Position numbers and translations under genes: made by a program. Shown here in pieces: positions 1 to 64,000 of a DNA stretch of 64,000 bases. Positions within the stretch are counted from its first letter, which is position 1, and the number at the start of each line of letters is the position of its first letter. Location of the stretch: contig URVV01000002.1 of the NCBI GenBank assembly GCA_900551455.1, positions 24,290 to 88,289 on the forward strand. Direction: 5' to 3'. Below the pieces are notes generated by a model. It saw nothing but the letters and a program-made list of their open reading frames with translations. It ran no database searches and had not been told where the DNA came from. The stretch comes from an uncultured Mycoplasmatota bacterium. GTDB lineage: Bacteria; Bacillota_I; Bacilli_A; RF39; UBA660.

Positions 1-141
1 TATTTTGGGTTTAGAGTTTTTTTCTTGTTTATTTACTCTTCTACCTGAACGTCGTTCTTTTTCTTTTATTTTTTTTTCTTTTTTTTCTTGAATGCTTTCT
101 TTTAGTTTTTCAATGATGTTTTTCTTTTTGACTTTTCTCAC
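1..141 (-). CDS. 5' end of a Lys/Glu-rich ORF that runs off the window start (possibly a class A PBP, by recU-ponA synteny)
   Basis: GTG at 141 lies 9 nt after AGGAAG (151-156). The frame is open for 47 codons to position 1 (VRKVKKKNIIEKLKESIQEKKEKKIKEKERRSGRRVNKQEKNSKPKI). It sits directly downstream of recU on the same strand, as ponA does in Bacillus. The function is inference only. Confidence 0.3.
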   Translation of the reverse strand, partial: MRKVKKKNIIEKLKESIQEKKEKKIKEKERRSGRRVNKQEKNSKPKI

Positions 142-188
142 TTTTCTCAACTTCCTTACTTTTTATTAATTATATTATAATATATTAT

Positions 189-719
189 TTATAAAATATC
201 AATTACTTTTAAGTAATCTAGACGTGGTGCATATTTTAAAGCTATTTTGGGACAATTCTCTTGAAAGTAACTAAGCGGAATTGATTTCCTTTCGTTTTCC
301 TCTAAAAAGGCTAGTAATTTATGCCCTTCGAGAAGATATGTTTCGTTTAAAAGATTAAATCTTATTATTAAAAAACTTATTCCTTTGAAGTGAATGATGT
401 TTTTTATGTGTTCAATTTGATGTGGATGGATATTTGATATTGGAAATGATGTTTTACTATTTGTTTCTTTGGCGTCAAATTCAAGATATTTTTCTTTATA
501 TATACCACTGTAATCTAGAGTAGATTTTTGTTCATAAAAACCATCTTTTATTCTTGTTTTAGTTTCGTTTATTTTTAATACTTTAATGGGAATGGGCTTT
601 TTATATATTAAAGCGATATCTTTTTCTTTATAGTAATTATTTGTAAGATTGATATCATCTTCAAGAGTCATACCACGGTTACCGTAATTTATTAATTTAT
701 TATTCTTTATTGTTATCAT
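189..719 (-). CDS. recU: Holliday junction resolvase RecU
   Basis: The 176-aa ORF is colinear with B. subtilis RecU (NRGMTLEDDIN, KKPIPIKV, DYSGIY, DFEAKETNSKTSFP, HQIEH, YAPRLDY). Confidence 0.9.
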   Translation of the reverse strand: MITIKNNKLINYGNRGMTLEDDINLTNNYYKEKDIALIYKKPIPIKVLKINETKTRIKDGFYEQKSTLDYSGIYKEKYLEFDAKETNSKTSFPISNIHPHQIEHIKNIIHFKGISFLIIRFNLLNETYLLEGHKLLAFLEENERKSIPLSYFQENCPKIALKYAPRLDYLKVIDIL

Positions 720-805
720 AATTCACCTAAGATGATTATACTATAAAATTATGAAAATATCTATGTTTAAATATATGTAATTTTTTTCAAATAAATAATA
801 TTTTT

Positions 806-838
806 TGTAAAAGAAAACTCTTTACTGAGTAAAGAGTT
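806..838 (-). terminator. Rho-independent terminator downstream of tRNA-Ser
   Basis: 10-bp stem AACTCTTTAC/GTAAAGAGTT (816-825/829-838) with a 3-nt loop, followed on the minus strand by TTTTCTTTT. Confidence 0.6.
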
Positions 839-848
839 AATTTTTTTA

Positions 849-940
849 TGGCGGAGTAGGAGAGATTTGAACTCTCGCACCAGCAATACCGGTCTACACC
901 CTTAGCAGGGGCGCCTCTTCAGCCTCTTGAGTACTACTCC
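849..940 (-). tRNA. tRNA-Ser (anticodon GCU), type II with long variable arm, CCA encoded
   Basis: The reverse complement reads GGAGTAG-TA-CTCAAGAGGCTGAAGAG-G-CGCCC-CTGCTAA-GGGTG-(long variable arm)-GAGAG-TTCAAAT-CTCTC-CTACTCC-G-CCA. The acceptor, anticodon and T stems all pair, and the anticodon loop is CU-GCU-AA. Confidence 0.9.
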
Positions 941-996
941 ACAAAACGCTTACGTATTTAATTTTATAATAACGTAGTGTTTTTGTCAACTATTTT

Positions 997-2133
997 TTAA
1001 TTGTTTTTAGCAATATATTCGTCATAGGTGATATTTGAATCATAGACTTTTTTAGCAACATCAAGTCCTAGGTAACGGAAATGCCATTCTTCATACATAT
1101 AACCGGTTATATTTTCTTTTCCTTTAGGATATCTTAAAATAAAACCATATTTATAGGAATTGTTAATTAACCAAGTGTATTCTTTGTCTGTATGACTTAT
1201 AAAGGAACCTCGACCGTTCATAATATCAAGAGCTAAACCGGTTTGGTGTTCGGAATATCCTGGTCTGGCAGAATATGTTTCAGCAGCTTTTAAACCATCG
1301 ATGGAAACGTAGCGATTATATAGACTTTTTTGATAATTATATGAGCGATAGCCAGAACCATTATAGATAGTGATATTATCTTTTTTAGCGGCTTCACACA
1401 TTTTTTCAAAAGCTTCTTTAGCAACTTTTCTTAGTTTTCCATTTACTGAGCGATTATATTTACTGCTTATAGCTTCTAGATCATTTGGTTCATAATTGGA
1501 TTCTAAAACGTGGTATTTATTTACTAATACAAGAATATCTTCTTGGTTAGTGATTTTAGAAACATTAGTATAATAATCATTATCTAGACCAATGTTAACA
1601 TACGTAACGGAAGTATCAATTTCGTTATTGTTATCTTTTTCTAGATATTTTATGTAACGTTCTAGATATGATTCTTTGAAATAGCTTAAGTTAATTATAT
1701 TAGTGATGTCTTTTATATATTGATTTTGAATGATAATATTTATTGATTCATTATTTAGTTTAGCATAAATGTTATTTATATCATTATCTGTATATCCTAG
1801 ATCAAGAAGGGAATTGATATTTTTAAAGAAGTTTTCTTTTTCAAGGTAATTTATATTGATGTATGAATCTAGGTATTTAGGATTGTAGTATTCACTGTTA
1901 ATTATATTATCTAGGGTTTTTGAGTATTTTTCTTTTTTTATTTGCTGATAGATATTTTTGTCTAGAAAAACTTCAATAGTTTTTTCTTGATAACCAGTTT
2001 TTTTAGATAAATAATAGCATTTAATTTGGTTTTTATTAATAAGAATTGTGATAATAAGTATTAACGGAATAAAGAATATTAAGAGTTTTTTTATACTTAA
2101 TTTTTTTCTTTTTTTAATATTTTTTCTTGTCAT
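997..2133 (-). CDS. VanY/M15B-family D-alanyl-D-alanine carboxypeptidase, membrane anchored
   Basis: N-terminal TM segment. The C-terminal domain has SGYRSYNYQ, GYSEHQTGLALDI and EEWHFRYLG, the zinc-peptidase motifs typical of VanY-like enzymes. Confidence 0.8.
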   Translation of the reverse strand: MTRKNIKKRKKLSIKKLLIFFIPLILIITILINKNQIKCYYLSKKTGYQEKTIEVFLDKNIYQQIKKEKYSKTLDNIINSEYYNPKYLDSYININYLEKENFFKNINSLLDLGYTDNDINNIYAKLNNESINIIIQNQYIKDITNIINLSYFKESYLERYIKYLEKDNNNEIDTSVTYVNIGLDNDYYTNVSKITNQEDILVLVNKYHVLESNYEPNDLEAISSKYNRSVNGKLRKVAKEAFEKMCEAAKKDNITIYNGSGYRSYNYQKSLYNRYVSIDGLKAAETYSARPGYSEHQTGLALDIMNGRGSFISHTDKEYTWLINNSYKYGFILRYPKGKENITGYMYEEWHFRYLGLDVAKKVYDSNITYDEYIAKNN

Positions 2134-2283
2134 TTTTTCACCTACTATGAATATAACATAATATTTAAATTTTGTAAATTGTTAGATGGAAGAAAATTAT
2201 ATGTTAAATTTTTGTAAACTTACTTGTATTTATTTTAATTTTGGTATAATCTAGTTTTATAAGATATGAGGGAGTGTGATAGA

Positions 2284-2484
2284 GTGATTTATCCATCAAT
2301 AGACAAGTTACTTACAATTGTTGATTCTAAATATGCATTGGTTTATGTGGCAGCTTTAAGGAGTAAACAGATGATTAAGAATGGTTATTATCAGAAGCCA
2401 ATTAGTCAGTATAAGTCAAAGAAAACAATTGGTAGAGCTTTAGAAGAAGTGTATGACAATTTAATTCATATTAACAAAGGTTAA
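2284..2484 (+). CDS. rpoZ: DNA-directed RNA polymerase subunit omega
   Basis: V-IYPSIDKLLTIVDSKYALVYVAALRSKQM matches the conserved RpoZ N-terminus. GTG 2284 follows a GGGAG SD, whereas the track ATG at 2266 has no SD. Confidence 0.85.
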   Translation: MIYPSIDKLLTIVDSKYALVYVAALRSKQMIKNGYYQKPISQYKSKKTIGRALEEVYDNLIHINKG

Positions 2485-2500
2485 GCGGCCTTTGTTTTTA
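2474..2500 (+). terminator. Rho-independent terminator after rpoZ
   Basis: Stem ACAAAGG/CCTTTGT followed by TTTTTA, overlapping the rpoZ stop. Confidence 0.6.
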
Positions 2501-2614
2501 GTTATTGTGCGATATTTCTATTTAAATAAATATATTGTAGTATTTTGTAGATGTTTTAATTCAAAAAAACGTTATTTTGTAGTATAATAATTATAGGGAG
2601 TTGTGGAGGAAATT

Positions 2615-3679
2615 ATGGATGATAAATTGAATTTTAAGTTGCTTAACTTATTGATATTAATAGCAATTATCTGTTTACTTTATTTGATAAGGGGCTTGTG
2701 GCTTGGTCTTGTTGGAACAGTTTTTAGTGTTATAGCACCATTTTTGCTGGCTTTTGGAGTGGCTTATATGGTGTATCCTTTAGTTAGAAAACTATTAAAA
2801 ATGGGATGTGCTAAATGGGTGGCAATACTTATTACTTGTGTGTTATCTTTAGGGATAGTTATTTTGTTGGCAATTACTACTATACCTTTATTGTATGAAC
2901 AGATTTTACTTTTTATAAGCAATATTTCAGTGTTTTTATCTGATTTATCGGTTAAGTATGAGATTAATTTGGGTGATTTACAGTCAACGTTAACAGATTT
3001 TAGTACTAGTATTATGAATAATATAGGTAGTAAAATTAGTAATGGAGCAATTACTTTGGTTAATACTTCTGTATCAGTTATATCTTCTTCGATTGTGGTC
3101 TTTGGAGCGGCAGTTTATTTCTTGGTAGATATGGATAAGATAAGAAATGGTATTAAAAATTTTTATTATAAAAGAAATAGAAGATTGGTTTTTTATTTAA
3201 AAGAACTTGATAGTGAAATGTCAAAATATATTATGGGAATGGGTCTTAATATTATTTTACAAATGATTGAGTATACGATAGCTTTTTTAATTATAGGACA
3301 TCCGAATTATTTAATTCTTGGTATATTATCTGGGGTATCAGCAATTATTCCTTGGTTTGGGGGATTTTTGGTAGCGGTACTTTCACTTTTGGTCTCTTCA
3401 GTAATTAGTACAAAAATGTTTATTTTAACAGTTATTATATGCATTATTTGTCCTACTTTAGATGGAAATGTTATTGGTCCTAAAGTATATGGTAAGACAA
3501 ATGCTATTCATCCATTATTAGTAATTTTTTCAGTTTCGGCTGGAGGAATGATTGCTGGTTTTTGGGGAATTGTATTGTCACTTCCGATAGCTATAGCTAT
3601 TAAAACAACATATAATTTTTATAAGAAAGATATTCATAAAGGAATGAAGAATATTAAGAAGAAAACTGGAACAAAATAG
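2615..3679 (+). CDS. AI-2E/PerM (UPF0118) family transporter
   Basis: Polytopic membrane protein of about 350 aa with family-typical layout and motifs (PFLLAFGVAYMVYPLV, IPWFGGFL, GPKVYG). ATG 2615 has a GGAGG SD 5 nt upstream. Confidence 0.7.
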   Translation: MDDKLNFKLLNLLILIAIICLLYLIRGLWLGLVGTVFSVIAPFLLAFGVAYMVYPLVRKLLKMGCAKWVAILITCVLSLGIVILLAITTIPLLYEQILLFISNISVFLSDLSVKYEINLGDLQSTLTDFSTSIMNNIGSKISNGAITLVNTSVSVISSSIVVFGAAVYFLVDMDKIRNGIKNFYYKRNRRLVFYLKELDSEMSKYIMGMGLNIILQMIEYTIAFLIIGHPNYLILGILSGVSAIIPWFGGFLVAVLSLLVSSVISTKMFILTVIICIICPTLDGNVIGPKVYGKTNAIHPLLVIFSVSAGGMIAGFWGIVLSLPIAIAIKTTYNFYKKDIHKGMKNIKKKTGTK

Positions 3680-3725
3680 TTTTTTTCTTTTTTGAGTACA
3701 TACAAACAGATGTACGAAATATATC

Positions 3726-3754
3726 TTGACAATGATTTTTATTTATGTTAAAAT
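3726..3754 (+). promoter_or_regulatory. sigma-A type promoter upstream of addB
   Basis: TTGACA (3726-3731), 17-nt spacer, TAAAAT (3749-3754), about 100 nt upstream of the addB start. Confidence 0.5.
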
Positions 3755-3858
3755 TTAAAAGTGTGATAGATAAGGAATTTATAGTAGGTATTTATAGGTT
3801 TGATTAAGTATAAGTAATGGAATAGGATTTTTAATTAGATAGGAATTAGGTGAAGTAG

Positions 3859-6123
3859 ATGGATTTTTTAAAGGATATAAATGAAGAGGTAATATTGATA
3901 TGTGAGGATGCGGTTAAGGAGAAAATACTTAGTTTTAATCGTCTTATACCAATTAAAATGATGAATATTTTGGAATTTATGAAATTATATTTGTTTAGTT
4001 ATGATGATGAGGCGGTTATGCTTATTAGTAAGGTATATAATTGCAAATATGAAATTGCTAAGATGTATATTGAAAATCTTTATTTTGTTAAGGATAAGGA
4101 ATATGGTATTGCAAAATTAGATAAATTATTAGAAATTAAGAAGTTACTTGATGAGAAAAAAATGCTTATATATAACAATAATTTTAGGGAATATGTTAAA
4201 GATAAGAAAATAATTATATATGATCTCAAATTGAGCGATTTTTATAAAGAAATGCTTGCGGGATTAAATTATGAATGCATTTTTGGAAATTATAGGGAAT
4301 TTGAACATAAGGTGTATCATTATAAAACAATGGAAGATGAAGTATTTGATGTAGCTTATAGAATTTGTTTATTAATAGATTCTGGGGTGGATGTTAAAAA
4401 AATTAAACTTACTAATGTTGATAGTAGTTATTATAATACGATAGAACGAATATTTTCTTTGTGTGGATTAAAGGTTAATATTTTGTACAAAAAATGTTTG
4501 TCTTCTTATGAGGCAGTTAGAAGATTTATCGAATTATATAGAGATTGTGATGATGTATCAAAAGTAATTTCACAGTTGGATCAAAAAATGTTAGGATATG
4601 AGGAATTAATTAATGTATTAAATAAGTATCTTAAATATGAAGATAGGGAATTAATTATTTATAAGTTGGAGAATGAAAAAATTAGTGATAAACAGGTAGA
4701 TAATGCAATAGAAATAATTGATTATATTAATTATTGTAGTTTAGATGATGAATATATTTTTATGATGGGATTTAATGATTCATTAATTCCTAATAGTTAT
4801 AAGGATACATTTTATATTACAGATAATATTGCTAAGATGGTTGGCGTATTTACCACAAGAGAATTAAATAATTTTTTAAGAGAAGATATTGTTAAGAAAA
4901 TTAAAGATATTAAAAATCTTTATATTAGTTATAAGGATAAAGATAGTAAGAAGAGTTATTATCCTAGTACACTTTGCAGTAGTTTTTTGGTGGTTGATAG
5001 AAACTGTGAATATGATTATAGTTTTAGTGAAGTAAATAATAAAATTAAGCTAGTAAGATGCTACGACAATTTTATTAAATATGGTCAGGTTTTGGAAGAA
5101 TTTAGTAATTTGAAGAGTAATTTTAAGATTAATTATAATAGTTTTTCAAATAAGTATTTAGGGATTGATAGAATAAGCGATAAGCTTACTTTGTCATATT
5201 CAAAGATGCAAATATATAGTAAGTGTGCTTTTAGGTATTATCTTAGCGAGATCTTAAAATTAGATATTTATGAAGAAAATTTTAGTGCAGTTATTGGAAG
5301 TATGGTTCATTTTATAATGGAACAGTGCCTTAGAAATAAGGATTATGATACGGATAAATATGCAGATATTTTCTGTAAGGGGAGAGTATTTACAAAAAGA
5401 GAATATTTTTTCTTAAATAAATATAAGGAAAATATTAAAGATTTACTTAAACAAGTTTTACAGGAAAAAGATTATATGTCATTTGATCAGGCTCTTTATG
5501 AAGAAAAAATAGAAATAGATTACGGAAATAATATTAAATTTGTTGGAGTTATTGATAAGATATTATATTACGTAGATAATGATAAAACTTATATTTGTTT
5601 AGTTGACTATAAAACAGGAAATGATATTATTAGTTTAAATAATTTAAAGTATGGATTGGATATGCAGTTACCAATATATTTATATTTGTCTACTAAAATG
5701 AATTTTAAGAATCCTGTATATGTTGGCTTTTATTTACAAAAATTTAATATTAGTGAAAAGGATTATAGATTACAAGGGTATTCAAATAGCGATAAAGATA
5801 TTTTGAGTTTAATAGATAGTGATTATGATAACTCTAAAATTATAAAGGGGTTAAAAACGTTAAAAGATGGATCTTTTGCTAAAAGTAGTAAGGTAATTGA
5901 TAATGATTGTATGAGAAAGATAATTGACGATACTTCTTTAAAAATTGACGAGGTTATTAAAAATATTGAGAGTAATAAATTTGATATTAATCCAAAGGTA
6001 ATAGACGGTAAGAATAGAGGTTGTGAATACTGTAAGTTTGCAGATATTTGCTTTGTCAAGAGTGATGACTATGTAAATATTGTAGTAGATGATAGTTTGA
6101 ATGGTGGTGATGTTTTTGGCTAA
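3859..6123 (+). CDS. addB: AddB-type helicase-nuclease subunit (short form, Fe-S nuclease domain)
   Basis: It lies immediately upstream of addA and overlaps it. The C-terminal PD-(D/E)XK region reads GVIDKILYY..LVDYKTG. The cysteines CAFRYY ... CEYCKFADIC resemble the AddB iron-staple. No Walker A motif is visible. Confidence 0.75.
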   Translation: MDFLKDINEEVILICEDAVKEKILSFNRLIPIKMMNILEFMKLYLFSYDDEAVMLISKVYNCKYEIAKMYIENLYFVKDKEYGIAKLDKLLEIKKLLDEKKMLIYNNNFREYVKDKKIIIYDLKLSDFYKEMLAGLNYECIFGNYREFEHKVYHYKTMEDEVFDVAYRICLLIDSGVDVKKIKLTNVDSSYYNTIERIFSLCGLKVNILYKKCLSSYEAVRRFIELYRDCDDVSKVISQLDQKMLGYEELINVLNKYLKYEDRELIIYKLENEKISDKQVDNAIEIIDYINYCSLDDEYIFMMGFNDSLIPNSYKDTFYITDNIAKMVGVFTTRELNNFLREDIVKKIKDIKNLYISYKDKDSKKSYYPSTLCSSFLVVDRNCEYDYSFSEVNNKIKLVRCYDNFIKYGQVLEEFSNLKSNFKINYNSFSNKYLGIDRISDKLTLSYSKMQIYSKCAFRYYLSEILKLDIYEENFSAVIGSMVHFIMEQCLRNKDYDTDKYADIFCKGRVFTKREYFFLNKYKENIKDLLKQVLQEKDYMSFDQALYEEKIEIDYGNNIKFVGVIDKILYYVDNDKTYICLVDYKTGNDIISLNNLKYGLDMQLPIYLYLSTKMNFKNPVYVGFYLQKFNISEKDYRLQGYSNSDKDILSLIDSDYDNSKIIKGLKTLKDGSFAKSSKVIDNDCMRKIIDDTSLKIDEVIKNIESNKFDINPKVIDGKNRGCEYCKFADICFVKSDDYVNIVVDDSLNGGDVFG

Positions 6124-9100
6124 TACGAAAGAACAACAACAAGCAATAGATATGGAAGGCACAAATATAATTGTATCTGCTGGTGCAGGCTCTGGAAAAA
6201 CGGCGGTACTTACCCAGCGAGTTATTAGAAAAATAACAGATGGGGTAGATGTAGACAGACTTTTAGTATTAACTTTTACTAATGAGGCTGCTGCAGAGAT
6301 GAAAAAAAGAATTAGAGATGCAATTATTAAGAATAAACTTGATAAACAGCTTGGACTTCTAGATTCGGCTTATATTACAACTTTTGATAGTTTTGCACTT
6401 TCTTTAGTAAAAAAGTATGCATATTTATTAGATGCTAAACAAAATATTAAGATAATTGATAGTAATGTAATGATGATATATAAATATCGTGTAATGGATA
6501 AAATTTTTGAAGAAATGTATGGGGATTGTAAATTTGATAAATTAATTCAAGATTTTTGTCTTAAGGATGATAAGTCTTTAAAAGACGATATTATTAATTT
6601 GGCTAATAAACTAGATCTACAAATTGATAAAGAAAAGTTTATTGAAACATATTTTGATAAATATTGTAATCAAGAATTTATTGATAAACAAATTATTAAA
6701 TATGAGAAATTAATTAAAGCGAAGATTTTAGAGTTACAAAAGATATATGAGGAATTTACAAGTTATATTACTGATAGTTTATGTAATAAATTAGATAATT
6801 ATTTCAAGCCTTTATTTCAGGGAGATAAATATAGTGATTATGTAACCTTTCTTAGTATGAATACGGTTAGATTTACTGGAGTTAGTGAAGAAGGACTTGA
6901 TATTAAGGAATTATTAAAAGAGAAAATTGAAGAGATAAAAAAATTACTAAAGTATAAGGATATGGAGGAAATTGCTAAAGGAATTAGTAATACCTATGAT
7001 TATATTGAGGTAATCTTATTGATTATTAAGAAATTGGATGATGAAGTAATTAAATATAAAAAGAAATATGATATTTATGAATTTAATGATATAGCTCATA
7101 TGGCTATTACTTTGGTAAAGCAGTTTGATTATGTTAGAGAAGAAATTAGAGATTATTTTAATGAGATAATGGTTGATGAGTATCAGGATACTTCCTCAAT
7201 ACAAGAGGAATTTGTAAGTCTTATTAGTAATGATAATGTTTATATGGTTGGAGATGTGAAACAATCGATTTATCGTTTTAGAAATGCTAATCCATATATT
7301 TTTCAAGACAAATATAATCTTTATAGTAAAGGCTCTGGTGGAGTGAAAATAGATTTACTTAAAAACTTTAGAAGTAGATCTGAGACCTTGAATAACATTA
7401 ATGAAATTTTTAATGTTATTATGGATGATGAGATTGGAAACGCAGATTATATTACTAGTCATAATATGGTATATGGAAATACCAATTATGATATTGAAAA
7501 GACGGGTCACAACAATAGTTTGGAAATATATAACTATGAGTATGATAAGAAAGATGAATTTACTAGAGAAGAGAAAGAACTATTTATTATTAGTGAAGAT
7601 ATAAATAAAAAAATTCGTGAAGGTTATTTAGTTTTTGATAAAGATAGTAGCAAGTTGAGACCACTAAAATATTCGGATATATGTATTATCACTGATAGAA
7701 ATAAGTATTTGGATAAATATAAGAAAATTTTAGAGTATAATGGTATTCCGTCAGTTATTTATATGGATTTGGTACTTACTAATGATATGGTAATAATGGT
7801 TATTAAAAATCTTGTTAGTTTGGTTTATTTTGTAAATGAGAGAATACAAAATAATAAATTTAAATATGTGTTTACTTCAGTGGCTAGATCTTTTATTTTT
7901 AACTATACAGATAATGAAATATATAATATTTTTAAAGATAATAAGATATACGAAAATGAAATTATTAATATATGTAAAAATATTGACTTGAATAATAGCT
8001 TGTTAGAGATTATTAATGATATTTTAAGTAAATTTAAAATTTATGATAAATTAACTTGTTTACATAATATTGATGAGAATATTGTTAGAATAGATAACTT
8101 ATTAGATATGGCTAATAGTTTAAATGATCTAGGGTATTCTTTGGGAGAGTTTATTGATTATATTGATGAGGTGATCGAAAGAGGACTTTTAATTAAATAT
8201 TCAGTTAATACTAGTGGTGAAGATGCAGTTAAAATAATGAATATTCATAAATCTAAGGGCTTAGAGTTTAGTCTATGCTATTTTACAGGAATGCATAATA
8301 AGTTTACTATTAAGGATATTGATGAAAGAATACTTTTTAATGATGAGTTGGGAATAATACTTCCTTATGTTTCAGATGATGGGAATGTTCAAAAGTCTAT
8401 ATTACGTGAATTATATGTAGATAATTTCTTTAAAGAAGAAGTTTCTGAGAAAATTAGGTTATTTTATGTAGCGTTAACTAGATGTAGGGAAAAGATGATA
8501 ATCGTTACTTCTTTAAGAGATGAGAATGGGAATAAATATACGGGATTAGTTCCTGTAGAGAAGAGAATTAAATATCGCTCGTTTTTAGATATTCTTGATT
8601 CGGTTAAAGCAATAGATAGGTATGTTGTTAATGTAAATGGAAACTATAGTCACGACTATGAACAAGTTAAATTTAAGGAAATTGATGAAGCAACTGAGGG
8701 AAAGAAAATTGCAAAGAGAGAGATTAAAATTAATAGTAATTTACTTGATAACAAACATTTTTCTAAGGGTCATATTGGATTGTTTGATAAAGATGAAATT
8801 AAATTAATGGAATATGGTACTAAAGTTCATGAAATGCTTGAATATGCTCTGTTTAAAAAAGGAGCAAATAAATATGTAGATAATTTATTAGGACAATTAG
8901 ATAATAATTATATTAGGGTGTATAGAGAGTATGAGTTTAAATATATAGATGATGGAGTTTTATATCATGGAATAATTGACTTAATGCTTGAATATGATCA
9001 GGAAATAAAAATTGTTGATTATAAACTTAAAAATATAGATGATGAGAATTATATTAAACAAATTAGTGGATATCGAGATTATATTATGAAGATTAGTCAA

Positions 9101-9160
9101 AAAGAGGTTAATGTTTATTTGTATTCAATTATGGATAATAAGCTTAGAAGAGTAATATAA
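6101..9160 (+). CDS. addA: AddA ATP-dependent helicase/nuclease subunit A (UvrD/PcrA-like)
   Basis: Walker A AGAGSGKTAVLTQR and the helicase motifs VDEYQDTS, GDVKQSIYRFRNA and NIHKSKGLEF. The C-terminal nuclease motif is GIIDLMLEY..IVDYKLK. Confidence 0.9.
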   Translation: MVVMFLANTKEQQQAIDMEGTNIIVSAGAGSGKTAVLTQRVIRKITDGVDVDRLLVLTFTNEAAAEMKKRIRDAIIKNKLDKQLGLLDSAYITTFDSFALSLVKKYAYLLDAKQNIKIIDSNVMMIYKYRVMDKIFEEMYGDCKFDKLIQDFCLKDDKSLKDDIINLANKLDLQIDKEKFIETYFDKYCNQEFIDKQIIKYEKLIKAKILELQKIYEEFTSYITDSLCNKLDNYFKPLFQGDKYSDYVTFLSMNTVRFTGVSEEGLDIKELLKEKIEEIKKLLKYKDMEEIAKGISNTYDYIEVILLIIKKLDDEVIKYKKKYDIYEFNDIAHMAITLVKQFDYVREEIRDYFNEIMVDEYQDTSSIQEEFVSLISNDNVYMVGDVKQSIYRFRNANPYIFQDKYNLYSKGSGGVKIDLLKNFRSRSETLNNINEIFNVIMDDEIGNADYITSHNMVYGNTNYDIEKTGHNNSLEIYNYEYDKKDEFTREEKELFIISEDINKKIREGYLVFDKDSSKLRPLKYSDICIITDRNKYLDKYKKILEYNGIPSVIYMDLVLTNDMVIMVIKNLVSLVYFVNERIQNNKFKYVFTSVARSFIFNYTDNEIYNIFKDNKIYENEIINICKNIDLNNSLLEIINDILSKFKIYDKLTCLHNIDENIVRIDNLLDMANSLNDLGYSLGEFIDYIDEVIERGLLIKYSVNTSGEDAVKIMNIHKSKGLEFSLCYFTGMHNKFTIKDIDERILFNDELGIILPYVSDDGNVQKSILRELYVDNFFKEEVSEKIRLFYVALTRCREKMIIVTSLRDENGNKYTGLVPVEKRIKYRSFLDILDSVKAIDRYVVNVNGNYSHDYEQVKFKEIDEATEGKKIAKREIKINSNLLDNKHFSKGHIGLFDKDEIKLMEYGTKVHEMLEYALFKKGANKYVDNLLGQLDNNYIRVYREYEFKYIDDGVLYHGIIDLMLEYDQEIKIVDYKLKNIDDENYIKQISGYRDYIMKISQKEVNVYLYSIMDNKLRRVI

Positions 9161-9178
9161 TGATATTAGGAGGATACA

Positions 9179-10021
9179 ATGAGAAATAATATTATTGCCA
9201 TTATGTATGATTTTGATAAGACTTTATGTGCTAAGGATATGCAGGAATATACGTTTATTCCTAATTTGGGGATAGATGCAAAAAGTTTTTGGGCAGAGGC
9301 TAACCGTGTTAGAGAAAATAATAAGATGGATCAAGTATTAACGTATATGTATTTAATGTTTAAAAAGATGGTGGATAATAACCGTAGTTTGAAGAGGGAT
9401 TATTTAAATGCGATGGGAAAGGAAATAGGACTTTTCCCTGGAGTTAATACTTGGTTTCAAAGAATTAATGATTATGGTAAAAGTAGGGGGATGATTATTG
9501 AACATTATATTATTTCTTCAGGATTAAAAGAAATAATCGAAGGGACAAAGATAGGTAATGAATTTAAGGAAATTTATGCTTCTGAGTTCTTTTATAATGA
9601 GGATGGTAACGCAATGTGGCCTAAAATTGCAGTTAATTATACGAACAAAACACAATTCTTAAATAGAATTAATAAAGGTGTGTTGGATATATCTGATGAT
9701 AATGGCTTAAATAAGAAAATGTTGGATAATGATAGAAGGATATCCCATGCGAATATGATATATATTGGCGATGGCTTTACGGATGTTCCTTGTATGAAAC
9801 TTACCAAAGATGGTGGGGGAGTAAGTGTTGCTGTATATACGGATAAAACTAAACATATTGCGAAGGGATTATTATCTGATGGAAGAATTAATTATATGGC
9901 TTTAGCGGATTATCGTGAGGGAATGCCAATAGATAAAATAATTAAGAAAACGATTGATGCAATGGCAACAAATACTGAATTAAAAAATATTGGATATTTT
10001 TTACAAGATGATGTAGAATAA
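9179..10021 (+). CDS. HAD-superfamily hydrolase
   Basis: Motif I is MYDFDKTL (DxD/T type) and motif IV is YIGDGFTDVPCM. Confidence 0.65.
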   Translation: MRNNIIAIMYDFDKTLCAKDMQEYTFIPNLGIDAKSFWAEANRVRENNKMDQVLTYMYLMFKKMVDNNRSLKRDYLNAMGKEIGLFPGVNTWFQRINDYGKSRGMIIEHYIISSGLKEIIEGTKIGNEFKEIYASEFFYNEDGNAMWPKIAVNYTNKTQFLNRINKGVLDISDDNGLNKKMLDNDRRISHANMIYIGDGFTDVPCMKLTKDGGGVSVAVYTDKTKHIAKGLLSDGRINYMALADYREGMPIDKIIKKTIDAMATNTELKNIGYFLQDDVE

Positions 10022-10042
10022 AATAGAAGTGTTGGTGGTAAA

Positions 10043-10639
10043 ATGAAGTTAACTAGTACAAAAGCTAGAGAGATGTTGGAAAATGCTCGTGGTAAAACAG
10101 AACACGATGGTTGGATTAATCATTCTATATGTGTAGGCAATACAGCATATAGGATAGCTAAGGCTTTACTTGAAAAAGGATATGATATTGATCCTAATAA
10201 GGCAAAGACTTTAGGCTATATTCACGATATTGGAAAAATGGTTGGACCTTTTCATCATCATATTTTGAAAGGATACAAGTATCTAAAAGATTGCGGATAT
10301 GATGAAGAGTATTGTAATATTAGTCTTACACATTCGTATTTAAATAACGATGTTAATTGTACAGCTGGAGGATTTCCTACAAAAAATAAATTTAGGGAGA
10401 ATTTTATTAAAAATCATCATTATACAATATACGAGAAAATTATTAATTTATGTGATTTAATGTGTACTAATAAAGTTGTTACTCTTGAAAAACGATTAAT
10501 AGATATTATTGTAAGAAGAGGGGTTTATCAAAATGCTCAATATCATATTAAAGAAGTATTTAAGTTAAAAGATTATTTTGATAATCTTTTAGAATATAAT
10601 TTATATGATTTGTTTCCAGAGATTAAAGATAATTTGTAA
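10043..10639 (+). CDS. HD-domain (HDIG-like) phosphohydrolase
   Basis: H...YIHDIGK motif in a roughly 200-aa all-helical-looking protein. Confidence 0.65.
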   Translation: MKLTSTKAREMLENARGKTEHDGWINHSICVGNTAYRIAKALLEKGYDIDPNKAKTLGYIHDIGKMVGPFHHHILKGYKYLKDCGYDEEYCNISLTHSYLNNDVNCTAGGFPTKNKFRENFIKNHHYTIYEKIINLCDLMCTNKVVTLEKRLIDIIVRRGVYQNAQYHIKEVFKLKDYFDNLLEYNLYDLFPEIKDNL

Positions 10640-10792
10640 CTATAAAGTAATACAGTTAGTGTTTACTTTTTTTCTTTTATTATTTATTTATACAAATTAA
10701 CAAGAAGAGGATAAAAAATAAAAAGATATTGTTGATTTTACTAGAATTTTTGTGTATAATTAAATTGTATCATTTTAGGGAGAGTCGATATC

Positions 10793-12043
10793 ATGAAGAA
10801 AATATATACAAGTATTGATATTGGATCTGATACTGTTAAATTTTTAGTTGGAGAAGTAATTCACGATAAGGTATATGTACTTGCTAGTAATTCAATTAAG
10901 TCTAAAGGTATTAGAAAGGGGTTAATTGTTGACTCTAATTTGGTTGTTAATACTATTAAAGATGGTATTAAAAAAATAAATGAAGAGTTAGGATTTGATA
11001 TAAAGAAAGCTATCGTTAATGTTCCAGAATATAACGTTAAGTATATGTATGTTACAGGACGTATTAATGTTAATGGAATGATAGATACAGAAAAGGTTAA
11101 CAAGGTAATTAAGGATTCTGCTTATAATAAGATAGATAGAGATTATGAACTGGTTACAGTGGTTCCTCTTGAATTTATTTTAGATGATGAACAAAGTGTA
11201 GAATTTCCAGTTGGTAGAGAGTGTAAGACATTATCATTAAAGGGAATTATGATTACAGTTCCTAAGAAAAATGTTTACTCAGTTATTAGTGTAATGGAAG
11301 GAGCAGGACTTGAGATTGTTGACATTACTTTGTCTGGATTGGCAGATTATTATCAAGTTAGAACGCCAAAGCTAGATAATAAAGTTGGGGCAGTAGTTAA
11401 TTTAGGACACGAAACGGTGAATGTTTCAATAATTAATCACGGGAAATTAATGAATACTGAAACTATTCAATTAGGTGGAGTTAATATTGAAAATGATATT
11501 GCTTATGTTTTCGGTGTTAATATAATAGATGCTAGAAAGATTAAAGAGAGATTTGCTTCTTGCCATAAGAGATTTACTAATTTGAATGATGTATATGAAT
11601 TAGATAATAATATGGGAGAAAGAATTAAACTTAATCAACTTGAAGTTACTGAAGTTGTTATGAGTAGAGTAGTAGAGATACTTAATTATGCGAAAAAGCA
11701 GATTATGTTACTTACTAAAAAAGAAGTTCAATATATAGTTTTGACTGGTGGGCTTACAGAAATTAAATCTTTTAAAAATTTAGTATATGAAATTCTTGGA
11801 AAAGATGTTATAATATATTTAATGGAAGAAATAGGAATTAGAGATAACAAATATATTACTGCTATGGGAATGATTAAATATTTTAATGATAAGATGGCAG
11901 TAAGGGGGAAAGAATATTCTATGATAAGCCAAGATGATGAAATGTTATTGTTGACTCCAGAAGACAAGAGAAAAAAAGAGAAAGAAAAAGCGGTTGTTAC
12001 TAAGATGTTTAAAGGCTTTATTAGAAATAAGGAGGAAAAATAA
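10793..12043 (+). CDS. ftsA: Cell division protein FtsA
   Basis: Actin-like ATPase signature [14 protein letters not shown]...GIRKG and LTGG. It lies directly upstream of ftsZ, and its stop overlaps the ftsZ start. Confidence 0.9.
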
Positions 12044-13122
12044 TGAATAATATGTTTGGTTTGGAAATGAATCAATTAGCTAAAATTAAAGTTGTAGGTA
12101 TTGGTGGTGGCGGTTGTAATGCTGTTAATCGTATGATTGATTCAGGTCTTAAAGGCGTTGATTTTATTGTAGCAAATACAGATTTGCAGGTTTTGAATGA
12201 TTCATTGGCACCAACTAAATTACAACTTGGTAGTAGCCTTACTGATGGACTTGGAGCTGGGGCGAATCCAGCTATTGGAAAGGAAGCAGCACTTGAGTCT
12301 AAAGATGAAATTGAAGAAGCATTAAAAGGCGCTGATATGGTGTTTGTTACTTGTGGTATGGGTGGTGGCACCGGTACTGGAGCATCTCCTATTGTTGCTG
12401 AAATTGCTCAAGATCTTGGAGCTTTAACAGTAGGTATTGTTACTAAACCATTTAGTTTTGAAGGCAAAAAAAGAATGGAACAAGCAATAGCTGGTCTTGA
12501 TGAATTAAAAAAACACGTAGATACATTGATAGTTATTCCAAATGACAAATTAAGAGAATTAATCGATAAATCTACACCAATGCTAGAGGCGTTTAGAGAA
12601 GTTGATAATGTATTGCATAGAGGAGTACAATCTATATCTGATTTGATAGCTATTACTGGTCTTGTTAACTTGGATTTTGCTGATGTTAAAGCAGTTATGA
12701 AAGATAGAGGTAATGCTTTGATAGGTATTGGTGTCGGTTCTGGAGAAAATAGAGCAGTAGAAGCTGCTAAACAAGCAGTATCTTCACCACTTCTTGAAAC
12801 TTCAATTAATGGAGCTACAGATGCAATTATCAATGTTACTGGTGGCAGTTCACTAACTTTATTTGAGGTTGAAGAAGCTGCTGAGGTTATTAGAACAGCT
12901 GCAAATACTGATATTAATACAATTTTTGGTGCAGTTATTAATGAGAATTTAACAGATGAAGTCATTGTAACGGTTATAGCTACAGGTTTTGAAGAACCAA
13001 GTGAACCATTATATCATAGCTTTAATTCTACTAAACGTGAAGATATGTATAAAGATGACGATGATTATAACGAAAATGATTTAGATGTTCCTCCTTTTAT
13101 AAGGGATAGACAAGATTTTTAA
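12043..13122 (+). CDS. ftsZ: Cell division GTPase FtsZ
   Basis: The tubulin signature GGGTGTG is present, together with [17 protein letters not shown] and NTDLQVL. The C-terminal peptide is DLDVPPFIR. Confidence 0.97.
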
Positions 13123-13135
13123 GATAAATAATGGA

Positions 13136-13157
13136 AGGAAATTAAATTTCCTTTTTA
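13136..13157 (+). terminator. Rho-independent terminator after ftsZ
   Basis: Stem AGGAAAT/ATTTCCT, loop TAA, then TTTT. Confidence 0.55.
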
Positions 13158-13196
13158 TTATTAAATGAATTTAAATATCAGAAGGATGAATGAGGT

Positions 13197-13874
13197 ATGA
13201 AGAAGAGAATTGTTGTTTTAATTGTTATAGTTATAATATTGTTATTTATATTAAACTATTATAATTTATTACCAAAAAAGAAATATACTGCTAAAGATTT
13301 TATGATAAATACTGTAGTGAGTAGAGTTGATTTTAATAATAATGGTGTGGATGATTATACGGATTTTCTTATTGGAGCAAAGAAAGATGTGAAGAATAAA
13401 CCAAAATATAGATCTAAATACTATAGTGGTGGATATCCAGGTGATAAGGAAGGCGTCTGTACGGATGTTATTTGGAGAGCGTTTAAGGAAGCAGGCTATT
13501 CACTTAAAGATATGATAGACAATGATATTGAAAAAAATCGATTGGATTATAATATTAAGATAATAGACAAGAATATTGATTTTAGAAGAGTAATTAATTT
13601 GAGAGTCTTTTTTGATAAATATGCAACAACTTTAACAAACGATATTTATGATATAGATGAGTGGATGCCTGGTGATATAGTAATATTTGGAAACAATAAG
13701 CATATAGGGATGGTGTCTGATTATCGAAATAAAAAAGGAATAGTATATATTATTCATAATGGGGGACAACCGGTTAGAGATGAAGATTATTTACCTAGAG
13801 CAGTAGTTACAAAACATTATAGATTTGATGCTTCGATAGTGAATAAAGATATTTTAGTTCGTTGGAATTCTTAG
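13197..13874 (+). CDS. DUF1287-family secreted/membrane-anchored protein
   Basis: N-terminal TM or signal segment. Conserved DUF1287-like blocks are YSGGYPGDKEGVCTDVIWRAFKEAGY and GDIVIF...HIGMVSD. Confidence 0.6.
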   Translation: MKKRIVVLIVIVIILLFILNYYNLLPKKKYTAKDFMINTVVSRVDFNNNGVDDYTDFLIGAKKDVKNKPKYRSKYYSGGYPGDKEGVCTDVIWRAFKEAGYSLKDMIDNDIEKNRLDYNIKIIDKNIDFRRVINLRVFFDKYATTLTNDIYDIDEWMPGDIVIFGNNKHIGMVSDYRNKKGIVYIIHNGGQPVRDEDYLPRAVVTKHYRFDASIVNKDILVRWNS

Positions 13875-13963
13875 GCTTTTACACATTTTAAAAAAATTAT
13901 TATTTACTTATAATTATTGACTTTAAAATAAAATATCTATATAATTATATTAAGGTGGTAAGA

Positions 13964-15154
13964 ATGAAAAGAAGATGTTTATTTTTATTAATGTTAGTTT
14001 TTTTATTGTTAGTACCTATTGTTAGAGTTGATGCGAAAACGTTACAGGATATGTACGATCAGTTAGCAGATTTGCAAGTTAAATATAACAATAGTAAAAA
14101 TAATGTTAAGCTTACACAAGATCAAATTAATAAGTTAAACAAGGAAATATCTAGTATTGAAAGTTCAATAGAACAAATTCGTGGAGAAATTAAGACTGCA
14201 GAGGCGGACATAGCAAAAAGTAAAGAAACAATTGAGTCAAAAAAGATTGAAACAGATGGGCTGATTCAGTTTTTACAGATATCAAACGGAGGAAATATTT
14301 ATTTAGAATATTTATTCGATGCGGAAAATTATACAGATTTTATTTATAGATATGAGGTTGTTAAGCAACTTACTAATTATAATTCGGATTTGATAGATGA
14401 ACTTGAACAGTTAATTTTAGACTTGCAAAAGAAAGAAAAAGAATTAAAAGAAAAAAATATTAAATTGGAGAATAATCGTAAGGAATTGACACAAAAAGTT
14501 AATACACTTAGTTATAGCTTGACTAATTTTCAATCTGAAGGTGTAGATTTGGCTGAAGATATCAATAATCTTAAAAAAGTTATTCAAGTTTATGCAGATA
14601 TGGGCTGTTCTAGAAATCAAGATATTGCTACTTGTACTACGTCAATTAATGCTTATGGTTGGAAGTATCCGTTAGCTAAGGGTTGTGTTACGAGTGAATT
14701 TACGCGTTCAATTAGAAATGATTGGAGTGGTGGTGGAGCTCACTACGCGATAGATTTGGATTGTGTTAGTGAAGGAACACCAATTTATGCAGCAGCTGAT
14801 GGAGTTATAGCTCGTATTGCTAATTATGAGACTTGTGGAGGAAATGCATTATATATAACTCATACGGTAAATGGAAAAAAATATACTACTGTATATATGC
14901 ATTTGTTAAAATATGCTGATTCTACATATGTTGGTAAAGTCGTAACAGATAAGACAGTTATTGGATATGTTGGTGGTTGGAGTACTTCTGCAGCACATGG
15001 CGGAAAAGATCGCTGTACTACGGGAACTCATTTGCATTTTGGAATTGCTGAGGGACATAATCCTTGGAATTTTAATCCTTATGCAATTAATCCAAGAGAA
15101 ATATTTGCTTTCCCTAAACTTGTTTATAATGGTGGAGGATATTTTTATAGATAA
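13964..15154 (+). CDS. M23-family peptidoglycan metalloendopeptidase with N-terminal coiled coil
   Basis: Signal peptide followed by a long heptad-like region. The C-terminal LytM motifs are HYAIDL, YMHL and GTHLHFGI. ATG 13964 follows an AAGGTGG SD. Confidence 0.8.
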   Translation: MKRRCLFLLMLVFLLLVPIVRVDAKTLQDMYDQLADLQVKYNNSKNNVKLTQDQINKLNKEISSIESSIEQIRGEIKTAEADIAKSKETIESKKIETDGLIQFLQISNGGNIYLEYLFDAENYTDFIYRYEVVKQLTNYNSDLIDELEQLILDLQKKEKELKEKNIKLENNRKELTQKVNTLSYSLTNFQSEGVDLAEDINNLKKVIQVYADMGCSRNQDIATCTTSINAYGWKYPLAKGCVTSEFTRSIRNDWSGGGAHYAIDLDCVSEGTPIYAAADGVIARIANYETCGGNALYITHTVNGKKYTTVYMHLLKYADSTYVGKVVTDKTVIGYVGGWSTSAAHGGKDRCTTGTHLHFGIAEGHNPWNFNPYAINPREIFAFPKLVYNGGGYFYR

Positions 15155-15158
15155 TAGT

Positions 15159-15186
15159 TGGGATCAATTACTGATCCCATTTTTTG
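15159..15186 (+). terminator. Rho-independent terminator after the M23 peptidase gene
   Basis: Stem TGGGATCA/TGATCCCA, 5-nt loop, then TTTTTT. Confidence 0.6.
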
Positions 15187-15200
15187 AAAGAAGGTAAATT

Positions 15201-17531
15201 ATGGATGGTTTAAACGAAAAAGATATAGAGTATAGAGTTAATAATCATTTAGTTAATAATGAAGATATTAAAAACTCTCGATCATTAAAAGAAATTGTTT
15301 TATCTAATACGATTACTTTATTTAATGTAATTCATTTGGTTTTATTTGTTTTAGTATTAACTACTGGATCTATAAAGAATGCAACCTTTATCTTTTCTAT
15401 CTTAATTAATACATTTATTAGTATTTATCAAGAAATAAAGGCAAAGATTATAGTTGATAAATTGAAAATCGCAACAGTATCTAAGATTAATGTAATAAGG
15501 AATGGTAAAAAAACTTCAATATTACCGGAGGAAATTGTACTTGATGATTTGTTATATTTAAATCAAGGTGATAGTTTGATTGTAGATGCTAAAATTGTTA
15601 AGTCTTCTAATCTTGAAGTTGATGAATCTATTATTACTGGCGAAAGTGATTCTATATTAAAAAAAGAAAATGATATGGTGATATCTGGTTCAATTGTTAC
15701 TTGCGGAACAGGATATGCTAAAGTTACTTCAATAAATAAAGATACATATGCTAATAACTTAATTAAGGAAGCAAGCAAAACTGTAGATGATTCTTCTTAT
15801 TTAATGAAAAATATTAATGCTATACTTAAAGTGGTTACGTTTCTTATTATTCCCGTTGGAGTACTTTTGTTTATTACACAATTCTTTCATAGTGGACAAT
15901 CATATTCCGAATCAATTTTATCTTCAGTAGCAGGTATTATTGGAATGATTCCGGATGGCTTGGTATTACTTACTTCAATATCTTTAACTGTTGGAGTTAT
16001 TAAAATGGCATCAAAAAAAGTTATTATTCAAAAGTTATCTGGTATTGAACTTTTAGCTTGCGTTGATACACTATGTTTAGATAAAACTGGTACTATTACC
16101 GATGGTAGTATGGATGTTGTTAATGTGCTATATGAAAATAGTGATAAAAATTATGTTAATGATATTATATCAAATATGATATATGAGGATGGAAATGCTA
16201 CGAATAATGCTTTGGTGAAGAAATTTAAGATTAAAAATAATAAAAAGGTTATTAATAAAATTCCATTTTCTTCAGCTAGAAAATATTCTTTAACTGAATT
16301 TGAAGATGAAAAATTTGCTTTGGGAGCATTAGAATATATTACTAATAAAAAAGTTACTGATTATAGTGATTTAAATAAATATATAGAAGAAGGATATCGT
16401 ATACTTACTCTTGTTTCTTGTGGAAAAGAATTTGATACTAAAAAGAATACAGTGTTAGCATTTATTATAATTAAAGATAATATACGTTCTAATGCTAAAG
16501 AAACTTTGGAATATTTTAAACAGCAAAAAGTTGATATTAAAATTATATCTGGGGATAATCCAATTACCGTTTCTAATATTTTAAGGCAATTAGATATAGA
16601 GGGATATGATAAATTTGTTGCGGGGGGAGATTTACCTAGTGATTATAATGAAATGATTAAAATTGTGGATAATTATACTATATTTGGTAGAGTAACACCT
16701 TATCAAAAACAAATGATAGTTAAGGCCTTAAAAGAAAAAAAGACTGTAGGCTATATTGGAGATGGTGTAAATGATATATTAGCTTTGAAAGAATCAGATT
16801 GTGGTATTGCTTTGGCAAGTGGTATTAGTGCGGCTCGTAGTGTATCAGAAGTAGTTTTGACTGACTCAGACTTCTCAGTGTTACCAAAAATTGTAGATGA
16901 AGGCAGACGTGTGGTTAATAATATTGAACGTGTGGCAAGTATGTATCTAATTAAAACAGTTTATTCATTTTTAATCTCTATATTGTGTATTATCTTGTCA
17001 CATGAGTATCCATTTTATCCGATTCAGTTATCTTTAATTGGTGCTATATGTGTAGGTATTCCTTCCTTCTTTTTAGCTATTGAACCAAATTATAATAAGG
17101 TTTCCAAAGGTTTTTTAGTTAAAGTTTTTAGAAATGCTTTACCAAGTGGTTTATGTGTGTTTATTAATATTTGGTTTTTAATAGCAATATCTTATATATT
17201 TAATATTGATTTTGAAAGTTTAAGATTCGTTGCGGTATGTGTTACAGGCTATTTAAATTTGAGATTACTTTATAATGTTAGTAAACCCCTTTCATTAATT
17301 AGAAAAATTTTAGTTTATACTTGTTTTATAGTATTTTACATTTTACTATTTATTTTAAAAGATTTCTTGTTAATTGAAAAGATTAATTTAAGATTATTAT
17401 TGTTTTCAATACTTATAATTTTATCTAACAGTTATATAACGGAGTTCTTAGAAGAGATATATGATAAAATTGTAATATTTATAAGGAAAAGAAAAGAAAA
17501 AAGGAATTTAAAGAGGAAAGTAGTAGGATAA
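15201..17531 (+). CDS. Cation-transporting P-type ATPase (HAD-IC type)
   Basis: TGES, the phosphorylation site CLDKTGTITDG, and the hinge GDGVNDILALKESD, flanked by multiple TM segments. Confidence 0.85.
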   Translation: MDGLNEKDIEYRVNNHLVNNEDIKNSRSLKEIVLSNTITLFNVIHLVLFVLVLTTGSIKNATFIFSILINTFISIYQEIKAKIIVDKLKIATVSKINVIRNGKKTSILPEEIVLDDLLYLNQGDSLIVDAKIVKSSNLEVDESIITGESDSILKKENDMVISGSIVTCGTGYAKVTSINKDTYANNLIKEASKTVDDSSYLMKNINAILKVVTFLIIPVGVLLFITQFFHSGQSYSESILSSVAGIIGMIPDGLVLLTSISLTVGVIKMASKKVIIQKLSGIELLACVDTLCLDKTGTITDGSMDVVNVLYENSDKNYVNDIISNMIYEDGNATNNALVKKFKIKNNKKVINKIPFSSARKYSLTEFEDEKFALGALEYITNKKVTDYSDLNKYIEEGYRILTLVSCGKEFDTKKNTVLAFIIIKDNIRSNAKETLEYFKQQKVDIKIISGDNPITVSNILRQLDIEGYDKFVAGGDLPSDYNEMIKIVDNYTIFGRVTPYQKQMIVKALKEKKTVGYIGDGVNDILALKESDCGIALASGISAARSVSEVVLTDSDFSVLPKIVDEGRRVVNNIERVASMYLIKTVYSFLISILCIILSHEYPFYPIQLSLIGAICVGIPSFFLAIEPNYNKVSKGFLVKVFRNALPSGLCVFINIWFLIAISYIFNIDFESLRFVAVCVTGYLNLRLLYNVSKPLSLIRKILVYTCFIVFYILLFILKDFLLIEKINLRLLLFSILIILSNSYITEFLEEIYDKIVIFIRKRKEKRNLKRKVVG

Positions 17532-17532
17532 T

Positions 17533-18417
17533 ATGTTAAAAAAGAACAATTTGTGGAGAATTATTTGGATAGTAGGTATTTATGGAGTATTAGTGCTTAT
17601 TTTGTATTTGATTATTAGTTATAAGGTGAAATGGGAAAATTTGGATTTAAATAAGTATTTGTATTTTTATGATTGTAGTCACCAATTATGTACTTCCAGT
17701 GTTTCACAAGAAAAATTTTATGGTAGGTTAATGTGTGCTAATGATACTTGTCCATTTATTAAAGAAAAAAAAGATAATATTTTAATAATGAGTAAAGATA
17801 ATGTAGAATTTTTATACGATTATATGGATGATAAGATAATTAATAATAATTATGTTAGTTATAGATTTGTAACAAATAATAATTATATTGTTCAAAGAGA
17901 AGATGGACGGCAAGGAGTAATTGATAGTACAGGAACAGCTTTGACAGATTTTAATTATTCATATATTAAGGATTATAAAAATGGTTATTTTTCTGTGATG
18001 GAAAATAATAAGTTTAAAATTATTAATAAAGATAAGGATATAGATACGGGATATTTATTCGATGATGTTGTATTAATAAATGATAATATTTATGCCTATA
18101 GTGATGATAATAAAACTACCTATCAAATAGCTAGTTATTCAACAAATAAGTCTGTTAATAATATTAAATATGATTATATATATGCTTTGGATAATTTAAT
18201 TTTAGTATTCTATAATAAGAGTATTGATATATTCGATGAAAACTTAAAATCAAAATTATTAATGCCAATTCGTACTTTTTATACATATCAAGAAGAGAAG
18301 GTGAGGGCTAGTTTAGATTTTAATATAAGTAATAGTGTTTTAAGTTTTACAGTATTTAATAATAGTAATACATATATGATATATAGATATGATTTAAAAA
18401 ACAATAAATTACTTTAG
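17533..18417 (+). CDS. Membrane-anchored hypothetical protein (WG-repeat-like beta repeats)
   Basis: N-terminal TM segment. The start is 2 nt after the ATPase stop. The repeat flavour (DGRQGVIDSTGTALTDFNYSYI) is only suggestive. Confidence 0.4.
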   Translation: MLKKNNLWRIIWIVGIYGVLVLILYLIISYKVKWENLDLNKYLYFYDCSHQLCTSSVSQEKFYGRLMCANDTCPFIKEKKDNILIMSKDNVEFLYDYMDDKIINNNYVSYRFVTNNNYIVQREDGRQGVIDSTGTALTDFNYSYIKDYKNGYFSVMENNKFKIINKDKDIDTGYLFDDVVLINDNIYAYSDDNKTTYQIASYSTNKSVNNIKYDYIYALDNLILVFYNKSIDIFDENLKSKLLMPIRTFYTYQEEKVRASLDFNISNSVLSFTVFNNSNTYMIYRYDLKNNKLL

Positions 18418-18435
18418 TAAAATTAAAGTTATTAA

Positions 18436-18470
18436 AAAGAATAGGGGACTTACTACCCTATTCTTTTTCT
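18436..18470. terminator. Bidirectional terminator between convergent genes
   Basis: Stem AAGAATAGGG/CCCTATTCTT with A-run and T-run flanks. It serves 17533..18417 (+) and the DUF1540 gene (-). Confidence 0.6.
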
Positions 18471-18622
18471 TTAAATGAATTACATATTGTTTCTTTTTTA
18501 GTGTTACAATTACATTTATCACAGGTACATGATACATCTATTTCTTCTAAATTACATTCATTTGTATCACTATTATTAAATTTACAATTTGTAACATCAC
18601 ATTTAATGTTTTGATTTGCCAT
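18458..18622 (-). CDS. DUF1540-family small cysteine-rich protein
   Basis: MANQNIKCDVTNCKFNNSDTNECNLEEIDVSC.CDKCNC matches the duplicated Cx4C..C DUF1540 pattern. ATG 18622 lies 5 nt after a GGAGG SD, and the longer track ORF start lacks an SD. Confidence 0.7.
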   Translation of the reverse strand: MANQNIKCDVTNCKFNNSDTNECNLEEIDVSCTCDKCNCNTKKETICNSFKEKE

Positions 18623-18675
18623 TTTTACCTCCATATTATTATTTTTAGGTAAAATTAAAAAAATATACATTTTAA

Positions 18676-18796
18676 ATTTGCATCGTCGGTTAATTACTAT
18701 TCATCTTTCAAATAGTTAATGCAAATTTGCAAAGAATGAATTTGCAAAATTTTAAATTAAATAATAGTGACAAAATGCTTTTTCAGATTTGCATCG
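18676..18796. promoter_or_regulatory. Array of ATTTGCA/TGCAAAT motifs upstream of the DUF1540 gene (candidate operator array)
   Basis: ATTTGCATCG occurs at 18676 and 18787. A perfect 12-bp palindrome TGCAAATTTGCA is at 18720-18731. ATTTGCAAAAT is at 18740. Confidence 0.4.
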
Positions 18797-19331
18797 AGGA
18801 ACTGAGATGTGAGTATTTGTTAAACTTAAGTTGTGCATTTTTGTATGGGAATATATAATTTTTTTGTTTGAGTATAAATATTTAAATGTGTATTTATAAT
18901 TTTGGATATGGAATGATGAATATATATTTATAATTGATATCAGATAGTATATTTTATTAATTATATTAATATTATATAGAATTGAAACAGTTATAATTTA
19001 TAGTTTTAAAAAATGCAGAAGTTAACATAATATATATTATAGGAACTTTAAAAAGACAAATAAATAGAGTATAAATTATTTTTTTATTTCTTTTTATATT
19101 AATTTTAAAAGAATCTATTTTATCATATTGATAAATTTTCTATTATATAAGATAGATATAAACTTATAATATAATTAAATTTTTTTAATTAAAAGCGAAC
19201 AAATATTCTTTTACTTTTGCGTTCTTATTTTAGTGTGTTACACTGCATATATACACCTACTCTCTCTTTGAAATATTGAAAAAGTCAAATAGAAGCACTC
19301 TTTTTTTGAGTGCTATAATACTTACTCTAGT

Positions 19332-19364
19332 AAGAGCAACGGCTTTGGCAGTTGCTCTTTTTTT
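19332..19364 (+). terminator. Orphan plus-strand Rho-independent terminator in a gene-free gap
   Basis: 9-bp stem AAGAGCAAC/GTTGCTCTT, 10-nt loop, 7 T. No plus-strand ORF lies upstream within 900 bp. Confidence 0.5.
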
Positions 19365-19420
19365 AATTATATCAAATTGAATAATGAATGTAAATTCATT
19401 ATATACATTTATATAGTAGA

Positions 19421-19447
19421 AAAAAACAAGTTATTATGCTTGTTTTT
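19421..19447 (-). terminator. Terminator after the HTH regulator gene
   Basis: Stem AAAAACAAG/CTTGTTTTT, immediately after the stop at 19448-19450. Confidence 0.55.
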
Positions 19448-20230
19448 CTAATTATATATACCACGTGATTGAATTTCGGCTATTTTATCGAAGACTTCAC
19501 TGGCATTATGTTCATTTATTTCGGTATATCCTAGTTCTTTAAGTGCTAAGACTTTTGCTGTATTTAATTCTTGGGTACGACTTAGTTTTTCTTCATTCTT
19601 TTTTGAAAGTTCATTTTCCCAGCGGCGGTGAGATTCAGTTAATTTTGTTCTTGAAGCTCCTCCGTTGTTATATAGAGTCATTGCAGAGTACATAATACTT
19701 TCAAAGACGAATTGTTGATCTTCTTCAAATTCATAGACAGTTGGTGGTGTAAATCCAGCAGCTTTTGATATGTAGGCAAGAATATATTTTGCTTCTTTGG
19801 TTTTGTTTACAGCCTGAATGAAATGATAGAAGTAACTTAATATTGTCAAACTGTTTTTTGTTTTATCTTCGTTTAACATTTCTTTAATAACAAAGAATAT
19901 ATCATTTATTAGATTTTGTTCTTCTGGACGTAAACCAGATAATTCAATTATTTCGTTCTTCTTAACAGTGTTTCTTTTTGAGTTAAATAATTTGTTACCA
20001 ACTTCTTGAATATATTCTTTAGTTAATTCAATATTTTTTAACTCTTCTTCATTTTTTACATTTAATAATGTAAATAGTGCCTGTGATTTATCATTAGATA
20101 ATTTTGATAAATCTTCGCCATCTAGATAGTTGTATACCATCTGTCTAGAGACACCTAAATATTTAGCTAAATTTACTTTAGATATATTTGCTTCTTTTAA
20201 GATAATATTAATTTTTTCGACGGTATTCAT
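19448..20230 (-). CDS. XRE-family helix-turn-helix DNA-binding protein with a long C-terminal domain of unknown function
   Basis: The N-terminal HTH reads ISKVNLAKYLGVSRQMVYNYLDG. ATG 20230 follows a GGAGGGTG SD. Confidence 0.65.
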   Translation of the reverse strand: MNTVEKINIILKEANISKVNLAKYLGVSRQMVYNYLDGEDLSKLSNDKSQALFTLLNVKNEEELKNIELTKEYIQEVGNKLFNSKRNTVKKNEIIELSGLRPEEQNLINDIFFVIKEMLNEDKTKNSLTILSYFYHFIQAVNKTKEAKYILAYISKAAGFTPPTVYEFEEDQQFVFESIMYSAMTLYNNGGASRTKLTESHRRWENELSKKNEEKLSRTQELNTAKVLALKELGYTEINEHNASEVFDKIAEIQSRGIYN

Positions 20231-20263
20231 ATTAAGTAACACCCTCCTACATATATAATTTTA

Positions 20264-21088
20264 TCATTTTACACTCATATTTGTCAAGTTATTGGAATTA
20301 TTTATTTTAACTTGTGATAGTGGTTCGCCACATTTTGTACAAAAATTATTCTCATATTCATTTTTGCTTTGACAATTTGGACAAAATAATTCTTTATTTT
20401 TTAAGTAATAATTCTTTTTTGATATATATTTTATTTTTCTGATACTATAGATATATATCCATAATATTGCAATTAGAAATATATATATAAAGATATTGGC
20501 TTGGGCGGAAATACAAAAGTCATAGATTGTGTGTGCTAAAGATGGTAATAAGATGCTTAGTATGAGATTCTTTTTTTCTAGTTTTTTATTATTTTTAATC
20601 TTGGCTTCTTTTGCAAGACCGAGATATCTTCCCATAATAATAGCATCGCAGGTGTGACCGGGAATGGCAAATATGGCTCTTAATAGTCCGGTAAGATATC
20701 CTGAGTCTAATACATAGAAGATATTTTCGAAGGCGGCAAAGCCTAAAGATACGCTTACGGCATAGACGATGGTATCATAGATTTGATTGAATTCTGGATT
20801 ATTATATGAGATTTTATACGTCATAAGCCATTTACAGATTTCTTCGATTAGAGCGACGTCTATAAAAATGAAGATAAATAATTCGGGTAAATTCATTAGA
20901 ATTTCATCTTTGAAGAATAATTCTATTATTAGTTCTAATATAATGGCGGGAATGCATGATAACATTCCGTAAATGAATAGTTTTATTAGAAGTCGTTTTG
21001 GTTCTTTATTGTTATCGTGCATATAGACATAATATCCGATTAAAAAGATTGGTAATATTGATATTAATAATAATATGATTACTCTCAT
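20264..21088 (-). CDS. PrsW-family intramembrane metalloprotease with C-terminal zinc ribbon
   Basis: The motifs EEICKW, FAAFENIFY and HTIYD lie within TM helices. The C-terminus has CPNC...CTKCG. Confidence 0.7.
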   Translation of the reverse strand: MRVIILLLISILPIFLIGYYVYMHDNNKEPKRLLIKLFIYGMLSCIPAIILELIIELFFKDEILMNLPELFIFIFIDVALIEEICKWLMTYKISYNNPEFNQIYDTIVYAVSVSLGFAAFENIFYVLDSGYLTGLLRAIFAIPGHTCDAIIMGRYLGLAKEAKIKNNKKLEKKNLILSILLPSLAHTIYDFCISAQANIFIYIFLIAILWIYIYSIRKIKYISKKNYYLKNKELFCPNCQSKNEYENNFCTKCGEPLSQVKINNSNNLTNMSVK

Positions 21089-21189
21089 TTGGGCACCTCT
21101 GTTTATACTATTATCATTGTAGCAAAGTATTTTTTTGATGTCAATTTATTAGTGATTAAAAGATTAAAATTAATAAAAAAAGACTTTAA

Positions 21190-22272
21190 TTAGTCTTTAT
21201 ATACTTTGTCAATAATTCCGCCACCTAAACATTCTGTGCCATTATATAAAACACAAAATTGACCTGGTGTTACGGCTTTTGCTTTGTCATATGTTACTTC
21301 AATAGTAGAGTTATTTAAATATTTTACTTTGCAAGGAATATCATTTTGACGATATCTAAATTTGCAAGTACACTCCTCTACTCTACTGTCTGTTAGAAAG
21401 TTAAAGTCAGTGATGATAGCTTTATTGGAATATAAATATTTATTTTCATTACCTGTAGCAACGTATAGGATGTTATTAGTTAAATCCTTTTCAACAACAA
21501 AGATTTTATTGTTGGCACCACCTAGATTTAGTCCTTTTCTTTGACCAATGGTATAATACATTAGTCCAATGTGTGTACCTAATACTTCTTTAGTTTCAAT
21601 ATCAATTATTTTTCCAGGTGTGTTTGGAAGGTAATTTTTTAAGAATTTGGTGAAATTTCTTTCTCCGATAAAGCAGATTCCAGTTGAATCTTTCTTCTTT
21701 GCAGTAATTAAATCATATTTGGTTGCTATTTCTCTGACTTTAGGTTTTTCAATGTCTTGTAGAGGGAATATTACCTCTTTAAAGATGTCTTTATTTACAT
21801 ATGCTAGAAAGTAGCTTTGATCTTTATTTAAATCACTTGCTTTATGTAATTTACCGTTAATTATTTTTGCATAGTGACCGGTGGCTATGTATTCAGCTCC
21901 TAGTTCTTTGGCTTTTTTGTAGAATAGATCAAATTTAATATATTTGTTACACATAACATCGGGATTTGGTGTACGGCCTTTTTTTAATTCTTCTAGAAAG
22001 TATGTGAATACATAATCCCAATACTCTTTTACATAGTCTACACGATATAAGGGAATATTGATTTTATTACATACGGATAAGGCATCGTTATAATCTTTTT
22101 CTTGGGGACAGATATCATTATTAAGATCGGGATTTCCTAGAAAATCATTATTAATGGTGCTATCCCAATTACGCATAAATAATCCGATAACGTTATATCC
22201 TTGTTCTTTTAATAAGATGGCTGCTACTGAGGAGTCAACTCCACCAGACATACCTATTACTACAGTTTTCAT
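21190..22272 (-). CDS. mnmA: tRNA 2-thiouridine(34) synthase MnmA
   Basis: PP-loop VVIGMSGGVDSSVAA plus conserved GRTPNPDVMCN and DQSYFL blocks. ATG 22272 follows an AGGTGA SD. Confidence 0.9.
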   Translation of the reverse strand: MKTVVIGMSGGVDSSVAAILLKEQGYNVIGLFMRNWDSTINNDFLGNPDLNNDICPQEKDYNDALSVCNKINIPLYRVDYVKEYWDYVFTYFLEELKKGRTPNPDVMCNKYIKFDLFYKKAKELGAEYIATGHYAKIINGKLHKASDLNKDQSYFLAYVNKDIFKEVIFPLQDIEKPKVREIATKYDLITAKKKDSTGICFIGERNFTKFLKNYLPNTPGKIIDIETKEVLGTHIGLMYYTIGQRKGLNLGGANNKIFVVEKDLTNNILYVATGNENKYLYSNKAIITDFNFLTDSRVEECTCKFRYRQNDIPCKVKYLNNSTIEVTYDKAKAVTPGQFCVLYNGTECLGGGIIDKVYKD

Positions 22273-22329
22273 TTTTCTCACCTGTTAAAAGTATATCATT
22301 AATCTGCTAAGTTGTAAATGATAAAGATT

Positions 22330-22977
22330 TTATTTTGTAAAGAGTTTTATTATTAACTTGATTAGTGATGGTAAGAGAAATGATTCGCTTAATGAAGATA
22401 TGATACTTATGATGATAGTTATTATAAAGATAATGGTATAATTTTTAAATTGTTTTAAGGTGTTTTGATTATTGTCCTTTTTGATGATTATTTTAAAGAG
22501 TTTTATTCCAAACATAATACTATAGATGCTTAAAATTATTATAGTGAAAATGTTTAATAATTGGCCGAATATTAGATAGATAGTTGATAGAATAATGCCT
22601 TTATAGTTGTAAGTTAGGATAAATGATGCTAGAGAGAATCCTAAAATAAAACTTTTGGTAAATAGTAAGATTATGGTAATTATAAAACCTATAAAGGTCA
22701 TTCCTAAAATCCATATTAGGGTTATATATATTGTATTAATGGTAAGACTGTTTTTTAAAGCAATAATTGAGTCTATTTTATTTGTATTAATATTTTCAAT
22801 AAAGAGTTTTATTTTATCTATTACAAGTGTTTTATCGTTTAGATTAATTATATTTGCAAAAATTGCTCCAGTAATAATACCTAGGAATAGTATACTGATA
22901 ATGAAAATGTTTATTTTTTTGTTAGGAAAAATAATATCTTTAATGCGATCATATTTTTTTATCATAAGTTCACCCAT
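22330..22977 (-). CDS. spoIIM: Stage II sporulation protein M-like membrane protein
   Basis: About 215 aa with roughly 5 TM segments, matching SpoIIM in size and topology. Other sporulation genes are present in the window. No sharp motif was found, so confidence is moderate. Confidence 0.55.
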   Translation of the reverse strand: MGELMIKKYDRIKDIIFPNKKINIFIISILFLGIITGAIFANIINLNDKTLVIDKIKLFIENINTNKIDSIIALKNSLTINTIYITLIWILGMTFIGFIITIILLFTKSFILGFSLASFILTYNYKGIILSTIYLIFGQLLNIFTIIILSIYSIMFGIKLFKIIIKKDNNQNTLKQFKNYTIIFIITIIISIISSLSESFLLPSLIKLIIKLFTK

Positions 22978-23043
22978 AAAATTATATTCTTTTATATTGT
23001 AATTATTCCATAATTTAGGTATAATTATTATGAGGTGTAGATA

Positions 23044-23157
23044 ATGAGTAAAAAGAAAAAAAATAAGACTAGTTTAGGTTTTAGGATATTGGGAATAATA
23101 ATGCTTTTATTGATGTTGGCTTCAGCTGTTATTGGCATTGTTGCATACTTTTTATAG
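23044..23157 (+). CDS. Unlisted 37-aa small membrane protein
   Basis: ATG lies 7 nt after a GAGGTG SD. MSKKKKNKTSLGFRILGIIMLLLMLASAVIGIVAYFL has a basic N-terminus and one TM segment. A terminator hairpin follows at 23165-23193. Confidence 0.35.
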   Translation: MSKKKKNKTSLGFRILGIIMLLLMLASAVIGIVAYFL

Positions 23158-23164
23158 TATTATT

Positions 23165-23193
23165 AAAGAGAGTTGTTATAAAAACTCTCTTTT
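23165..23193. terminator. Bidirectional terminator
   Basis: 10-bp stem AAAGAGAGTT/AACTCTCTTT with an 8-nt loop, placed between the small plus-strand ORF and the end of 23192..23914 (-). Confidence 0.55.
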
Positions 23194-23914
23194 ATTTATA
23201 ATAGAATGCAATAAATGCTACAATACCGGCTACGACAATAGTTATGATGGCTAGTAACCAATAACTGGTAAATCCACTACTGGTAGCGGGAATAGCTTTT
23301 TTAGCTGTTAGTGGTGGTTCTTCTTCAGGATTTTCTATTTTGGCGGGTGCGTCTATTTCGGTATTATAACTGCCAACGACAAAATTCATTACTGGGGTTT
23401 CTAGCCTTTTATAGGATGTGGCATTAGCATTGTAGTATTGAATTAATTCTAATAGTTTTCGGCAAATTATGCGATTACTGTATCTGGTAGTAAACCAATT
23501 AATAAATGTTTTGTATCTTTCGTTGTCTACTAAAATTACTTGATTTTCAATGACTTTATTAGCGGCTTTTAAATTGATATAGGCGCTATTAATAATTTTC
23601 CCTAGGATAAAATCTATTTTATCAAATTTAGTACTATCTATTTTTTCTAGGATACTGATATTTTCTTCAGATAGGATTGGTAGAACTAGTGTTATGTTAT
23701 ATTCATCTATATATGAATAGGTATTTTTGATGTTTTCCATTACCCATATTTCATCGTTTAATTCTAAGTTATAGTTATCCATTTTATTTTTTAGTTCAAT
23801 ACATATGTTGGTTTTATTATAATTTTTTGGAATGGCAAGGTAGTAAGAGATTATTTCGTCTTTTATGTAATAAACATCGTGATTATTTAGTTTTAGAATT
23901 AATTTTTTTTCCAT
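23192..23914 (-). CDS. Hypothetical tail-anchored membrane protein
   Basis: 240-aa ORF with a single C-terminal TM segment (WLLAIITIVVAGIVAFIAFYY). No family was recognised. Confidence 0.4.
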   Translation of the reverse strand: MEKKLILKLNNHDVYYIKDEIISYYLAIPKNYNKTNICIELKNKMDNYNLELNDEIWVMENIKNTYSYIDEYNITLVLPILSEENISILEKIDSTKFDKIDFILGKIINSAYINLKAANKVIENQVILVDNERYKTFINWFTTRYSNRIICRKLLELIQYYNANATSYKRLETPVMNFVVGSYNTEIDAPAKIENPEEEPPLTAKKAIPATSSGFTSYWLLAIITIVVAGIVAFIAFYYK

Positions 23915-23929
23915 AATTTGCCTCCATTG

Positions 23930-24253
23930 TTATTTTTCTTTTTTAATTACTTCTAAACCATTTTTTAATAATTCTTCGATGGTTATTTTACCTTCTTCAA
24001 GGGCTTTTGTTACTAAGTATTTATTGCCGTTTTTATATTTTATATAGATTGATGTACTTTTAGTACAAGGAAAATAATAAGTATATTTATTATCTTCATA
24101 GAATTTTTCTTGATAATTATCACAAATATAAGTGGCATCGATTATTTCTATTTGGTTATTTTTTTTGCTTTTATTCTTTTTTAGAAATAATAAACCGGTT
24201 ATTATTACGATGCAAGATATTATTAATATTATTTTGATAGTCTTATTTCTCAT
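23930..24253 (-). CDS. Hypothetical N-terminally anchored small protein
   Basis: 107-aa ORF with an N-terminal TM segment. No family was recognised. Confidence 0.4.
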   Translation of the reverse strand: MRNKTIKIILIISCIVIITGLLFLKKNKSKKNNQIEIIDATYICDNYQEKFYEDNKYTYYFPCTKSTSIYIKYKNGNKYLVTKALEEGKITIEELLKNGLEVIKKEK

Positions 24254-24357
24254 ATCTTATTCTCCTATAATATGATTATAGCATAAGTAAAATAAAAATA
24301 AAAGATAAAATTTAAAAATCATAAATTTTATCTTAAATATAGTAATAATATTTATTT

Positions 24358-25161
24358 TTAAAGGAAATGACAATGTCGACATAGTTCTTGGCATTTATAG
24401 TTGTTTTTAAATCCTTTGATCATTTCTTTTACTATGTCTTTTTCATATATGTCTGGAATGTTATCTTGGTAGATGTTTCCTAAGGATAATACTCCCCTAC
24501 TATCTAGGCAACAAGGAATAATGGTACCATCTGATAGTATTCCTATATGATCTATTAGGCCTTTACAAGTGCCTTTTTCTTCGTAATGCTTGTTATTCAT
24601 ATCGGGCCATATAAATTCGTGAAAGGTATCAATTAGTAGATTAGGGGCAACTTTTATTTTGATATTGTTTTCTAAATTTTTAATATTTAAGTGGTATCTG
24701 TTATTTAAGTAATTTAGAATATAGGTAGTATTTTTATCTTTTACCCATAATCTTAAAGTAATATAAGTATTTTTTTTAATTTTATCGATTTTATTGAAAA
24801 TATTATTAAGATATTCTTCTAGAGTGAGATGAGGGTTTTCTTTGTAACTGTGAAGAGAAATATTTAATCTGGATAGTTTGGTATTATCTGATAAATTGTT
24901 TATTAGGTAGCCGTTAGTGGTTATATTTACTTTTAAGTTATTATTAGTAGCGTATTCAATAAAATAGTTGATATTTTTATGAAGTAATGGTTCTCCTAGA
25001 ATATGAAGATATAGTTCTTTAGTATAAGGTTTAATTTTATTAATAATAAATTGATAGTTGGGGATAGTTAGTGAAGTGATTTTTCTTTGATTTTTGATAC
25101 AAAAGTCGCAATTTAAATTACAGGAATTGGTTATTTCTAAATAAATTTTTTTTAATTTCAT
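24358..25161 (-). CDS. Radical SAM protein with C-terminal Cys-rich (SPASM/twitch-like) region
   Basis: CNLNCDFC (CxxxCxxC) sits near the N-terminus, and the C-terminal cysteines read GTCKG...IIPCCLD...CQELCRHC. ATG 25161 follows a GGTG SD. Confidence 0.7.
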   Translation of the reverse strand: MKLKKIYLEITNSCNLNCDFCIKNQRKITSLTIPNYQFIINKIKPYTKELYLHILGEPLLHKNINYFIEYATNNNLKVNITTNGYLINNLSDNTKLSRLNISLHSYKENPHLTLEEYLNNIFNKIDKIKKNTYITLRLWVKDKNTTYILNYLNNRYHLNIKNLENNIKIKVAPNLLIDTFHEFIWPDMNNKHYEEKGTCKGLIDHIGILSDGTIIPCCLDSRGVLSLGNIYQDNIPDIYEKDIVKEMIKGFKNNYKCQELCRHCHFL

Positions 25162-25242
25162 AATTAACACCATTAATATAATAGCATAAATAATTATAAA
25201 AAACAAATTATGGTTATAATGAAAAAAAGCTTAATAGCTTTT

Positions 25243-26703
25243 TTATTTGATACTTTCATTATTTAATACTTTGTTTATTTGAATTTTGGCATTATCTATG
25301 GTTTTTTGATCAGGAATCATTATCCATAAGTCCTGATTTGGATAGGAATAAGTTTTTCCCATTGAACCAGTACCATCTACTTGAATGGATTTAAATGTAT
25401 AGTCGTTTAATTCGGAAAATTCATATTTTAAGAAGTTAGTTATTTCATTCATATCCATATTGGTTGCAAATTTTCCTTCAAGAGCATCTAAAATGTCAGT
25501 ATATTGGGTAAAAATTGTTGTTCCGCTACTTAATTTTTTGAATATTGCTTGGATTACTTCTTGCTGGTTTCTTCCACGATGTCTATCACCGTCAGAGTAT
25601 GAATATCTTTCCCTTGAAAAGGCCAATGCACAAGCACCATTTAATTTATTTATGCCAACTTTTATTCTTGGACATCCATATAAACTTACGGCTTGATCTG
25701 CATAAACTTCTATACCACCAATTTTATTTACTAGGTCAATGACAGTGGTAAAATTTACTTTGATATAATAGTTAATATCAATATCAAAGATGTCTTCGAT
25801 GGTTTTTATAGCAGTATTAATTCCGTAGTAACTAGCGTGAGTTAATTTATCTTTATAGCCGGGTTTATCGTGTAATTGAACGTAATAATCACGGGGGATG
25901 GAAGTTAACAATATTTCGTTGGTATTTGGGTTAACAGTGGCAACAATGTTAACATCGTTTCTGGCAGCATTATTTATGTCTCCAAAGGTATCAATACCAC
26001 TTATTAGGATATTATATGGGGTATTCTTTATGGAAACACGTTTAGTAATATCCTCAATCTCTTTTTTGATGTAAATGGTTTTTAAAATACGAGTGTTTTG
26101 ATTAAAAGTTTCATCGTCTTCTTCATATCTATTTTTTATAATGTCACTAATTAAAATTGATTCAACTTCTTTATTCAATAGTTTGCTTTTTAAGGTTAGA
26201 AGATCTTTTTCTTCACTATAGGTTAAATCTAATTTAATGCGATTAATTACTTCTTTATCAGTTAATTCAAAATAAGCCATTGTTTTACCATAGAGATCTG
26301 ATGCTTCTTGGTAATTAGAATCATTTAGAACTATTAAATAATAATTTGTTACTTCTTCTTTGATAATTGAGATATTATCAAAAAGGTTCATTGTTTTGTT
26401 TAAATAAATTATTCCTATTGTAAAGAGAATTATTAAAATTATTGAAAAAATATAAGATAATACTTTAAATACTTTTAGGACTTTATTTTTAAATTTTAGA
26501 GATAAGAAGAAGTTTAAAATTATGTTTATTAGTATTAAACAAATAATTAGTAATTTATAGTATTTATCTGGAATTATATTAAGGGTATTTAGGAGAACTA
26601 CTAATGATATATTCATTCCTGTAAATAGTAATGATAATAATACTCCGATAATACTTAGTTTTATTTTTTTCTTAGGAGAAGAATTTTTTCTTTTATTTTC
26701 CAT
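25243..26703 (-). CDS. LytR-CpsA-Psr (LCP) family glycopolymer transferase
   Basis: N-terminal TM region plus the LCP core (NILISGIDT, RNDVNIVATVNP, LTSIPRDYYV, ALAFSRERY). Confidence 0.85.
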   Translation of the reverse strand: MENKRKNSSPKKKIKLSIIGVLLSLLFTGMNISLVVLLNTLNIIPDKYYKLLIICLILINIILNFFLSLKFKNKVLKVFKVLSYIFSIILIILFTIGIIYLNKTMNLFDNISIIKEEVTNYYLIVLNDSNYQEASDLYGKTMAYFELTDKEVINRIKLDLTYSEEKDLLTLKSKLLNKEVESILISDIIKNRYEEDDETFNQNTRILKTIYIKKEIEDITKRVSIKNTPYNILISGIDTFGDINNAARNDVNIVATVNPNTNEILLTSIPRDYYVQLHDKPGYKDKLTHASYYGINTAIKTIEDIFDIDINYYIKVNFTTVIDLVNKIGGIEVYADQAVSLYGCPRIKVGINKLNGACALAFSRERYSYSDGDRHRGRNQQEVIQAIFKKLSSGTTIFTQYTDILDALEGKFATNMDMNEITNFLKYEFSELNDYTFKSIQVDGTGSMGKTYSYPNQDLWIMIPDQKTIDNAKIQINKVLNNESIK

Positions 26704-26718
26704 AATATCACCACTTAG

Positions 26719-27429
26719 TTATTTTATTAGGTTATTACAATTCGACATTATTTGATCATAGTATTTGGGTCCGGTAATTTTTATGATACTTTTTTTTATT
26801 TTTGGAAAGTTATCAATTACATATGTTTTATTAATATGATGGATATCTGTTCCAAGGAAATCAACATATTCTTTTTTTAAGAGATATTTCATTAATTTTT
26901 CAGCTTCTTTATGATAGTATCCTAAAATACTGGAATAATTGCATTGAAATAAGACACCCATTTCTTTTAATGGTTCTATTAATTTGGGATTTTCTTGGAA
27001 ATATGTATATCTTTCGGGATGAGCGATTACTGGAATATATCCTTGTATTTGAAGCTCATATATCATATCTTCTAGATTTATAATTTGATTATGAAATGGT
27101 AATTCGATTAGAAGATAGTTACTTTGATTTAATCCAAATATTAATCCATTATTGATAGATGATAAAATGTCGTTATGAATAAATATCTCATTTCCTAGAT
27201 GGAGTGAGATATTTATATTGTTTTGTTTGACAGCTTCTTTTAAGTAAAGAAAGTGTTTGGTTTTTTCTTCGTTATTGGCACTATATTCGGTACTTTCAAT
27301 GTAGTGTGGGGTTAAAATTATGTCGGTGAAACCAATTTCGGCCATTCTTTTTAGAAGACGAAGACTTTCTTCAGGGTTAATGCTTCCGTCATCTATACCA
27401 AATAATATATGCGAGTGTGTGTCGGTCAT
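26719..27429 (-). CDS. cpsB: CpsB/CapC-type Mn-dependent protein-tyrosine phosphatase (PHP domain)
   Basis: DTHSHILFGIDDGS at the N-terminus, with later HPERY and GTDIHH. ATG 27429 follows an AGGAGG SD. Confidence 0.85.
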   Translation of the reverse strand: MTDTHSHILFGIDDGSINPEESLRLLKRMAEIGFTDIILTPHYIESTEYSANNEEKTKHFLYLKEAVKQNNINISLHLGNEIFIHNDILSSINNGLIFGLNQSNYLLIELPFHNQIINLEDMIYELQIQGYIPVIAHPERYTYFQENPKLIEPLKEMGVLFQCNYSSILGYYHKEAEKLMKYLLKKEYVDFLGTDIHHINKTYVIDNFPKIKKSIIKITGPKYYDQIMSNCNNLIK

Positions 27430-27440
27430 AATTACCTCCT

Positions 27441-28109
27441 TTATTCGTAGTAGTTGGAATATTTTCCACGTTTTGCTTGACAAGTTCTGTTTATTACTAT
27501 TCCAGCAATATTAGCATCTATTTTTTCTAGTGCTTTTTTAGTTTCATTTAATTCATCTATTTTGGTATATCCAACAGAGGTAACGATTACTACACGATCT
27601 ACCAAACTAGCCATTATTAGAGAGTCTGGTAGTCCATTTATAGGAACCCCATCAAATATTATATGATCAAAATTTTGCTTTAAAAAGGCAATTATTTTTT
27701 TAGTATTGGTGGAGTTTAATAGTTCACTGGGGTTTGGAGGAACAGTACCTCTTGGTATAACATATAGATTGGGAATAGATGTCTTTTTTATGTATTCAGC
27801 ACAATCTACGATATTTTGATCTATTAATAGATTAGATAGACCTTTGGTATTTGATAATCCGAAAATTTTGTGAATTCTTCCTAATCGAAGGTCACTGTCT
27901 ATTAATAGGGTTGATTCTCCTGTTTGGGCAAAGGCTGCCGCTAAATTACTACTGATAAAACTTTTTCCTTCTCCAGGGACAGAACTGGTTACTAAAATTA
28001 CTTTTGATTCTTCATCAGAAGAGGTAAACATTAAGTTTGTTCTGATTGTACGAATATCTTCACTAATATTTGACTTTGGTCTATTATGAATAACTAATTC
28101 ATCTTTCAT
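27441..28109 (-). CDS. cpsD: CpsD/CapB-type BY-kinase (tyrosine autokinase)
   Basis: Walker A SSVPGEGKS, Walker A' LLIDSDLR, and a C-terminal Tyr cluster KYSNYYE. Confidence 0.85.
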   Translation of the reverse strand: MKDELVIHNRPKSNISEDIRTIRTNLMFTSSDEESKVILVTSSVPGEGKSFISSNLAAAFAQTGESTLLIDSDLRLGRIHKIFGLSNTKGLSNLLIDQNIVDCAEYIKKTSIPNLYVIPRGTVPPNPSELLNSTNTKKIIAFLKQNFDHIIFDGVPINGLPDSLIMASLVDRVVIVTSVGYTKIDELNETKKALEKIDANIAGIVINRTCQAKRGKYSNYYE

Positions 28110-28792
28110 TATTTTTTACCACCTTTCTGATATTCTTCAACGCTACCTAATATTGGTAATTTTATTTTTTGCTCTACTTGTTCTGCTGATTTAATGGTTC
28201 TATCAAAATAGAAAACTACGAAGACAATACCAATAGCAAGAATTAAGCCAATCATAAAGTATACGATGATTTGTTTAGTTATATTAATGTTATATGGATT
28301 TTTTTCTTGAATAGCTTCATCTAAAATGTTAACATTATTCATATTATACAAATCAACAATTTCTTTTTTGAAGTAATTTGCTGTAATATTTGCAATGTTT
28401 TTGGCTTTAATGGCATCATTATCTTCAGCATTAATTTTAATAATTTCAGTGTTATTAACGGCACTAACAGATATTTTACTTTTAAGACTTTCATATGAAA
28501 TATCTAGGTTAAGTTCATTAATTACTTGGTCTAATACTCTGCGTGATGTAACTATTTGAGCATATGTATCTACTAGATTACGGTTTATAGTGATATCAGT
28601 TTGAGTGATTGTTTGACTACTACTTGTAGCATTACTACCTAGAATGACGGTTGTATATGATTTATACATTGGTTTTTGAAAGACTAAACCGTATATGCAT
28701 CCTAATAAGCATATTCCTACAGTAATTACGATTATTAAGCCAAGCTTATTTTTTACGTATTCAAATAATTCTTTTAAATCAATTTCTTCCAT
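28109..28792 (-). CDS. cpsC: CpsC/Wzz-type chain-length determinant / kinase modulator
   Basis: Two TM segments flank an extracellular domain. Its stop overlaps the kinase start, the usual CpsC-CpsD pairing. Confidence 0.8.
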   Translation of the reverse strand: MEEIDLKELFEYVKNKLGLIIVITVGICLLGCIYGLVFQKPMYKSYTTVILGSNATSSSQTITQTDITINRNLVDTYAQIVTSRRVLDQVINELNLDISYESLKSKISVSAVNNTEIIKINAEDNDAIKAKNIANITANYFKKEIVDLYNMNNVNILDEAIQEKNPYNINITKQIIVYFMIGLILAIGIVFVVFYFDRTIKSAEQVEQKIKLPILGSVEEYQKGGKK

Positions 28793-28876
28793 TTTATTAC
28801 ACCTCTACTTTACAATTATAACATAGTTTAAGTTTGTTTGACAATCTTTTTTGATAATTTAAAAATACGATCTTAA

Positions 28877-29458
28877 TTATCGTATTTTTAAAGTCTTTTT
28901 TATTTTATTTTGTTGGGATTTTTCTTTAACTAGCATTCTTAGAAAATCTTCTAAAGGAAGATAAGATATGTTATTTGGGGTATTTTTTTCTGTATATAAT
29001 CTTATTACTAGGGAATTCCTTAATTGTCTTATGTTCATTCTTAAATATTCACTATCTATATCATAACCAATGGTATTTAAAAATTTTAGAACAAAAGTAA
29101 TTGTAGTTCTGGTGTTACCGTCTTCGAAGGGGTGTGCTTGCCATATTCTAAGAAGAAAGTCACTAATTCTTTTTATTAATAGTTCATATGAAATATTATG
29201 ATAATCAATTTGTTTTTCATAGGTAATATCATATTTTAAATAGGCATTAATATTGTGGTAGTCAGCATATATTACGCTATTTCCATATAAAATTTCTTCT
29301 TTTTTGGTGATGTTATATGTTCTAAATTGGCCACTATTGGGAATAAACCCGGCAAATAAGTAGGCGTGAATTTTTTGTAAATGTTCAACTGTTAATTCAA
29401 AATCTTTATGTAGTAATAATTCTTGGTATCTATTATAAATTATTTCTTTATCAGTCAT
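28877..29458 (-). CDS. Fic/DOC family protein
   Basis: Fic motif HPFEDGNTRTT (HxFx[D/E]GNxR) and the upstream FAGFIPNSGQFR block. Confidence 0.75.
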   Translation of the reverse strand: MTDKEIIYNRYQELLLHKDFELTVEHLQKIHAYLFAGFIPNSGQFRTYNITKKEEILYGNSVIYADYHNINAYLKYDITYEKQIDYHNISYELLIKRISDFLLRIWQAHPFEDGNTRTTITFVLKFLNTIGYDIDSEYLRMNIRQLRNSLVIRLYTEKNTPNNISYLPLEDFLRMLVKEKSQQNKIKKTLKIR

Positions 29459-29483
29459 AAATACTCCCCTTTTATAGGTATTT

Positions 29484-29511
29484 ATTATATATTATTAATT
29501 GATTTTGTCAA
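29484..29511 (-). promoter_or_regulatory. sigma-A type promoter of the fic gene
   Basis: On the minus strand: TTGACA (29506-29511), 16-nt spacer, TATAAT (29484-29489). The fic ATG is 26 nt downstream of the -10, behind an AAAGGGGAG SD. Confidence 0.5.
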
Positions 29512-29515
29512 GTAT

Positions 29516-29568
29516 AAAGAAGAGTTAAATATTGTTTATACTTGATATTATATATTTAACTCTTCTTT
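29516..29568. repeat. Perfect 17-bp inverted repeat (terminator/insulator candidate)
   Basis: AAAGAAGAGTTAAATAT (29516-29532) pairs with ATATTTAACTCTTCTTT (29552-29568). It is interleaved with a second 11-bp inverted repeat, TCAAGTATAAA (29508-29518) / TTTATACTTGA (29535-29545). Confidence 0.6.
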
Positions 29569-29733
29569 AGGTAATTGTTAATTGTCTTTTTCTATTAATG
29601 TAAAAATTAAGAGGGAGGTAAAAAAGACAATTATTAATAAAAATACTATTATGCTTATAGATATAATAATTTTACATTGACCACCTCTTATTTTATTATA
29701 TATAGATATATATGAGAAAAATGTATTTTTGTG

Positions 29734-30099
29734 TTAATTAAAGGCTATTTCTACATTTATATCTTTATCTTTATAAATTATATATAAGTATATAAATCCA
29801 CTTATTAATACTAATATACTGGCTAATAGAGCTAATTCATTTAATCTTTTATCCTCTTCGTTAGGACTTTTATTTAATTCTTTAAATCCTTCGATAGTAT
29901 AGTAAATGTATACTAGAGTAGCTGTTCCAAAGATAATATATAGAGTATTTCGATATTTTTCGCCTTTTTCTTTATTTTTTGTTACAAGATATTCTCTTTC
30001 TATGTGGTTTGCATACAATGAAAGGGTAATAATTATGTAATATATAATAAATATTAGATCTTCATCTTTGGTACTTTTAATTCTTTCATAATCTATCAT
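29734..30099 (-). CDS. Hypothetical small membrane protein (3 TM)
   Basis: 121-aa ORF with three hydrophobic segments. No family was recognised. Confidence 0.4.
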   Translation of the reverse strand: MIDYERIKSTKDEDLIFIIYYIIITLSLYANHIEREYLVTKNKEKGEKYRNTLYIIFGTATLVYIYYTIEGFKELNKSPNEEDKRLNELALLASILVLISGFIYLYIIYKDKDINVEIAFN

Positions 30100-30269
30100 A
30101 TTAAATTATATGATATTAAATCTTTTATATCATATTTATCTTAGTTATGCAAATAGTTATAATTTAGTAGAATTTGTTTTTTGGAAAGGTACTTTTAACA
30201 GATATTTGATGATGTTTACGTATAAGTAATTATAAGAAAATATTTGATATTTTATGTTATCAGATTTTT

Positions 30270-30304
30270 AAAATTAAAGAAACTGTCATTTTTACAGTTT
30301 CTTT
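30270..30304 (-). terminator. Terminator at the end of the long glycan operon
   Basis: 11-bp stem AAAGAAACTGT/ACAGTTTCTTT (30276-30286/30294-30304) overlapping the vanZ stop. The minus-strand tail is AATTTT. Confidence 0.5.
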
Positions 30305-30731
30305 AATTGATAGATTTTTTTCTTTTGCTAATTAATTTATATAAATAGATACCTGTAATTGAACCGATACTATCTATTAGGATATCTTTTATTTGACAGG
30401 CTCTGCCTGGTATTATGAATTGGTGAATTTCATCACTTATAGCATATATAACACAGAATATTATAGATATTAAATATGATTTGGGAATATTATTTTTAAT
30501 AAACATATTTATTACAAGTATTCCTAGGATTAAATATTCTATGTAGTGAGCTAATTTTCTAATTATTAAATTTAGTAATTCTATATTATTTATATTTAGT
30601 ACACTAGATATTATATTTACTATATAATTTGATTGATTGGCTGATTCAATAGAATTAAATGATGACATTGTAAAAATTATGGCCATCCAAGCTAGGGTGA
30701 AAATTATTGATAATTTATTGTTTTTCATCAA
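30303..30731 (-). CDS. VanZ-family membrane protein
   Basis: 142 aa and 4 TM segments, with the conserved RKLAHYIEY and SDEIHQ blocks typical of VanZ-like proteins. Confidence 0.7.
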   Translation of the reverse strand: MMKNNKLSIIFTLAWMAIIFTMSSFNSIESANQSNYIVNIISSVLNINNIELLNLIIRKLAHYIEYLILGILVINMFIKNNIPKSYLISIIFCVIYAISDEIHQFIIPGRACQIKDILIDSIGSITGIYLYKLISKRKKSIN

Positions 30732-31824
30732 GTGATTTTTCTAAAATGTTGGCAATTTTAATGCATGCGGTACCATCGCCGTATGGATTTGATGCTGTTG
30801 CCATTTTACTGTATTCTTCTTTATTTGTTAAAAGGTTTTTAAATTCCTTATATATTGTTTCTTCTTGTGTTCCAACTAATTTAAGAGTTCCTGCTTTTAT
30901 TCCCTCTGGGCGTTCGGTTGTATCTCGCATTACTAGTACTGGCTTACCTAATGATGGAGCTTCTTCTTGTATACCTCCGCTATCGGTTAAAATTAGATAT
31001 GCTCTTGCTAAAAAGTTATGAAAGTCTAATACTTCTAATGGTTCAATAATTCTAATTCTACTATCATTTCCAAGTATTTCGTTGGCTGTTTCTCTTACTA
31101 CCGGGTTCATATGTATAGGATATATTACTTTTATATCCGGAAATTCTTCTACTATTCGTTTAATGGCTTTAAACATATGTTTTAATGGTTCTCCGAGATT
31201 TTCTCTTCTGTGGGCGGTTAAGATTATTAGTCTACTGTCACTGGCCCACTCTAATATTGCATTTTTATAGTCTTTTTTTACAGTGGTTTTTAGAGCATCT
31301 ATGGCAGTGTTTCCTGTTACATAGATATTTTTTTCTGATTTGCCTTCATTGATTAAATTTTTCTTACTTAATTCTGTTGGGGCAAAGTTGTATTTGGCAA
31401 TTATACTTACGCCTTGTCTATTAAATTCTTCTGGGTATGGCGAATAGATATCATATGTTCTTAATCCTGCTTCAACATGACCAACAGGAATTTGTAAATA
31501 GTAACAAGCTAAAGCTGTAACAAATGTTGTTGAAGTATCTCCGTGTACAAGTACGACGTCCGGTTTCTCTTTTTCTAATACTTCTCTTATTTTATTTAGA
31601 ATGTTGGTAGTTATGTCAAATAGTGTTTGTTTTTCTTTCATTATTGATAAATCATAGTTTGGTACTACATTAAATGCTTCTAAAACTTGATCTAACATTT
31701 GTCTATGTTGACCAGTTACACAGACAACTGTCTCTATTTTTTTTCTTTTTTTTAGTTCATTTACTAAAGGACACATTTTTATAGCTTCTGGTCTCGTTCC
31801 AAATACAAGCATTACTTTTTTCAT
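30715..31824 (-). CDS. wecB: UDP-N-acetylglucosamine 2-epimerase (non-hydrolysing, WecB/MnaA/Cap5P type)
   Basis: KVMLVFGTRPEAIKMCPLV, VTGQHRQMLDQV, HVEAGLRT and LTDSGGIQEEAPSLGKPVLVMRDTTERPEG. ATG 31824 follows an AGGAAG SD. Confidence 0.85.
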   Translation of the reverse strand: MKKVMLVFGTRPEAIKMCPLVNELKKRKKIETVVCVTGQHRQMLDQVLEAFNVVPNYDLSIMKEKQTLFDITTNILNKIREVLEKEKPDVVLVHGDTSTTFVTALACYYLQIPVGHVEAGLRTYDIYSPYPEEFNRQGVSIIAKYNFAPTELSKKNLINEGKSEKNIYVTGNTAIDALKTTVKKDYKNAILEWASDSRLIILTAHRRENLGEPLKHMFKAIKRIVEEFPDIKVIYPIHMNPVVRETANEILGNDSRIRIIEPLEVLDFHNFLARAYLILTDSGGIQEEAPSLGKPVLVMRDTTERPEGIKAGTLKLVGTQEETIYKEFKNLLTNKEEYSKMATASNPYGDGTACIKIANILEKSLDEKQ

Positions 31825-31844
31825 AAATTTATCACTTCCTTGTG

Positions 31845-32969
31845 CTATTTCTTTTTCCATATTCTGTCATTAATAATATTGTAATAACTTTGAATTATTT
31901 TAACTACTTTTTCTGAAACATTAATATCTCTGTAATCTTTAACAGGGTTTTCTTTACTTTCTTTAAAAGAGTCAACGGCTAAGCTGATACTGTTTAAGAT
32001 ATCTCTTTCATTAATTCCACCTAAAACTATTCCACCGCCATCTAATGCTTCTGGTCTTTCTGTACTTGTTCTTAGAGATACACCAGGAAAATTTAAAATT
32101 GAACTTTCTTCTGGAATTGTACCACTATCTGATAAAACACAATATGCATGTTTCTGAAGAGCAACATAATCAAAAAATCCTAATGGTTCTATATTTTCTA
32201 TTAAACTATTAAATTTGATGTCTTTTTCTTTAATTTTTTTAGCTGTTCTTGGATGAGTAGAAAATATTATCTTTTTTTGATAAATTTCTGCTACTTTGTT
32301 TAAACTATTAACCAGTTTTGCAAAATTATCATCTAAATCAATATTTTCTTCTCTATGAGCACTCACAACAAAATAATCTTTTTCTTTTAAATTATATTTC
32401 TCTAGAATTTTTGAATTATCAATTGATTTCATATTAGCATTTAAAACTTCCGCCATTGGTGATCCTGTTACATAAAGAAAGTCATTTTTTATTCCTTCAT
32501 TAATTAAATATCTTCTAGCATTTTCTGTGTATGCTAAATTGATATCACTTATATGATCAACTACTCTACGATTAATTTCTTCGGGTACATTAAAATCAAA
32601 GCATCTATTACCCGCTTCCATATGAAATATTGGTACTTTGAGTCTTTTTGCAGAATATGCTGCTAAACAACTATTAGTGTCACCAAGAATAAGTAAAGCA
32701 TCTGGCTTTTCTTTATTTATTACTTCATAACTTTTGGCAATAATATTACCAACGGTTTCTCCTAAATTTTTTCCTGGAGAATTTAGATAATAATCTGGTT
32801 CTTTTAATCCAAATTCTTTAAAAAATATTTCATTTAATGTGTAATCATAGTTTTGCCCTGTATGCACTAATATTAAATTAAAGTATTTATCAATTGCTTT
32901 AATCACTTCAGATAATCTTATAATTTCTGGTCTTGTTCCTACGACTACCATTACTTTTAATTTTTCCAT
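31845..32969 (-). CDS. fnlC: UDP-2-acetamido-2,6-dideoxy-L-talose 2-epimerase (FnlC/Cap5G type)
   Basis: This is the second 2-epimerase paralog (VVVGTRPEIIRLSEVI, HTGQNYDY, HMEAGNRCFD, LSDSGTIPEE). It lies directly after fnlA-fnlB. Confidence 0.8.
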   Translation of the reverse strand: MEKLKVMVVVGTRPEIIRLSEVIKAIDKYFNLILVHTGQNYDYTLNEIFFKEFGLKEPDYYLNSPGKNLGETVGNIIAKSYEVINKEKPDALLILGDTNSCLAAYSAKRLKVPIFHMEAGNRCFDFNVPEEINRRVVDHISDINLAYTENARRYLINEGIKNDFLYVTGSPMAEVLNANMKSIDNSKILEKYNLKEKDYFVVSAHREENIDLDDNFAKLVNSLNKVAEIYQKKIIFSTHPRTAKKIKEKDIKFNSLIENIEPLGFFDYVALQKHAYCVLSDSGTIPEESSILNFPGVSLRTSTERPEALDGGGIVLGGINERDILNSISLAVDSFKESKENPVKDYRDINVSEKVVKIIQSYYNIINDRIWKKK

Positions 32970-34079
32970 TTATACCTCCATAAAATATGTATCTGGCTTT
33001 TCTTTATCATATAATTCATTACACCACATAACGGTTATTAATTCTGTATCCCCTTCATTAATAATATTATGTGCGTATCCAACTGGAATATCTACCACTG
33101 TGATATCATCACCAGTTACGTGATATTCAATAATTTTTGAATCATCTATTTTCCTAAATTGAATTAATCCTTTTCCACTTACAACAACAAACTTTTCGTT
33201 TTTGGTATGATGCCAATGATTGCCTTTAGTAATTCCTGGTTTAGCAATGTTTACTGATATTTGCCCACGGTCGATGCTTTTAAACAGTTCTGTAAATGAT
33301 CCTCTATTATCTGTATTCATTTTTAATTTATAACTAAAATCATTTTCTTCTAAATAACTAAGGTATGTACTATATAGTTTTTTAGAAAAAGGATCTTTCA
33401 TATTAGGAATTAGTAGATTATTTCTTGATTCTTTAAAGCTATATAATAATTCCACAATTTTGCCAAGTTTTATTTTATACTCTGGAATCACTTTATAGAA
33501 TTTGCTATTTTTATCTAGTTTTTTTTCCATAGTATTAATAAATGTAGCTATTACATCATCAATATATATTAAATTTAATTCTGTGTTTTCGTCATTGATT
33601 TTTATATCTAGGTTATGACTTATATTATAACAAAATGTAGCTATGACACTGTTATAGTTAGGTTTGCACCATTTACCAAATACGTTAGTTAAACGATATA
33701 CATATACTTTTACGTCTTCTTCTTTTGCATATTTAAAGATTAAATCTTCACCAGCTTTTTTAGATATTCCATAAGCATTATCTAGCTTTGCTTGAATTGA
33801 TGAAGTAATTAATATAGGAGACTTATTGTTATATTTTTTCAATAGGCTTAGTAATTTGTTAGTAAAGCCAAAATTACCGCTCATGTATTCTTCATTATTT
33901 AATGGTCTATTTACACCAGCTAAATGAAAGACAAATTCACAATTTTTAGCATATTCATTTAATTCTTGTTCTGTTGTAGCTATATCACATTCATACAATT
34001 CGTTATATCCTCTATTCTTTAATTCAGATACTAAATTTTTGCCTATAAATCCGTTTGATCCAGTAATTAATATTTTCAT
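32970..34079 (-). CDS. fnlB: FnlB/Cap5F-type reductase (SDR N-domain plus cupin C-domain)
   Basis: N-terminal Rossmann motif ILITGSNGFIGKNL. The C-terminal cupin region reads NIAKPGITKGNHWHHTKNEKF. It sits between fnlA and fnlC. Confidence 0.8.
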   Translation of the reverse strand: MKILITGSNGFIGKNLVSELKNRGYNELYECDIATTEQELNEYAKNCEFVFHLAGVNRPLNNEEYMSGNFGFTNKLLSLLKKYNNKSPILITSSIQAKLDNAYGISKKAGEDLIFKYAKEEDVKVYVYRLTNVFGKWCKPNYNSVIATFCYNISHNLDIKINDENTELNLIYIDDVIATFINTMEKKLDKNSKFYKVIPEYKIKLGKIVELLYSFKESRNNLLIPNMKDPFSKKLYSTYLSYLEENDFSYKLKMNTDNRGSFTELFKSIDRGQISVNIAKPGITKGNHWHHTKNEKFVVVSGKGLIQFRKIDDSKIIEYHVTGDDITVVDIPVGYAHNIINEGDTELITVMWCNELYDKEKPDTYFMEV

Positions 34080-34086
34080 ATGTCAC

Positions 34087-35088
34087 CTACTTAAATAAAT
34101 CCAGTTTCTTTAATAATTCAACCATACCATCAATGTCTAATCTTCTTGTATTATGTGAATTATATTCTTCAATATGTTCTAAATCTGCATTTCCTTCATT
34201 GATATATTTTTGATAGTTTAGATTGCGATTATCAGCTGGTATTCTAAAATATTCTCCCATATCAATGGCATTTATCATCTCTTCTTTTGTTACTAACACT
34301 TCATATAGCTTTTCACCATGTCTAGTACCTATACAGTTGATTGGTGCATCACTATTTTTGATTTTTTTGATGGCTTTAGCTAAAACGTCTATAGTAGCGG
34401 CAGGGGCTTTTTGTACAAATAAATCTCCCTGTTCTCCATGCTCAAAAGCGTATAAAACTAAATCAACTGCATCTTCAAGAGTCATCATAAATCTCGTCAT
34501 TTTTGGATTTGTTATTGTAAGTGGCTGCCCGCTATCTATTTGTTCAAGAAAAAGTGGAATAACTGAGCCACGTGAAGCCATTACATTTCCATATCTTGTA
34601 CGACATATTATTGTTTGCTCTTTTTTTAAGTTTCTTCCTTTGGCAATTGCTACTTTTTCCATCATAGCTTTACTCATACCCATAGCGTTAATCGGATAAG
34701 CGGCTTTATCAGTACTTAAAACGATTACTTTTTTTACGCAATGATTAATGGCTGCTTCAAGAACATTATCGGTTCCTAAAACATTAGTCTTAACTGCTTC
34801 AAGTGGAAAAAATTCACAACTGGGCACTTGCTTTAGAGCAGCAGCATGAAATATATAATCAACTCCATCCATTGCATCATCGATACTACGATAATCTCTA
34901 ACGTCACCAATATAAAATTTTATTTTATCATTTTTATACTTTATACGCATATCCTCTTGTTTTTTTTCATCACGAGAAAATATTCTAATTTCCTCAATGT
35001 CTGTATCTAAAAATCTTTTCAATACAGCATTACCAAAAGAACCTGTTCCTCCAGTAATTAATAATGTTTTCCCTTTGAATATACTCAT
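34087..35088 (-). CDS. fnlA: UDP-GlcNAc 4,6-dehydratase/5-epimerase (FnlA/Cap5E type)
   Basis: KTLLITGGTGSFGNAVLKRFL, IRIFSRDEKKQ, AAALKQVP, and MGMSKAMMEK in place of the usual Y-x3-K motif, as in CapE-like enzymes. Confidence 0.85.
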   Translation of the reverse strand: MSIFKGKTLLITGGTGSFGNAVLKRFLDTDIEEIRIFSRDEKKQEDMRIKYKNDKIKFYIGDVRDYRSIDDAMDGVDYIFHAAALKQVPSCEFFPLEAVKTNVLGTDNVLEAAINHCVKKVIVLSTDKAAYPINAMGMSKAMMEKVAIAKGRNLKKEQTIICRTRYGNVMASRGSVIPLFLEQIDSGQPLTITNPKMTRFMMTLEDAVDLVLYAFEHGEQGDLFVQKAPAATIDVLAKAIKKIKNSDAPINCIGTRHGEKLYEVLVTKEEMINAIDMGEYFRIPADNRNLNYQKYINEGNADLEHIEEYNSHNTRRLDIDGMVELLKKLDLFK

Positions 35089-36335
35089 TTTTTTACCTCC
35101 GAATAATTAAAAGATTTTTTGTTTTTTAAATAATATATGTATCTCATTAAAAATAGTAACATTTCTGAAATACTACAATTTATAGCAAAATATTTTAAAT
35201 CAAACTTTTTAAAATATATAATTATAAACATTCCTATTATTTGCGATATAGATGCAATTATTGTAGTTTTTGTGGTTTCTTTATTTTTATCTATTGCCCC
35301 TAAAACTGGCCATCCATATATCATTGAATAGAAGCTAAATATAAATGCCGGCAACAAGTATTTCAATATACTGCCCGCATATATATATTTTTCCCCGCCT
35401 ATTATTTTAACAACGTCTGCTGAATATATGAATACAATTATTGATCCAATAATCATTGGAATTAGCATTATTGTATTAATTTTATTAATTATTTTTAAAT
35501 TTTTGCTTTTTATCATATAAGGATATAGACTATTAGTTATGGGATTGTACAAAGCTTTAGTAGCAGATAATATTTGCATACATAATCCCCAATAGGCAAT
35601 TTCATTTGTTGAAAAATAAAATCCAATAATAATTGTAGTTAATGCTCCAAAAATAGTTGTAGCAAAATTTGATATGAAATATACTGTTGATTCTTTGATG
35701 TCATGTATCCATTTCTTCATGTTTGTGATAGAAACGAAAATATTTTCTTTTTTTAACAACATCATTGATACTATTGCTGCAAAAAGATTGCCTATTACCT
35801 CAAGAATAGCTATTAACATTAAGTTCTTGTCTGATTTTACACAAACGAATAATAGAACTGTACTAATAGTTTTTGATACAACATAAGGAATAGCTATCAA
35901 ATTCATTTTTTCAATTCCTCTATATAAAAAGTCTAGAATAAATATAGTTATTGCAGATGATAGAAAATATAAAAGAGCGAATCCTTTATAATTGGCCAAA
36001 ATTGGTATAGTAAATGTCAGTATTATAAATATAATTAAAGCGACAAGAGATAAACATATTTTTTCAACAATTGTATCTCCAACTATTTTTCCAACTTCTT
36101 TTTTATCACCTTGAATCATTGTAATTTTTTTTGTTGCCGATAATAGAAAGCCATAATCAATTATTAGTTGTACGTATACTATAATGGACTTTACATAAAC
36201 TACAACACCATATGTGTTTGTTGTCAAAATACGGGTTAAATATGGCAAAGTTAAAATTGGAAATAGTAATTTAACTATGTTCATAATATATAGAGAAATT
36301 GTATTTTTAAATAAAATTTTATTTTGAGTTTTCAT
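35085..36335 (-). CDS. wzx: Wzx-type oligosaccharide flippase (MOP superfamily)
   Basis: 416 aa with about 12 TM segments and the polysaccharide-biosynthesis-protein N-terminal pattern (NTISLYIMNIVKLLFPILTLPYLTRIL). It lies inside the glycan operon. Confidence 0.7.
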   Translation of the reverse strand: MKTQNKILFKNTISLYIMNIVKLLFPILTLPYLTRILTTNTYGVVVYVKSIIVYVQLIIDYGFLLSATKKITMIQGDKKEVGKIVGDTIVEKICLSLVALIIFIILTFTIPILANYKGFALLYFLSSAITIFILDFLYRGIEKMNLIAIPYVVSKTISTVLLFVCVKSDKNLMLIAILEVIGNLFAAIVSMMLLKKENIFVSITNMKKWIHDIKESTVYFISNFATTIFGALTTIIIGFYFSTNEIAYWGLCMQILSATKALYNPITNSLYPYMIKSKNLKIINKINTIMLIPMIIGSIIVFIYSADVVKIIGGEKYIYAGSILKYLLPAFIFSFYSMIYGWPVLGAIDKNKETTKTTIIASISQIIGMFIIIYFKKFDLKYFAINCSISEMLLFLMRYIYYLKNKKSFNYSEVKK

Positions 36336-37401
36336 GATTTAGTTCCTTTAAGAATTTATCTAATTCAACTTTTGTTATATTTGCTTTTTCAAATAATTTT
36401 TTGGGTATTTCAATTTTTTTATTTTGATACTTGTTCAGTAGTTCAACTATATCATCAACACTCGCTTCAAACAATGATGTGCATCTATCAACTTCACCTA
36501 TGGCATCATAAAATCTTTTTGTCTTTTCAGGATGACATGCCGCTACCACAACTGATTTGTGAAACAATGAAGCGACAACACCTACGTGTAATTTGCAAGT
36601 TAAGACAATATCACTTATATTTAATAATTCTGTTAATTCATTCGGATTGTTATATATAAAATGATAATTTACTTTGTTACAAATATTATTAAATTTAGTA
36701 AACAGTTCATCTTCATTTTCTAATATTGAATCAGCGGTAATTACTATGTAATATTCATTATTATTAATCAGAAATTTATTAAGTGATGTGGCAAATTTTT
36801 CTAAGGCAATTTCCGAATGATTGTAATGTATTAATAAAATTTTTTTATTGCCTTTGCTTTTTCTAATTTCTTCTATTTGTTTATACTTTTTATTTTCAAT
36901 GTAGTTATTTAAGATAATATAATCAAAACTTTCAATTATATTAGCTTTATTTTTTGTAAGTTTATTCAGTGCATTATAAGATTCTATATCTCTTACAGTA
37001 ATAAATTTGGCATGTTTGCATATTTTTTTTATGCCCCTGTTCATAAACCAGCAGTTATTTGGACCGGCTCCAATAGCTAGTACTGCTATTGGTATTTTTT
37101 TATAACTTGCCCTAATTCCTATTGGCATAAATCGTAAGAAGTGAACTATGTTTTCTTTTAGTTTTGCGTTATGTCCTTCTCCAAAATATCCCCCTGGTAT
37201 ATATATCATGGCAGTAGCATCTTTAAGATCTATGTTATCTTCAGGATAATCAACTAGATTTTTTTTAAAAAAATCAGATGGCTGATAAAAACAACAATTA
37301 ACTTTTTGCTTTTTTAGATAATCATAGATCATTTTTCCATAAATATAGTCACCATAATTACTAGAATTACAATTGGTTGCCCCGTGTAATATTATATTCA
37401 T
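36319..37401 (-). CDS. Polysaccharide pyruvyl transferase family protein (putative)
   Basis: The blocks NYGDYIYG, IYIPGGYFG, AIGAGP, ITVRDIESY and CKLHVGV resemble the CsaB/EpsO/WcaK family. ATG 37401 follows an AAAGGAG SD and overlaps the wzy stop as ATGA. Confidence 0.55.
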   Translation of the reverse strand: MNIILHGATNCNSSNYGDYIYGKMIYDYLKKQKVNCCFYQPSDFFKKNLVDYPEDNIDLKDATAMIYIPGGYFGEGHNAKLKENIVHFLRFMPIGIRASYKKIPIAVLAIGAGPNNCWFMNRGIKKICKHAKFITVRDIESYNALNKLTKNKANIIESFDYIILNNYIENKKYKQIEEIRKSKGNKKILLIHYNHSEIALEKFATSLNKFLINNNEYYIVITADSILENEDELFTKFNNICNKVNYHFIYNNPNELTELLNISDIVLTCKLHVGVVASLFHKSVVVAACHPEKTKRFYDAIGEVDRCTSLFEASVDDIVELLNKYQNKKIEIPKKLFEKANITKVELDKFLKELNHENSK

Positions 37402-38852
37402 TTTATTGCTCCTTTCATTTGTATGATTTTTTGTATGACATATTTGCTTATAAATAAATAACATAATCCTCTATATATATCAAAAATATCGCTTCTTACT
37501 AATATAATTAAATAAGAAAATATTGCAAAATACATTCCCATTTTTTCTCTTTGATTAATTTTTATATCATTTTTGTTGATATTAATTTTACTAACCAAAG
37601 CACCAAATATAAAGGCAAAAATCCATCCTCCGATGTATCCCCAATTCCAATATAATGTTGCAATTAATGATGATCCTACTGGTATTTTTGTATATCCGTT
37701 TATTACATATGTTGCTGTTGCTTTATTAAAAAAATCTCCAACTAGCCAACCAATAGGTAAAAATGATGGTATAGTACGTAATAATGTTTTCCCATATTCA
37801 AATTCTAGAATTGATGGAACAGTTTTAATTGTTGATGCTACTGTTAATAGTGTCATACTAGATTCTGCACATAATTCACCAAACAAGTTTTTTAATGTGT
37901 TGAAACTTAGAAAATTTAAAGTTAATTGATTAAAAATATTACCTAATGAAAATCTATTATTTCTTATTATTACAAGAGTATTTATTATAAATAATCCTAA
38001 AAATATCGATAATACTGTCTTAAAAATATTAACTTTTTTGTTTTTGCATTCTGATGCCCTATATCCTAAAAATAAAGTAATTATAGAAAACAGTTGAATT
38101 TTTCTGCTTCCAGTTAATAGCATTAATAGAAAGAAATATGCCAATAGTAGAACAAACATTATTTTTTTTCTTTTTTCTTTCATGCATCCACTAAAAAACA
38201 TAAAAAACGCACCCGGCAATGTTAAATAAGAAATATCATCGAATATTCCGGAACTTACCGCTGTTGTGTATGATATATATGATTTTGTAGTTTGCAATAT
38301 ACTTATTATTTTGGCATCGTTTATAATTTTTGATACGAATCCTAATATAAACATACACTTTCCAGTTTTATATAAATTAAAGTCAATGTTTATTTTTGAT
38401 AATTCATTACTTACTAGTGATTTGCTTGGAAAAAATAGCGTATATCCAAATGAAATTAATATCAAACTCATAATTGCATATATATAGGAATGAAAAAGTA
38501 TAGAATCATTATAATATATATATGGGTCATATGCTAATTTGTTATTTAGTGCAAATATTTTGATAAATATTCTTCCAAACATAAATAAGTATGATAACAA
38601 TGTAAACCATAATACAAAATCATATGTTTTAATTTTTTTTAGTACGAAACTTAAGAGTTGGACTATTATCATTGGAATAATCCATATAAAAATCCAATTC
38701 TCATAATTTTCTATTATAAATTCATTATTCCAAGAGGCATATGCCCAAATACCAAACGCTAAAATGTAAATAACATTAATAAAAATTATTATAATGTTTT
38801 TAATATTTATCGTTGTATCATTTTTCATTATTTTTTTCTCCATCAGTAGCAT
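37398..38852 (-). CDS. wzy: Wzy-type repeat-unit polymerase (putative)
   Basis: About 480 aa with at least 10 TM segments and one larger loop. It lies between glycosyltransferases and wzx. The call rests on topology and context only. Confidence 0.5.
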   Translation of the reverse strand: MLLMEKKIMKNDTTINIKNIIIIFINVIYILAFGIWAYASWNNEFIIENYENWIFIWIIPMIIVQLLSFVLKKIKTYDFVLWFTLLSYLFMFGRIFIKIFALNNKLAYDPYIYYNDSILFHSYIYAIMSLILISFGYTLFFPSKSLVSNELSKINIDFNLYKTGKCMFILGFVSKIINDAKIISILQTTKSYISYTTAVSSGIFDDISYLTLPGAFFMFFSGCMKEKRKKIMFVLLLAYFFLLMLLTGSRKIQLFSIITLFLGYRASECKNKKVNIFKTVLSIFLGLFIINTLVIIRNNRFSLGNIFNQLTLNFLSFNTLKNLFGELCAESSMTLLTVASTIKTVPSILEFEYGKTLLRTIPSFLPIGWLVGDFFNKATATYVINGYTKIPVGSSLIATLYWNWGYIGGWIFAFIFGALVSKININKNDIKINQREKMGMYFAIFSYLIILVRSDIFDIYRGLCYLFISKYVIQKIIQMKGAIK

Positions 38853-39954
38853 TTAATAATGATTTATATTTTTTAAATAACATATCCGCTTGGTGGTCAA
38901 TGTCATATTTTCCAAATTTCATTTTGCTATTTTTTTCCAAGCGTTTTTTATAATTCATATTTTTGTATATTTTATAAATTGATGAAGCCCAATAACTTGG
39001 ATCTTTTTCTAATGATATATAATTAATATTACTTGTGACGTCAATTTCTTTTGTTATTGTATCTGAAACGATTGATGGTACGCCGGCTGCTTGTACTTCT
39101 GACAAAACTACAGGTAATCCTTCATATCTTGATGGTAATACAAAAACATCGATTGCTGAAAGTAGTTCAGGTATATCTTTACGTAATCCCAAAAATAAGA
39201 CATTTTTTTCAAGTTTTAATTTTTTCACTTCACTTTTGAGCATTTCTTCATCTTCACCATTGCCTACTAACAATAACAAGATATTTTTATCGATTTTTTT
39301 CAAATAATGTATTACTTGCAATAAAAACATTTGATTTTTTTGATATGTTAATCTTGCAATGTTTCCTATAATGATTTTTTCTTGAGCATTTAATTCTTCT
39401 CTTATTTTTTTTCTACTTTTTTCGTTGTAAGCATATTTTTTTAAATCTATTGCGTTATTTATTATGGTTATTTCTCCTGGTTTTGATTCTTTTCCATACA
39501 ACCAATTTGATGCATCAAGACCACACGCAAATTTTGCGGTTGAGTACTTATTTAATAAAATTGTACTAATTTTTCTCATTATTTTGGTAAAACAATTTTC
39601 TTTTACATACGCCATGTGGCTATGAATAATTCTTACTTTACATCCATAATGCTTGCCTATTATTAATCCGAGAACAGATTTGTATCCGTGGCAATGTATA
39701 ATATCATAATTTCCATTTTTAATAATTTTATTTACTTCAACACAATGTTTTATATAATTGTTGCGTTTACTACTTACGTGATAAATAGTGCTATTTAATT
39801 TTACTAATTTTTCCTCTAAGTAGCCTACTTTGCTTCCAGGCACTATAAAATCAAATTTTATTTCTTTTTGATTCATCTTCGAATAATAGTTATACAAAAA
39901 GCTCTCTACTCCACCGCAATCAAGAGACGTATATAGATGCAAAACTTTAATCAT
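38818..39954 (-). CDS. Glycosyltransferase, GT-B fold (GT4/GT1 family)
   Basis: The N-terminus is KVLHLYTSLDCGGVESF. The C-terminal E-x7-E region is PSRYEGLPVVLSEVQAAGVP. Confidence 0.8.
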   Translation of the reverse strand: MIKVLHLYTSLDCGGVESFLYNYYSKMNQKEIKFDFIVPGSKVGYLEEKLVKLNSTIYHVSSKRNNYIKHCVEVNKIIKNGNYDIIHCHGYKSVLGLIIGKHYGCKVRIIHSHMAYVKENCFTKIMRKISTILLNKYSTAKFACGLDASNWLYGKESKPGEITIINNAIDLKKYAYNEKSRKKIREELNAQEKIIIGNIARLTYQKNQMFLLQVIHYLKKIDKNILLLLVGNGEDEEMLKSEVKKLKLEKNVLFLGLRKDIPELLSAIDVFVLPSRYEGLPVVLSEVQAAGVPSIVSDTITKEIDVTSNINYISLEKDPSYWASSIYKIYKNMNYKKRLEKNSKMKFGKYDIDHQADMLFKKYKSLLNATDGEKNNEK

Positions 39955-41029
39955 TTTTACACTCCTTTTTTAATCTTATTAATTCATTTGTTATTTTTTT
40001 TGTTAATTTATTGTTTGCTTGGTACACTTTATTCATAAATTTTCGACTATTACTTTTAAATGAATTAATATTAATTTCATTATAATACTTATATAAATCA
40101 TCTAATTCTTTTTTTTCTTTCATATGAAGTTCATATCCTAAATTATATTTGCTTACTATTTCTGACATATAAGTCTTCGGACAGACTAAAATTGGTTTAT
40201 ATAGGCAAGCACTATAATACAGTTTATTTGATAGTGCATAATTTAATAATGGGGTATTATTGCCATATAAATTCATAATTATATCCGCTTGTTTATAATA
40301 TTCTAAAGTTTTATTTTTTGGAAATGTATCAATTAATGTTACATTTTTAATATTATTTTTTTTGCAGTATTCTTCTATTTTTTTTGAGTTTGTTCCAACA
40401 AAATTTAATTGAAATCTTGGGTCGTTTTTAAAAAAATTTATAATTTTAATGTTTTGCTCCATAAATCTAATCAGTCCAATATAGCTTATTTGTATTTTTT
40501 TATTTGTATCTCTTCTGCTTGTTTGGTATACATTAATATTTTTTTCATTTGGTACGTTATGACAAATATAATAATTCCCTTGAGGCAAAAACTTTTTGTA
40601 CCCTGGTGATGATATAACATTTAATAAAGAATTGTTAATTAGTTTTTTTTGAATTTTTCTGTATAAACAATATTTTTCATAACTATAATCTCTTATGTCA
40701 AATATATATTTTTTATGGTATTTTTTTATTAACTTTTTATAAATTATAAATGATGTCTGTGGATGAAGGGGAATAATTAGGTCATATGATTTTTTACTTA
40801 TTTGTCTTAAAATCATGTGTTTATATTTGATATATCCGATTAATTTGTTAATATATCCACTTTTATTTATTGAAAATCTGTAATATTTATCGTTTGAAAT
40901 AAATTCATTTTTATTTTTGTCCCAATACATTACATCATAGTCTATTGAATTTTGTTCAAGTAAGTTTGTATAATAAGAAAGATACGGTGTAAGATATACA
41001 TTATCTGACAAAATAATTAATACATTCAT
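39947..41029 (-). CDS. Putative glycosyltransferase / capsule biosynthesis protein
   Basis: About 360 aa in the operon, with a GT-B-like C-terminal half (FVGTNSKKIEEY...NKLYYSACLYKPILV). No sharp motif was found. Confidence 0.4.
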   Translation of the reverse strand: MNVLIILSDNVYLTPYLSYYTNLLEQNSIDYDVMYWDKNKNEFISNDKYYRFSINKSGYINKLIGYIKYKHMILRQISKKSYDLIIPLHPQTSFIIYKKLIKKYHKKYIFDIRDYSYEKYCLYRKIQKKLINNSLLNVISSPGYKKFLPQGNYYICHNVPNEKNINVYQTSRRDTNKKIQISYIGLIRFMEQNIKIINFFKNDPRFQLNFVGTNSKKIEEYCKKNNIKNVTLIDTFPKNKTLEYYKQADIIMNLYGNNTPLLNYALSNKLYYSACLYKPILVCPKTYMSEIVSKYNLGYELHMKEKKELDDLYKYYNEININSFKSNSRKFMNKVYQANNKLTKKITNELIRLKKECKND

Positions 41030-41045
41030 AGTTAGACTCCTTTAA

Positions 41046-42233
41046 TCATTTTAATATGTTATTAATTGTTTTTGCTACTAGTTTTGCATCATATTCAGTG
41101 ATTAGTAATTTTCTACCATTCTCACCCATTTTTTTACGTAAACTCTTGTTTGCAATTAATTGATTAAATTTAATATCAAAATTCTTAATGCTTGAAGACT
41201 CACACCAAAAACCACAATTATTATCTGTTAGTATTTCTTTTAAATCTGTATTCTTATCAGTAGCTGCCATTATCGGTATACTATACTCTAAATATGATAG
41301 CATTCTTGATGGTATATTTGGAATTGTAAATCTTGAATCAAGAAATATAAGACCAATATCTACGTCATTTAATAGTTTTGAATACTCAGTAGTTGTCAAG
41401 TAATCTAATGCTATTACATTATTAAAATCATTTTCATTAATATAATTATAAAATTGATTTTTTTCGGTTCCTTTACCAGCAAAAATAAAATAAATATCTT
41501 TTCTGTTTTTATAATTATGTATTACTTTCTTTATAAAGTCTACTCCTTGTGGCTTTCCAAAATTACCTCCATAGAGTGCAAGAACGCTATTTTTAGGTAT
41601 ATTATATTTTTTTCTAATATTATATGTTCCTTTTTCAACATCTTTAATTCTTATTGCATTTGGCAGTAAAAATAGTTTATTGTTTTTTAATTTTGGATTA
41701 TGTGATATTATATAATCAATATTTCCTTTTGACATACATCCAATATAGTCTGATACAGCATATAGTTTTTTTTCTTTTTGTCTGAATATATAATATGGTA
41801 AGGATTTTTTCTTTATTATATTTATATCTACGGCATTATCTGGAAATATATCTTTTTGCATTAAAAGTGTTTTACATTTATAATTTCTTTTTAATATTTT
41901 TATGACACTTACAATAGTCACTGGTGGTGCAGTATAAATTATTAGATCATATTTTTCTTTTTTTAAATATTTATTTACACTTTTTATAATGTGATATGGT
42001 AATATCAAATAAGAAATTGCTTTTTTAATTACATTTACATTAAATATCTTTCCTGTTTTTACTCTAATAACTCTCATTTTTCTTTCGATACTACAATTTG
42101 TTTTTTGAACATTTCCGTTTGTTACTATGACATCAACGGCGTTGTCAAGTGATAATTCTTCTGCTAAATCGGTATATATGTTGTTGCCATCTTTTTCTAA
42201 TGGAAAATTTATTGTTAAATATAATATTTTCAT
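41046..42233 (-). CDS. GT4 glycosyltransferase, WbuB-like (candidate L-FucNAc transferase)
   Basis: The N-terminus MKILYLTINFPLEKDGNNIYTDLAEEL and the overall layout resemble WbuB/Cap5L-type enzymes, which accompany fnlABC. The substrate is inferred. Confidence 0.6.
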   Translation of the reverse strand: MKILYLTINFPLEKDGNNIYTDLAEELSLDNAVDVIVTNGNVQKTNCSIERKMRVIRVKTGKIFNVNVIKKAISYLILPYHIIKSVNKYLKKEKYDLIIYTAPPVTIVSVIKILKRNYKCKTLLMQKDIFPDNAVDINIIKKKSLPYYIFRQKEKKLYAVSDYIGCMSKGNIDYIISHNPKLKNNKLFLLPNAIRIKDVEKGTYNIRKKYNIPKNSVLALYGGNFGKPQGVDFIKKVIHNYKNRKDIYFIFAGKGTEKNQFYNYINENDFNNVIALDYLTTTEYSKLLNDVDIGLIFLDSRFTIPNIPSRMLSYLEYSIPIMAATDKNTDLKEILTDNNCGFWCESSSIKNFDIKFNQLIANKSLRKKMGENGRKLLITEYDAKLVAKTINNILK

Positions 42234-42239
42234 TTTATG

Positions 42240-42956
42240 TCACCTATTCCAATAATGATATATTGAATTGTACTGTACTACATTAAATCCATTCTTTAGA
42301 TAAAACTTTTGTGCAACAAGGTTATTTAGCTGAGTACCAACTATAATTTTTTGGATGTTATTTGTTGTGCAAAATGAACTTAGTCCATCAATAAGTTTAC
42401 TACCGACACCTTTTCCACTTTCTTCACTGTCTACGGCAATTAACTCAATTGTTGCTATACTATCTTTTATATTAAATAATAAAAAGCCTTTATCTTGATA
42501 TAAACAAAAATATTTATTTTTGTTGTTAAATGAATTTTTGACCCAATTCCAATAAATATTCTTTGATTTTGTATTTTCTAAATACTTATCATTTAAAAAT
42601 CTAGAGTATTTAAATGAGTTTTTTGCAATATTTAATATTTTTTCATTTTCTTCATAATTATTCACTATTTTAACTTTTTTATCTACTGTCTTATTTTCTT
42701 TATTCTCTATTTTTCTTTCAAAGCAAACATTAACATCTGCTAAGAAACAATTTGATAGCATTCTTAAAAGATAATTATTTATATCATTGTTGTTGTAATT
42801 ATATATTGTAATAAACTTATATTTTTTAGTTTTATCTAATATCTCATTTATGTTTTTTAACTTAGCATATAAGTTTATTCTATATGATGGAATATTGAAA
42901 TAATTACTATCCCACTTTAGTTCATAAAATTCATTTTTTTTCAATATAAACACCAT
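42240..42956 (-). CDS. WecD-like GNAT N-acetyltransferase for a 4-amino-4,6-dideoxy sugar
   Basis: N-terminal WDSNYFNI (compare the WecD W-x-x-x-FFG pattern), then SRF. The GNAT core is IAVDSEESGKGVGSKLI...VGTQLNNLVAQKFYLKNGF. Confidence 0.6.
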   Translation of the reverse strand: MVFILKKNEFYELKWDSNYFNIPSYRINLYAKLKNINEILDKTKKYKFITIYNYNNNDINNYLLRMLSNCFLADVNVCFERKIENKENKTVDKKVKIVNNYEENEKILNIAKNSFKYSRFLNDKYLENTKSKNIYWNWVKNSFNNKNKYFCLYQDKGFLLFNIKDSIATIELIAVDSEESGKGVGSKLIDGLSSFCTTNNIQKIIVGTQLNNLVAQKFYLKNGFNVVQYNSIYHYWNR

Positions 42957-43524
42957 CTTTTCTTATGACCATTTTAATTGTATTATATAGTATCTTCAAA
43001 TCTAGTATAAAACTTAGATTTTCAACATAATATACATCATTTTTTAATCTTTTTTTCCAAGTAATTGAATTTCTAAAATATGCTTGGTTATAGCCAGTTA
43101 TTCCAGGCGATACTAATAGTTTCTTTCTTTCTTTCTTGGTGTATAAATTAATGTGTTCTGGTAAGTCTGGTCTAGGTCCAACTAGACTCATATCGCCTTT
43201 TATGACATTAATTATCTGCGGTAGTTCATCAATACTTGTTTTTCTTAATATTTTACCAATTTTTGTTAATCGAGGATCATTTTCACCATTAAATGTAGAA
43301 CCATCTTTATTTCTTATGTCTTTTGAATTAACTTTCATAGTTCTAAATTTATACATTTTAAATATTTTACCATTTTTCCCTAATCTTTCTCCATTATAAA
43401 AAATTGGTCCTTTATCATCAAAAAAAATTAATAGTGCTACGGGTATTCCTATAACTACAATAATTGGAATTAGGATAATTGATAATAGTAGATCAAGTAT
43501 TCTTTTTAAAAATAATTTATACAT
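42931..43524 (-). CDS. Small monotopic phosphoglycosyl transferase (PglC/WbaP-C-terminal type), priming enzyme
   Basis: 197 aa with one N-terminal re-entrant helix. YKFRTM and DELPQIINVIKGDMSLVGPRP are present. Confidence 0.85.
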   Translation of the reverse strand: MYKLFLKRILDLLLSIILIPIIVVIGIPVALLIFFDDKGPIFYNGERLGKNGKIFKMYKFRTMKVNSKDIRNKDGSTFNGENDPRLTKIGKILRKTSIDELPQIINVIKGDMSLVGPRPDLPEHINLYTKKERKKLLVSPGITGYNQAYFRNSITWKKRLKNDVYYVENLSFILDLKILYNTIKMVIRKDGVYIEKK

Positions 43525-44736
43525 TTACTTTTTACCGATTATTTCATTATATATTGCACATATATATTTAATACTTTTTGTAGTTAGTAGGGTGTGTAAT
43601 GGTAGAGTAATCTCATTTTTATACAGGTTGTGAGCGTTAGGATAGTCAGCAATATTGAATCCTAGGTTTTTATATGCTGTATGCATTGGTAAAGGTTTGT
43701 AATGAACATTTGATGAAATGCCGTGTTCGGCTAATTTAATAATTATTTCATTTCTTTCTTGTTCAGTGATTCCCTTTACTCTGGTTAATAGTAGATGTCC
43801 ACTTGAATTGCTATTTGGTTTATAATGCTTAATTATTTCTATTTTTTCTTTATTAAGCAATGACTCATATAATTCAATAAATTTTTTTCTTTTTTTTAAG
43901 AGTGAGGGGTATCTTTTCAATTGGGCTAATCCTATTGCAGCCATTATATCGGTCATATTACATTTATAAGCAGGAGAGATAATGTCATATTCCCAAGCTC
44001 CTAATTTTGTCTTTGCTAAAGCGTCTTTTGATTGACCATGTAGGGATATTAGCATAAACTGTTTGTATAACCATTCGTTGTCTAAGCCTTTGATATTTTT
44101 CCAGGTGACTGCTCCGCCTTCTGCAGTAGTTAGGTTTTTAACAGCGTGAAAAGAAAAACTTGTAAAGTCAGCAACACTTCCTGAGGGTTGTCCTTTGTAT
44201 GTGGCTCCAAATGAGTGAGCGGCATCTGCACATACTATGATTCTTCCATATAATTTTTGAATATCATTATTAGGAGTAAATAGAGCTTTCTTTTTTTCAA
44301 TAATTGTAAATATTTTATCGTAGTCACACATTACTCCAGCAATATCTACAGGGATTATAGCTTTGGTTTTTTCGGTGATGGCATCTTCTAATTTGTTATA
44401 ATCCATTTCATAGGAGTCTTTTTGAGTGTCTACTAAAACAATTTTTGCTCCGATGTGATTTATGACACTGGCACTAGCAGTATAAGTATATGCTGATGTA
44501 ATTACTTCATCGCCAGGTCCAATTCCTAATAGTCTTAGAGTCATTTCCTGACAAGCGGTTTGAGAATTTAAACAAACTGCTTTATCGGTGTGACAAAATT
44601 TGGCAATTCTTTTTTCGAATTCTTTAGTTTTAGGGCCTGTTGTAATCCAACCTGATTTTAGTGTATCTACTACTTCATTAATTTCTTTGTCAGTAATATC
44701 CGGTGGGGAAAAAGGTATATTTTTTTGCTTCTTCAT
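43525..44736 (-). CDS. DegT/DnrJ/EryC1/PglE-type PLP-dependent sugar aminotransferase
   Basis: NIPFSPPDITDKEINEV, SGWITTGPK, and SFHAVKNLT carrying the PLP lysine. Confidence 0.85.
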   Translation of the reverse strand: MKKQKNIPFSPPDITDKEINEVVDTLKSGWITTGPKTKEFEKRIAKFCHTDKAVCLNSQTACQEMTLRLLGIGPGDEVITSAYTYTASASVINHIGAKIVLVDTQKDSYEMDYNKLEDAITEKTKAIIPVDIAGVMCDYDKIFTIIEKKKALFTPNNDIQKLYGRIIVCADAAHSFGATYKGQPSGSVADFTSFSFHAVKNLTTAEGGAVTWKNIKGLDNEWLYKQFMLISLHGQSKDALAKTKLGAWEYDIISPAYKCNMTDIMAAIGLAQLKRYPSLLKKRKKFIELYESLLNKEKIEIIKHYKPNSNSSGHLLLTRVKGITEQERNEIIIKLAEHGISSNVHYKPLPMHTAYKNLGFNIADYPNAHNLYKNEITLPLHTLLTTKSIKYICAIYNEIIGKK

Positions 44737-44737
44737 T

Positions 44738-46597
44738 TTATTCCTTCTCTCTTCTATCTATTTTATAAGTTTCTACTATTTTAGCAATTCTTTCTTTTAT
44801 ATCTTTATTATTTTTGTATGAATATTCAATTAATTTTTCTAAATCATTTAAGAATTTCTTTTCATTCATTTCAATTGGTTTACCAATATGGATTAGTTTA
44901 TTAGGAGTTTCTTTTAGTCCTTCTTCATCCATAAGTAATTCTTCATATAATTTTTCGCCTGGTCTTAAGCCTGTTATTTTGATAGGCATTTCGGTAAATG
45001 GTTCATAGCCTTTAAAACGAATTATTTTTTTTGCTAAGTCATATATTTTTATGGGTTTTCCCATATCTAAGACGAAGATTTCTCCACCTTCAGCATATAC
45101 AAAGGCTTGAAGGATTAGTGATACTGCTTCAGGAATTGTCATAAAGAATCTGGTAATATCTTTGTGAGTTACAGTTACTGGTCCGCCTTCTTCGATTTGC
45201 TTTAAAAATAGTGGGATGACGCTTCCATTTGACCCTAGGACGTTACCAAATCTTACAGCAACATAGTCGGTTTTTGATTTTTTGTTATAGGTTTGAATAA
45301 TCATTTCGCAAATTCTTTTAGTAGCTCCCATAACATTAGTTGGTCTTACGGCTTTATCTGATGAAATTAAAACAAATTTTTTGACTTTATAGATATCTGC
45401 TAATTTAACAACATTTAATGTTCCTAGGCAATTATTTTTTATGGCTTCGTTGGGACTGGCTTCCATTAAGGGAACGTGTTTATGAGCGGCAGCGTGAAAA
45501 ACATATTCTGGATGGTATTCTTTAAAAACACTTTCTACTCTGGCATAATCCCTAACAGAACCGATAATTGTTTTAAGATTTAACTTGGGATAATTTCTTA
45601 ATAACTCTTGTTCGATGTCATAGGCATTATTTTCATATATATCAAATATAATTAATTCTTCTGGTTGACATTTGGCAATTTGACGACATAATTCACTGCC
45701 GATGGATCCACCACCACCAGTTACTAGAATTACTTTGTTGCAAAGGCTTTTTGAAATTTCTTTTAAGTCTACGACAATTTCTTTTCTTCCTAAGAAGTCT
45801 TCATAAGACAATGGTCTTACTTTCTTCATCGTAGGCTTACCTACTAATTCATTTAATCCAGGAAGGGTTTTAATGGTACAATTTGTTTTTTGGCATTCAT
45901 CAATTATAATGTTTAAATTTTCTCTTCCGATGGAGGGCATTGCAATAATTATTTCTTCAATGTTATAATTTTCAACGGCTTTTTCAATATATTCTCGATT
46001 GCCAACAACAGGAATATTTTTGATATAGCTACCAATTTTATTTTTGTCGTCATCGATAATACAACAAATTTTATTGTTAAAATTTACTTTATTATTATAT
46101 ATTTCAGTGATAAGCATTCTTCCGGCTTCGCCAGCACCGATAATCATTGTGTTAGTTAAACCACTTTTTTCGTGGTAATAATCTTTTATTACTCTAGCAA
46201 TACGGTATGAATATCTAATTGCTCCGATAAAAATATATAGTAGGAATAGTTCAATTATATAGAAACTTCTTGGTAAGTTAACTTCTAATATTTGTTTATA
46301 TAGAAATGATATTATTTCATAGATACTACAGGAAATAATAATATTAATTGTTTCATTAATTGAAGCATATGACCACATACTTTTATATAATCTAAATATA
46401 GAGAAAATGCAAATTAGGATTAATGAATCTGTAAATAGATATTTATATATATTGTTAATATAATTTTGTTCTAAGTGAAAATCCAATCTAAGTGCTAACG
46501 CTAAAAAAGAACATAGTGTTAATGCTAAAACATCTAGTATTATAAACATTATTATTCTTATTCTTTTTTTATTTAAAAAATTTTTTAATTTAGCCAT
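44738..46597 (-). CDS. capD: CapD/PglF-type membrane-bound UDP-GlcNAc 4,6-dehydratase
   Basis: Four N-terminal TM segments and two Rossmann regions (IIGAGEAG; VTGGGGSIGSEL). AAHKHVPLME and MGATKR are also present. Confidence 0.85.
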   Translation of the reverse strand: MAKLKNFLNKKRIRIIMFIILDVLALTLCSFLALALRLDFHLEQNYINNIYKYLFTDSLILICIFSIFRLYKSMWSYASINETINIIISCSIYEIISFLYKQILEVNLPRSFYIIELFLLYIFIGAIRYSYRIARVIKDYYHEKSGLTNTMIIGAGEAGRMLITEIYNNKVNFNNKICCIIDDDKNKIGSYIKNIPVVGNREYIEKAVENYNIEEIIIAMPSIGRENLNIIIDECQKTNCTIKTLPGLNELVGKPTMKKVRPLSYEDFLGRKEIVVDLKEISKSLCNKVILVTGGGGSIGSELCRQIAKCQPEELIIFDIYENNAYDIEQELLRNYPKLNLKTIIGSVRDYARVESVFKEYHPEYVFHAAAHKHVPLMEASPNEAIKNNCLGTLNVVKLADIYKVKKFVLISSDKAVRPTNVMGATKRICEMIIQTYNKKSKTDYVAVRFGNVLGSNGSVIPLFLKQIEEGGPVTVTHKDITRFFMTIPEAVSLILQAFVYAEGGEIFVLDMGKPIKIYDLAKKIIRFKGYEPFTEMPIKITGLRPGEKLYEELLMDEEGLKETPNKLIHIGKPIEMNEKKFLNDLEKLIEYSYKNNKDIKERIAKIVETYKIDRREKE

Positions 46598-46610
46598 TGC
46601 AATTCAACCT

Positions 46611-47480
46611 TTACTTTCCTTTCTTTAATAGTAACAATCCTAATACTAGGAAAAATGTTAAAATTATTATTAATATTAACCAAGTCCCTTGATAATTATT
46701 TTTTTCTTTAAAAACATCATCATCTATTTTTACGTGTTCAACTTCTTTTAAAACTTCTACTTTTATAGTATATTCTTGGGTATGTTTTTCATCGTCAGTT
46801 ACTTTTATGGTTATTTTATTATCAGTTAATTCTGATATTTTTTGATTAGATACTTCTATTTTGTAATTATCTTTTATAGCAATAGGCTTTAGATCTAATT
46901 CTTGAATATCATTTTTAATAACTACTTTATACTCATAGACGTTATTTTCTAAGTTTATTTTTACTATTTTAGAATCGATGGATTTTAGGAGATTATAGTT
47001 TTTATCTTTATTATCATCTTTGGTGTCTTCCTTAGTTTCTTGCTTTGTGACAATACTTATTTCTATATTTTTACTGTTTAGTCTTATGGTTTTTCCTGAT
47101 TCGGTAATAGCAGTGGCATTTTGAAGATTAATTGTTCCGGATTTATCTTTGGGGTTACTTCTTGTACTGATAACAACTTGACCTAATAATACTTGCCCTT
47201 TAGCACTAGTACTAAGAGTTAATTTGTGATGAGGTCCATTTGGATTAGTATCAGTTATTCCACTGTTAGATTTAAAATTAGCGGGAATATCATATGTAGT
47301 AAAATATAAGTCAAATTCAACGGCAGTTATATTTTCTTCAACGTTAGCATATAATTCAACTCTTTTTTCCTGACTAATATTCATACTGATATTTTCTTCA
47401 TTTACTGTTAAGGCTAAAACATTATTAGAATTGATTGTTATAATTATAATAGCAAAAATTATTGTTAATAGTCTTTTCAT
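46611..47480 (-). CDS. Secreted, C-terminally anchored protein with beta-sandwich (cohesin/cadherin-like) repeats; first gene of the glycan operon
   Basis: It has a signal peptide and a C-terminal TM segment. An NYNLLKSI...EYKVVI...EYTIKV module resembles cadherin-like beta-sandwich domains. It lies 13 nt upstream of capD. Confidence 0.4.
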   Translation of the reverse strand: MKRLLTIIFAIIIITINSNNVLALTVNEENISMNISQEKRVELYANVEENITAVEFDLYFTTYDIPANFKSNSGITDTNPNGPHHKLTLSTSAKGQVLLGQVVISTRSNPKDKSGTINLQNATAITESGKTIRLNSKNIEISIVTKQETKEDTKDDNKDKNYNLLKSIDSKIVKINLENNVYEYKVVIKNDIQELDLKPIAIKDNYKIEVSNQKISELTDNKITIKVTDDEKHTQEYTIKVEVLKEVEHVKIDDDVFKEKNNYQGTWLILIIILTFFLVLGLLLLKKGK

Positions 47481-47504
47481 ATATAATCACTCTACCTAAA
47501 TATA

Positions 47505-47533
47505 ATTATAAACATTTAGTTAAAACTAGTCAA
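47505..47533 (-). promoter_or_regulatory. sigma-A type promoter of the glycan operon
   Basis: On the minus strand: TTGACT (47528-47533), 17-nt spacer, TATAAT (47505-47510), 25 nt upstream of the ATG at 47480. Confidence 0.55.
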
Positions 47534-47577
47534 GGCTAAATAAGAAAATTAGCGACATTTGTAAATTTAATATATGG

Positions 47578-47604
47578 AAAAACTAGGAATTTTTTCCTAG
47601 TTTT
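47578..47604 (-). terminator. Terminator after spoIVB
   Basis: Stem AAAACTAGGAA/TTCCTAGTTTT, 4-nt loop, overlapping the spoIVB stop. Confidence 0.55.
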
Positions 47605-48568
47605 CGGCTTCTTCTAACATATTGGTAATAAATATTCCATATCCTTTATTTGTCTTGTCTACTAGAACGTAGTTTACGGCACCAATTATATTATCATTTT
47701 GAATAATTGGACTACCACTCATACCTTGAACTATTCCACCAGTTTTTTCAAGTAAAGTTTTGTCGGTGATTTCAAATAAAATGTTTTTTGTTTTAGAATT
47801 GTCATTAATTTTTAGGATGTTAATATCAAATTCTTCTACTTTGCTTCCACTAATTGTAGTTAGAATTTTGGCACTACCTAATTTTATTTCGTTGGAGGTG
47901 ACAACTTTATATAATTTGGCAGTAGGGATTTCTTTTGTGTATGTACCAAATATTCCACTTTGGGTATTTTCTTTTACTTCACCAAAGACATTAGATGAGT
48001 CACTTCTGGCATTTTTTTCACCAGGTGAACCATCTTTACTTTTAGTAATTCCAGTGATGGTTGATTTAAAGATAGTACCATTTTTAGTACTAAATTTAGT
48101 TTTAGTAGTTTTTTCAATTATTTCGTGGCCTAGGGCACCGAAAGTTTTATTCTCTTTATCAATATAAGTAAGTGTAGCTACTCCTCTTATAGTGTCTTTT
48201 ATATATAATCCTGTTCGGTATTCATCATCTTCTTTATATAGTTTAATGTTTGCTTGATATTCTTTGTCATTTCTTATATAGGTTATAGTAACATTATCTT
48301 TGTTTATCTCATTAATTATTTTGCTAACATCTAAAACACTTGAGACGGATTGATTATTTATTTTGGTTATTTTATCACCTATTTTTAAATCTGTATCTTT
48401 TAAAATGTTATGAGTGCCAATATCATATGAACCTACGATTAGAACGTGATCGGCTTTTAATTCAATGCCAATACTTTCTCCGGAGGCAATAATATAATCA
48501 GAATATGCAAAGACGGATAAGGGAATAAATAAGTATAGAAGAAGTAATGAGAAAGTAAATTTCTTCAT
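47597..48568 (-). CDS. spoIVB: SpoIVB peptidase (S55 signalling serine protease)
   Basis: Signal/TM segment and a PDZ-like region (GDKITKINNQSV). The catalytic region reads GALGHEI ... GIVQGMSGSPII. Confidence 0.85.
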   Translation of the reverse strand: MKKFTFSLLLLYLFIPLSVFAYSDYIIASGESIGIELKADHVLIVGSYDIGTHNILKDTDLKIGDKITKINNQSVSSVLDVSKIINEINKDNVTITYIRNDKEYQANIKLYKEDDEYRTGLYIKDTIRGVATLTYIDKENKTFGALGHEIIEKTTKTKFSTKNGTIFKSTITGITKSKDGSPGEKNARSDSSNVFGEVKENTQSGIFGTYTKEIPTAKLYKVVTSNEIKLGSAKILTTISGSKVEEFDINILKINDNSKTKNILFEITDKTLLEKTGGIVQGMSGSPIIQNDNIIGAVNYVLVDKTNKGYGIFITNMLEEAEN

Positions 48569-48730
48569 AGTCTATCACTCCTTAAGACTACATTACTATT
48601 GTGGTTAATTAATTAAAAGTTATAAGATGTAAAAATTGGTGCACTTTAATAATATGGTTATTTAAATTTTTATTTATTTTTTTAATTTTTACTTTTACTA
48701 TTATTCTATTTTTTACAAAATTAAAAATAG

Positions 48731-48780
48731 AAACTACTAAGATAATCTATATTATTATTTTGGTAGTTTATTTGTTTTTT
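48731..48780 (+). repeat. 16-bp-stem hairpin plus T-run; copy A of a duplicated 27-nt sequence
   Basis: AAACTACTAAGATAAT / ATTATTTTGGTAGTTT (two G-U pairs on the plus strand), 7-nt loop, then ATTTGTTTTTT. 48739-48765 is 26/27 identical to 49327-49353. Confidence 0.6.
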
Positions 48781-48907
48781 ATAAGAATTATTTTGTTCTT
48801 TTTTGAGAATCTTCTTATAAAAGTATTACTACAAAAACTAATTTTTTCTTTTTATTATTATTCTTTTTTAGATAATAAAATATAAATTAATTCATAAAAT
48901 TAATTGG

Positions 48908-49269
48908 GTGATTATTTTGTTATATCCATTTATTTTAACTAGTTTAGCTGGTTTATCTACTTTACTTGGAACACTACCAATTTTTGTTAAAATTAAAGAT
49001 AGTAATAAGTTGATAGGTGCAGGTCTTTCTTTTGCTTCAGGTGTTATGATATGTATATCTATTATGGATTTAATACCAGAATCTATTAATTATTTGAGGG
49101 GTAATTTTAAGGGAATAGTAGTTATTTTACTGTCTTTTGTTACTCTTATATTAGGAATGGTTATTTCTTCTTTTATGGATAAGACAATTGATAAATTTAG
49201 TGAGGGAAATAGTTTATATAAGACTGGTATTTTATCAATGATAGCAATTATACTGCACAATATTCCGGA
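48908..49269 (+). pseudogene. zupT: zupT (ZIP-family zinc transporter), 5' fragment, interrupted after ...ILHNIPE
   Basis: The N-terminal 121 aa align with the ZupT N-half (TLLG..., GVMICISIMDLIPES, ILHNIPE). The ORF then reads 7 unrelated codons (DCISYVS) and stops at 49294. Confidence 0.8.
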
Positions 49270-49324
49270 AGATTGCATAAGTTATGTATCATAAAAAATA
49301 TAATATTGGTTAAAAATAAAAATC

Positions 49325-49360
49325 CCAAGATAATATATATTATTATTTTGGTATTTTTTT
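49325..49360. terminator. Bidirectional terminator downstream of the toxin gene; copy B of the duplicated 27-nt sequence
   Basis: Stem CCAAGATAAT/ATTATTTTGG, 7-nt loop, with T-runs on both strands. Confidence 0.6.
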
Positions 49361-49375
49361 CTCTAAATATAGGTT

Positions 49376-49846
49376 CTATTTTAATTCTTCAAGCATTTGC
49401 TTTTTAATTTTATCAATATCGGTAAAAAACAAATTTACACCTTTAGATTTTAATTTTAATAAATATTTAAAATTTTGTAGTATCTCATCTTTTAATGTTT
49501 CAACAACCTTAGCAGGTTTACCATTGTCAAGTAAATGTTCATGATCGATATATTTTTCTAAAGTAGGAAAAGCATTTTGTAATAAGACCACTGAATCTTT
49601 ACCTAAGATTTCTCTAATAAGTATAGTATCACAGCGACCATATTTTTTCATTTTATTATCTAAAATTTTTCTATATTTATCAACTTTACTACTTAATGGA
49701 ATAAACCATAATATATCTTTATCTTTAATAGTGAAATATGTTGGACGCTTTTTTCCACGTTCATGATTTGTCATTAAATTATCATCATTTACAACATCAA
49801 AATATTTATCTTTTATATGATATAAATAACCTGTTTTAATTTTCAT
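49376..49846 (-). CDS. Type III toxin-antitoxin system toxin (ToxN/AbiQ/CptN-superfamily endoribonuclease)
   Basis: 156 aa. The N-terminus YLYHIKDKYFDVVNDDNLMTN...RPTYF...ILWFIPLSSKVDKY resembles ToxN/AbiQ-like toxins (compare ToxN YLAPLTSPK). It follows the canonical promoter, tandem repeats and terminator layout. Confidence 0.7.
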   Translation of the reverse strand: MKIKTGYLYHIKDKYFDVVNDDNLMTNHERGKKRPTYFTIKDKDILWFIPLSSKVDKYRKILDNKMKKYGRCDTILIREILGKDSVVLLQNAFPTLEKYIDHEHLLDNGKPAKVVETLKDEILQNFKYLLKLKSKGVNLFFTDIDKIKKQMLEELK

Positions 49847-49880
49847 AGACTATCAACTCCGATAAATAGTATACCATATA

Positions 49881-49914
49881 TAAAAAGAAAACTCTATTAT
49901 ATTAACAGAGTTTT
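49881..49914 (-). terminator. Intra-operon terminator between the antitoxin repeats and the toxin gene
   Basis: On the minus strand, stem AAAACTCT/AGAGTTTT with an 11-nt loop, followed by CTTTTTA. This is the same position as the attenuating terminator in toxIN loci. Confidence 0.6.
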
Positions 49915-49918
49915 CAAA

Positions 49919-50023
49919 ACATTTTCGTTCGGGATAATTTATTACTCGCACCACCCGAGAGCGAGAAACATTGTCGCCCGGAATAATTTATTACTCGCAC
50001 CATCCGGGAGCGAGAACATTTTC
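49919..50023 (-). ncRNA. Type III antitoxin RNA: 2.1-2.2 tandem repeats of about 48-49 nt
   Basis: Unit starts (ACATT) at 49919, 49968 and 50016. The units are nearly identical, and every substitution inside the internal 6-bp helix is compensatory. Confidence 0.7.
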
Positions 50024-50053
50024 TTATCATTGCACTTCTTCAAATGCAATAAT

Positions 50054-50082
50054 AATATACTATATTTTATGCAAAAAGTCAA
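50054..50082 (-). promoter_or_regulatory. sigma-A type promoter of the type III TA operon
   Basis: On the minus strand: TTGACT (50077-50082), 17-nt spacer, TATATT (50054-50059), about 30 nt upstream of the first repeat. Confidence 0.55.
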
Positions 50083-50379
50083 TACTTAGCATAAAACTTG
50101 CAAAATTACATTTGCATTAATATTATATGTCATTATTACTTTTTTAAACATAATTTTAATATTAGATGCAAATATGTCTATTAAGGATATTAATTTTATA
50201 ACAAGATTAGTACTTTTTTTATATTTAACCAATTCCCCAATATTATAATTTTATGGCCGTAAGTTAGGCCATAAATAGCATTTTTTACTATCTAATAAGT
50301 GTGTACGTTTGTTATACAGCCCTTATTTTATAAGAAATAAAAGTTAACAGTTATATAACAATATTTTAAAATGTAAACT

Positions 50380-50477
50380 CTTGTATTTTTAATAAACCCT
50401 TATGAGATAAGGGAAAACTCACCACTGGTGAGTTGTTTGTAAACAGGATTTATCCTGCTTTTATTTTGTTATTAAAT
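50380..50477 (+). ncRNA. Candidate small RNA or leader with three tandem hairpins, ending in a terminator
   Basis: Putative promoter TTAACA-17-TAAAAT (50344-50372). The hairpins are CCCTTAT/ATAAGGG (50407-50423), AACTCACC/GGTGAGTT (50426-50444) and CAGGA/TCCTG followed by CTTTTATTTT (50454-50477). Confidence 0.3.
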
Positions 50478-50676
50478 TGATTGTAATTTATTTATATTTA
50501 TGTTATAAAAATGGCCAAAGTTATGGCCGTAGATTTTATAAATTTTAATGATTTTTTAGATAATGGTTTTATTAAATTTATAGCAACATTATCATTTATT
50601 TTTTTATTTAATAATAAATTTTTTTTATCATAAATTTAATTAGATAGTCTTCTAATAATAAAAGGGGGTTGATAGA

Positions 50677-50790
50677 TTGAAAGAATTAAAATTTAATTTA
50701 TATTATGATAATAATGGTGATGAATTAAATACTTTATTAATTAATTATATTACTAATTATTTAAATAATTTGAGGCTTACAAATCAATGA
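50677..50790 (+). CDS. Unlisted 37-aa ORF upstream of the recombinase (candidate accessory/directionality factor)
   Basis: TTG start 8 nt after a strong AAAGGGGG SD. The product is MKELKFNLYYDNNGDELNTLLINYITNYLNNLRLTNQ. It ends 52 nt before the recombinase start on the same strand. Confidence 0.3.
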   Translation: MKELKFNLYYDNNGDELNTLLINYITNYLNNLRLTNQ

Positions 50791-50842
50791 TTATGCGTTA
50801 TCATTATTTTAACCAATATTATATTTCTATTAAGGAGGCAAT

Positions 50843-52444
50843 GTGTATAATAATATAGGAAATATAATAAAAGAATTTTATGTTGCAATTTATATAAGAC
50901 TATCTAAAGAAGATGAACGACTTGGTGAGAGTGAAAGTGTCGAGAATCAAAAGATATTACTTACTAATTATGTTAAAGAAAAAGGATTTAATCTTATAGA
51001 TATTTATATTGATGATGGTTATACTGGTACTAATTTTAATAGACCTAATTTTCAAAGATTACTTAAAGATATTGAATCAGGCAAAATAAATATGGTAATT
51101 ACTAAGGACTTATCTAGATTATCAAGAGATTATATCGGTACTGGTGAATATGTTGAGAAATGGTTTCCAGAACATAATGTTAGATATATTGCTTTAACTG
51201 ATAATATTGATACATTTTTAGATAACTCTAATAATGATATTGCACCTTTTAAAGCTATCTTAAATGATATGTATGCAAAAGATTTATCTAAGAAAATTAG
51301 AACAGCACTTCATACTATGCAGAAAGAAGGTAAGTGGGTTGGTGGATGCCCACCTTTTGGATATAAAATTGATCCAAACGATAAGAATCATTTAGCCATA
51401 GATGAAATTGAAGCACCAATTGTTAAAAGAATATTTGCCATGTTTTTAAATGGTATTAGAATCAATCAAATCAGAGATGTATTAAATAAAGAAAATATTC
51501 CTACTTTTTCAATTACTAGAAATAGAAAATTGATGCGAAAAGGTAATGGTGGCAATATCTACGGTTATTGGTGCAATACAACTATTAAAAAAATACTTCA
51601 AAATAGACTATATATGGGTGATATGATTCAAAATAGGCGTCAAAGATTAAGTTATAAATATCGTAAAATAATTTGTAATACTAAAGATAAATGGATAATT
51701 GTTCCTAGTACTCATGATCCAATTATATCTAAAGAAGAATTTGATAAAACACAAAAATTATTACCAAAGCAACGCCAAAGAAATGATAAAAAAGAAATAT
51801 TTTTACTTGATGGCTTACTTACTTGTGCTGATTGTGGTCATAATATAGGGATTAGGGCAAGACGATCTAATGGTAAAAGTACAACAGTATGTAATTATTA
51901 TCGCAAATATAGTAAAGAATATAGATTGTGCAGTGCTCATGGCTTTGATTATGATACATTAGAGGTTGGGATAATTAATATTATTAAAAATGTTGTTTGT
52001 CAAGTGTTAGATGAAAAATTAGAAAACAAAGTTCTAAAGAAATATCAAGATAAGTCAAGTATAAATAATTATTTTAAATCAAAAGAAAAATTAGAATATG
52101 AACTAAATAAACTTAATATGACTTTAGACAACATGTATATTGATAAATTGCAAGGAAAAATAAGTGAAGAAATGTATAATCGAATTCAAGATAAATTAAA
52201 TAATGAAATCAATATTACAAGCAATAAACTAGATGAGATTAATGATTATATAAATAAATTAAATAATGATAAAGATAATTTTGATAAAATAAGGCAAGAA
52301 ATTAGTAATTATAAGAATAAATATCCATCTCGTGACTTAATTCTTAAATTAATTAAAAATATTGCTATACACGAAGATGGAAACATTGATATTTATTTCA
52401 ACTTTAAAGAGTTGAATATTATTTATAATAACCGTGATGCATAG
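50843..52444 (+). CDS. Large serine recombinase (SpoIVCA/CcrB/TnpX-like)
   Basis: The N-terminal resolvase domain reads VAIYIRLSKEDE...SVENQ and ITKDLSRLSRD. A recombinase domain, a Cys4 zinc ribbon (CADCGH...CNYY...CSAHG) and a C-terminal coiled coil follow. AAGGAGG SD. Confidence 0.9.
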   Translation: MYNNIGNIIKEFYVAIYIRLSKEDERLGESESVENQKILLTNYVKEKGFNLIDIYIDDGYTGTNFNRPNFQRLLKDIESGKINMVITKDLSRLSRDYIGTGEYVEKWFPEHNVRYIALTDNIDTFLDNSNNDIAPFKAILNDMYAKDLSKKIRTALHTMQKEGKWVGGCPPFGYKIDPNDKNHLAIDEIEAPIVKRIFAMFLNGIRINQIRDVLNKENIPTFSITRNRKLMRKGNGGNIYGYWCNTTIKKILQNRLYMGDMIQNRRQRLSYKYRKIICNTKDKWIIVPSTHDPIISKEEFDKTQKLLPKQRQRNDKKEIFLLDGLLTCADCGHNIGIRARRSNGKSTTVCNYYRKYSKEYRLCSAHGFDYDTLEVGIINIIKNVVCQVLDEKLENKVLKKYQDKSSINNYFKSKEKLEYELNKLNMTLDNMYIDKLQGKISEEMYNRIQDKLNNEINITSNKLDEINDYINKLNNDKDNFDKIRQEISNYKNKYPSRDLILKLIKNIAIHEDGNIDIYFNFKELNIIYNNRDA

Positions 52445-52458
52445 TAAATACAACCAGA

Positions 52459-52855
52459 GGGAATTGTTACTTTTATTGTAAGTAATAGAAATATTATGTT
52501 AGGTATATCTATATGTGTAGCAATTACTTTACACAATATTCCAGAGGGAATTAGTATAGCTATTCCTATATATTATTCTACAGGTAGTAAATTTAAGGCA
52601 ATATTATATACTTTTATATCAGCTATATCAGAATTATTAGGAGCAGTTATTACGTGGCTATTTTTAGATAAATTTATTAATGATATGATATTAGGAATAT
52701 TATTTAGTTTTATTGCAGGAATAATGATTCAGATATCGATCGGGAAACTTATACCTACGGGATGTAATTATAATAAAAAAGAAGCTAAGCTATTTTTTGG
52801 AATTGGATTTTGTTTTATGATTATTAGTCTTCTACTAAATAGCTTAATTTCTTAA
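52459..52855 (+). pseudogene. zupT: zupT, 3' fragment (resumes at GIVTFIV...)
   Basis: The frame open from 52454 reads PEGIVTFIVSNRNIMLGISICVAITLHNIPEGISIAIPIYYSTGSK... It is colinear with E. coli ZupT HNFPEGIATFV...[22 protein letters not shown]. The internal ATG at 52496 has no SD. Confidence 0.8.
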
Positions 52856-53147
52856 ATATATAGGTTATACATTTACGAGTAAATTTGTTACCTTTTTCAC
52901 TAAGATTATACATTGCGTTGGTTATTTTATTCGTATAATCTTTTTTTTCGTTATCTAGATATTTTTTTATATCTATGTCATTACCGCTTTTGACATCTTC
53001 TTCAAATTCTTTAATTTTTTCATTAGTAATAATAGTTCTTTGTTGGAGTTCATACTCATAGTAACCAGAATTAGAGATATAATATGCTGAGATGAAGACA
53101 ATAATGATTAGGATAAAAATTAGTTTTATGGGATTATTTTTTTTCAT
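52824..53147 (-). CDS. Small N-terminally anchored protein downstream of spoIIP
   Basis: 107 aa with one TM segment. Its start overlaps the spoIIP stop. It occupies the position of yqxA in Bacillus, but no sequence similarity was verified. Confidence 0.45.
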   Translation of the reverse strand: MKKNNPIKLIFILIIIVFISAYYISNSGYYEYELQQRTIITNEKIKEFEEDVKSGNDIDIKKYLDNEKKDYTNKITNAMYNLSEKGNKFTRKCITYIFKKLSYLVED

Positions 53148-54126
53148 TTATATACGTAGATAATATATCAGTTAAAGCGTTTATAGTACACATAACTTCA
53201 TCAATAGTATTATCTACTCCTCCTAACTCTATTAAGATGGTATTAGGTGATATATCTTGATTATAGATACCATTTACATTTGGACCTTCTTTTTTATAAA
53301 TACCTCTACTTAATCCCGGGTAGGATGATTCAGCAATTTTATTTATTTCAGTGACTACTTCAAGATTTTTTTCCCAATTATTATGTTCTTTTCCTACGAC
53401 GAAGAGAATACGAGCATAAAGTTTATTATTAATTTTTGTGGTGGAGATATTTTTACTTACAGAGTCGCGATGAATATCAATATAGTATTTTAAACTGGAA
53501 TAGGTATTCTTTTTATCTAACATAAAGATTCTACTGGCACGATAGGAATTAGCGTGAGACCAGTTATTTAATTCTAAGAATTCTGTGAGATTGGTATCTT
53601 CAACAATAGTAGAAATGCCTACGTCAATTAGTTTTTCTTTTAATAGATAACTAGCCATTAAGACGTTTGGGGTAATTCCATATACTGAAAGATTGGCATT
53701 ATTGTAGTTTTCTAATTGATGAGAGTTATATATATATACTTGCGGATTTTTAACATCCACTTTGTTAGGATCTTCTATATAATAACTTATTTTTTTTAAT
53801 TTTTCTAAATTGGAATAGGTATCATCTTCTTCGTTATCTTGATATCCTAAAATACTTTCATTGAAGATAGTTTCGGGATTTTTAAAATCTATTTTTAAGA
53901 AGAAATTGATAGTTTTATTAATTAGTTTTGGAAGTTTATATTCGTTTTGAAAAGAGATGTTTCCTCCGTTTAAAAGGAAGTTGATAAACTCTTGGTTTGC
54001 TAGATGACTGTTATTTTTGAAAGAATAATAAAAAGTATAGGAAAATGTTAAATATAAGAGGATTATTAAGATAAAATATTTAAATTTCTTTTTCTTGGGT
54101 ACTTTCTTTAATTTCATATGAGCCAT
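53134..54126 (-). CDS. spoIIP: Stage II sporulation protein P (SpoIIP amidase/endopeptidase)
   Basis: N-terminal TM segment. VYIYNSHQLENY, YIDIHRDS and ILIELGG are present. It lies directly downstream of gpr, as in Bacillus. Confidence 0.8.
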   Translation of the reverse strand: MAHMKLKKVPKKKKFKYFILIILLYLTFSYTFYYSFKNNSHLANQEFINFLLNGGNISFQNEYKLPKLINKTINFFLKIDFKNPETIFNESILGYQDNEEDDTYSNLEKLKKISYYIEDPNKVDVKNPQVYIYNSHQLENYNNANLSVYGITPNVLMASYLLKEKLIDVGISTIVEDTNLTEFLELNNWSHANSYRASRIFMLDKKNTYSSLKYYIDIHRDSVSKNISTTKINNKLYARILFVVGKEHNNWEKNLEVVTEINKIAESSYPGLSRGIYKKEGPNVNGIYNQDISPNTILIELGGVDNTIDEVMCTINALTDILSTYINEKK

Positions 54127-54154
54127 ATAATCACCTATATTTAATTATATACAT

Positions 54155-55132
54155 TTAGTAGTGATTTATTTGTCGATGAAGAGCATTATTTATAGATGAT
54201 GATAAAATATTACTTAGTTTATCTATTATAAAGTCTATTTCAGTGGGAGTTACAATTAGATTCAATTCTGTATTGGTTAGAACTTCATCAATTAGATGTT
54301 TTTGTTCATTATCTGGTAATGATCCAAATAATCCTAATAAAGCTTCTTTATCATTTGGAGATAATTCTTGGTTGGTTAATTTATCTTTGTAATTTTTCTT
54401 CCGAAATGATAGTTTAAAGGTACTGTCGTGTTCTTTTATATATGAGATATGTTTATATAAGTATTTAATTGTATCTAGGACAATAGTTACAGAGGTGGTG
54501 ACTGTTGGGATGCCAATTGCAATAACGGGAATGCCCATAGTTTTTTTGCTTATTTCTAAGCGATTGTTCCCTACTCCAGAACCGGGGTGAATACCGGTAT
54601 CAGTTAATTGTATTGTTTTATTAATGCGATCTATTGATTTACTGGCTAAGGCATCGATAGCAATGATAAAATCTGGTTTAATAGATTTGATTAAAGATTT
54701 TATAATAATGGATGATTCGATGCCGGTATTAGCCATAACATTAGGGGTAAAACAAGATACTGGACGAATGCCTTCTTTAACTTCACCTAATGTAAATAGA
54801 TGGGCTGTTACTAGGACGTTATCAATTGTTTTGGGGCCTAGACTATCAGGAGTTGATAAACGATTACCCAAACCAATTATTAAACAGGAAGCTGAATCTT
54901 TTATTTCGTTTATAGTAAGAAGATCTTTTAGTATTTCTTCAAGATGTTTACCAACTATTTCACGTGATTCAAAATCTGTAATATCTTCGAATGATAAAGT
55001 AATATAATTGCCATCTTTTTTAGTGGTGGTAATTGTTATATTATCTATTCTTTTGGTATTATGGGGAATAGCATTATTTTCAATAATTAAATCTGTTCTT
55101 ATGTTAAACTTAGACAAATCTATTTTATGCAT
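54155..55132 (-). CDS. gpr: GPR germination protease (spore endopeptidase)
   Basis: IRTDLIIEN, IIGLGNRLSTPDSLGP, AIDALAS and GIHPGSGVGN. It is divergent from rpsT, as in Bacillus. ATG 55132 follows a GGTGA SD. Confidence 0.85.
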   Translation of the reverse strand: MHKIDLSKFNIRTDLIIENNAIPHNTKRIDNITITTTKKDGNYITLSFEDITDFESREIVGKHLEEILKDLLTINEIKDSASCLIIGLGNRLSTPDSLGPKTIDNVLVTAHLFTLGEVKEGIRPVSCFTPNVMANTGIESSIIIKSLIKSIKPDFIIAIDALASKSIDRINKTIQLTDTGIHPGSGVGNNRLEISKKTMGIPVIAIGIPTVTTSVTIVLDTIKYLYKHISYIKEHDSTFKLSFRKKNYKDKLTNQELSPNDKEALLGLFGSLPDNEQKHLIDEVLTNTELNLIVTPTEIDFIIDKLSNILSSSINNALHRQINHY

Positions 55133-55236
55133 CGTATCACCTATCAATATTTTTTACAAAAAACATTGATTTTATTTGCTTTTTTAATATTTTTTTGATA
55201 AAATGGTAAATGTGTATCGGAAGGAGATGAATTTTA

Positions 55237-55506
55237 ATGGCAAATGTTAAGAATGCTAAGAAAAAAATTAAACAAATAGCTAAGACAACTAAAAATAATG
55301 AACAATTAAAGTCTACGGTTAAAAATGCAATTAAGAATACTGATAAGGCAATTTTAGCTGGTAATAAAGAGGCTGCTGAAAAGAGTTTAAAGCTTGCTAT
55401 CAAGAGTTTAGACAACGCAAAATCTAAAGGACTTGTACATAAAAATAAAGTTGATAGAGAAAAATCAAGACTATCATTAAAAGTTAACAAAATGGAAAGT
55501 AAATAA
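55237..55506 (+). CDS. rpsT: 30S ribosomal protein S20
   Basis: MANVKNAKKKIKQIAKTTKNNEQLKSTVKNAIKN... is a typical S20. The SD is GGAAGGAG. Confidence 0.95.
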   Translation: MANVKNAKKKIKQIAKTTKNNEQLKSTVKNAIKNTDKAILAGNKEAAEKSLKLAIKSLDNAKSKGLVHKNKVDREKSRLSLKVNKMESK

Positions 55507-55533
55507 AAAATCAAGGATGACTTGATTTTTTTT
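55507..55533. terminator. Bidirectional terminator between rpsT and tcdA
   Basis: Stem AAAATCAAG/CTTGATTTT, 5-nt loop, with A-run and T-run flanks. Confidence 0.6.
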
Positions 55534-55534
55534 A

Positions 55535-56206
55535 TTAATTATTTAGAATATCTTTAATAATATAGTTAGCTAAGAGAAGACCTGCTGTTGCAGGAACAAA
55601 AACCATACTTGCAAGGCAACCTGTTTTTTGTGGTTGTTCAGTTGATGAGACAACCATTATCTTTTTATTGGTCTTTAGTTCTTGGACATATTTTCTAATT
55701 ATTTTAGCTAATGGGTCATAAGAAGTTTTTCTGATATCGGTAATTGCTAGTTTACTAGGATCTAGCTTGTTAGCTGTTCCCATACTGGAAATTAGTTTGA
55801 TGTTTCTGGAAAGAGCATAATCTATTAGTAGTTTTTTGGCTTGGACAGAGTCACAGGCATCGATGATATAGTCTAGATGATATTTATCTAAAAGATTGAT
55901 GGTGTCTTTATCTAAAAAGATTCTTTCAGTTATTACTTTGCAATGAGGATTAATAGATTTTACTCTTGCTTCGGCGGAAGATACTTTTGGGGTACCAATA
56001 TTCTCTTGGGTAGTTATTATTTGTCTATTTAGATTGGTTTTATCTATTATATCATAATCTATGAGTATGAGAGTACCAAGGCCACTTCTTACTAATGATT
56101 CTAGAGCATACCCCCCTACTCCACCTAGGCCAACAATTAAAACAGTAGTAGATTTTATTTTATTATAATTATCTTCCCCGACTAGAGAAATAACACGTTC
56201 AAACAT
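55535..56206 (-). CDS. tcdA: tRNA threonylcarbamoyladenosine dehydratase (ThiF/E1-like, TcdA/YrvM)
   Basis: VGLGGVGGYALESLVRSGLGTLILIDYDIIDKTNLNRQ is the E1-like nucleotide-binding fold. ATG 56206 follows a GGAGGT SD. Confidence 0.8.
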   Translation of the reverse strand: MFERVISLVGEDNYNKIKSTTVLIVGLGGVGGYALESLVRSGLGTLILIDYDIIDKTNLNRQIITTQENIGTPKVSSAEARVKSINPHCKVITERIFLDKDTINLLDKYHLDYIIDACDSVQAKKLLIDYALSRNIKLISSMGTANKLDPSKLAITDIRKTSYDPLAKIIRKYVQELKTNKKIMVVSSTEQPQKTGCLASMVFVPATAGLLLANYIIKDILNN

Positions 56207-56250
56207 TTTTACCTCCATATAATTAAAGAGATAATTTGCATTATCTCTTT

Positions 56251-56436
56251 GTTATTATTATTTACCCAAAGAACCGATACTAAGGAGATAAAACCCGCGC
56301 GCAATCACACAGGTGGGTAATCACGGTATAGTAATTAGGATTCTTAATAGGATTAAGCATTCAACACATACAATACGTTAGATTCCCTAAATATATCTTT
56401 GTCGGTTTTAAATATAGTTGTCGTATCCTTCAGGTA
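56251..56436 (-). ncRNA. Candidate structured ncRNA of about 175-185 nt (6S RNA-like) upstream of tcdA
   Basis: A relatively GC-rich island in an AT-rich spacer, bounded by a strong promoter (56442-56469) and a hairpin (56225-56250). Its 5' end (56423-56436) pairs with its 3' end (56263-56280) over 14 bp, and internal helices give a rod-like fold. Confidence 0.35.
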
Positions 56437-56441
56437 TTTTA

Positions 56442-56469
56442 ATTATATCATAACTAAAAAATAATTCAA
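56442..56469 (-). promoter_or_regulatory. Extended -10 sigma-A promoter of the candidate ncRNA
   Basis: On the minus strand: TTGAAT (56464-56469), 16-nt spacer, TGA-TATAAT (56442-56450). Confidence 0.5.
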
Positions 56470-56503
56470 GTAATTTGGTCTAACTTTACATATTTAGACA
56501 GGG

Positions 56504-57130
56504 TTATTTTTTTCTTGTTTTTGTTTTAGGAGAATATTCTTGATTAATAATATTATTTATTGTTTCAGTTACTTCATAACGGTCTAGAAAAGATGCTAAT
56601 TTTAATAATTCTTCTTCAGATATTTTATCTATTGGAGTTAATTTTATTAAAGATAATACTTTTTGGTAGTAGATAGATAGTGGTTCTTGGTTATTATTTA
56701 GAGTTAATAATTCAAGATATTTATTTTCAGTTATTTTATCTTTATAAGTATTTTTTATTAGATCTTTTGGGGATGAAAAGATATCTTCTAGTGATTCATA
56801 GTTTAGAATATCTTTTAGAGGATAATTTTTAGTTTGACAGTAATATTCTTTAGTAGTTAATAAATTTTCTAGATGGGTAACTAATTTAGGAGGGAGATAC
56901 TGGTTGTATGTTACATAAGAATATTCTTCCTTATTATCTACTTTATACCAAGAGAGACTCCTAATATAAGGACCTTCTTTAGGAAGGGTGGATGTTTTAG
57001 GAATAACGATTGGTTTAATAAGACTACATTTAGTTATAATTTCATCTTTTAATTTAGATAATTCTTGGTAATTAATTGAGGCAGTATATTTAATGATACT
57101 GGAGAATTCTTTTTTAAAGTAATAAATCAT
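56504..57130 (-). CDS. Hypothetical protein
   Basis: 208-aa ORF. No motif was recognised. Confidence 0.4.
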   Translation of the reverse strand: MIYYFKKEFSSIIKYTASINYQELSKLKDEIITKCSLIKPIVIPKTSTLPKEGPYIRSLSWYKVDNKEEYSYVTYNQYLPPKLVTHLENLLTTKEYYCQTKNYPLKDILNYESLEDIFSSPKDLIKNTYKDKITENKYLELLTLNNNQEPLSIYYQKVLSLIKLTPIDKISEEELLKLASFLDRYEVTETINNIINQEYSPKTKTRKK

Positions 57131-57189
57131 AGTGGTCTCTTCTTTCTTAATAAATTATGGATGATATTATAACATATTTATATGTTTAT

Positions 57190-58548
57190 TTAAAGATATT
57201 TATTTAAGAGATCAGTAAATTCTTTTTGAATTTCAGTTAATCTTGATTCAGTAGTAGCTTCGAAGCGCATAGTAATATTTGGCCCGGTATTAGAGGCTCT
57301 TACTAGAGCAAAACCGTCTTTAAATTTTGCTTTGGCACCATCTATTGTTAAAGTATTATAGCCTTTACTTTGACAGTATTCTTTTACTTTTTCAATTATA
57401 TGAAATTTTTTATTGTCTTCAGTGGAAATTTTTATTTCGGGGGTTGAATAATATTTGGTAATGCCATCTAAAAGAGAACTTAGTGGTTTATCAGTATGGC
57501 TTAATAATTCGATTAGACGCATACCAGCATATATGCCATCATCATAGCCGGGAAATTTATCTCTAAAGTAAACGTGTCCGGATAGTTCTCCTCCTAATGG
57601 GCAGTCTAATTCGTTGGTTTTTGCTCTTGTGTATGAGTTACCGGTACGATATTCATATGGGGATACTTTTAGTTTTATTAATTCATCTTCAAGAGCTTTA
57701 GTACACTTTACATCATATAGGCATTGTTTATTTTCTACTTTATTGTATAAGTAACGCCACATTATGATCATAAATTTATCTGTTTCAATCATATTTCCTT
57801 GATTGTCGATAAACCCTACTCTATCGCCATCGCCATCATAACCAATTCCTAGATCGGCTTTGGTTTCTAAAACTTTTTCTTTTAATTTAGTTAGGTTTTC
57901 ATAAATACACGGATCTGGGTGATGATTTGGAAAAGAACCGTCAGATATATTAAATAATGGGATAGATTCAATGTTTAGGTTAGCAAAGACTTTGTCGGCA
58001 ATAATGCTAGTTGTTCCATTGCCACAATCGTAGACTACTTTGATGTGGCGTGGTCCTAGTGACAATTTATCAGTTATGAGATGGATATATGGTTTGGTTA
58101 TATCCTTATTCTCGATAGTTCCTTTACCGGTTGCAAAGCTTTGGCTGGTGATGATATCATATATTTCTTTTACTTCTTTACCATAGGCGTTATTAATACC
58201 GTTATATGAGAATTTAAAGCCATTATATTCTTTGGGATTGTGGGATGCAGTAATCATCATACTGGCATTGGTTCCATAGTAATTAGCAGCAAAATAACAC
58301 ATTGGGGTAGTTGCTAAACCTAGTCTTATAACATTTACACCAGTATCTGTTAATCCTTTAACTAAGTGTTCTTCTAAAGATGGAGATGATAATCTGTTGT
58401 CATAAGCTACAACAGATTTATTTTTTCCATAACTAAGAAGTTTAGTACCATAGGCTTTACCTATTAAATAGGCAGTTTCTTCATCTAATTCTTTTTTATA
58501 TATTCCTCTTATATCATATTCTCTAAATATTTCTTTTATTAATTTCAT
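57190..58548 (-). CDS. Phosphohexomutase (phosphomannomutase/phosphoglucomutase type)
   Basis: The active-site loop is ITASHNPKEYNGFKF, the metal loop is GIGYDGDGDRVG, and GGELSGH is present. Confidence 0.85.
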   Translation of the reverse strand: MKLIKEIFREYDIRGIYKKELDEETAYLIGKAYGTKLLSYGKNKSVVAYDNRLSSPSLEEHLVKGLTDTGVNVIRLGLATTPMCYFAANYYGTNASMMITASHNPKEYNGFKFSYNGINNAYGKEVKEIYDIITSQSFATGKGTIENKDITKPYIHLITDKLSLGPRHIKVVYDCGNGTTSIIADKVFANLNIESIPLFNISDGSFPNHHPDPCIYENLTKLKEKVLETKADLGIGYDGDGDRVGFIDNQGNMIETDKFMIIMWRYLYNKVENKQCLYDVKCTKALEDELIKLKVSPYEYRTGNSYTRAKTNELDCPLGGELSGHVYFRDKFPGYDDGIYAGMRLIELLSHTDKPLSSLLDGITKYYSTPEIKISTEDNKKFHIIEKVKEYCQSKGYNTLTIDGAKAKFKDGFALVRASNTGPNITMRFEATTESRLTEIQKEFTDLLNKYL

Positions 58549-58562
58549 AATATTCCTTTCTT

Positions 58563-59468
58563 TTATCCTGATGGATAATATAGATCATAATTATCTTTAA
58601 TCTTTTCTGTAGAGACATTCGTATAGATACCAGTAGTGGAGATATTTTCGTGTCCTAGCATTAATTGGATACTTCTTAAATCGGCACCATTATTTAATAA
58701 GTGAGTAGCAAAGGAGTGTCTTAACATATGGGGGTGAATCTCTTTTTTTAATCCTTGTTTTTCGGCGATAATTTTTAGGTTTTTGAAGAATCCTTGTCTA
58801 GTAAGTTTTTTCCCGTGGTTATTTAGAAATAAATTATCACATAAATATCCTTTCATTAGAGTTTGACGATATTCATCTAAGTATATTTTTAGATATTTAG
58901 TAGCGATGGCGCCGATGGGGATAATTCTTTCTTTATGCCCTTTACCACTACATTTAACTATTTGTTTGTTAAAATCAATGTTTTCAATAGTTAAATTAAT
59001 TAATTCACTTACTCTTAATCCGGTAGCATACATTAATTCTAGCATTGCTTTGTTTCGGTAATCATATGGGGTATCTAATTTAATATCTAGGAGTTTATCA
59101 ACTTCTTCTAAAGTTAAAACTTCCGGTAATTTACGATAGAATCTAGGCCTTTCAATATCTAGAACTAGATTATAAATAGATTCAGAAGATAGGTAGTGAT
59201 AAAATGATTTGATAGATGAAATTTTTCTAACGACTGAGTAAATACTATACTTATTTTCTTCTAGATATGATAGATAGTGATAGATATCTTCATTGGTGGT
59301 TTGATAATAATCTTTTTTTATGTAACTTAGATAGTGATAAATATCTATGATGTAAGAATTTACAGTAGTGTCTTTGTTTAGAAATTTTACAGTAATTAGA
59401 TATGTTTGATATTTAGATAAGATTAATTGATTATTATTAGTAGTAGTTAGTTTATCTATATTAATCAT
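58563..59468 (-). CDS. Site-specific tyrosine recombinase, XerC/XerD family
   Basis: ATGLRVSELINL, then HMLRHSFATHLL, LGHENISTTGIYTNV. This gives the R..H-x-x-R..Y catalytic set in a protein of about 300 aa. Confidence 0.8.
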   Translation of the reverse strand: MINIDKLTTTNNNQLILSKYQTYLITVKFLNKDTTVNSYIIDIYHYLSYIKKDYYQTTNEDIYHYLSYLEENKYSIYSVVRKISSIKSFYHYLSSESIYNLVLDIERPRFYRKLPEVLTLEEVDKLLDIKLDTPYDYRNKAMLELMYATGLRVSELINLTIENIDFNKQIVKCSGKGHKERIIPIGAIATKYLKIYLDEYRQTLMKGYLCDNLFLNNHGKKLTRQGFFKNLKIIAEKQGLKKEIHPHMLRHSFATHLLNNGADLRSIQLMLGHENISTTGIYTNVSTEKIKDNYDLYYPSG

Positions 59469-59613
59469 TTTATGGCCTACTTTCTATATAGATTATAGCA
59501 AAACTTAGAAAAATTAGCAATTATTTTAAGTTTTATGTAAAATGTTTTACTACTGATTTACTTAATTTGGGAAGACGTGATATAATTAATACACGTAATT
59601 GTAGGTGAAGGAT

Positions 59614-60816
59614 ATGGAGAAATTATTAGCTATTAAGATGCGTCCAACAAAATTAGAGGAAGTTATTGGGCAAAAAAATTTGATAGGTCCTGGGAAGGTT
59701 CTTACGAATTTAGTTAAAAATAAACGTTTATTTTCAATGATTTTGTATGGTAAACCAGGAATAGGAAAAACTTCAATTGCTCTTTCTTTGGTAAGTGAAC
59801 TTGGAGTTAGATATCGAATGCTTAATGCAGTTGTTAATAATAAGAAGGATTTTGATACGGCAGTTAATGAAGCAAAGATGTATAATGGTCTTGTTTTGAT
59901 TATGGATGAGATACATAGATTAAATAAAGATAAACAAGATTTATTATTACCGGTATTAGAGAGTGGTTTAATTACTTTAATTGGGATGACTACTTCTAAT
60001 CCTTATCATAGTATTAATCCAGCTATTAGAAGTAGATGTCAATTATATCAATTAGAGGAACTTAGGTATGAAGATATAACTAAGGCAATAGATTTGGTTA
60101 TTAAAAAGAATGTTTTACCTGGTTTAAAGGTTAGTGATGAGGCTAAAGATTATATTGCTAATATGGCAAAGAATGATTTACGCTATGCTTATAATTTGTT
60201 AGAGGTGGCTTATTATTCTTCAGATAATTATGAGATAACGGTAGATAAATTGGTAAATATTTGTAATAAGCCTAATTTGTTTCACGATAAGAATCAGGAT
60301 GGATACTATGATTTACTTAGTGCTTTTCAAAAGTCTATTAGAGGAAGTGATGTGCACGCAGCAGTATATTATTTAGCTAGATTAATTGAGGGTGATGAAT
60401 TAGAGGCTATATGCCGTAGAATGGCCGTTATTGTATATGAAGATATTGGCCTTGCGAATCCGGGGATGGGACCTAAAGTAATGGCGGCTATTGATAGTGC
60501 TTTAATGTTGGGTCTACCAGAGGCTAGGATTCCCTTGGCAGAGGTAGTAATTGAGATGGCTTTATCTCCTAAATCTAATAGTGCAGTTATGGCTATTGAT
60601 AGGGCTATACAAATAATTGATACAATGGATACGGGGAATGTGCCTAGTCATTTGAAGAATCCTAGTAGTGAATATAAATATCCACATAATTATAAGAATA
60701 GTTATGTAAAACAACAATATTTACCTGATAAAATTAAGGATGTTAAAATATATATGCCAAGAGAGAATAAAAATGAGTTAATACTTAAGGAAATATTAAA
60801 TAAGTTAGAAAAATAA
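59614..60816 (+). CDS. rarA: Replication-associated recombination protein A (RarA/MgsA AAA+ ATPase)
   Basis: MRPTKLEEVIGQ, Walker A GKPGIGKTS, Walker B LIMDEIHRLNK, and the C-terminal MgsA block FQKSIRGSDVHAAVYYLARL. ATG 59614 follows an AGGTGAAGG SD. Confidence 0.9.
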   Translation: MEKLLAIKMRPTKLEEVIGQKNLIGPGKVLTNLVKNKRLFSMILYGKPGIGKTSIALSLVSELGVRYRMLNAVVNNKKDFDTAVNEAKMYNGLVLIMDEIHRLNKDKQDLLLPVLESGLITLIGMTTSNPYHSINPAIRSRCQLYQLEELRYEDITKAIDLVIKKNVLPGLKVSDEAKDYIANMAKNDLRYAYNLLEVAYYSSDNYEITVDKLVNICNKPNLFHDKNQDGYYDLLSAFQKSIRGSDVHAAVYYLARLIEGDELEAICRRMAVIVYEDIGLANPGMGPKVMAAIDSALMLGLPEARIPLAEVVIEMALSPKSNSAVMAIDRAIQIIDTMDTGNVPSHLKNPSSEYKYPHNYKNSYVKQQYLPDKIKDVKIYMPRENKNELILKEILNKLEK

Positions 60817-60842
60817 AGAAAGACACTTAAGGTCTTTCTTTT
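60816..60842. terminator. Bidirectional terminator
   Basis: Stem AAGAAAGAC/GTCTTTCTT, 7-nt loop, between rarA (+) and 60841..61590 (-). Confidence 0.55.
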
Positions 60843-61590
60843 AAAATAAGGTAAGTTGTTCTACTTGGTTAGATGGCATAAGAACTCTTTTCTTAACGGG
60901 TCCAGTTTTTTCTTTTACTGGGGTTTCTTCATTAGTTAATTTGCTATTATAATGGTTAAAAAAAGCAATTAATGAATGAAAGTTAGCATAGTTAATTTTA
61001 GTAGTATCATATTTTGTTATGTAGTTATAAGATTCTTTATCATAGTATTCTTTTGAATCATAAATTAAGAGTTTAATTAGTCTAGTTAAGATATCATCAC
61101 CAGTCATATCTAGTTTATCTAAATGCTTAGAATGGGTATGCTCTTTAATAGAACTATTGGCATATAATCTTAGTTCGGCAGCGGTAGTTTTACATTGATA
61201 ATTATTAGTATAATGGTTAGCTAATTCTTTTAAAAAGAGATAATCATATTTTTTACTTTGAATATCTTTTATAAGACATTCTGGTCTATCTAGGTATTTA
61301 AAGTCTTTTTGATAAAGAAAATCATAGTAAACTTTAGAGTATTTACCATTATAAAAATTTCTTATTGAAAGTTTTTTGGTAGCATCGTATGATGGTAAAA
61401 TTGATGATTCGATTAAGTGATTTCTTAATTCTTCTTCATTATTAAAAAGAGCGGTAAAATAGTCTATTTCTAATAGTGTAAAAGCATATTTTTTTTGATA
61501 TCTCCTTTTTAGATAAAAGTATTTTGAACTACTGATATCTAGTGGTGTATATTCACCTTTTTTAGATTGAGTCATAAAGTAATAAGCCAT
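60841..61590 (-). CDS. Hypothetical protein (Tyr/Lys-rich)
   Basis: 249-aa ORF preceded by an SD (GGGGGAAC). No motif was recognised. Confidence 0.4.
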   Translation of the reverse strand: MAYYFMTQSKKGEYTPLDISSSKYFYLKRRYQKKYAFTLLEIDYFTALFNNEEELRNHLIESSILPSYDATKKLSIRNFYNGKYSKVYYDFLYQKDFKYLDRPECLIKDIQSKKYDYLFLKELANHYTNNYQCKTTAAELRLYANSSIKEHTHSKHLDKLDMTGDDILTRLIKLLIYDSKEYYDKESYNYITKYDTTKINYANFHSLIAFFNHYNSKLTNEETPVKEKTGPVKKRVLMPSNQVEQLTLF

Positions 61591-61720
61591 ATTGGTTCCC
61601 CCTACTCCATACGTTTTCTTGGGAATATACTACCACATATTTATTTTTTTGTCAATTTTTTGTCATCTGATGTAAAAAATAGTTGATGTGTGCTATAATA
61701 ACTACTAGGAGGATAGAAAA

Positions 61721-62746
61721 ATGAAATGCGTTAAAATTAAAGAGGCACAAAAATTAGAGGTGTCAGAAATTCAGGAACCAATTAGTGATGGTAAGAAAGT
61801 TATTTTTAAGGTTGATGCTTGTGGAATATGTGGCTCTGATATTCATTATTATATGTCTGGTGAACCTAAGGGATTAGTTATGGGCCATGAATTTGCTGGA
61901 ACAGTAATTGATCCGGGAGATAGAGATGATCTAAAGATTGGAGATCGCGTGACAGGATTACCTATTAGTCCTTGTGGAGAGTGTGAGCCTTGTACTACTG
62001 GTAATGTTCAATATTGTTTAAATACTTGGAATGAAGCAGTTGGTTTATCTTTAAGTAATCCGGGAGGCTATGCTGTTAGATCTAGTTGCCGAAGTGATAT
62101 GGTTGTAAAAATACCTGATGGAGTTTCTTCAGTAGAAGCGGCAATGGTGGAACCTTCAGCAGTATCATTACACGCAATTAATTTAGCTAATATTAAAGTT
62201 GGAGATAAGGTTTTAATTATTGGTGGAGGAATCATTGGTTTAATGGCTAGTGAATTTGCTAAATTAAATGGAGCTTCTTATATTGCTTTAATGGAAACTA
62301 ATCCTAAAAGAGGAGAAAAAGCTCTTAAATATGGTTGTGTTAATGAGTATTTTAATGCTTTAGAAGAAGGTATTATCGAGAAAGTTACTAATAAGAGTAA
62401 TGGTGGCTTTGATAAGGTAATTGAATGTTGTGGAAATGGGCCAGCAGTTAGTGAGGCTATTATGCTAGTAAAACCAGGAGGAGTAATTGTTTTGGTAGGA
62501 GTTAGTTTAACACCAATAACAATTCCTACGGTAGTTAGTGTTATGCGAGAAATTACAATGCAAGGAGCTATTGCTTATACTAAAGAAGAATTTGTTAAAT
62601 GCTTAGATTTAATTGATAAAAAGATTATTAATGTTAAAAAATATATTGATGATATTGTTCCGTTAGAAAAAGCTCAAGATTCTTTCGAGAGATTAACTAG
62701 TGGTCAAGATGAAGCAATAAAAATTATTTTTAAACCAGAAGAATAA
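61721..62746 (+). CDS. Zinc-dependent medium-chain alcohol/polyol dehydrogenase
   Basis: GICGSDIHYY, GHEFAG, the structural-zinc cysteines CGECEPC and the Rossmann motif IIGGGIIG. Confidence 0.85.
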   Translation: MKCVKIKEAQKLEVSEIQEPISDGKKVIFKVDACGICGSDIHYYMSGEPKGLVMGHEFAGTVIDPGDRDDLKIGDRVTGLPISPCGECEPCTTGNVQYCLNTWNEAVGLSLSNPGGYAVRSSCRSDMVVKIPDGVSSVEAAMVEPSAVSLHAINLANIKVGDKVLIIGGGIIGLMASEFAKLNGASYIALMETNPKRGEKALKYGCVNEYFNALEEGIIEKVTNKSNGGFDKVIECCGNGPAVSEAIMLVKPGGVIVLVGVSLTPITIPTVVSVMREITMQGAIAYTKEEFVKCLDLIDKKIINVKKYIDDIVPLEKAQDSFERLTSGQDEAIKIIFKPEE

Positions 62747-62764
62747 TTAATAAATTAAAAAAAG

Positions 62765-64000
62765 TCAGTGGGTACTGGCTTTTTTTGATGGTGATACTTC
62801 TTCATTAATGGTAAAAAGGGCTTCTTGTTGGTAACTTGCAAGAGTTCTTTTACCAAGATATTCTTCCATAACAGAATATTCTTCTTTTAGGAAATCTAAA
62901 AGAACTGAAGTAGCACAATCTTTTGCACTAGTTATTTTATTATAATCACTTTTTAAACGCATTAGCACTTGGGGATCAATGCTTAAACGTAATATTTGAA
63001 GATCTTTTATAATTAAATCTATTTGAGATCTTAACTTTTTTTGTAAATCTAGTTTTATTTTTTCAATAATTTGCGATTTTTCTTTGTTATCCTCAATATC
63101 TCTTGTTTCACTTTGATATGTTAGATATTGTTTGCTGATAAAGATTTTCTCAATTTCTTTTAAGATACTGATATCTGGGGAGATGTTAAAATTAGTAAGT
63201 TTTTCTAGATATTTGGTGAAGATAATTATATCTTTGGTATAGGGATTTTGTTGTGAAGAATTATAATTGGTGGCTTCACAAATAGATAATTTATCTTCAT
63301 CTGATAGAGATTGAGTTTTATCTTTTACCAGAAGATTATAAGCAAAAGAAAGACGAATGGTATCTAGTTTTTTGATGTATAAAAGACGTTCTCTTTCTAA
63401 TAGATACTCTACTTTTTTAGATAGAGATTTAATATCTTTTCGTTCTGTTTTTAAAATATCTTTTAAGAAATCATAGATAATTTTAATATTTCGATATTCT
63501 TTATGAGCAAGACTTACAATAGTTTTATTAAATGTCTCTTCATCTAGTACAGTAATGGTTGCTTTTACTTGATTATATAATGTTTCAATTTGTTTAACTT
63601 CTTTATGCCAATTATCTTGATATTCGGAGTATTTTTCTATTTTTTCAGATAGATTATTTATATTTTTTATGTTTTGTAGATTACGAAGATATCTACTGTT
63701 GGTTTCGTGTAAGGCTATGTGATAAGCTTTTTCTAGAATATCTAGTCGTTTATTTAACTCTTCACTTTGAGAATTTCGTCGTGGCTCTTGAATATTAATA
63801 TTATGGGGAGACTTTAAATAAGCGGTTAGAACTTCTTTGGCAGAATTTATTTCTTGCATTATGGCACCACTGCCCCCGTGATCTGGATGGTTTTCTTTAG
63901 CGAGACGTCGATAAACTTTATTCAAAGTGTCGGTATCTAGCTTTATACGAATATCATCTAGGCTAATGAATGGGCTTTCGGTGGGAAAAAACTTTAGATA
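62765..64000 (-). CDS. J-domain (DnaJ-like) protein with a long helical C-terminal region; 5' end probably outside the window
   Basis: YRRLAKENHPDHGG carries the HPD motif. The frame stays open from the track TTG start at 63925 through 64000, and the J-domain helix I would lie upstream. Confidence 0.6.
   Translation of the reverse strand, partial: YLKFFPTESPFISLDDIRIKLDTDTLNKVYRRLAKENHPDHGGSGAIMQEINSAKEVLTAYLKSPHNINIQEPRRNSQSEELNKRLDILEKAYHIALHETNSRYLRNLQNIKNINNLSEKIEKYSEYQDNWHKEVKQIETLYNQVKATITVLDEETFNKTIVSLAHKEYRNIKIIYDFLKDILKTERKDIKSLSKKVEYLLERERLLYIKKLDTIRLSFAYNLLVKDKTQSLSDEDKLSICEATNYNSSQQNPYTKDIIIFTKYLEKLTNFNISPDISILKEIEKIFISKQYLTYQSETRDIEDNKEKSQIIEKIKLDLQKKLRSQIDLIIKDLQILRLSIDPQVLMRLKSDYNKITSAKDCATSVLLDFLKEEYSVMEEYLGKRTLASYQQEALFTINEEVSPSKKASTH

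Follow-up and report, generated by a model that had tools for sequence, protein, structure and literature searches.

A minimal serine-recombinase element that interrupts a ZIP/ZupT-like transporter gene belongs to a larger family of ZIP-targeting integrative elements

A ZIP/ZupT-like gene is split by a 3.2-kb element

In the window analysed here, a 64,000-nucleotide stretch of contig URVV01000002.1 from an uncultured Mycoplasmatota bacterium of the human gut, a ZIP/ZupT-like gene is interrupted inside its first HNIPEG motif by positions 49270-52458 (3,189 bp). We consider it probable (about 0.8) that this DNA is a minimal site-specific integrative element whose large serine recombinase (LSR) recombined a circular attP with an attB in the gene. 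The element is a real but fairly ordinary member of a larger ZIP-targeting family, best read as being of the Tn5397/Tn4451 type but with a target and a small partner protein that are both new, and the best explanation for this host is that the insertion inactivates the transporter. The gene, the element and its attachment sites are as follows.

48908..49269, + strand: 5' part of the ZIP/ZupT-like gene (codons 1-120 and 2 nt of Glu121)
49239..49299, no strand assigned: attL (B arm in zupT, P' arm the left end of the element; crossover GA 49268-49269)
49270..52458, + strand: integrated element, 3,189 bp, 23.9% G+C
52428..52488, no strand assigned: attR (P arm overlapping the 3' end of the LSR gene, B' arm in zupT; crossover GA 52457-52458)
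52459..52855, + strand: 3' part of the ZIP/ZupT-like gene (G122 to the stop codon)
52529..52552, + strand: second HNIPEG-coding motif CACAATATTCCAGAGGGAATTAGT, a near-copy of attB, unoccupied in the window

The ORF at 48908..49294 (128 aa) encodes 121 ZIP residues up to ...ILHNIPE, followed by seven foreign codons (DCISYVS) and a stop at 49294. The 3' frame opens at 52454, reads PEGIVTFIVSNRNIMLGISICVAITLHNIPEGISIA... and runs through to 52855. The two fragments match positions 13-101 and 192-321 of the Pfam Zip profile (323 positions), and positions 5-143 and 136-264 of NCBIfam ZupT NF003243 (266 positions), in agreement with the earlier proposal that one ZIP gene had been split. Joining 49269 to 52459 restores the frame as predicted and yields an ORF of 252 aa, which covers ZupT 5-264/266 as a single match. 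At 224 bits the joined protein falls short of the NCBIfam ZupT equivalog cut-off of 252; thus, "ZupT-like ZIP transporter" is safer than the initial name zupT.

An allele without the element was found in Logan contig L001 (SRR29133764), from the same species, which aligns to window positions 45626-49269 (99.6% identity) and 52454-53224 (99.9%). It carries an uninterrupted gene encoding an intact 252-aa protein, 99% identical to the joined protein; the last 70 nt of the 5' part are 100% identical to this intact gene and the 3' part 99.9%. The empty site (...CACAATATTCCGGAGGGAATTGTT...) is an exact match to the attB that had been predicted from the window. In a MAG from NCBI that belongs to the same species group, the intact gene likewise lies between spoIVB and the same neighbours.

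Three-way comparison of attB, attL and attR limited the crossover to the shared GA at 49268-69 / 52457-58. attP forms an imperfect inverted repeat (16/30). In attB the core is palindromic: the I-P-E-G-I codons (ATT CCN GAR GGN ATT) make a natural palindrome, ATTCC/GGAAT, centred on the crossover GA. This palindrome accounts for the HNIPEG sequence as landing site and for the use of either HNIPEG repeat of the gene by related elements. The left-arm sequence AGATTGYA...TATGYATCAYA is kept in L002, L042 and L044, and the attR junction ...CAAYCAGA/RGG (slash at the junction) is conserved among related elements.

Integration would proceed from a circular attP, the right end of the element joined to its left end, which would recombine with attB in the ZIP gene by strand cutting and exchange at the GA that belongs to the Glu codon of HNIPEG motif 1. 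Recombination of attL with attR would run the other way and return the gene to its exact original sequence, probably with the LSR as catalyst and possibly with its direction set by a 37-aa protein encoded in the element. We infer that the present copy may still excise. A pattern scan of viral contigs gave no attP junction or excised circle, and every empty site could be an allele in which the element never inserted, not a product of excision. L005 and L047, two circle-like contigs of ~3.2 kb considered as excised circles, both proved to be integrated copies.

The recombinase and its conserved neighbours

The element contains a CptIN type III toxin-antitoxin (TA) module, a structured non-coding stretch, a 37-aa ORF and a 533-aa LSR. 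The part associated with the LSR is organised as follows.

49295..49309, - strand: 15-nt motif CCAATATTATATTT(C/T), left-end copy, 27 bp inside the element
50344..50466, + strand: conserved non-coding unit with a promoter-like site (50344-50372), three hairpins and a terminal T-run
50397-50413, 50415-50434 and 50444-50457, + strand: hairpins of the non-coding unit
50629..50648, + strand: conserved block CATAAATTTAATTAGATAGT, upstream of the 37-aa ORF
50677..50790, + strand: 37-aa ORF, TTG start, ribosome-binding site AAAGGGGG
50813..50827, + strand: 15-nt motif, second copy, CCAATATTATATTTC, shortly before the ribosome-binding site of the LSR gene (50832-50838)
50843..52444, + strand: LSR, 533 aa

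The protein next to the junction, called a large serine recombinase from the start, carries the Pfam domains Resolvase, Recombinase and Zn_ribbon_recom and matches the PHROG 95 integrase (E 2e-100); 13 bp separate the end of its stop codon from the crossover GA. Its best named match in the plasmid collection is TndX (33.5% identity over 94% of the query). Among solved structures the TnpX catalytic domain ranks first (E 1e-30) and SprA second, over the full length (E 1.7e-24). Compared with relatives, the LSR shows a dN/dS of 0.11-0.24, indicating purifying selection, which makes a "stabilised dead insertion", one of the options first considered, unlikely for the family.

The small ORF noted ahead of the LSR is real. 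It immediately precedes all related LSRs as far down as ~51% identity, including LSRs outside ZIP genes, and its family comprises at least 140 database clusters, all of 33-68 aa and none with a Pfam domain. It accompanies the LSR as a partner, putatively as a recombination directionality factor (RDF) or a regulator. The CATAAATTTAATTAGATAGT block is found in the window, L002, L042 and L005, and partly in L043, and is presumably a promoter or operator.

The structured non-coding DNA that had been described in the element includes the hairpin unit at 50344..50466, which retains 79.5% identity in L002-L004 despite their different cargo. Hairpin 2 shows two compensatory pair changes relative to L002/L043 and the fold z-score of the unit is -3.09; an Rfam search gave no match.

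At the left end, the 15-nt motif falls within a 20-nt sequence that forms a perfect inverted repeat with 50807-50826, and L002 and L042 have the motif in the same position although their cargo differs; the second copy is conserved in L002, L042, L043 and L006. This arrangement, which links the left end, just past the truncated zupT ORF, with the LSR 5' leader, could serve a reversible vegetative switch of the "active lysogeny" kind, in which excision and re-integration would toggle zinc uptake in answer to a signal, for example zinc limitation. Transcripts reading through from the zupT promoter might, for instance, pair with the LSR leader by way of the inverted repeat. The core of the repeat is kept in three element types of different cargo, the two gene halves are both intact and both alleles are common in the population. 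However, the motif is conserved as sequence with no covariation, a pattern that a protein-binding site or a promoter would fit equally well, and there is no evidence of both states within one strain. Moreover, an excised 3.2-kb circle with no recognisable replication function would be lost and the cell thereupon killed by CptIN, a consequence that speaks against frequent excision in vegetative cells. We regard such a switch as very unlikely and retain the reading as an integrative element.

A complete CptIN module as cargo

49376..49846, - strand: cptN, type III toxin, 156 aa (NCBIfam NF047359 CptIN)
49887..49915, - strand: terminator hairpin between the antitoxin repeats and cptN (13-bp stem, then a T-run)
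49917..50014, - strand: cptI, candidate antitoxin RNA, two tandem 49-nt repeats, 88% identical
50054..50082, - strand: promoter-like site upstream of cptI, TTGACT-17-TATATT (consensus scan only)

The type III assignment made for this module was confirmed by the match of cptN to NF047359 (E 1e-47, 161.8 bits, cut-off 90) and by a complete layout of promoter, tandem repeats, terminator and toxin. A terminator at this position is a requirement of the type III layout (PMC3401426). The exact cptN protein is present on 56 public contigs, and the cptI region including its repeats is 70% conserved in L025, alongside its cptN homologue. Like CptIN of Coprococcus catus and Eubacterium rectale, the toxin passes the CptIN equivalog cut-off, and two repeats fall within the published range of 1.9-3.4, whereas the 49-nt repeat unit is one above the published 40-48 nt (PMC3401426). 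In the literature searched, no description was found of CptIN functioning as cargo of an LSR mini-element. The module probably stabilises the element, toxin being freed on loss after excision, or protects against phage, or both.

One integration module with variable cargo

Identical copies of the element are found in human-gut metagenome contigs L027 and L028, and related elements occur in other hosts. LSRs 57-90% identical to the present one all adjoin the 3' half of a ZIP gene in other hosts, at the first or second HNIPEG motif: nine related element types have their junction at motif 1 and two at motif 2 (L051/L053, L008/L030), with ...CAGA/RGG conserved. In keeping with the initial view of the ZIP target as undescribed, no paper in the literature searched links zupT with serine recombinases or integrases.

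The cargo varies: CptIN in the present element, GNAT and ASCH in L002/3, radical-SAM/SPASM genes in L042, one 1,587-aa surface protein in L044-46, radical-SAM/nSTAND3/UvrD in L048, and a T4SS coupling protein with a sortase in L049-L053. These last relatives, with a 64-68% identical LSR, are large elements inserted in the ZIP gene; they were viewed over 8 kb of flank, within which neither a full T4SS nor a relaxase was found. Across mini-elements whose cargo differs, ~40-90 bp of the left end are shared, along with the small ORF and the LSR; the hairpin unit is common to the window and L002-L004 and is missing from L042. The family has one integration module (small ORF, LSR, att arms) as its common base, and the cargo around it ranges from a single toxin-antitoxin pair to conjugation-type genes.

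In one other host, an LSR of 90% identity stands beside a ZIP half of only 58% identity, which indicates horizontal spread. The family moves between hosts, by a transfer route that we infer, and only some members of the present host population carry the element.

As first noted, neither phage nor conjugation genes were recognised within the 3.2-kb element, nor a relaxase, an oriT or another transfer function. Together with the larger relatives carrying T4SS genes at the same site and the failure to find a circular form, this would suit decay of a larger conjugative element to an integration module plus TA, with excision lost, the ZIP gene a pseudogene in carriers and the islet retained because of CptIN, whose addiction could hold a useless insert in place. 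Such an immobile remnant is unlikely: LSR, small ORF and the two att arms have all stayed intact, identical or 99% identical copies occur in several independent samples, purifying selection on the LSR is family-wide, and the 90%-identical LSR sits in a very different host. The parts common to the mini-elements speak for a lineage that propagates and against independent decay.

Relationship to known integrative elements

The conjugation-type genes of relatives, the transposon-type recombinases and the horizontal spread point to an LSR-driven ICE/IME-type architecture for the integrative element; elements of this kind are known to disrupt dispensable genes by inserting into them (PMC5704250, PMC4430133). 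Tn5397, the TndX-driven conjugative transposon of Clostridioides difficile, resembles it in having the LSR at the element end and the crossover at a central GA dinucleotide (PMC4430133), and relatives of the present LSR lie in elements with a T4SS coupling protein. TndX strongly prefers a conserved domain-coding sequence (Fic), so that it splits a gene (PMC4430133). However, Tn5397 measures 21 kb with a Tn916-type conjugation module, as against 3.2 kb with no transfer genes; its target is Fic instead of a ZIP transporter motif, and TndX is only about one-third identical to the present LSR. In the work as cited in PMC4430133, TndX needs no partner for either direction; here, by contrast, the LSR always has a conserved 37-aa ORF at its side.

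The clostridial mobilisable transposons Tn4451/Tn4453 are likewise small LSR-driven elements, their recombinase TnpX provides the best solved-structure match, and Tn4451 recombines between 2-bp identities (PMC5704250). Tn4451 differs in that it carries a MobV relaxase/oriT and a resistance gene and selects its targets with little specificity (PMC5704250); in the present element no mobilisation function is recognisable, and its site specificity is high. Among streptococcal IMEs, those driven by site-specific serine recombinases (e.g. in rumA) likewise integrate at a defined site within a conserved but dispensable gene, which they disrupt. They carry relaxase/oriT modules, none of which was recognised here, and the present element is thus not a canonical IME.

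Sporulation context and distribution of the two alleles

The host had been taken for a spore-former, and Pfam matches to SpoIVB, SpoIIP and Gpr, with a SpoIIM homologue at ~22516-22965, agree. The ZIP gene lies between spoIVB and spoIIP/gpr. A skin-like system, as the sequence-only reading had framed it, would place the LSR and a small-ORF directionality factor under a sporulation sigma factor; excision in the mother cell (or forespore) only would rebuild the transporter for a sporulation-specific zinc need and the germ line would keep the element. Precise excision would indeed restore the ORF, the conserved small ORF is where an RDF might be expected, and the TA module would penalise loss in dividing cells and not in a terminal mother cell. 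Within the CATAAATTTAATTAGATAGT block upstream of that ORF, CATA.A.T resembles a sigmaE-type -10 box. No matching -35 was found with it, such -10-like matches are cheap in 24% G+C DNA, and the promoter scan gave no convincing sporulation-type promoter.

The likeness extends to skin (sigK), SPbeta (spsM) and gin (gerE), in which an LSR element splits a spore-former ORF that precise excision rebuilds; gin, a 28.6-kb non-phage element, offers a precedent, the others being prophage-like (PMC5595907). In sporulation intervening elements, the RDF partners SprB, CD1234 and GirX set direction (PMC5595907, PMC5499854, PMC5025042). The match to SprA, second among solved structures, is a further point of likeness. 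Those elements, however, target mother-cell sporulation genes with excision proven to be developmentally timed, whereas the present one is 3.2 kb long and lies in a metal importer not known as a mother-cell sporulation gene. The close relatives with a T4SS coupling protein and sortase in the same gene, the nearest characterised recombinases being the transposon enzymes TndX and TnpX, and the horizontal spread also speak against this framing. We therefore hold a skin-like system to be quite unlikely; the findings lend no support to sporulation-timed excision as such, though it is conceivable, as is excision in response to zinc.

The adjacency to spoIVB is found with and without the element and looks like plain synteny. 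Among the listed members of the ZIP 90% cluster, the intact 252-aa protein is encoded on ~170 contigs and fragments of 128 or 119 aa on ~70-76. In the species group, the split allele accounts for ~30% of the contigs listed; the remaining ~70% are without the element, which indicates that the host does not depend on it.

The ZIP/ZupT-like gene is interrupted in frame and its empty site is found in the same species

In the ORF 48908..49294, the first 121 codons belong to a ZIP transporter and end in ...AIILHNIPE; DCISYVS and a stop codon come next. On the other side of a 3,189-bp element (49270-52458), a frame opens at 52454, reads PEGIVTFIVSNRNIMLGISICVAITLHNIPEGISIA... and ends at 52855. Both fragments matched the Pfam Zip profile (positions 13-101 and 192-321 of 323) and the NCBIfam ZupT profile NF003243 (positions 5-143 and 136-264 of 266), the latter positions indicating that they abut within one protein. 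Joining 49269 to 52459 gave a 252-aa ORF with a single continuous ZupT match (5-264 of 266). Because the NF003243 equivalog gives the joined protein 224.2 bits, under its curated cut-off of 252, we name it a ZIP-family, ZupT-like transporter. The sequence-only reading had described zupT as one colinear gene split in frame; the profile matches and the joined ORF confirm this, exclude that the fragments are not halves of one ZIP protein, and all coordinates of that reading were borne out when the sequence was read again.

A search with the joined protein retrieved P0001, a database protein of 252 aa that is 99% identical over its full length. It is encoded on L001 (Logan SRR29133764), a contig of the same species whose neighbouring genes are those of the window, with spoIVB upstream and a 107-aa gene downstream. 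L001 matches the window over 45626-49269 (99.6%) and 52454-53224 (99.9%), and the intervening 3,189 bp are missing. At the join it reads ...CACAATATTCCGGAGGGAATTGTT..., exactly the sequence predicted for the empty target site (attB), so that the uninterrupted zupT to be looked for in relatives has been found. Base-by-base comparison of attB with the left and right junctions (attL and attR) limited the exchange to a shared GA (49268-69 / 52457-58). The join is exact, with a 2-bp core and no target duplication beyond GA, as in a conservative exchange by a large serine recombinase (LSR). A 2-bp core is expected of a serine recombinase. The circle junction (attP) was reconstructed as ...GTAAATACAACCAGAAGATTGCATAAGTTATG...; its arms match at 16 of 30 positions and the attB core ATTCC-GGAG-GGAAT is palindromic, in keeping with att sites, which are about 40-50 bp long and imperfectly symmetric around the core. 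The att arms are conserved among related elements.

The intergenic region 48569-48907 lies between the divergent spoIVB and ZIP genes. The same adjacency is seen in L002 and L003, two loci with a 75% identical LSR.

The element encodes a serine recombinase, a small ORF and a predicted toxin-antitoxin module

Features of the element (window coordinates)
49295-309, inverted copy of the 15-nt motif CCAATATTATATTTC, 27 bp inside the left end
49846-49376, minus strand, predicted cptN toxin gene, 156 aa
49915-49887, minus strand, terminator with a 13-bp stem
50014-49917, minus strand, tandem repeats (putative antitoxin), two 49-nt copies, 88% identical
50082-50054, minus strand, promoter-like site upstream of the repeats
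50344-50466, plus strand, hairpin unit: promoter-like site, then three hairpins of which the third is a terminator
50677..50790, small ORF, 37 aa, good ribosome-binding site
before the small ORF, conserved block CATAAATTTAATTAGATAGT
50813-50827, 15-nt motif CCAATATTATATTTC, shortly before the LSR ribosome-binding site
50843..52444, LSR, 533 aa

The LSR matched Pfam PF00239 (Resolvase), PF07508 (Recombinase) and PF13408 (Zn_ribbon_recom), all above cut-offs. The HMM check of the 533-aa protein thus returned the three domains expected from the sequence; LSRs are defined as proteins of about 450-700 aa that combine an N-terminal resolvase catalytic domain with a recombinase and a zinc-ribbon domain. 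The N-terminus of the 533-aa protein (...AIYIRLSKEDE...) contains the R-x-S catalytic motif. The protein also matched PHROG 95 'integrase' (E 2e-100), is under purifying selection (dN/dS 0.11-0.24), and its stop codon ends 13 bp before GA. The LSR and the downstream ZIP fragment lie in one frame (50843-52459; 1611 nt = 537 codons) with only TAG TAA between them, and for a relative with 73% identity, gene calling gave a 668-aa LSR-Zip fusion protein (P0139). This shared frame may be due to chance or yield a real read-through product.

All related LSRs of about 51% identity or more are preceded by the small ORF, even those of four loci with non-ZIP targets (L009, L010, L032 and L033). The product of the small ORF follows the pattern M-K-x-E-L-K-F-N-x-x-F-D-x-N-G-x-x-L-E-x-L-x-I-x-x-I-x-N-x-L. 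No similarity to known families was found in Pfam, PADLOC, NCBIfam or PHROGs, and a profile search with an alignment headed by a 41-aa homologue collected at least 140 clusters of 33-68 aa, without Pfam domain or informative name. The 37-aa protein, strictly associated with this LSR clade, is a natural candidate for a recombination directionality factor (RDF) or a regulator.

On the minus strand, the 156-aa ORF had no match in Pfam or PADLOC and was identified by NCBIfam only, as CptIN (NF047359; 161.8 bits, cut-off 90, E 1e-47). Type III loci are defined by a promoter, tandem repeats, a terminator hairpin and a toxin gene, and cptIN repeats have published ranges of 40-48 nt and 1.9-3.4 copies (PMC3401426). 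The same layout is present in the element, its 49-nt repeat being 1 nt over the published range. Profile score and layout agree with the type III toxin-antitoxin module of the sequence-only reading, and the module is predicted to be a complete CptIN system. By analogy with the CptIN family, CptN would act as an endoribonuclease that the repeat RNA neutralises. A cptN homologue (58% aa identity) of a rabbit-gut 'Bacilli' MAG (L025:1869-2622 and 2697-3323) adjoins another serine-recombinase gene fragment and retains the upstream repeat/promoter region (about 70% nt identity). CptIN seems to travel with LSR elements.

The element has 23.9% G+C. Its non-coding DNA abounds in hairpins; eight terminator-like sites were counted in 48500-53200 for 0.6 expected. 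The two CCAATATTATATTTC copies form a perfect 20-nt inverted repeat in the window and both are kept in L002 and in L042, two related elements, despite their other cargo. L002-4 share the hairpin unit 50344-50466 with 79.5% conservation, and it can still be made out in L043; folding of the unit gave a z-score of -3.09, and two base-pair changes in hairpin 2 are compensatory. In the conserved block that precedes the small ORF, CATA.A.T resembles a -10 element, but no -35 matches it. The CCAATATTATATTTC pair, the hairpin unit and the CATAAATTTAATTAGATAGT block may act as operators, as an sRNA or leader, or as DNA hairpins used in transfer. Rfam gave nothing in the element, whether 48500-53200 was scanned at a permissive threshold, with one chance-level miRNA match, or the whole window at the gathering threshold.

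A sigmaE/sigmaK promoter was looked for upstream of the small ORF, and the match was not convincing. A 40-aa ORF (50511..50633, plus strand), although called in L027, L028 and L047, lies within a window-specific alignment insertion and was rejected because it is not conserved; it is probably not a gene. This stretch holds ATGGCC-type hairpins and is absent from related elements.

Related recombinases recur next to ZIP genes with very different cargo

Thousands of LSR homologues were found, and genomic context was examined for those 57-90% identical. Every one of these was directly followed by a ZIP 3' half (L002-L008, L027-L030, L042-L053), with a conserved right arm ...CAAYCAGA|RGG. LSRs of at most 52% identity were not beside ZIP genes. 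In genome contigs, the LSR had no relative above 57% identity, and a second empty site was not found; metagenome contigs added mostly short fragments.

The junction lies at the first HNIPEG motif in nine element types and at the second in two, L051/L053 (LSR 64%) and L008/L030 (LSR 57%). Insertion at the second motif leaves a ZIP fragment of about 100 rather than about 130 aa, and the sequence past the junction is PEGISIAMPVYYAT.... The codons ATT CCN GAR GGN ATT form the palindrome ATTCC/GGAAT centred on GA, a simple reason why an element can use either HNIPEG repeat. The window's own second motif (52529-52552) differs from attB by only a few bases and holds no insertion. Tandem or double occupancy of the two motifs might occur somewhere.

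Cargo of ZIP-targeting elements
Window: CptIN; about 3.2 kb
L002/L003: GNAT acetyltransferase, ASCH protein and one unknown; about 3.9 kb
L042: two radical-SAM/SPASM enzymes with small ORFs; about 6.6 kb
L044-46: a single 1,587-aa NPCBM/F5_F8 protein; about 6.8 kb
L048: radical-SAM, nSTAND3-like and UvrD-helicase genes; left end outside the sequence seen
L049-L053 (LSR 64-68%): T4SS coupling protein (T4SS-DNA_transf/TrwB/TraG-D_C), sortase and an extended run of unknown genes; more than 8 kb

In L049-L053 this cargo lies directly upstream of the small ORF and the LSR, and from its gene content the group looks like an integrative conjugative element (ICE). In L006/L007 the LSR is 90% identical (89% at the DNA level) and the neighbouring ZIP half shares just 58% identity with the window's, which shows that the module has crossed between clearly different hosts.

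In three rabbit-gut Bacilli MAG loci (L021, L020 and L013), a stretch of about 10-12 kb contains two or three LSR genes with 33-40% identity to the query, reminiscent of gin/SCC-type multi-recombinase composites. The targets of these LSRs are not ZIP genes.

A minimal integrative element best explains the data

The best solved-structure match of the LSR was the TnpX catalytic domain of Tn4451 (E 1e-30), followed by full-length SprA of SPbeta (E 1.7e-24); the best named plasmid match was TndX of Tn5397 (33.5% identity). TndX directs the insertion of Tn5397 to a central GA and strongly prefers DNA that codes for a conserved Fic domain (PMC4430133). Tn4451 recombines at 2-bp identities, and streptococcal serine-recombinase integrative and mobilizable elements (IMEs) insert inside dispensable conserved genes, which they disrupt (PMC5704250). 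The ZIP-targeting family fits well into this class and differs from it by its new target. As in ICEs and IMEs, the integration/excision module lies at one end of the element, which is inserted site-specifically within a gene. No ORF of the 3.2-kb element matched conjugation genes or a relaxase/oriT in Pfam, NCBIfam, PHROGs or PADLOC; the conserved hairpin region may hide an oriT. LSR relatives were found neither in IMG/VR nor, above about 36% identity, among GenBank phages, so a prophage origin is not supported.

The element is therefore best explained as a minimal member of an LSR-driven integrative family that targets the HNxPEG-coding palindromes of ZIP transporter genes and ranges up to elements with conjugation-type genes. 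LSR-driven integrative elements are a known kind; the ZIP target and the accessory small ORF are new. The domains, the NF047359 match and the exact join uphold the anatomy that had been read from the sequence, namely an LSR element with a type III toxin-antitoxin whose excision would restore the gene exactly.

The sequence-only reading had also likened the element to skin. As in skin, SPbeta and gin, a coding region is split that exact excision would restore, and the host is an endospore former. This part stands, but the interrupted gene encodes a ZIP/ZupT-like metal transporter and is not a mother-cell sporulation gene. Literature searches found neither a sporulation role for such a transporter nor zupT together with a serine recombinase or integrase, and it is not known to have a role in sporulation. 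Elements proven to be of the sporulation type interrupt mother-cell genes for sporulation and far exceed 3.2 kb: gin measures 28.6 kb, and its GirC and the RDF GirX are expressed during sporulation (PMC5595907). A sporulation-timed element of the skin type is unsupported and unlikely, and we judge a zinc switch in the same way.

Excision of the window copy is suggested by the intact LSR, the small ORF, the att arms and the evident mobility of the family. As no excised form was found, it is inferred: a pattern search for the attP junction in viral contigs was negative, and no circular contig of the element was seen among the candidates checked. L005 (3,188 bp) and L047 (3,163 bp) were considered as assembled circles; both hold the ZIP 3' half and are thus integrated copies.

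A bolder reading would make this a regulated gene-intervening element, smaller than any known and the first outside sporulation genes, with a 37-aa RDF and a ZIP gene rebuilt on demand; we regard it as unlikely. Under it, the 37-aa protein may be a new, unusually small RDF, and its expression or that of the LSR may be controlled via the hairpin leader and the 15-nt motif pair. The trigger may be sporulation or zinc limitation, and CptIN may punish accidental loss.

Coming back to the minimal integrative element, its undescribed LSR clade offers a precise attB/attP pair, a natural empty site and a compact 3.2-kb native context, raw material for studies of LSR directionality and for genome engineering. 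The family also shows how a conserved protein motif, HNxPEG, present twice in ZIP transporters, gives a palindromic DNA site exploited by mobile elements across divergent hosts. The small-ORF protein family (33-46 aa), which goes with the clade without exception, would, if a true RDF, be exceptionally small.

Split and intact alleles in the host population

The host is an uncultured, spore-forming gut bacterium with 27% G+C; SpoIVB, SpoIIP, Gpr and SpoIIM are present, in agreement with the sporulation genes first noticed in the sequence. The exact LSR, toxin and N-fragment occur in public human-gut assemblies, namely L027 (a MetaHIT-type sample), L028 (ERR209832) and L047. Carrier samples include ERR209832, SAMEA2042573 and SRR24884135. 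In the 90% identity cluster of the ZIP protein, among the 15 of 35 members listed, intact 252-aa members occur on about 170 contigs, 128-aa N-fragments on about 70 and the 119-aa C-fragment on 76, which puts the split allele on about 30% of those contigs. For gut microbiology, the presence or absence of the element is a common polymorphism in this uncultured spore-former, and where present the element knocks out a metal importer. An NCBI MAG named 'Mycoplasmatota bacterium' encodes consecutively SpoIVB (MDO4394960) and an intact ZIP protein (MDO4394961), with phosphoglucomutase (MDO4394968) seven genes on, which is the gene order of the window without the element.

Elsewhere in the 64-kb window, a 6S/SsrS RNA gene (56259-56439, minus strand; RF00013, 67.2 bits, above the gathering score) was the sole Rfam family. 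About a dozen co-directional ORFs at 30715-46597 (minus strand) apparently form a cell-envelope polysaccharide biosynthesis cluster; a Polysacc_synt_2/epimerase-type protein encoded at 44738-46597 is the one member identified. An LCP-family protein is encoded further from this run, at 25243-26703.

Follow-up and report, generated by a model that had tools for sequence, protein, structure and literature searches.

Attachment sites around a GA core of a probable large-serine-recombinase mini-element in the zupT gene of an uncultured Mycoplasmatota bacterium

TndX of Tn5397 (Clostridioides difficile) and TnpX of Tn4451/Tn4453 (Clostridium perfringens) are known as the clostridial "large resolvases". 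Both enzymes are reported to make 2-bp staggered cuts at GA; GA then flanks the element on either side and occurs once in the joint of the circle (PMC3672683). Cutting at GA by TndX has also been reported elsewhere, together with a preference of Tn5397/TndX for DNA coding for a conserved protein motif, the Fic domain (PMC4430133). The model for A118-type integrases predicts a copy of the attP distal motif in attB, moved inward by 5 bp (PMC3783163), and in the gin element a short core is flanked by the imperfect inverted repeat of its att sites (PMC5595907). In the open-access literature we found no paper linking zupT with a serine recombinase. Here, we report that zupT in the window, i.e., the whole 64,000-nucleotide stretch of DNA that was analyzed, is interrupted by a 3,189-bp element with a 533-aa large serine recombinase and a CptIN toxin-antitoxin module. 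Judged by sequence similarity, the closest characterized relatives of this recombinase are TndX and TnpX.

The recombinase gene (50843..52444, + strand) encodes a protein with the catalytic serine at Ser21 and matches to Pfam Resolvase (PF00239, 82 bits), Recombinase (PF07508, 80.7 bits) and Zn_ribbon_recom (PF13408, 34 bits). The stretch around the catalytic serine, YIRLS21KEDE, was aligned with YERLSRDDD of TnpX. TndX shares 33.5% identity with it along the full length (aa 14-515, E 2e-81), the catalytic domain of TnpX (PDB 2MHC) is matched at E 1e-30, and SprA/YokA (PDB) is aligned over aa 14-509 at E 1.7e-24. We infer from weak coiled-coil-like matches that aa 380-490 may be of coiled-coil nature. 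By these comparisons the protein is a complete, intact large serine recombinase. The sequence-only reading had assigned the system to the large serine recombinases, which agrees with the presence of all three domains, the 2-bp GA core and the dyad arms of attP described below. Relatives of the recombinase are numerous (90-50% identity), and a homologue at E <1e-100 is present in 149 of the 401 genomes of the host family. As a separate observation, the G000 genome of ~1.06 Mb carries at least four to five further large serine recombinases (contigs C4, C7, and C11; L002-L007), the best of them 39% identical, and the small-genome gut lineage of the host is unusually rich in large-serine-recombinase elements.

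We consider it very probable that a 3,189-bp integrative mini-element was inserted at GA by its own large serine recombinase, with attL at 49243-49295 and attR at 52431-52483. The size counts one copy of GA, and 3,187 bp lie between both GA copies; the G+C content is 23.8% in the element vs 26.8% in the window. The 5' part of zupT (48908..49269, + strand; ZIP transporter, Pfam Zip PF02535) ends with ...ILHNIPE at the crossover, and the 3' part (52457..52855, + strand; Pfam Zip) resumes on the other side. On the left, the host arm or B half-site (49243..49267, codons ...I-I-L-H-N-I-P) is followed by GA (49268..49269) and by the element arm or P' half-site (49270..49295), in which a proximal AGATTGC (49270-49276; reverse complement GCAATCT) and a distal TATGTATCA (49283-49291) are recognized. 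On the right, the element arm or P half-site (52431..52456) contains the distal TGATGCATA (52435-52443) and the proximal ACAACCA (52450-52456), followed by GA (52457..52458) and the host arm or B' half-site (52459..52483, codons G-I-V-T-F-I-V-S); all six features are given on the + strand. The two GA copies and the two distal half-sites had been placed at exactly these coordinates by the sequence-only reading, and all of them were found correct.

The distal TGATGCATA overlaps the last codons and the stop codon of the recombinase gene: the sequence CGT GAT GCA TAG (R-D-A-stop) lies within the attR-side arm of attP, as had been noticed before. The same arrangement, in which the P arm overlaps the last recombinase codons, was found in seven of the seven elements with both ends available. 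We also noticed that the recombinase frame runs in frame across attR into the 3' part of zupT, from which it is separated just by TAG and TAA (window 52442-52470). A 668-aa homologue (P0019, 73% identity) has a Zip domain fused at its C-terminus, indicating that the stop has been lost in some elements.

When 49269 is joined to 52459, the zupT frame is open over 252 aa and contains the junction peptide ILHNIPEGIVTFIVSN, which matches the intact ZupT of genus relatives (MIAIILHNIPEGIVTFIVSN); the restoration of the zupT frame claimed beforehand is thus real. CC (49265-49266 and 52454-52455), two bases upstream of GA, is also common to attL and attR of the window, and a crossover at CC also restores the zupT frame, with the Pro codon as CCA instead of CCG. 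Genus relatives were considered as empty sites: zupT is intact in nine of them, and their Pro codon is CCA, CCT, CCC, or CCG. This variation makes them useless for separating CC from GA. Metagenome contigs were then pattern-scanned with N at the ambiguous base, which returned one contig, L054. It is collinear with window 47840-49269 (99.72% identity) and with 52454-60000 (99.51%), i.e., it represents the same species without the element, and the host arms of both attL and attR are the same in it. Its empty site reads CACAATATTCCG-GA-GGGAATTGTT, i.e., CCG-GA-GGG. The base at -1 is G, as in attL (A in attR), and the base at +1 is G, as in attR (A in attL). The left alignment stops at 49269 and the mismatch-free alignment on the right begins at the GA of attR, so that L054 overlaps both flanks by exactly GA with zero mismatch and without target duplication beyond GA. 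Because the base at -1 comes from attL and the base at +1 from attR, strand exchange is confined to GA, and we read the exchange between attL and attR of the window as exactly this dinucleotide.

The empty site also decides between GA and CC in the way the sequence-only reading had laid out. It had proposed GA and named an empty site in relatives placing the junction elsewhere, for example at CC, as evidence to the contrary; CCG-GA-GGG is what GA predicts, while CC would give CCA-GA-GGG. The empty site and the window differ at ~0.3-0.5% of bases, and a synonymous G/A strain difference would fall at -1 by chance in ~0.5% of cases, a possibility against which the relatives bearing TCA (see below) argue independently. 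The attR of the relatives has TC at the position where the host has CC. Symmetry does not favor CC either: attP scores 5/24 when centred on CC (shift -3) vs 14/24 at GA, and attB scores 14/40 vs 18/40. We regard a crossover at CC as hardly credible and continue with GA.

Homologous elements were the second source of evidence. The junctions of 13 distinct elements, each with a recombinase sharing at least 57% identity with that of the window, were determined, and both ends were available in seven of them: the window element, L098, L096, L093, L055, L050, and L097. In the attR of most relatives, CAATCA-GA stands where the host needs a Pro codon CCN; TCA in place of this codon means that those bases are derived from the element and that the crossover lies 3' of them. 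The bases common to attL and attR are GA (or separately CC) in the window, GA alone in L098, CTGA in L096, GAAG in L093, CAGA in L055, GA or GG in L050, and CCAGAAGGT in L097. The sole dinucleotide possible in all seven pairs is GA.

The attP of the window was rebuilt as TGATGCAT-N7-CAACCA-GA-AGATTGC-N6-TATGTATCA. The half-sites TGATGCATA and TATGTATCA are 8/9 complementary, each is 13 nt from GA, and 6 of the 13 inner positions are symmetric, in full agreement with what had been read from the window; counted outward from GA, the symmetric positions are 2, 4-6, 8-9, 14-17, and 19-22. This amounts to 14/24 at GA vs no more than 10 when a 2-bp or 1-bp centre is moved by as much as 8 bp, with P ~0.001 in arm shuffles. 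The symmetry of the window attP exceeds chance: chance symmetry was rejected as an explanation, given that the dyad peaks at the GA centre alone and that the shuffle P is low. Across the seven elements, the rebuilt attP sites score 14, 16, 13, 16, 17, 21, and 20 of 24 about GA, compared with at most 11 (2-bp) and at most 13 (1-bp) at other centres within 8 bp, and the arm-shuffle P ranges from 0.0016 to <5e-5. Two more distant elements that target an ATPase gene behave in the same way (L102, a 5.4-kb element, 20/26; L100, a 9.5-kb element, 17/26), giving a GA-centred attP dyad in nine independent elements in total. Homologous elements lacking the half-sites had been named as a second kind of contrary evidence; the half-sites are kept and are always symmetric about GA.

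We found that the proximal block of attP, CAAYC(A/T), is kept throughout, and that a distal block of 8-9 bp is present in both arms. The P' half-site is kept as GA-AGRTTGYA....YATGTATCA in L050, L055, L093, and L096, and the P half-site of the relatives reads (A/G)TGATGC(A/C)T....CAAYCA-GA. The distal motif itself differs between clades, with both arms changing together: it is TGATRCAT in the window clade, ACATTACAT in L097, and CTTTCC(C/A)TAT(T/C)GATAACAATCA in L098. This co-variation of the arms is the strongest sign that the same protein would read both of them. The attL of one further relative (L094) was left out because of a run of 26 N at ~11430-11460, just inside attL and flanked by duplicated AAGATTGTA, which is probably a scaffolding gap or masking.

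The distal motif was also looked for in attB. The B half-site of the window attL contains a copy of the attP distal motif displaced 5 bp toward the centre, and in seven of the seven elements the best match between the distal block of attP and the left arm of attB (the L-H-N-I-P codons) occurs at +5 bp, with 6-9 of 12 positions matching; please note that this comparison is exploratory and concerns AT-rich coding DNA. In the right arm of attB of the seven elements, there is no peak for a shifted distal motif. The left-arm match seems to fit the prediction for A118-type integrases, and we regard it as supportive but exploratory. A match confined to the left arm fits the target data as well, because the left arm is common to both zupT motifs, whose right arms agree over only ~7 bp.

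The attB reconstructed from the window is ATTCC-G-GA-G-GGAAT. The palindrome described in the sequence-only reading is present, perfectly symmetric at positions 2-6, and positions 2-6 are symmetric in all hosts; as an independent signal for the crossover, however, it does not stand. Symmetry between the B' half-site and the B arm is limited to these positions, and the palindrome is largely a by-product of the target, because the Pro-Glu-Gly codons CCN GAR GGN form a dyad centred on the first two bases of the Glu codon. Each of the 13 elements interrupts a ZIP-family gene at an HNxPEG motif, with GA in the Glu codon as the insertion point. Seven of them occupy the first HNxPEG motif of zupT, four the second (L028/L071, L059-L061, L064/L093, and L068/L096), and two a ZIP paralogue identified by Pfam (L058 and L069/L097). 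In the window, the second HNIPEG-coding motif (CACAATATTCCAGAGGGAATTAGT, 52532..52555, + strand) is unoccupied; it is identical to attB at 21/24 positions, related elements have integrated at exactly such a motif elsewhere, and it would be a natural potential secondary attB. The element of L093 (motif 2) is 92% identical over 4.0 kb to that of L055 (motif 1), and L093 and L094 have the same P arms and share 93.5% identity between their recombinases. Such near-identical elements and recombinases at motifs 1 and 2 indicate that one type of enzyme uses both motifs.

A sister clade with 50-55% identity (L072, L073, L075-L078, L080, L100, and L102) is inserted in genes for P-type cation ATPases, again at the GA of a Glu codon, here that of the PEGLP motif (TM4), ...CCA-GA-AGG-CTN-CC, and the more distant L029 and L030 (~50% identity) are located in a gene for an ABC ATPase. 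In every relative, it is the 3' part of the target gene that the recombinase gene adjoins. It is conceivable, at slightly less than an even chance in our estimate, that the clade reads the Pro-Glu-Gly codon string itself, in which CCN-GA-R-GG offers a built-in dyad around GA. If this is true, such a clade would hop between unrelated metal-transporter genes sharing a PEG motif, i.e., the HNxPEG copies 1 and 2 of ZupT, the ZIP paralogue, and the PEGLP motif of the P-type ATPase; the outer arms alone would need retuning, and the clade would amount to a set of serine integrases retargeted in nature while their core stays fixed. The preference of the clade for PEG-coding motifs in metal-transporter genes is a modest added point.

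The cargo of the window element is a type III toxin-antitoxin module. The CptN toxin gene (49376..49846, - strand) matches NCBIfam NF047359 CptIN with 161.8 bits (cutoff 90), and its product matches the CptN of PDB 4RMO at E 1.3e-17. Directly upstream on the same strand, a 49-nt tandem repeat of 2.1 copies (49917..50020; Tandem Repeats Finder, period 49, 87% matches) is presumed to be the cptI antitoxin RNA, so that a CptN-family toxin with tandem repeats 5' of its gene is present as in CptIN systems. PADLOC left CptN unmatched, whereas NCBIfam matched it, and an Rfam search of the element matched zero families, the cptI repeats included. About 800 bp of the element are without a long ORF. Between the cptI repeats and a small ORF, this non-coding stretch contains several G+C-containing hairpins and a terminator-like stem with a T-run (window 50240-50480), none of which is matched by Rfam. 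The small ORF, 37 codons with a strong ribosome-binding site (50677..50790, + strand), lies 52 nt upstream of the recombinase gene. Three of the seven elements (the window, L098, and L097) have an ORF of 37-42 codons with a strong Shine-Dalgarno sequence directly 5' of the recombinase gene, at 2249-2377 of the L098 element and at 4192-4386 of the L097 element, with the common pattern LKFNLYF.ENGE..LI...I.YLK; upstream of the recombinase gene in the four other relatives, no counterpart of the small ORF is present. The ORF may encode an accessory or directionality factor. In relatives the cargo varies: L050 has CptIN like the window, L055 and L093 have an acetyltransferase and an ASCH protein, L058 has an ORF6N protein, and L059 is a conjugative element with a T4SS coupling protein (TraG/VirD4-like) and a sortase. 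The recombinase of L059-L061, 64% identical to that of the window, stands at the end of this larger element in zupT motif 2. Recombinases of the same clade also occur in MAGs labelled Mycoplasmatota and Bacilli.

Is the window element still mobile? A recombinase identical to that of the window is present at the same site in nine contigs from other samples, so that, with one empty site and nine filled contigs within the species, the element is polymorphic. A 3,188-bp contig (L047), close to the element in length, was for this reason suspected to be a circle; it contains zupT 3' DNA and is an integrated copy. The predicted attP joint, ...AAATACAACCA-GA-AGATTGCATAAG..., had no match among the viral contigs searched, and the circular junction was not found. 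This result, together with the lack of a proven directionality factor, would suit an immobile relic whose symmetric arms are fossils on which the recombinase no longer acts. We think a relic highly improbable: the recombinase ORF is intact and retains its catalytic serine and its three domains, nine contigs of different samples encode the identical protein, the empty site belongs to a strain that is >99.5% identical, and the arms are conserved and co-varying across relatives.

Somewhat less improbable, though still unlikely in our view, is that the att sites are as read and the element has been domesticated in the manner of skin or gin, being no longer freely mobile and excised on schedule to rebuild zupT, in the sporulating mother cell or under zinc limitation. 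Excision restores zupT exactly, the small ORF upstream of the recombinase recalls GirX of gin (PMC5595907), and sporulation genes adjoin zupT, namely those for a spoIVB-type Peptidase_S55, SpoIIP, and the germination protease. The interrupted gene, however, is a ZIP metal transporter rather than a late sporulation gene, and the relatives hit a ZIP paralogue or a P-type ATPase; zupT is not among the known sporulation genes. The polymorphism within the species, the varied cargo of the clade including a conjugative element with a T4SS coupling protein (L059), the occurrence of the clade in MAGs of both labels, and the near-identical elements at two different zupT sites all speak against domestication. 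Ongoing horizontal mobility fits better. Biologically, the element is a minimal vehicle spreading a phage-defence-type toxin-antitoxin module, at the price of a zinc transporter.

The following mechanism may be proposed. The window recombinase (50843-52444) would have recombined its pseudo-palindromic attP of ~50 bp with an attB inside zupT, making 2-bp staggered cuts at the GA of the Glu codon in the first HNIPEG motif. By analogy with solved complexes of serine integrases, the recombinase domain would recognize the proximal CAAYC(A/T) and the zinc ribbon the distal block. The left arm of attB (the L-H-N-I-P codons) carries the distal motif 5 bp nearer to the centre. Since GA is not a palindrome, the orientation of insertion is fixed. 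The element probably still excises, either unaided as TndX and TnpX do or with the product of the 37-aa ORF as a directionality factor, like GirX.

In comparison with known systems, the window system resembles TndX in its GA core and in the targeting of DNA that codes for a protein motif. It differs in that identity is about a third, the window enzyme being a homologue and not an orthologue, and in its targets: TndX and TnpX serve transposons of 6-21 kb and tolerate many targets with a central GA, while 13 of 13 elements with recombinases at least 57% identical to that of the window are in one motif of ZIP genes, so that the window system appears to be far more site-specific than TndX. TndX excises without a helper, whereas gin uses the small protein GirX (PMC5595907). 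With the phage-type serine integrases (Listeria A118/LI; SprA of SPbeta, PDB 9DXH), the window enzyme shares the domain order of catalytic domain, recombinase domain, and zinc ribbon with its long insert, although the similarity to SprA is distant (E 1.7e-24). Like that of A118/LI, its attP is ~50 bp long and pseudo-palindromic around a 2-bp core; the distal motif, which in attP lies ~15-23 bp from the centre, may also be comparable in its 5-bp inward shift in attB (PMC3783163), here in the left attB arm alone. Unlike A118 and SprA, the window element is not a phage, and its cargo is a toxin-antitoxin module. With gin (gerE of Bacillus cereus ATCC 10987; GirC and GirX) and skin (sigK), it has in common that a small non-prophage element splits a gene precisely; the gin recombinase is also a large serine recombinase, and a small ORF adjoins the recombinase gene in gin as in the window element. 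The cut of gin is predicted at AA within a 9-bp core (PMC5595907), and the core of the window is GA. Unlike in gin and skin, the target is a metal transporter and not a sporulation gene, the element is polymorphic in the species, and its relatives ride on conjugative elements. What is gained is that the att sites of an uncharacterized serine recombinase have been defined to the base with no experiment, giving a ready-made attP/attB pair, and that a natural series of enzymes has come to light in which the GA core is constant and the arms and targets vary (two motifs in one gene, a paralogue, and a P-type ATPase), which is useful for studying how specificity changes in serine integrases. Existing knowledge of how large serine recombinases work is unchanged by these results, and we consider the window system a well-supported new example of the known large-serine-recombinase systems.

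Follow-up and report, generated by a model that had tools for sequence, protein, structure and literature searches.

CptIN of Eubacterium rectale, CptIN(Er), is the closest described system to the locus studied here (PDB 4RMO; Blower 2012, PMC3401426; Rao 2015, PMC4627078). Its precursor RNA, CptI(Er), is cut after GA in UUGA^AAGUUU, and in its toxin Tyr104 stacks on G44 while coordinating the scissile adenine. The survey of 2012 gave the cptIN class repeats of 40–48 nt in 1.9–3.4 copies, and the family is known to include loci in which cptN is truncated but the repeats are intact (PMC3401426). ToxIN of Pectobacterium atrosepticum, ToxIN(Bt) and AbiQ share the type III logic, in which a repeat RNA is processed by its own toxin.

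We analyzed a window of 64,000 nucleotides, the whole stretch of DNA considered here, from an uncultured, very AT-rich spore-forming gut Firmicute, a host unlike that of CptIN(Er). [quoted passage not shown] As in CptIN(Er), a promoter, about two tandem repeats, a terminator and a toxin of about 155 aa follow in equal order, and the toxin is homologous from end to end, with the Ser-Ser pair and Ser85 kept. The predicted fold of the repeats is also that of CptI(Er), namely an H-type pseudoknot whose first loop has 1 nt and whose second loop is long, rich in A and U and includes AUAAAU, and the unit junctions again contain GA, then an A-rich sequence, then GUU. However, the units are 48 and 49 nt long compared with 45 nt in CptIN(Er), so that the longer one exceeds the upper limit of the 2012 survey by 1 nt, and the toxin differs at three active-site positions. 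Moreover, the cptIN loci of the 2012 survey all lay at unremarkable chromosomal sites, in contrast to the one here, which is the cargo of an integrative element.

The module is like the toxIN family in having a terminator that would set the antitoxin-to-toxin ratio and, according to the literature on these families, a Kid-like endoribonuclease fold. Unlike that family, it showed no detectable sequence match from the cptN product in a Pfam scan. ToxI units are 36 nt long, occur in 5.5 copies and form a heterohexameric complex, whereas the CptI units here are longer and fewer.

The element also has described counterparts. The intervening elements of spore-formers (skin, SPbeta, vfbin and gin; PMC5595907, PMC4191935, PMC5025042) likewise split a host coding sequence by means of a large serine recombinase; the gene would be regained on precise excision, the recombinase gene has a small ORF next to it in a position that would suit a directionality factor, and the host is a spore-former. 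In contrast to these elements of tens of kb, the one described here has only 3.2 kb and a single exchangeable slot, and its target is a ZIP metal transporter gene, not a known sporulation gene. It is like the SCC cassettes and Tn4451/Tn5397 in being non-conjugative, in using a large serine recombinase on a conserved coding-sequence target, in joining variable cargo to a conserved recombinase, and in having GA as the central dinucleotide of a dyad-symmetric joint. TnpX and TndX, the recombinases of Tn4451 and Tn5397, use a GA crossover. The element differs from SCC in its single recombinase gene, whose nearest NCBIfam models are CcrB, CcrC and XisF and whose score lies far below their cutoff (117 vs 900 bits), in its target (zupT rather than orfX/rlmH), and in its cargo (a toxin–antitoxin module rather than a resistance gene).

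The toxin, the antitoxin repeats and their signals

The initial annotation of this DNA had proposed a near-consensus promoter, 2.1–2.2 tandem repeats of 48–49 nt, an intrinsic terminator ahead of the toxin gene, and a Shine-Dalgarno sequence with a 156-aa ORF. All of the described features are present, within a few bases of where it had placed them:

49376-49846, minus strand: cptN toxin ORF, 156 aa, ATG start (49376..49860 with its Shine-Dalgarno sequence)
49857-49860, minus strand: Shine-Dalgarno sequence GGAG, 10 nt before the cptN ATG
49879..49915, minus strand: intrinsic terminator in the interval between repeats and toxin gene, with 13-bp stem and T run at 49887-49915, −13.8 kcal/mol
49917..49926, minus strand: third copy of the junction motif (GAAAAUGUU), with GA(A/C)AAUGUU at 49918-49926, which closes unit 2; predicted third CptN cleavage site
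49927..49975, minus strand: CptI unit 2, 49 nt; stem 2 UCGGG/CCCGA
49976..50023, minus strand: CptI unit 1, 48 nt, GAAAAUGUU-CUCGC-U-CCCGGA-UGGU-GCGAG-UAAUAAAUUAU-UCCGGG-C
50054..50082, minus strand: predicted cptIN promoter, TTGACT-17 nt-TATATT, 10/12 matches in a consensus scan

In a search against family models, as the initial annotation had suggested, the cptN product matched the CptIN equivalog model of NCBIfam, NF047359, over profile positions 1–150 of 150 (E = 1e-47, 161.8 bits, cutoff 90). A phmmer comparison matched residues 4–148 of the protein with residues 3–150 of CptN in PDB 4RMO (E = 1.3e-17, 35% identity). By these sequence matches, the 156-aa ORF is a CptN-family toxin. The likeness to ToxN/AbiQ/CptN endoribonucleases reported earlier is thus a likeness to the CptN family, but it spans the whole protein and not the N-terminal half only. 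The homologues amount to 2701 proteins in 408 species representatives, and some carriers have several or tandem cptIN copies per genome. The copy in a second sample of the same species is full length and 99% identical.

No Pfam family matched the toxin at E-values up to 1, and no PADLOC model matched it. Because both libraries are without a CptN model, these results are not evidence against the CptN assignment. The Pfam library presumably contains PF13958 (ToxN_toxin), and the lack of a match to it is in keeping with a module of the cptIN class rather than ToxIN. This is the class chosen in the initial annotation, and both the above-cutoff score of NF047359 and the 48/49-nt units in about 2.1 copies fit it. 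Among 50,697 phage records, tblastn with the toxin as query detected no relative.

The reference for the active site was the Ser-Ser/Thr-Arg triad, whose residues are not numbered in the paper, together with Asp81, Ser85 and Tyr104 of CptN(Er). The cptN product conserves the adjacent serines S52 and S53, S85 and R34. Compared with CptN(Er), Tyr104 is replaced by His104 and Arg53 by Lys54, and Asp81 falls in an alignment gap. In the clade alignment, His104, Lys54 and Ser52 are invariant and Ser53 is nearly invariant. Because of these three differences, the cleavage specificity, and in principle the activity, may differ from that of CptN(Er). AlphaFold2 gave a poor model of the toxin (pLDDT 39, pTM 0.25), which is explained by the shallowness of the 16-sequence alignment, whose members are all at least 79% identical.

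Tandem Repeats Finder reported 49917-50020 with a period of 49, 2.1 copies and 87% matches, that is, two complete units, and the repeat region is an island of 45% GC within DNA of 24–27% GC. The repeat unit core was found in 72 of 73 related loci, 51 of which showed a period of 49–51 with 2.0–2.2 copies in the same program. Toxins at least 77% identical pair with 49-nt units and those 70–76% identical mostly with 50/51-nt units, so that toxin clade and repeat class co-vary. The layout of repeats, terminator and toxin recurs in 72/73 related loci; given this recurrence and the GC island, the layout is more than chance.

Each unit can form an H-type pseudoknot in which stem 1 is CUCGC/GCGAG, loop 1 is a single nucleotide and the second loop is A/U-rich. 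Stem 2 consists of five covarying pairs, with six possible in unit 1 here, and unit 2 differs from unit 1 by two compensatory pair changes in this stem. Among 64 distinct units, the pseudoknot pairs were 88% paired and eight of them showed double changes; compensatory changes were abundant at the five stem-2 pairs and at one stem-1 pair. The covariation score was reached by none of 500 shuffles, and it collapsed when the register was slid. The folding of each CptI repeat as an H-type pseudoknot is thereby supported at the level of sequence comparison. A permissive Rfam scan of 48500-51000 gave no match, and no CptI family was seen among the Rfam models. By analogy with the cut in CptI(Er), the third junction motif would be a third CptN cleavage site.

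Taken alone, the match to TTGACT-17-TATATT is weak evidence in DNA of 27% GC, where the scan gave 32 promoter-like sites, compared with an expectation of 19.8 from shuffled sequence. Upstream of the repeats, however, TTGACN-17-TANNNT occurs in 59 of 72 related loci, always with a spacer of 17 nt, and the predicted promoter is credible because of this conservation at equal position. A hairpin with a T run lies in the interval between repeats and toxin gene in all 72 related loci that have the repeat core.

The serine-recombinase element and its target gene

The module lies in an integrative element that interrupts zupT. The features of the element and its target are as follows (no strand is given for those without orientation):

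48908..49267, plus strand: 5' part of zupT, ZIP transporter (PF02535), ending ...ILHNIP
49268..52456: large-serine-recombinase integrative element, 3,189 bp with one GA crossover copy counted
49268..49315: attL, crossover GA at 49268-49269 and element-side arm AGATTGCATAAGTTATGTATCAT...ATATAATATTGGTTAAAA
49318..49358: R_A, AT-rich hairpin in the element backbone that resembles a terminator in both directions, from folds and conservation
49360..50203: variable cargo slot, here with cptIN only
50677..50790, plus strand: conserved 37-codon ORF (LKELKFNLYYDNNGDELNTLLINYITNYLNNLRLTNQ) with a ribosome-binding site, directly upstream of the recombinase gene
50843..52444, plus strand: large serine recombinase, 533 aa, with Resolvase (PF00239), Recombinase (PF07508) and Zn_ribbon_recom (PF13408) all above the Pfam cutoff
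52410..52458: attR, crossover GA at 52457-52458 preceded by the element-side arm, which ends in CAACCA
52457..52855, plus strand: 3' part of zupT, EGIVTF... to the stop

The two parts of zupT rejoin in frame to give a ZupT of 252 aa, which is 99% identical to the intact protein P0241. The element has entered zupT within its first HNxPEG motif, where the GA dinucleotide used for insertion is part of the Pro-Glu-Gly codons. The joints read CCG-GA-AGATTG at attL and CAACCA-GA-GGG at attR, and the family attP core is the dyad-symmetric CAATCA-GA-AGATTG. The empty-site attB sequence is CACAATATTCCGGAGGGAATTG, and the attP junction sequence is …ACAACCAGAAGATTGCAT…. A precise empty site, CCG-GA-GGG, was found in a contig of the same species (L089), with flanks 99.6–99.9% identical; the element is polymorphic within the species, being present in some strains and absent in others. 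We rejected a crossover at CC in favor of GA, since the empty site keeps the attL G before GA and the attR bases after it. Joined ends with the attP junction were found in none of the JGI metagenome or IMG/VR contigs, which says little because the attL positive control found only 3 copies there. The attL arm is conserved in L084, L016, L090, L091 and L092.

Homologues of the recombinase that are 66–90% identical occupy the same zupT site. Besides the recombinase gene and the cargo, the element contains the conserved 37-codon ORF, conserved hairpins and non-coding backbone. The protein encoded by this ORF is conserved at 83% in L086, 64% in L084 and 56% in L082; the comparison with L088 gave an alignment at DNA level only (AATTAAAATTTAATTTA core) and no tblastn match. 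Our guess is that the ORF might encode an accessory or directionality factor.

The left end and the right 2.2 kb of the element are shared with a sister element (L083/L084), with backbone homology up to 49359 and again from 50204 onward. The difference is confined to the cptIN slot, which in L084 is filled by GNAT, ASCH and ASCH-like genes. The earlier statement that cptIN is the only cargo of the element holds in this comparison. The initial annotation had also placed a second terminator, at 49325-49360, after the toxin gene. A hairpin indeed exists there, R_A, but it is weak and AT-rich (−8.9 kcal/mol in the toxin sense and −12.9 in the plus sense, with T runs on both sides), fell short of the GC criterion of the terminator scan, and belongs to the element backbone rather than to cptIN. 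It is conserved in elements both without cptIN (L084, L090, L092) and with it (L016, L091). We therefore rejected R_A as cptIN's own terminator, given that it is present in sister elements lacking cptIN and that it accompanies just about 6 of 80 loci.

Copies of the element bearing cptIN were found in other lineages (L016, L082, L091). Relatives of cptIN mostly occur without an element of this kind (about 70 of 80 loci), which means that the module does not need the element. The module also recurs beside intact zupT genes, where it is flanked by duplicated zupT 5' ends. An inversion of the layout of the L001 type was considered as the origin of the layout in the window and was rejected, as the orientations of the zupT fragments and cptIN do not fit. 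The closer relatives L001 and L023 are without the element and more distant hosts carry it; in the more distant carriers the recombinase is 75% conserved compared with 55% for the host flanks. The distribution of the element thus does not track host relatedness and points to horizontal movement. The site is flanked by sporulation genes, namely those of SpoIVB, which scored above its cutoff with 310 bits, and SpoIIP, together with a gpr-like gene.

Possible roles of the module

One sigma-70-type promoter would give a transcript starting with the two complete 48/49-nt CptI repeats, each of which would fold into an H-type pseudoknot. The strong terminator would pass only a fraction of the transcripts into cptN and so leave antitoxin RNA in excess. 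CptN, which by homology with CptIN of E. rectale is probably an endoribonuclease, would cut the precursor at the three GA(A/C)AAUGUU junctions, and the two released pseudoknots would hold CptN inactive in a complex that is probably a 2:2 ring. Once the module was no longer transcribed, CptI RNA would be lost sooner than CptN, which, set free, would cut cellular RNA and thereby arrest or kill the cell. At this locus an addiction role of cptIN is our inference, and so are the toxicity and nuclease activity of CptN, the sites at which the RNA is processed, the stoichiometry of the complex and the relative stabilities of RNA and protein.

The most likely role of cptIN would be to stabilize the element: the excised form is non-replicating, and cells left without it would be killed or arrested. 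The cptIN(Er) system raised plasmid retention in E. coli from about 50% to 100% (PMC4627078, PMC5086642). The initial annotation had described the module type as acting in both addiction and abortive infection; plasmid stabilization has been demonstrated, but no phage effect has been reported for any cptIN system. Its proposal that the module would penalize loss of the excised element is a reasonable hypothesis. The element-free contig of the same species indicates that absence or loss of the element is compatible with life in at least some lineages.

A phage-triggered role is possible and would be compatible with stabilization. We consider it doubtful, although worth keeping in view, that cptIN is chiefly an anti-phage abortive-infection cargo. 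In that case transcription shut-off by a phage would deplete CptI and free CptN, the slot would be a small defence hotspot, and the element would be stabilized only as a by-product. Phage infection is aborted by ToxIN and TenpIN, the sister families of type III, the cargo slot is exchangeable as in the defence hotspots of mobile elements, and the very wide distribution of the module, with its several or tandem copies, fits diversifying defence genes. However, abortive infection has been shown for ToxIN and not for cptIN. Two cptIN systems had no effect on the six coliphages tested (PMC3401426), and neither had CptIN(Er) in a later screen against more than 200 coliphages; these experiments were carried out in E. 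coli, not in the native host. The lack of PADLOC matches to the toxin and of relatives among the phage records also argues against a chiefly anti-phage function, as does the alternative cargo of GNAT and ASCH genes, which is not a recognized defence system.

It is less probable still that the element is a domesticated, developmentally excised intervening element of the skin, gin or fdxN-like kind, in which excision in the terminal mother cell would restore zupT and cptIN would be an incidental passenger with no role in maintaining the element. Spore-formers are known to contain intervening elements that depend on serine recombinases, and several features of the site would suit such an origin, namely the flanking SpoIVB, SpoIIP and gpr-like genes, the exact restoration of zupT by excision, and the small conserved ORF before the recombinase gene, which resembles the directionality factors of gin and skin(Cd). 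But zupT encodes a metal transporter and is not known to be sporulation-specific, no sporulation promoter was identified at the locus, and the polymorphism of the element within the species, together with a distribution independent of host relatedness that points to horizontal movement, does not agree with domestication.

It is very improbable that the locus is an inactive relic, with a dead ORF or dead repeats that form merely a structured leader, since, despite the active-site differences from CptN(Er) (Y104H, R53K and no equivalent of D81) and the truncated cptN genes with intact repeats known in the family, the ORF is full length and nearly identical in the second sample, the residues His104, Lys54, Ser52 and, nearly so, Ser53 appear to be held by purifying selection rather than decaying, the pseudoknot is kept in both units through compensatory changes, and the predicted promoter and the terminator are intact and conserved.

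Starting from the stabilizing role, we tentatively propose a wider scheme, which we consider possible but rather unlikely. The element would belong to a so far undescribed family of minimal cassettes of about 3–4 kb in uncultured spore-forming gut Firmicutes, each with one exchangeable slot beside a large serine recombinase and a tiny conserved ORF, and with the universally conserved HNxPEG-coding sequence of zupT as target. In this scheme cptIN would act as an addiction module, owing to which an element that neither replicates nor conjugates could persist despite inactivating a transporter gene, and cptIN beside intact zupT would be the record of module exchange between element and chromosome through circular intermediates.

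The toxin–antitoxin module is an already known kind of system, and its context on the element is the more interesting part; because NCBI already has an equivalog model, the cptIN call is in itself an ordinary annotation. The locus nevertheless anchors a large cptIN clade, that of the 2701 proteins in 408 species representatives, mostly from uncultured gut bacteria, with antitoxin units of 49–51 nt and a His replacing the adenine-coordinating Tyr as hallmarks. To our knowledge, a single cptIN complex has been solved so far, and we know of no established natural role of the family. The recombinase, which has clear attB, attP, attL and attR sites in a conserved coding motif, might interest collectors of large serine integrases. 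Stabilization of a chromosomal element by a type III system is merely hinted at in the literature, through plasmid-retention assays in E. coli. A cptIN module that is the sole cargo of a tiny element, itself present or absent within one species, would offer a natural test of such stabilization by a type III system.

Layout and family of the cptIN module

The initial annotation had proposed an ORF, tandem repeats, a terminator and a promoter-like site between 50082 and 49376, and all of them were found there on the minus strand. The features of the module are as follows.

50082-50054, minus strand: promoter-like site TTGACT-17-TATATT (consensus scan)
50023-49976, minus strand: complete CptI unit 1, 48 nt, read in register
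49975-49927, minus strand: complete CptI unit 2, 49 nt, read in register
49917-50020, minus strand: tandem repeat of period 49, 2.1 copies (TRF)
49915-49887, minus strand: 13-bp hairpin followed by a T run (-13.8 kcal/mol)
49846 to 49376, minus strand: cptN ORF, 156 aa, with GGAG 10 nt before the ATG

We compared this region with related loci. The database holds 2701 toxin homologues. When a single genome from each species was scanned, 408 species representatives had relatives, and these are almost exclusively uncultured gut "Bacilli", "Tenericutes" or Erysipelotrichaceae bins. Upstream regions were compared for 73 loci, namely the window and those 72 of 80 fetched loci with enough upstream sequence. 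TRF detected a tandem repeat of period 49-51 with 2.0-2.2 copies in 51 of the 73, and the repeat-unit core was present in 72 of them. All 72 loci with the core have a hairpin and T run between the repeats and the toxin gene. In the window, the repeat region has a G+C content of 45% and stands out as an island.

The promoter match alone means little because the DNA has only 27% G+C and contains many such sites (32 in the 1.9 kb scanned versus 19.8 in shuffles). The promoter is credible because it is conserved: TTGACN-17-TANNNT lies upstream of the repeats in 59 of 72 related loci, and the spacer is always 17 nt. The second terminator that had been annotated behind the gene is a weak, AT-rich hairpin (49318-49358), which failed the G+C criterion of the terminator scan and belongs to the backbone of the surrounding element.

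A CptN-type profile search, as the initial annotation had suggested, matched the ORF to NCBIfam NF047359 ("type III toxin-antitoxin system CptIN family toxin") with 161.8 bits (E = 1e-47), above the cutoff of 90 bits for this equivalog model, and the match spans profile positions 1-150 of 150. The sole real match among all PDB sequences was 4RMO chain A, the CptN toxin of Eubacterium rectale, CptN(Er) (E = 1.3e-17; residues 4-148 versus 3-150, 35% identical). The ORF had no match in the Pfam scan or among the PADLOC models; the Pfam library should include the ToxN_toxin model. Because of these results, the toxin is classed by its sequence as CptN-like rather than ToxN/AbiQ-like. Of the earlier likeness to ToxN, AbiQ and CptN, only the CptN part stands, and it covers the whole protein instead of the N-terminal half.

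We mapped the active-site residues of CptN(Er) named by Rao et al. (PMC4627078) onto the window toxin, and the agreement was partial only. The adjacent serines S51/S52 correspond to S52/S53, Ser85 is kept and Arg30 corresponds to Arg34. Arg53 is replaced by Lys54 and Tyr104 by His104, and Asp81 aligns to a one-residue gap. All 16 aligned members of the clade have Lys54, His104 and Ser52, and Ser53 is almost invariant; thus, the differences suggest that the clade has its own form of the site, rather than that the site has decayed. Structure prediction from this shallow 16-sequence alignment gave a pLDDT of 39 and was unusable as a fold test.

The two window units are bounded by three copies of GA(A/C)AAUGUU, and each could form an H-type pseudoknot. 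Stem 1 is CUCGC/GCGAG, followed by one unpaired U, and stem 2 of unit 1 is CCCGGA/UCCGGG; an 11-nt A/U-rich loop, UAAUAAAUUAU, lies between the 3' strands of the two stems. Two compensatory pair changes in stem 2 distinguish unit 1 from unit 2. Covariation was estimated in an alignment of 64 distinct units from all loci. In this pseudoknot, 88% of cells were paired and eight pairs showed changes on both sides, with a covariation score of 0.311 versus 0.160 in shuffles (reached in 0 of 500). The slid registers used as a control all collapsed to 25-59% paired. Five stem-2 pairs had 1 to 22 double changes each and almost no unpaired cells. The outermost proposed stem pair (columns 17-51) had no support in covariation.

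The CptI(Er) unit, reconstructed from a published primer table, is AAGUUUA-CCAC-UG-ACCGA-UAU-GUGG-UAUAUAAAUG-GUCGG-GUUGA, and it is cleaved after its terminal GA. It shares with the window units a one-base first loop and a long A-rich second loop. Among the loci, repeat class co-varies with toxin clade, a pattern also published for the cptIN family. On toxin, repeats, terminator and pseudoknot, the module is assigned at the sequence level to the cptIN family; it is not a toxIN member.

Several further arrangements were observed. Tandem modules, in which a second promoter and cptI array follow the cptN stop within about 100 nt or less, occur in five loci (L020, L025, L065, L068, L075), and several bins hold two unlinked cptIN copies (for example, L015 with L043, L021 with L044, and L057 with L065). 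Seventeen plasmids encode distant CptN relatives, 28-43% identical and all annotated as hypothetical (e.g., NZ_CP075965.1, NZ_CP048628.1). Clostridium accounts for nine of these records (C. perfringens in those listed); among the rest are Megamonas, Planococcus, Weissella and Fusobacterium. A survey in 2012 did not find plasmid-borne cptIN (PMC3401426).

The integrative element and its movement

The module lies inside a split zupT gene, together with a 533-aa large serine recombinase containing Resolvase, Recombinase and zinc-ribbon domains.

48908-49294, plus strand: zupT 5' part (ZIP/ZupT transporter), ending ...ILHNIP
50677-50790, plus strand: 37-codon ORF (LKELKFNLYYDNNGDELNTLLINYITNYLNNLRLTNQ) with ribosome-binding site AAAGGGGG, just upstream of the recombinase gene
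from 52457, plus strand: zupT 3' part, in-frame join

Joining the zupT parts restores an in-frame ZupT of 252 aa. A search with this reconstructed protein found an intact 252-aa ZupT (P0241), 99% identical. Its contig (L089), from a different sequencing run, is 99.6% identical to window 45626-49269 and 99.9% to 52454-53224, and the two segments abut at ...CACAATATTCCG-GA-GGGAATTG... This empty-site junction places the crossover at the GA dinucleotide and gives an element of 3189 bp (49268-52456). Another run (L081) has the occupied state. The comparison of these contigs shows that presence of the element is polymorphic within one species.

Across the family, attL reads CCN-GA-AGATTG and attR reads CAAYCA-GA-RGG, and intact zupT genes have CCN-GA-AGG at the site. 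The reconstructed attP core, CAATCA-GA-AGATTG, is dyad-symmetric around GA. A free attP junction was not found in public contigs, where a control shows the element family to be rare. The domain content, att structure and empty site of the carrier mark it as a large-serine-recombinase integrative element. The nearest NCBIfam models of its recombinase are CcrB, CcrC and XisF, all far below their cutoffs. Its outline is like that of the gene-intervening elements of spore-formers and of SCC-type cassettes, but it is much smaller and its target is a transporter gene. A limited literature search found no paper in which an element of this kind carries a type III system.

The window and the related element in L083/L084 (recombinase 75% identical) have a common backbone, 49214-49359 and 50204-52740, with 76-79% nucleotide identity. 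Only 49360-50203, which holds cptIN, differs; L084 has instead 1.6 kb encoding a GNAT acetyltransferase, an ASCH protein and an ASCH-like ORF. Thus, the claim that cptIN is the sole cargo of the element holds in this comparison. The same slot in the sister elements (L083:5734-7105, L084:4074-5445, also L090 and L092) encodes GNAT (177 aa), ASCH (114 aa) and ASCH-like (142 aa) proteins, and L082 carries cptI repeats and an extra ORF matching no family.

The protein of the 37-codon ORF, which is too short for ORF lists and had no family match, is conserved in L086, L084 and L082 (56-83% identical), and L088 aligns at the DNA level only. It may act as a recombination directionality factor or as a regulator. 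Within the non-coding backbone (50250-50275 and 50397-50457), the L084 element retains three hairpins, with compensatory changes relative to the window (in one of them, CTCACCACTGGTGAG versus CTAGCCACTGGCTAG); the hairpins had no Rfam match and could form a structured RNA or be bound by protein. A perfect 20-nt inverted repeat, AAATATAATATTGGTTAAAA, occurs at 49296-49315 and 50807-50826. One arm is the outer part of the element-side arm of attL, the other stops 16 nt short of the start codon of the recombinase gene, and a related motif lies near attR. The recombinase may bind this repeat to regulate its own gene, or the repeat may be left over from an att arm. One predicted protein (P0139, 668 aa) is a fusion of the recombinase and a Zip domain; in its assembly, the recombinase frame stays open across attR and on into the 3' part of zupT. 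This is either a gene-calling artefact or a real read-through product.

Recombinase homologues 66-90% identical are found at the same zupT position in other assemblies. The distribution of the element is out of step with host relatedness: the element is missing from L001 and L023, which share synteny with the window (SpoIVB 70-72% identical), but the more distant host of L084 (SpoIVB and ZupN, the zupT 5'-part product, 55%) has one, with a recombinase that is 75% identical. Element copies bearing cptIN were found in at least three further lineages.

L016: toxin 79% identical, ZupN 40% identical
L082: recombinase 80% identical, extra 128-aa ORF
L091, human gut: toxin 66% identical over 95 aa (gene cut by the contig end), ZupN 46% identical

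Because of this distribution and these copies, the comparison favours horizontal movement of the element.

cptIN beside intact zupT and the host

In six loci (L001, L002, L018, L023, L025, L045), cptIN lies directly upstream of an intact zupT and is divergently transcribed. Since it lies within a split zupT in the window, cptIN is linked to zupT in two different configurations. Direct repeats of the zupT 5' end flank the module (33 bp in L001, about 137 bp in L002).

L001:5612-5644 and 6516-6548: flanking direct repeats
L002:5547-5683 and 6521-6657: flanking direct repeats

Single-crossover insertion of a circle with cptIN and a zupT fragment would yield such repeats. Beyond the element, the stretch that separates the divergent spoIVB and zupT genes holds a second copy of the backbone hairpin (48715-48763, about 85% identical, ACCAAAATAATAATATA.ATTATCTT.G), at the site taken by cptIN in L001 and L023. 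The empty-site contig has this copy too, and it probably remains from a former module or element end.

The genes flanking the element encode a SpoIVB peptidase (310 bits, above cutoff), SpoIIP and a germination-protease-like protein (47597-48568, 53134-54126, 54155-55147). The host, a spore-former, has very AT-rich DNA (26.8% G+C); its closest relatives in public data are bins of uncultured gut bacteria with the label Bacilli.

Proposed role of the module in the element

By homology with characterized systems, the promoter would give a precursor with two CptI units; the terminator would stop most transcripts, and a minority would continue into the toxin gene. CptN would cleave this precursor at each of its three junction motifs, after which the two pseudoknots would sequester the toxin; the solved CptIN(Er) complex is a 2:2 ring (PMC4627078). 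If synthesis halted, CptI RNA would be lost and free CptN would cleave cellular RNA.

Such modules had been described as both addiction and anti-phage systems. Stabilization has precedent, since retention of an otherwise unstable plasmid was about 50% without cptIN(Er) and 100% with it (PMC4627078, PMC5086642). Abortive infection has none: two cptIN systems gave no resistance to six coliphages (PMC3401426), and none was seen against more than 200 coliphages, all of these tests being in a foreign host. The excised element would have no replication function, and its loss from a cell would end cptI transcription as well; a type III system is expected to act in this situation. Stabilizing the element is the most likely role of cptIN here. 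The majority of cptIN relatives are located outside any such element.

The initial annotation was correct in its finding, and the module is a known kind of system; it is the element family that merits follow-up.
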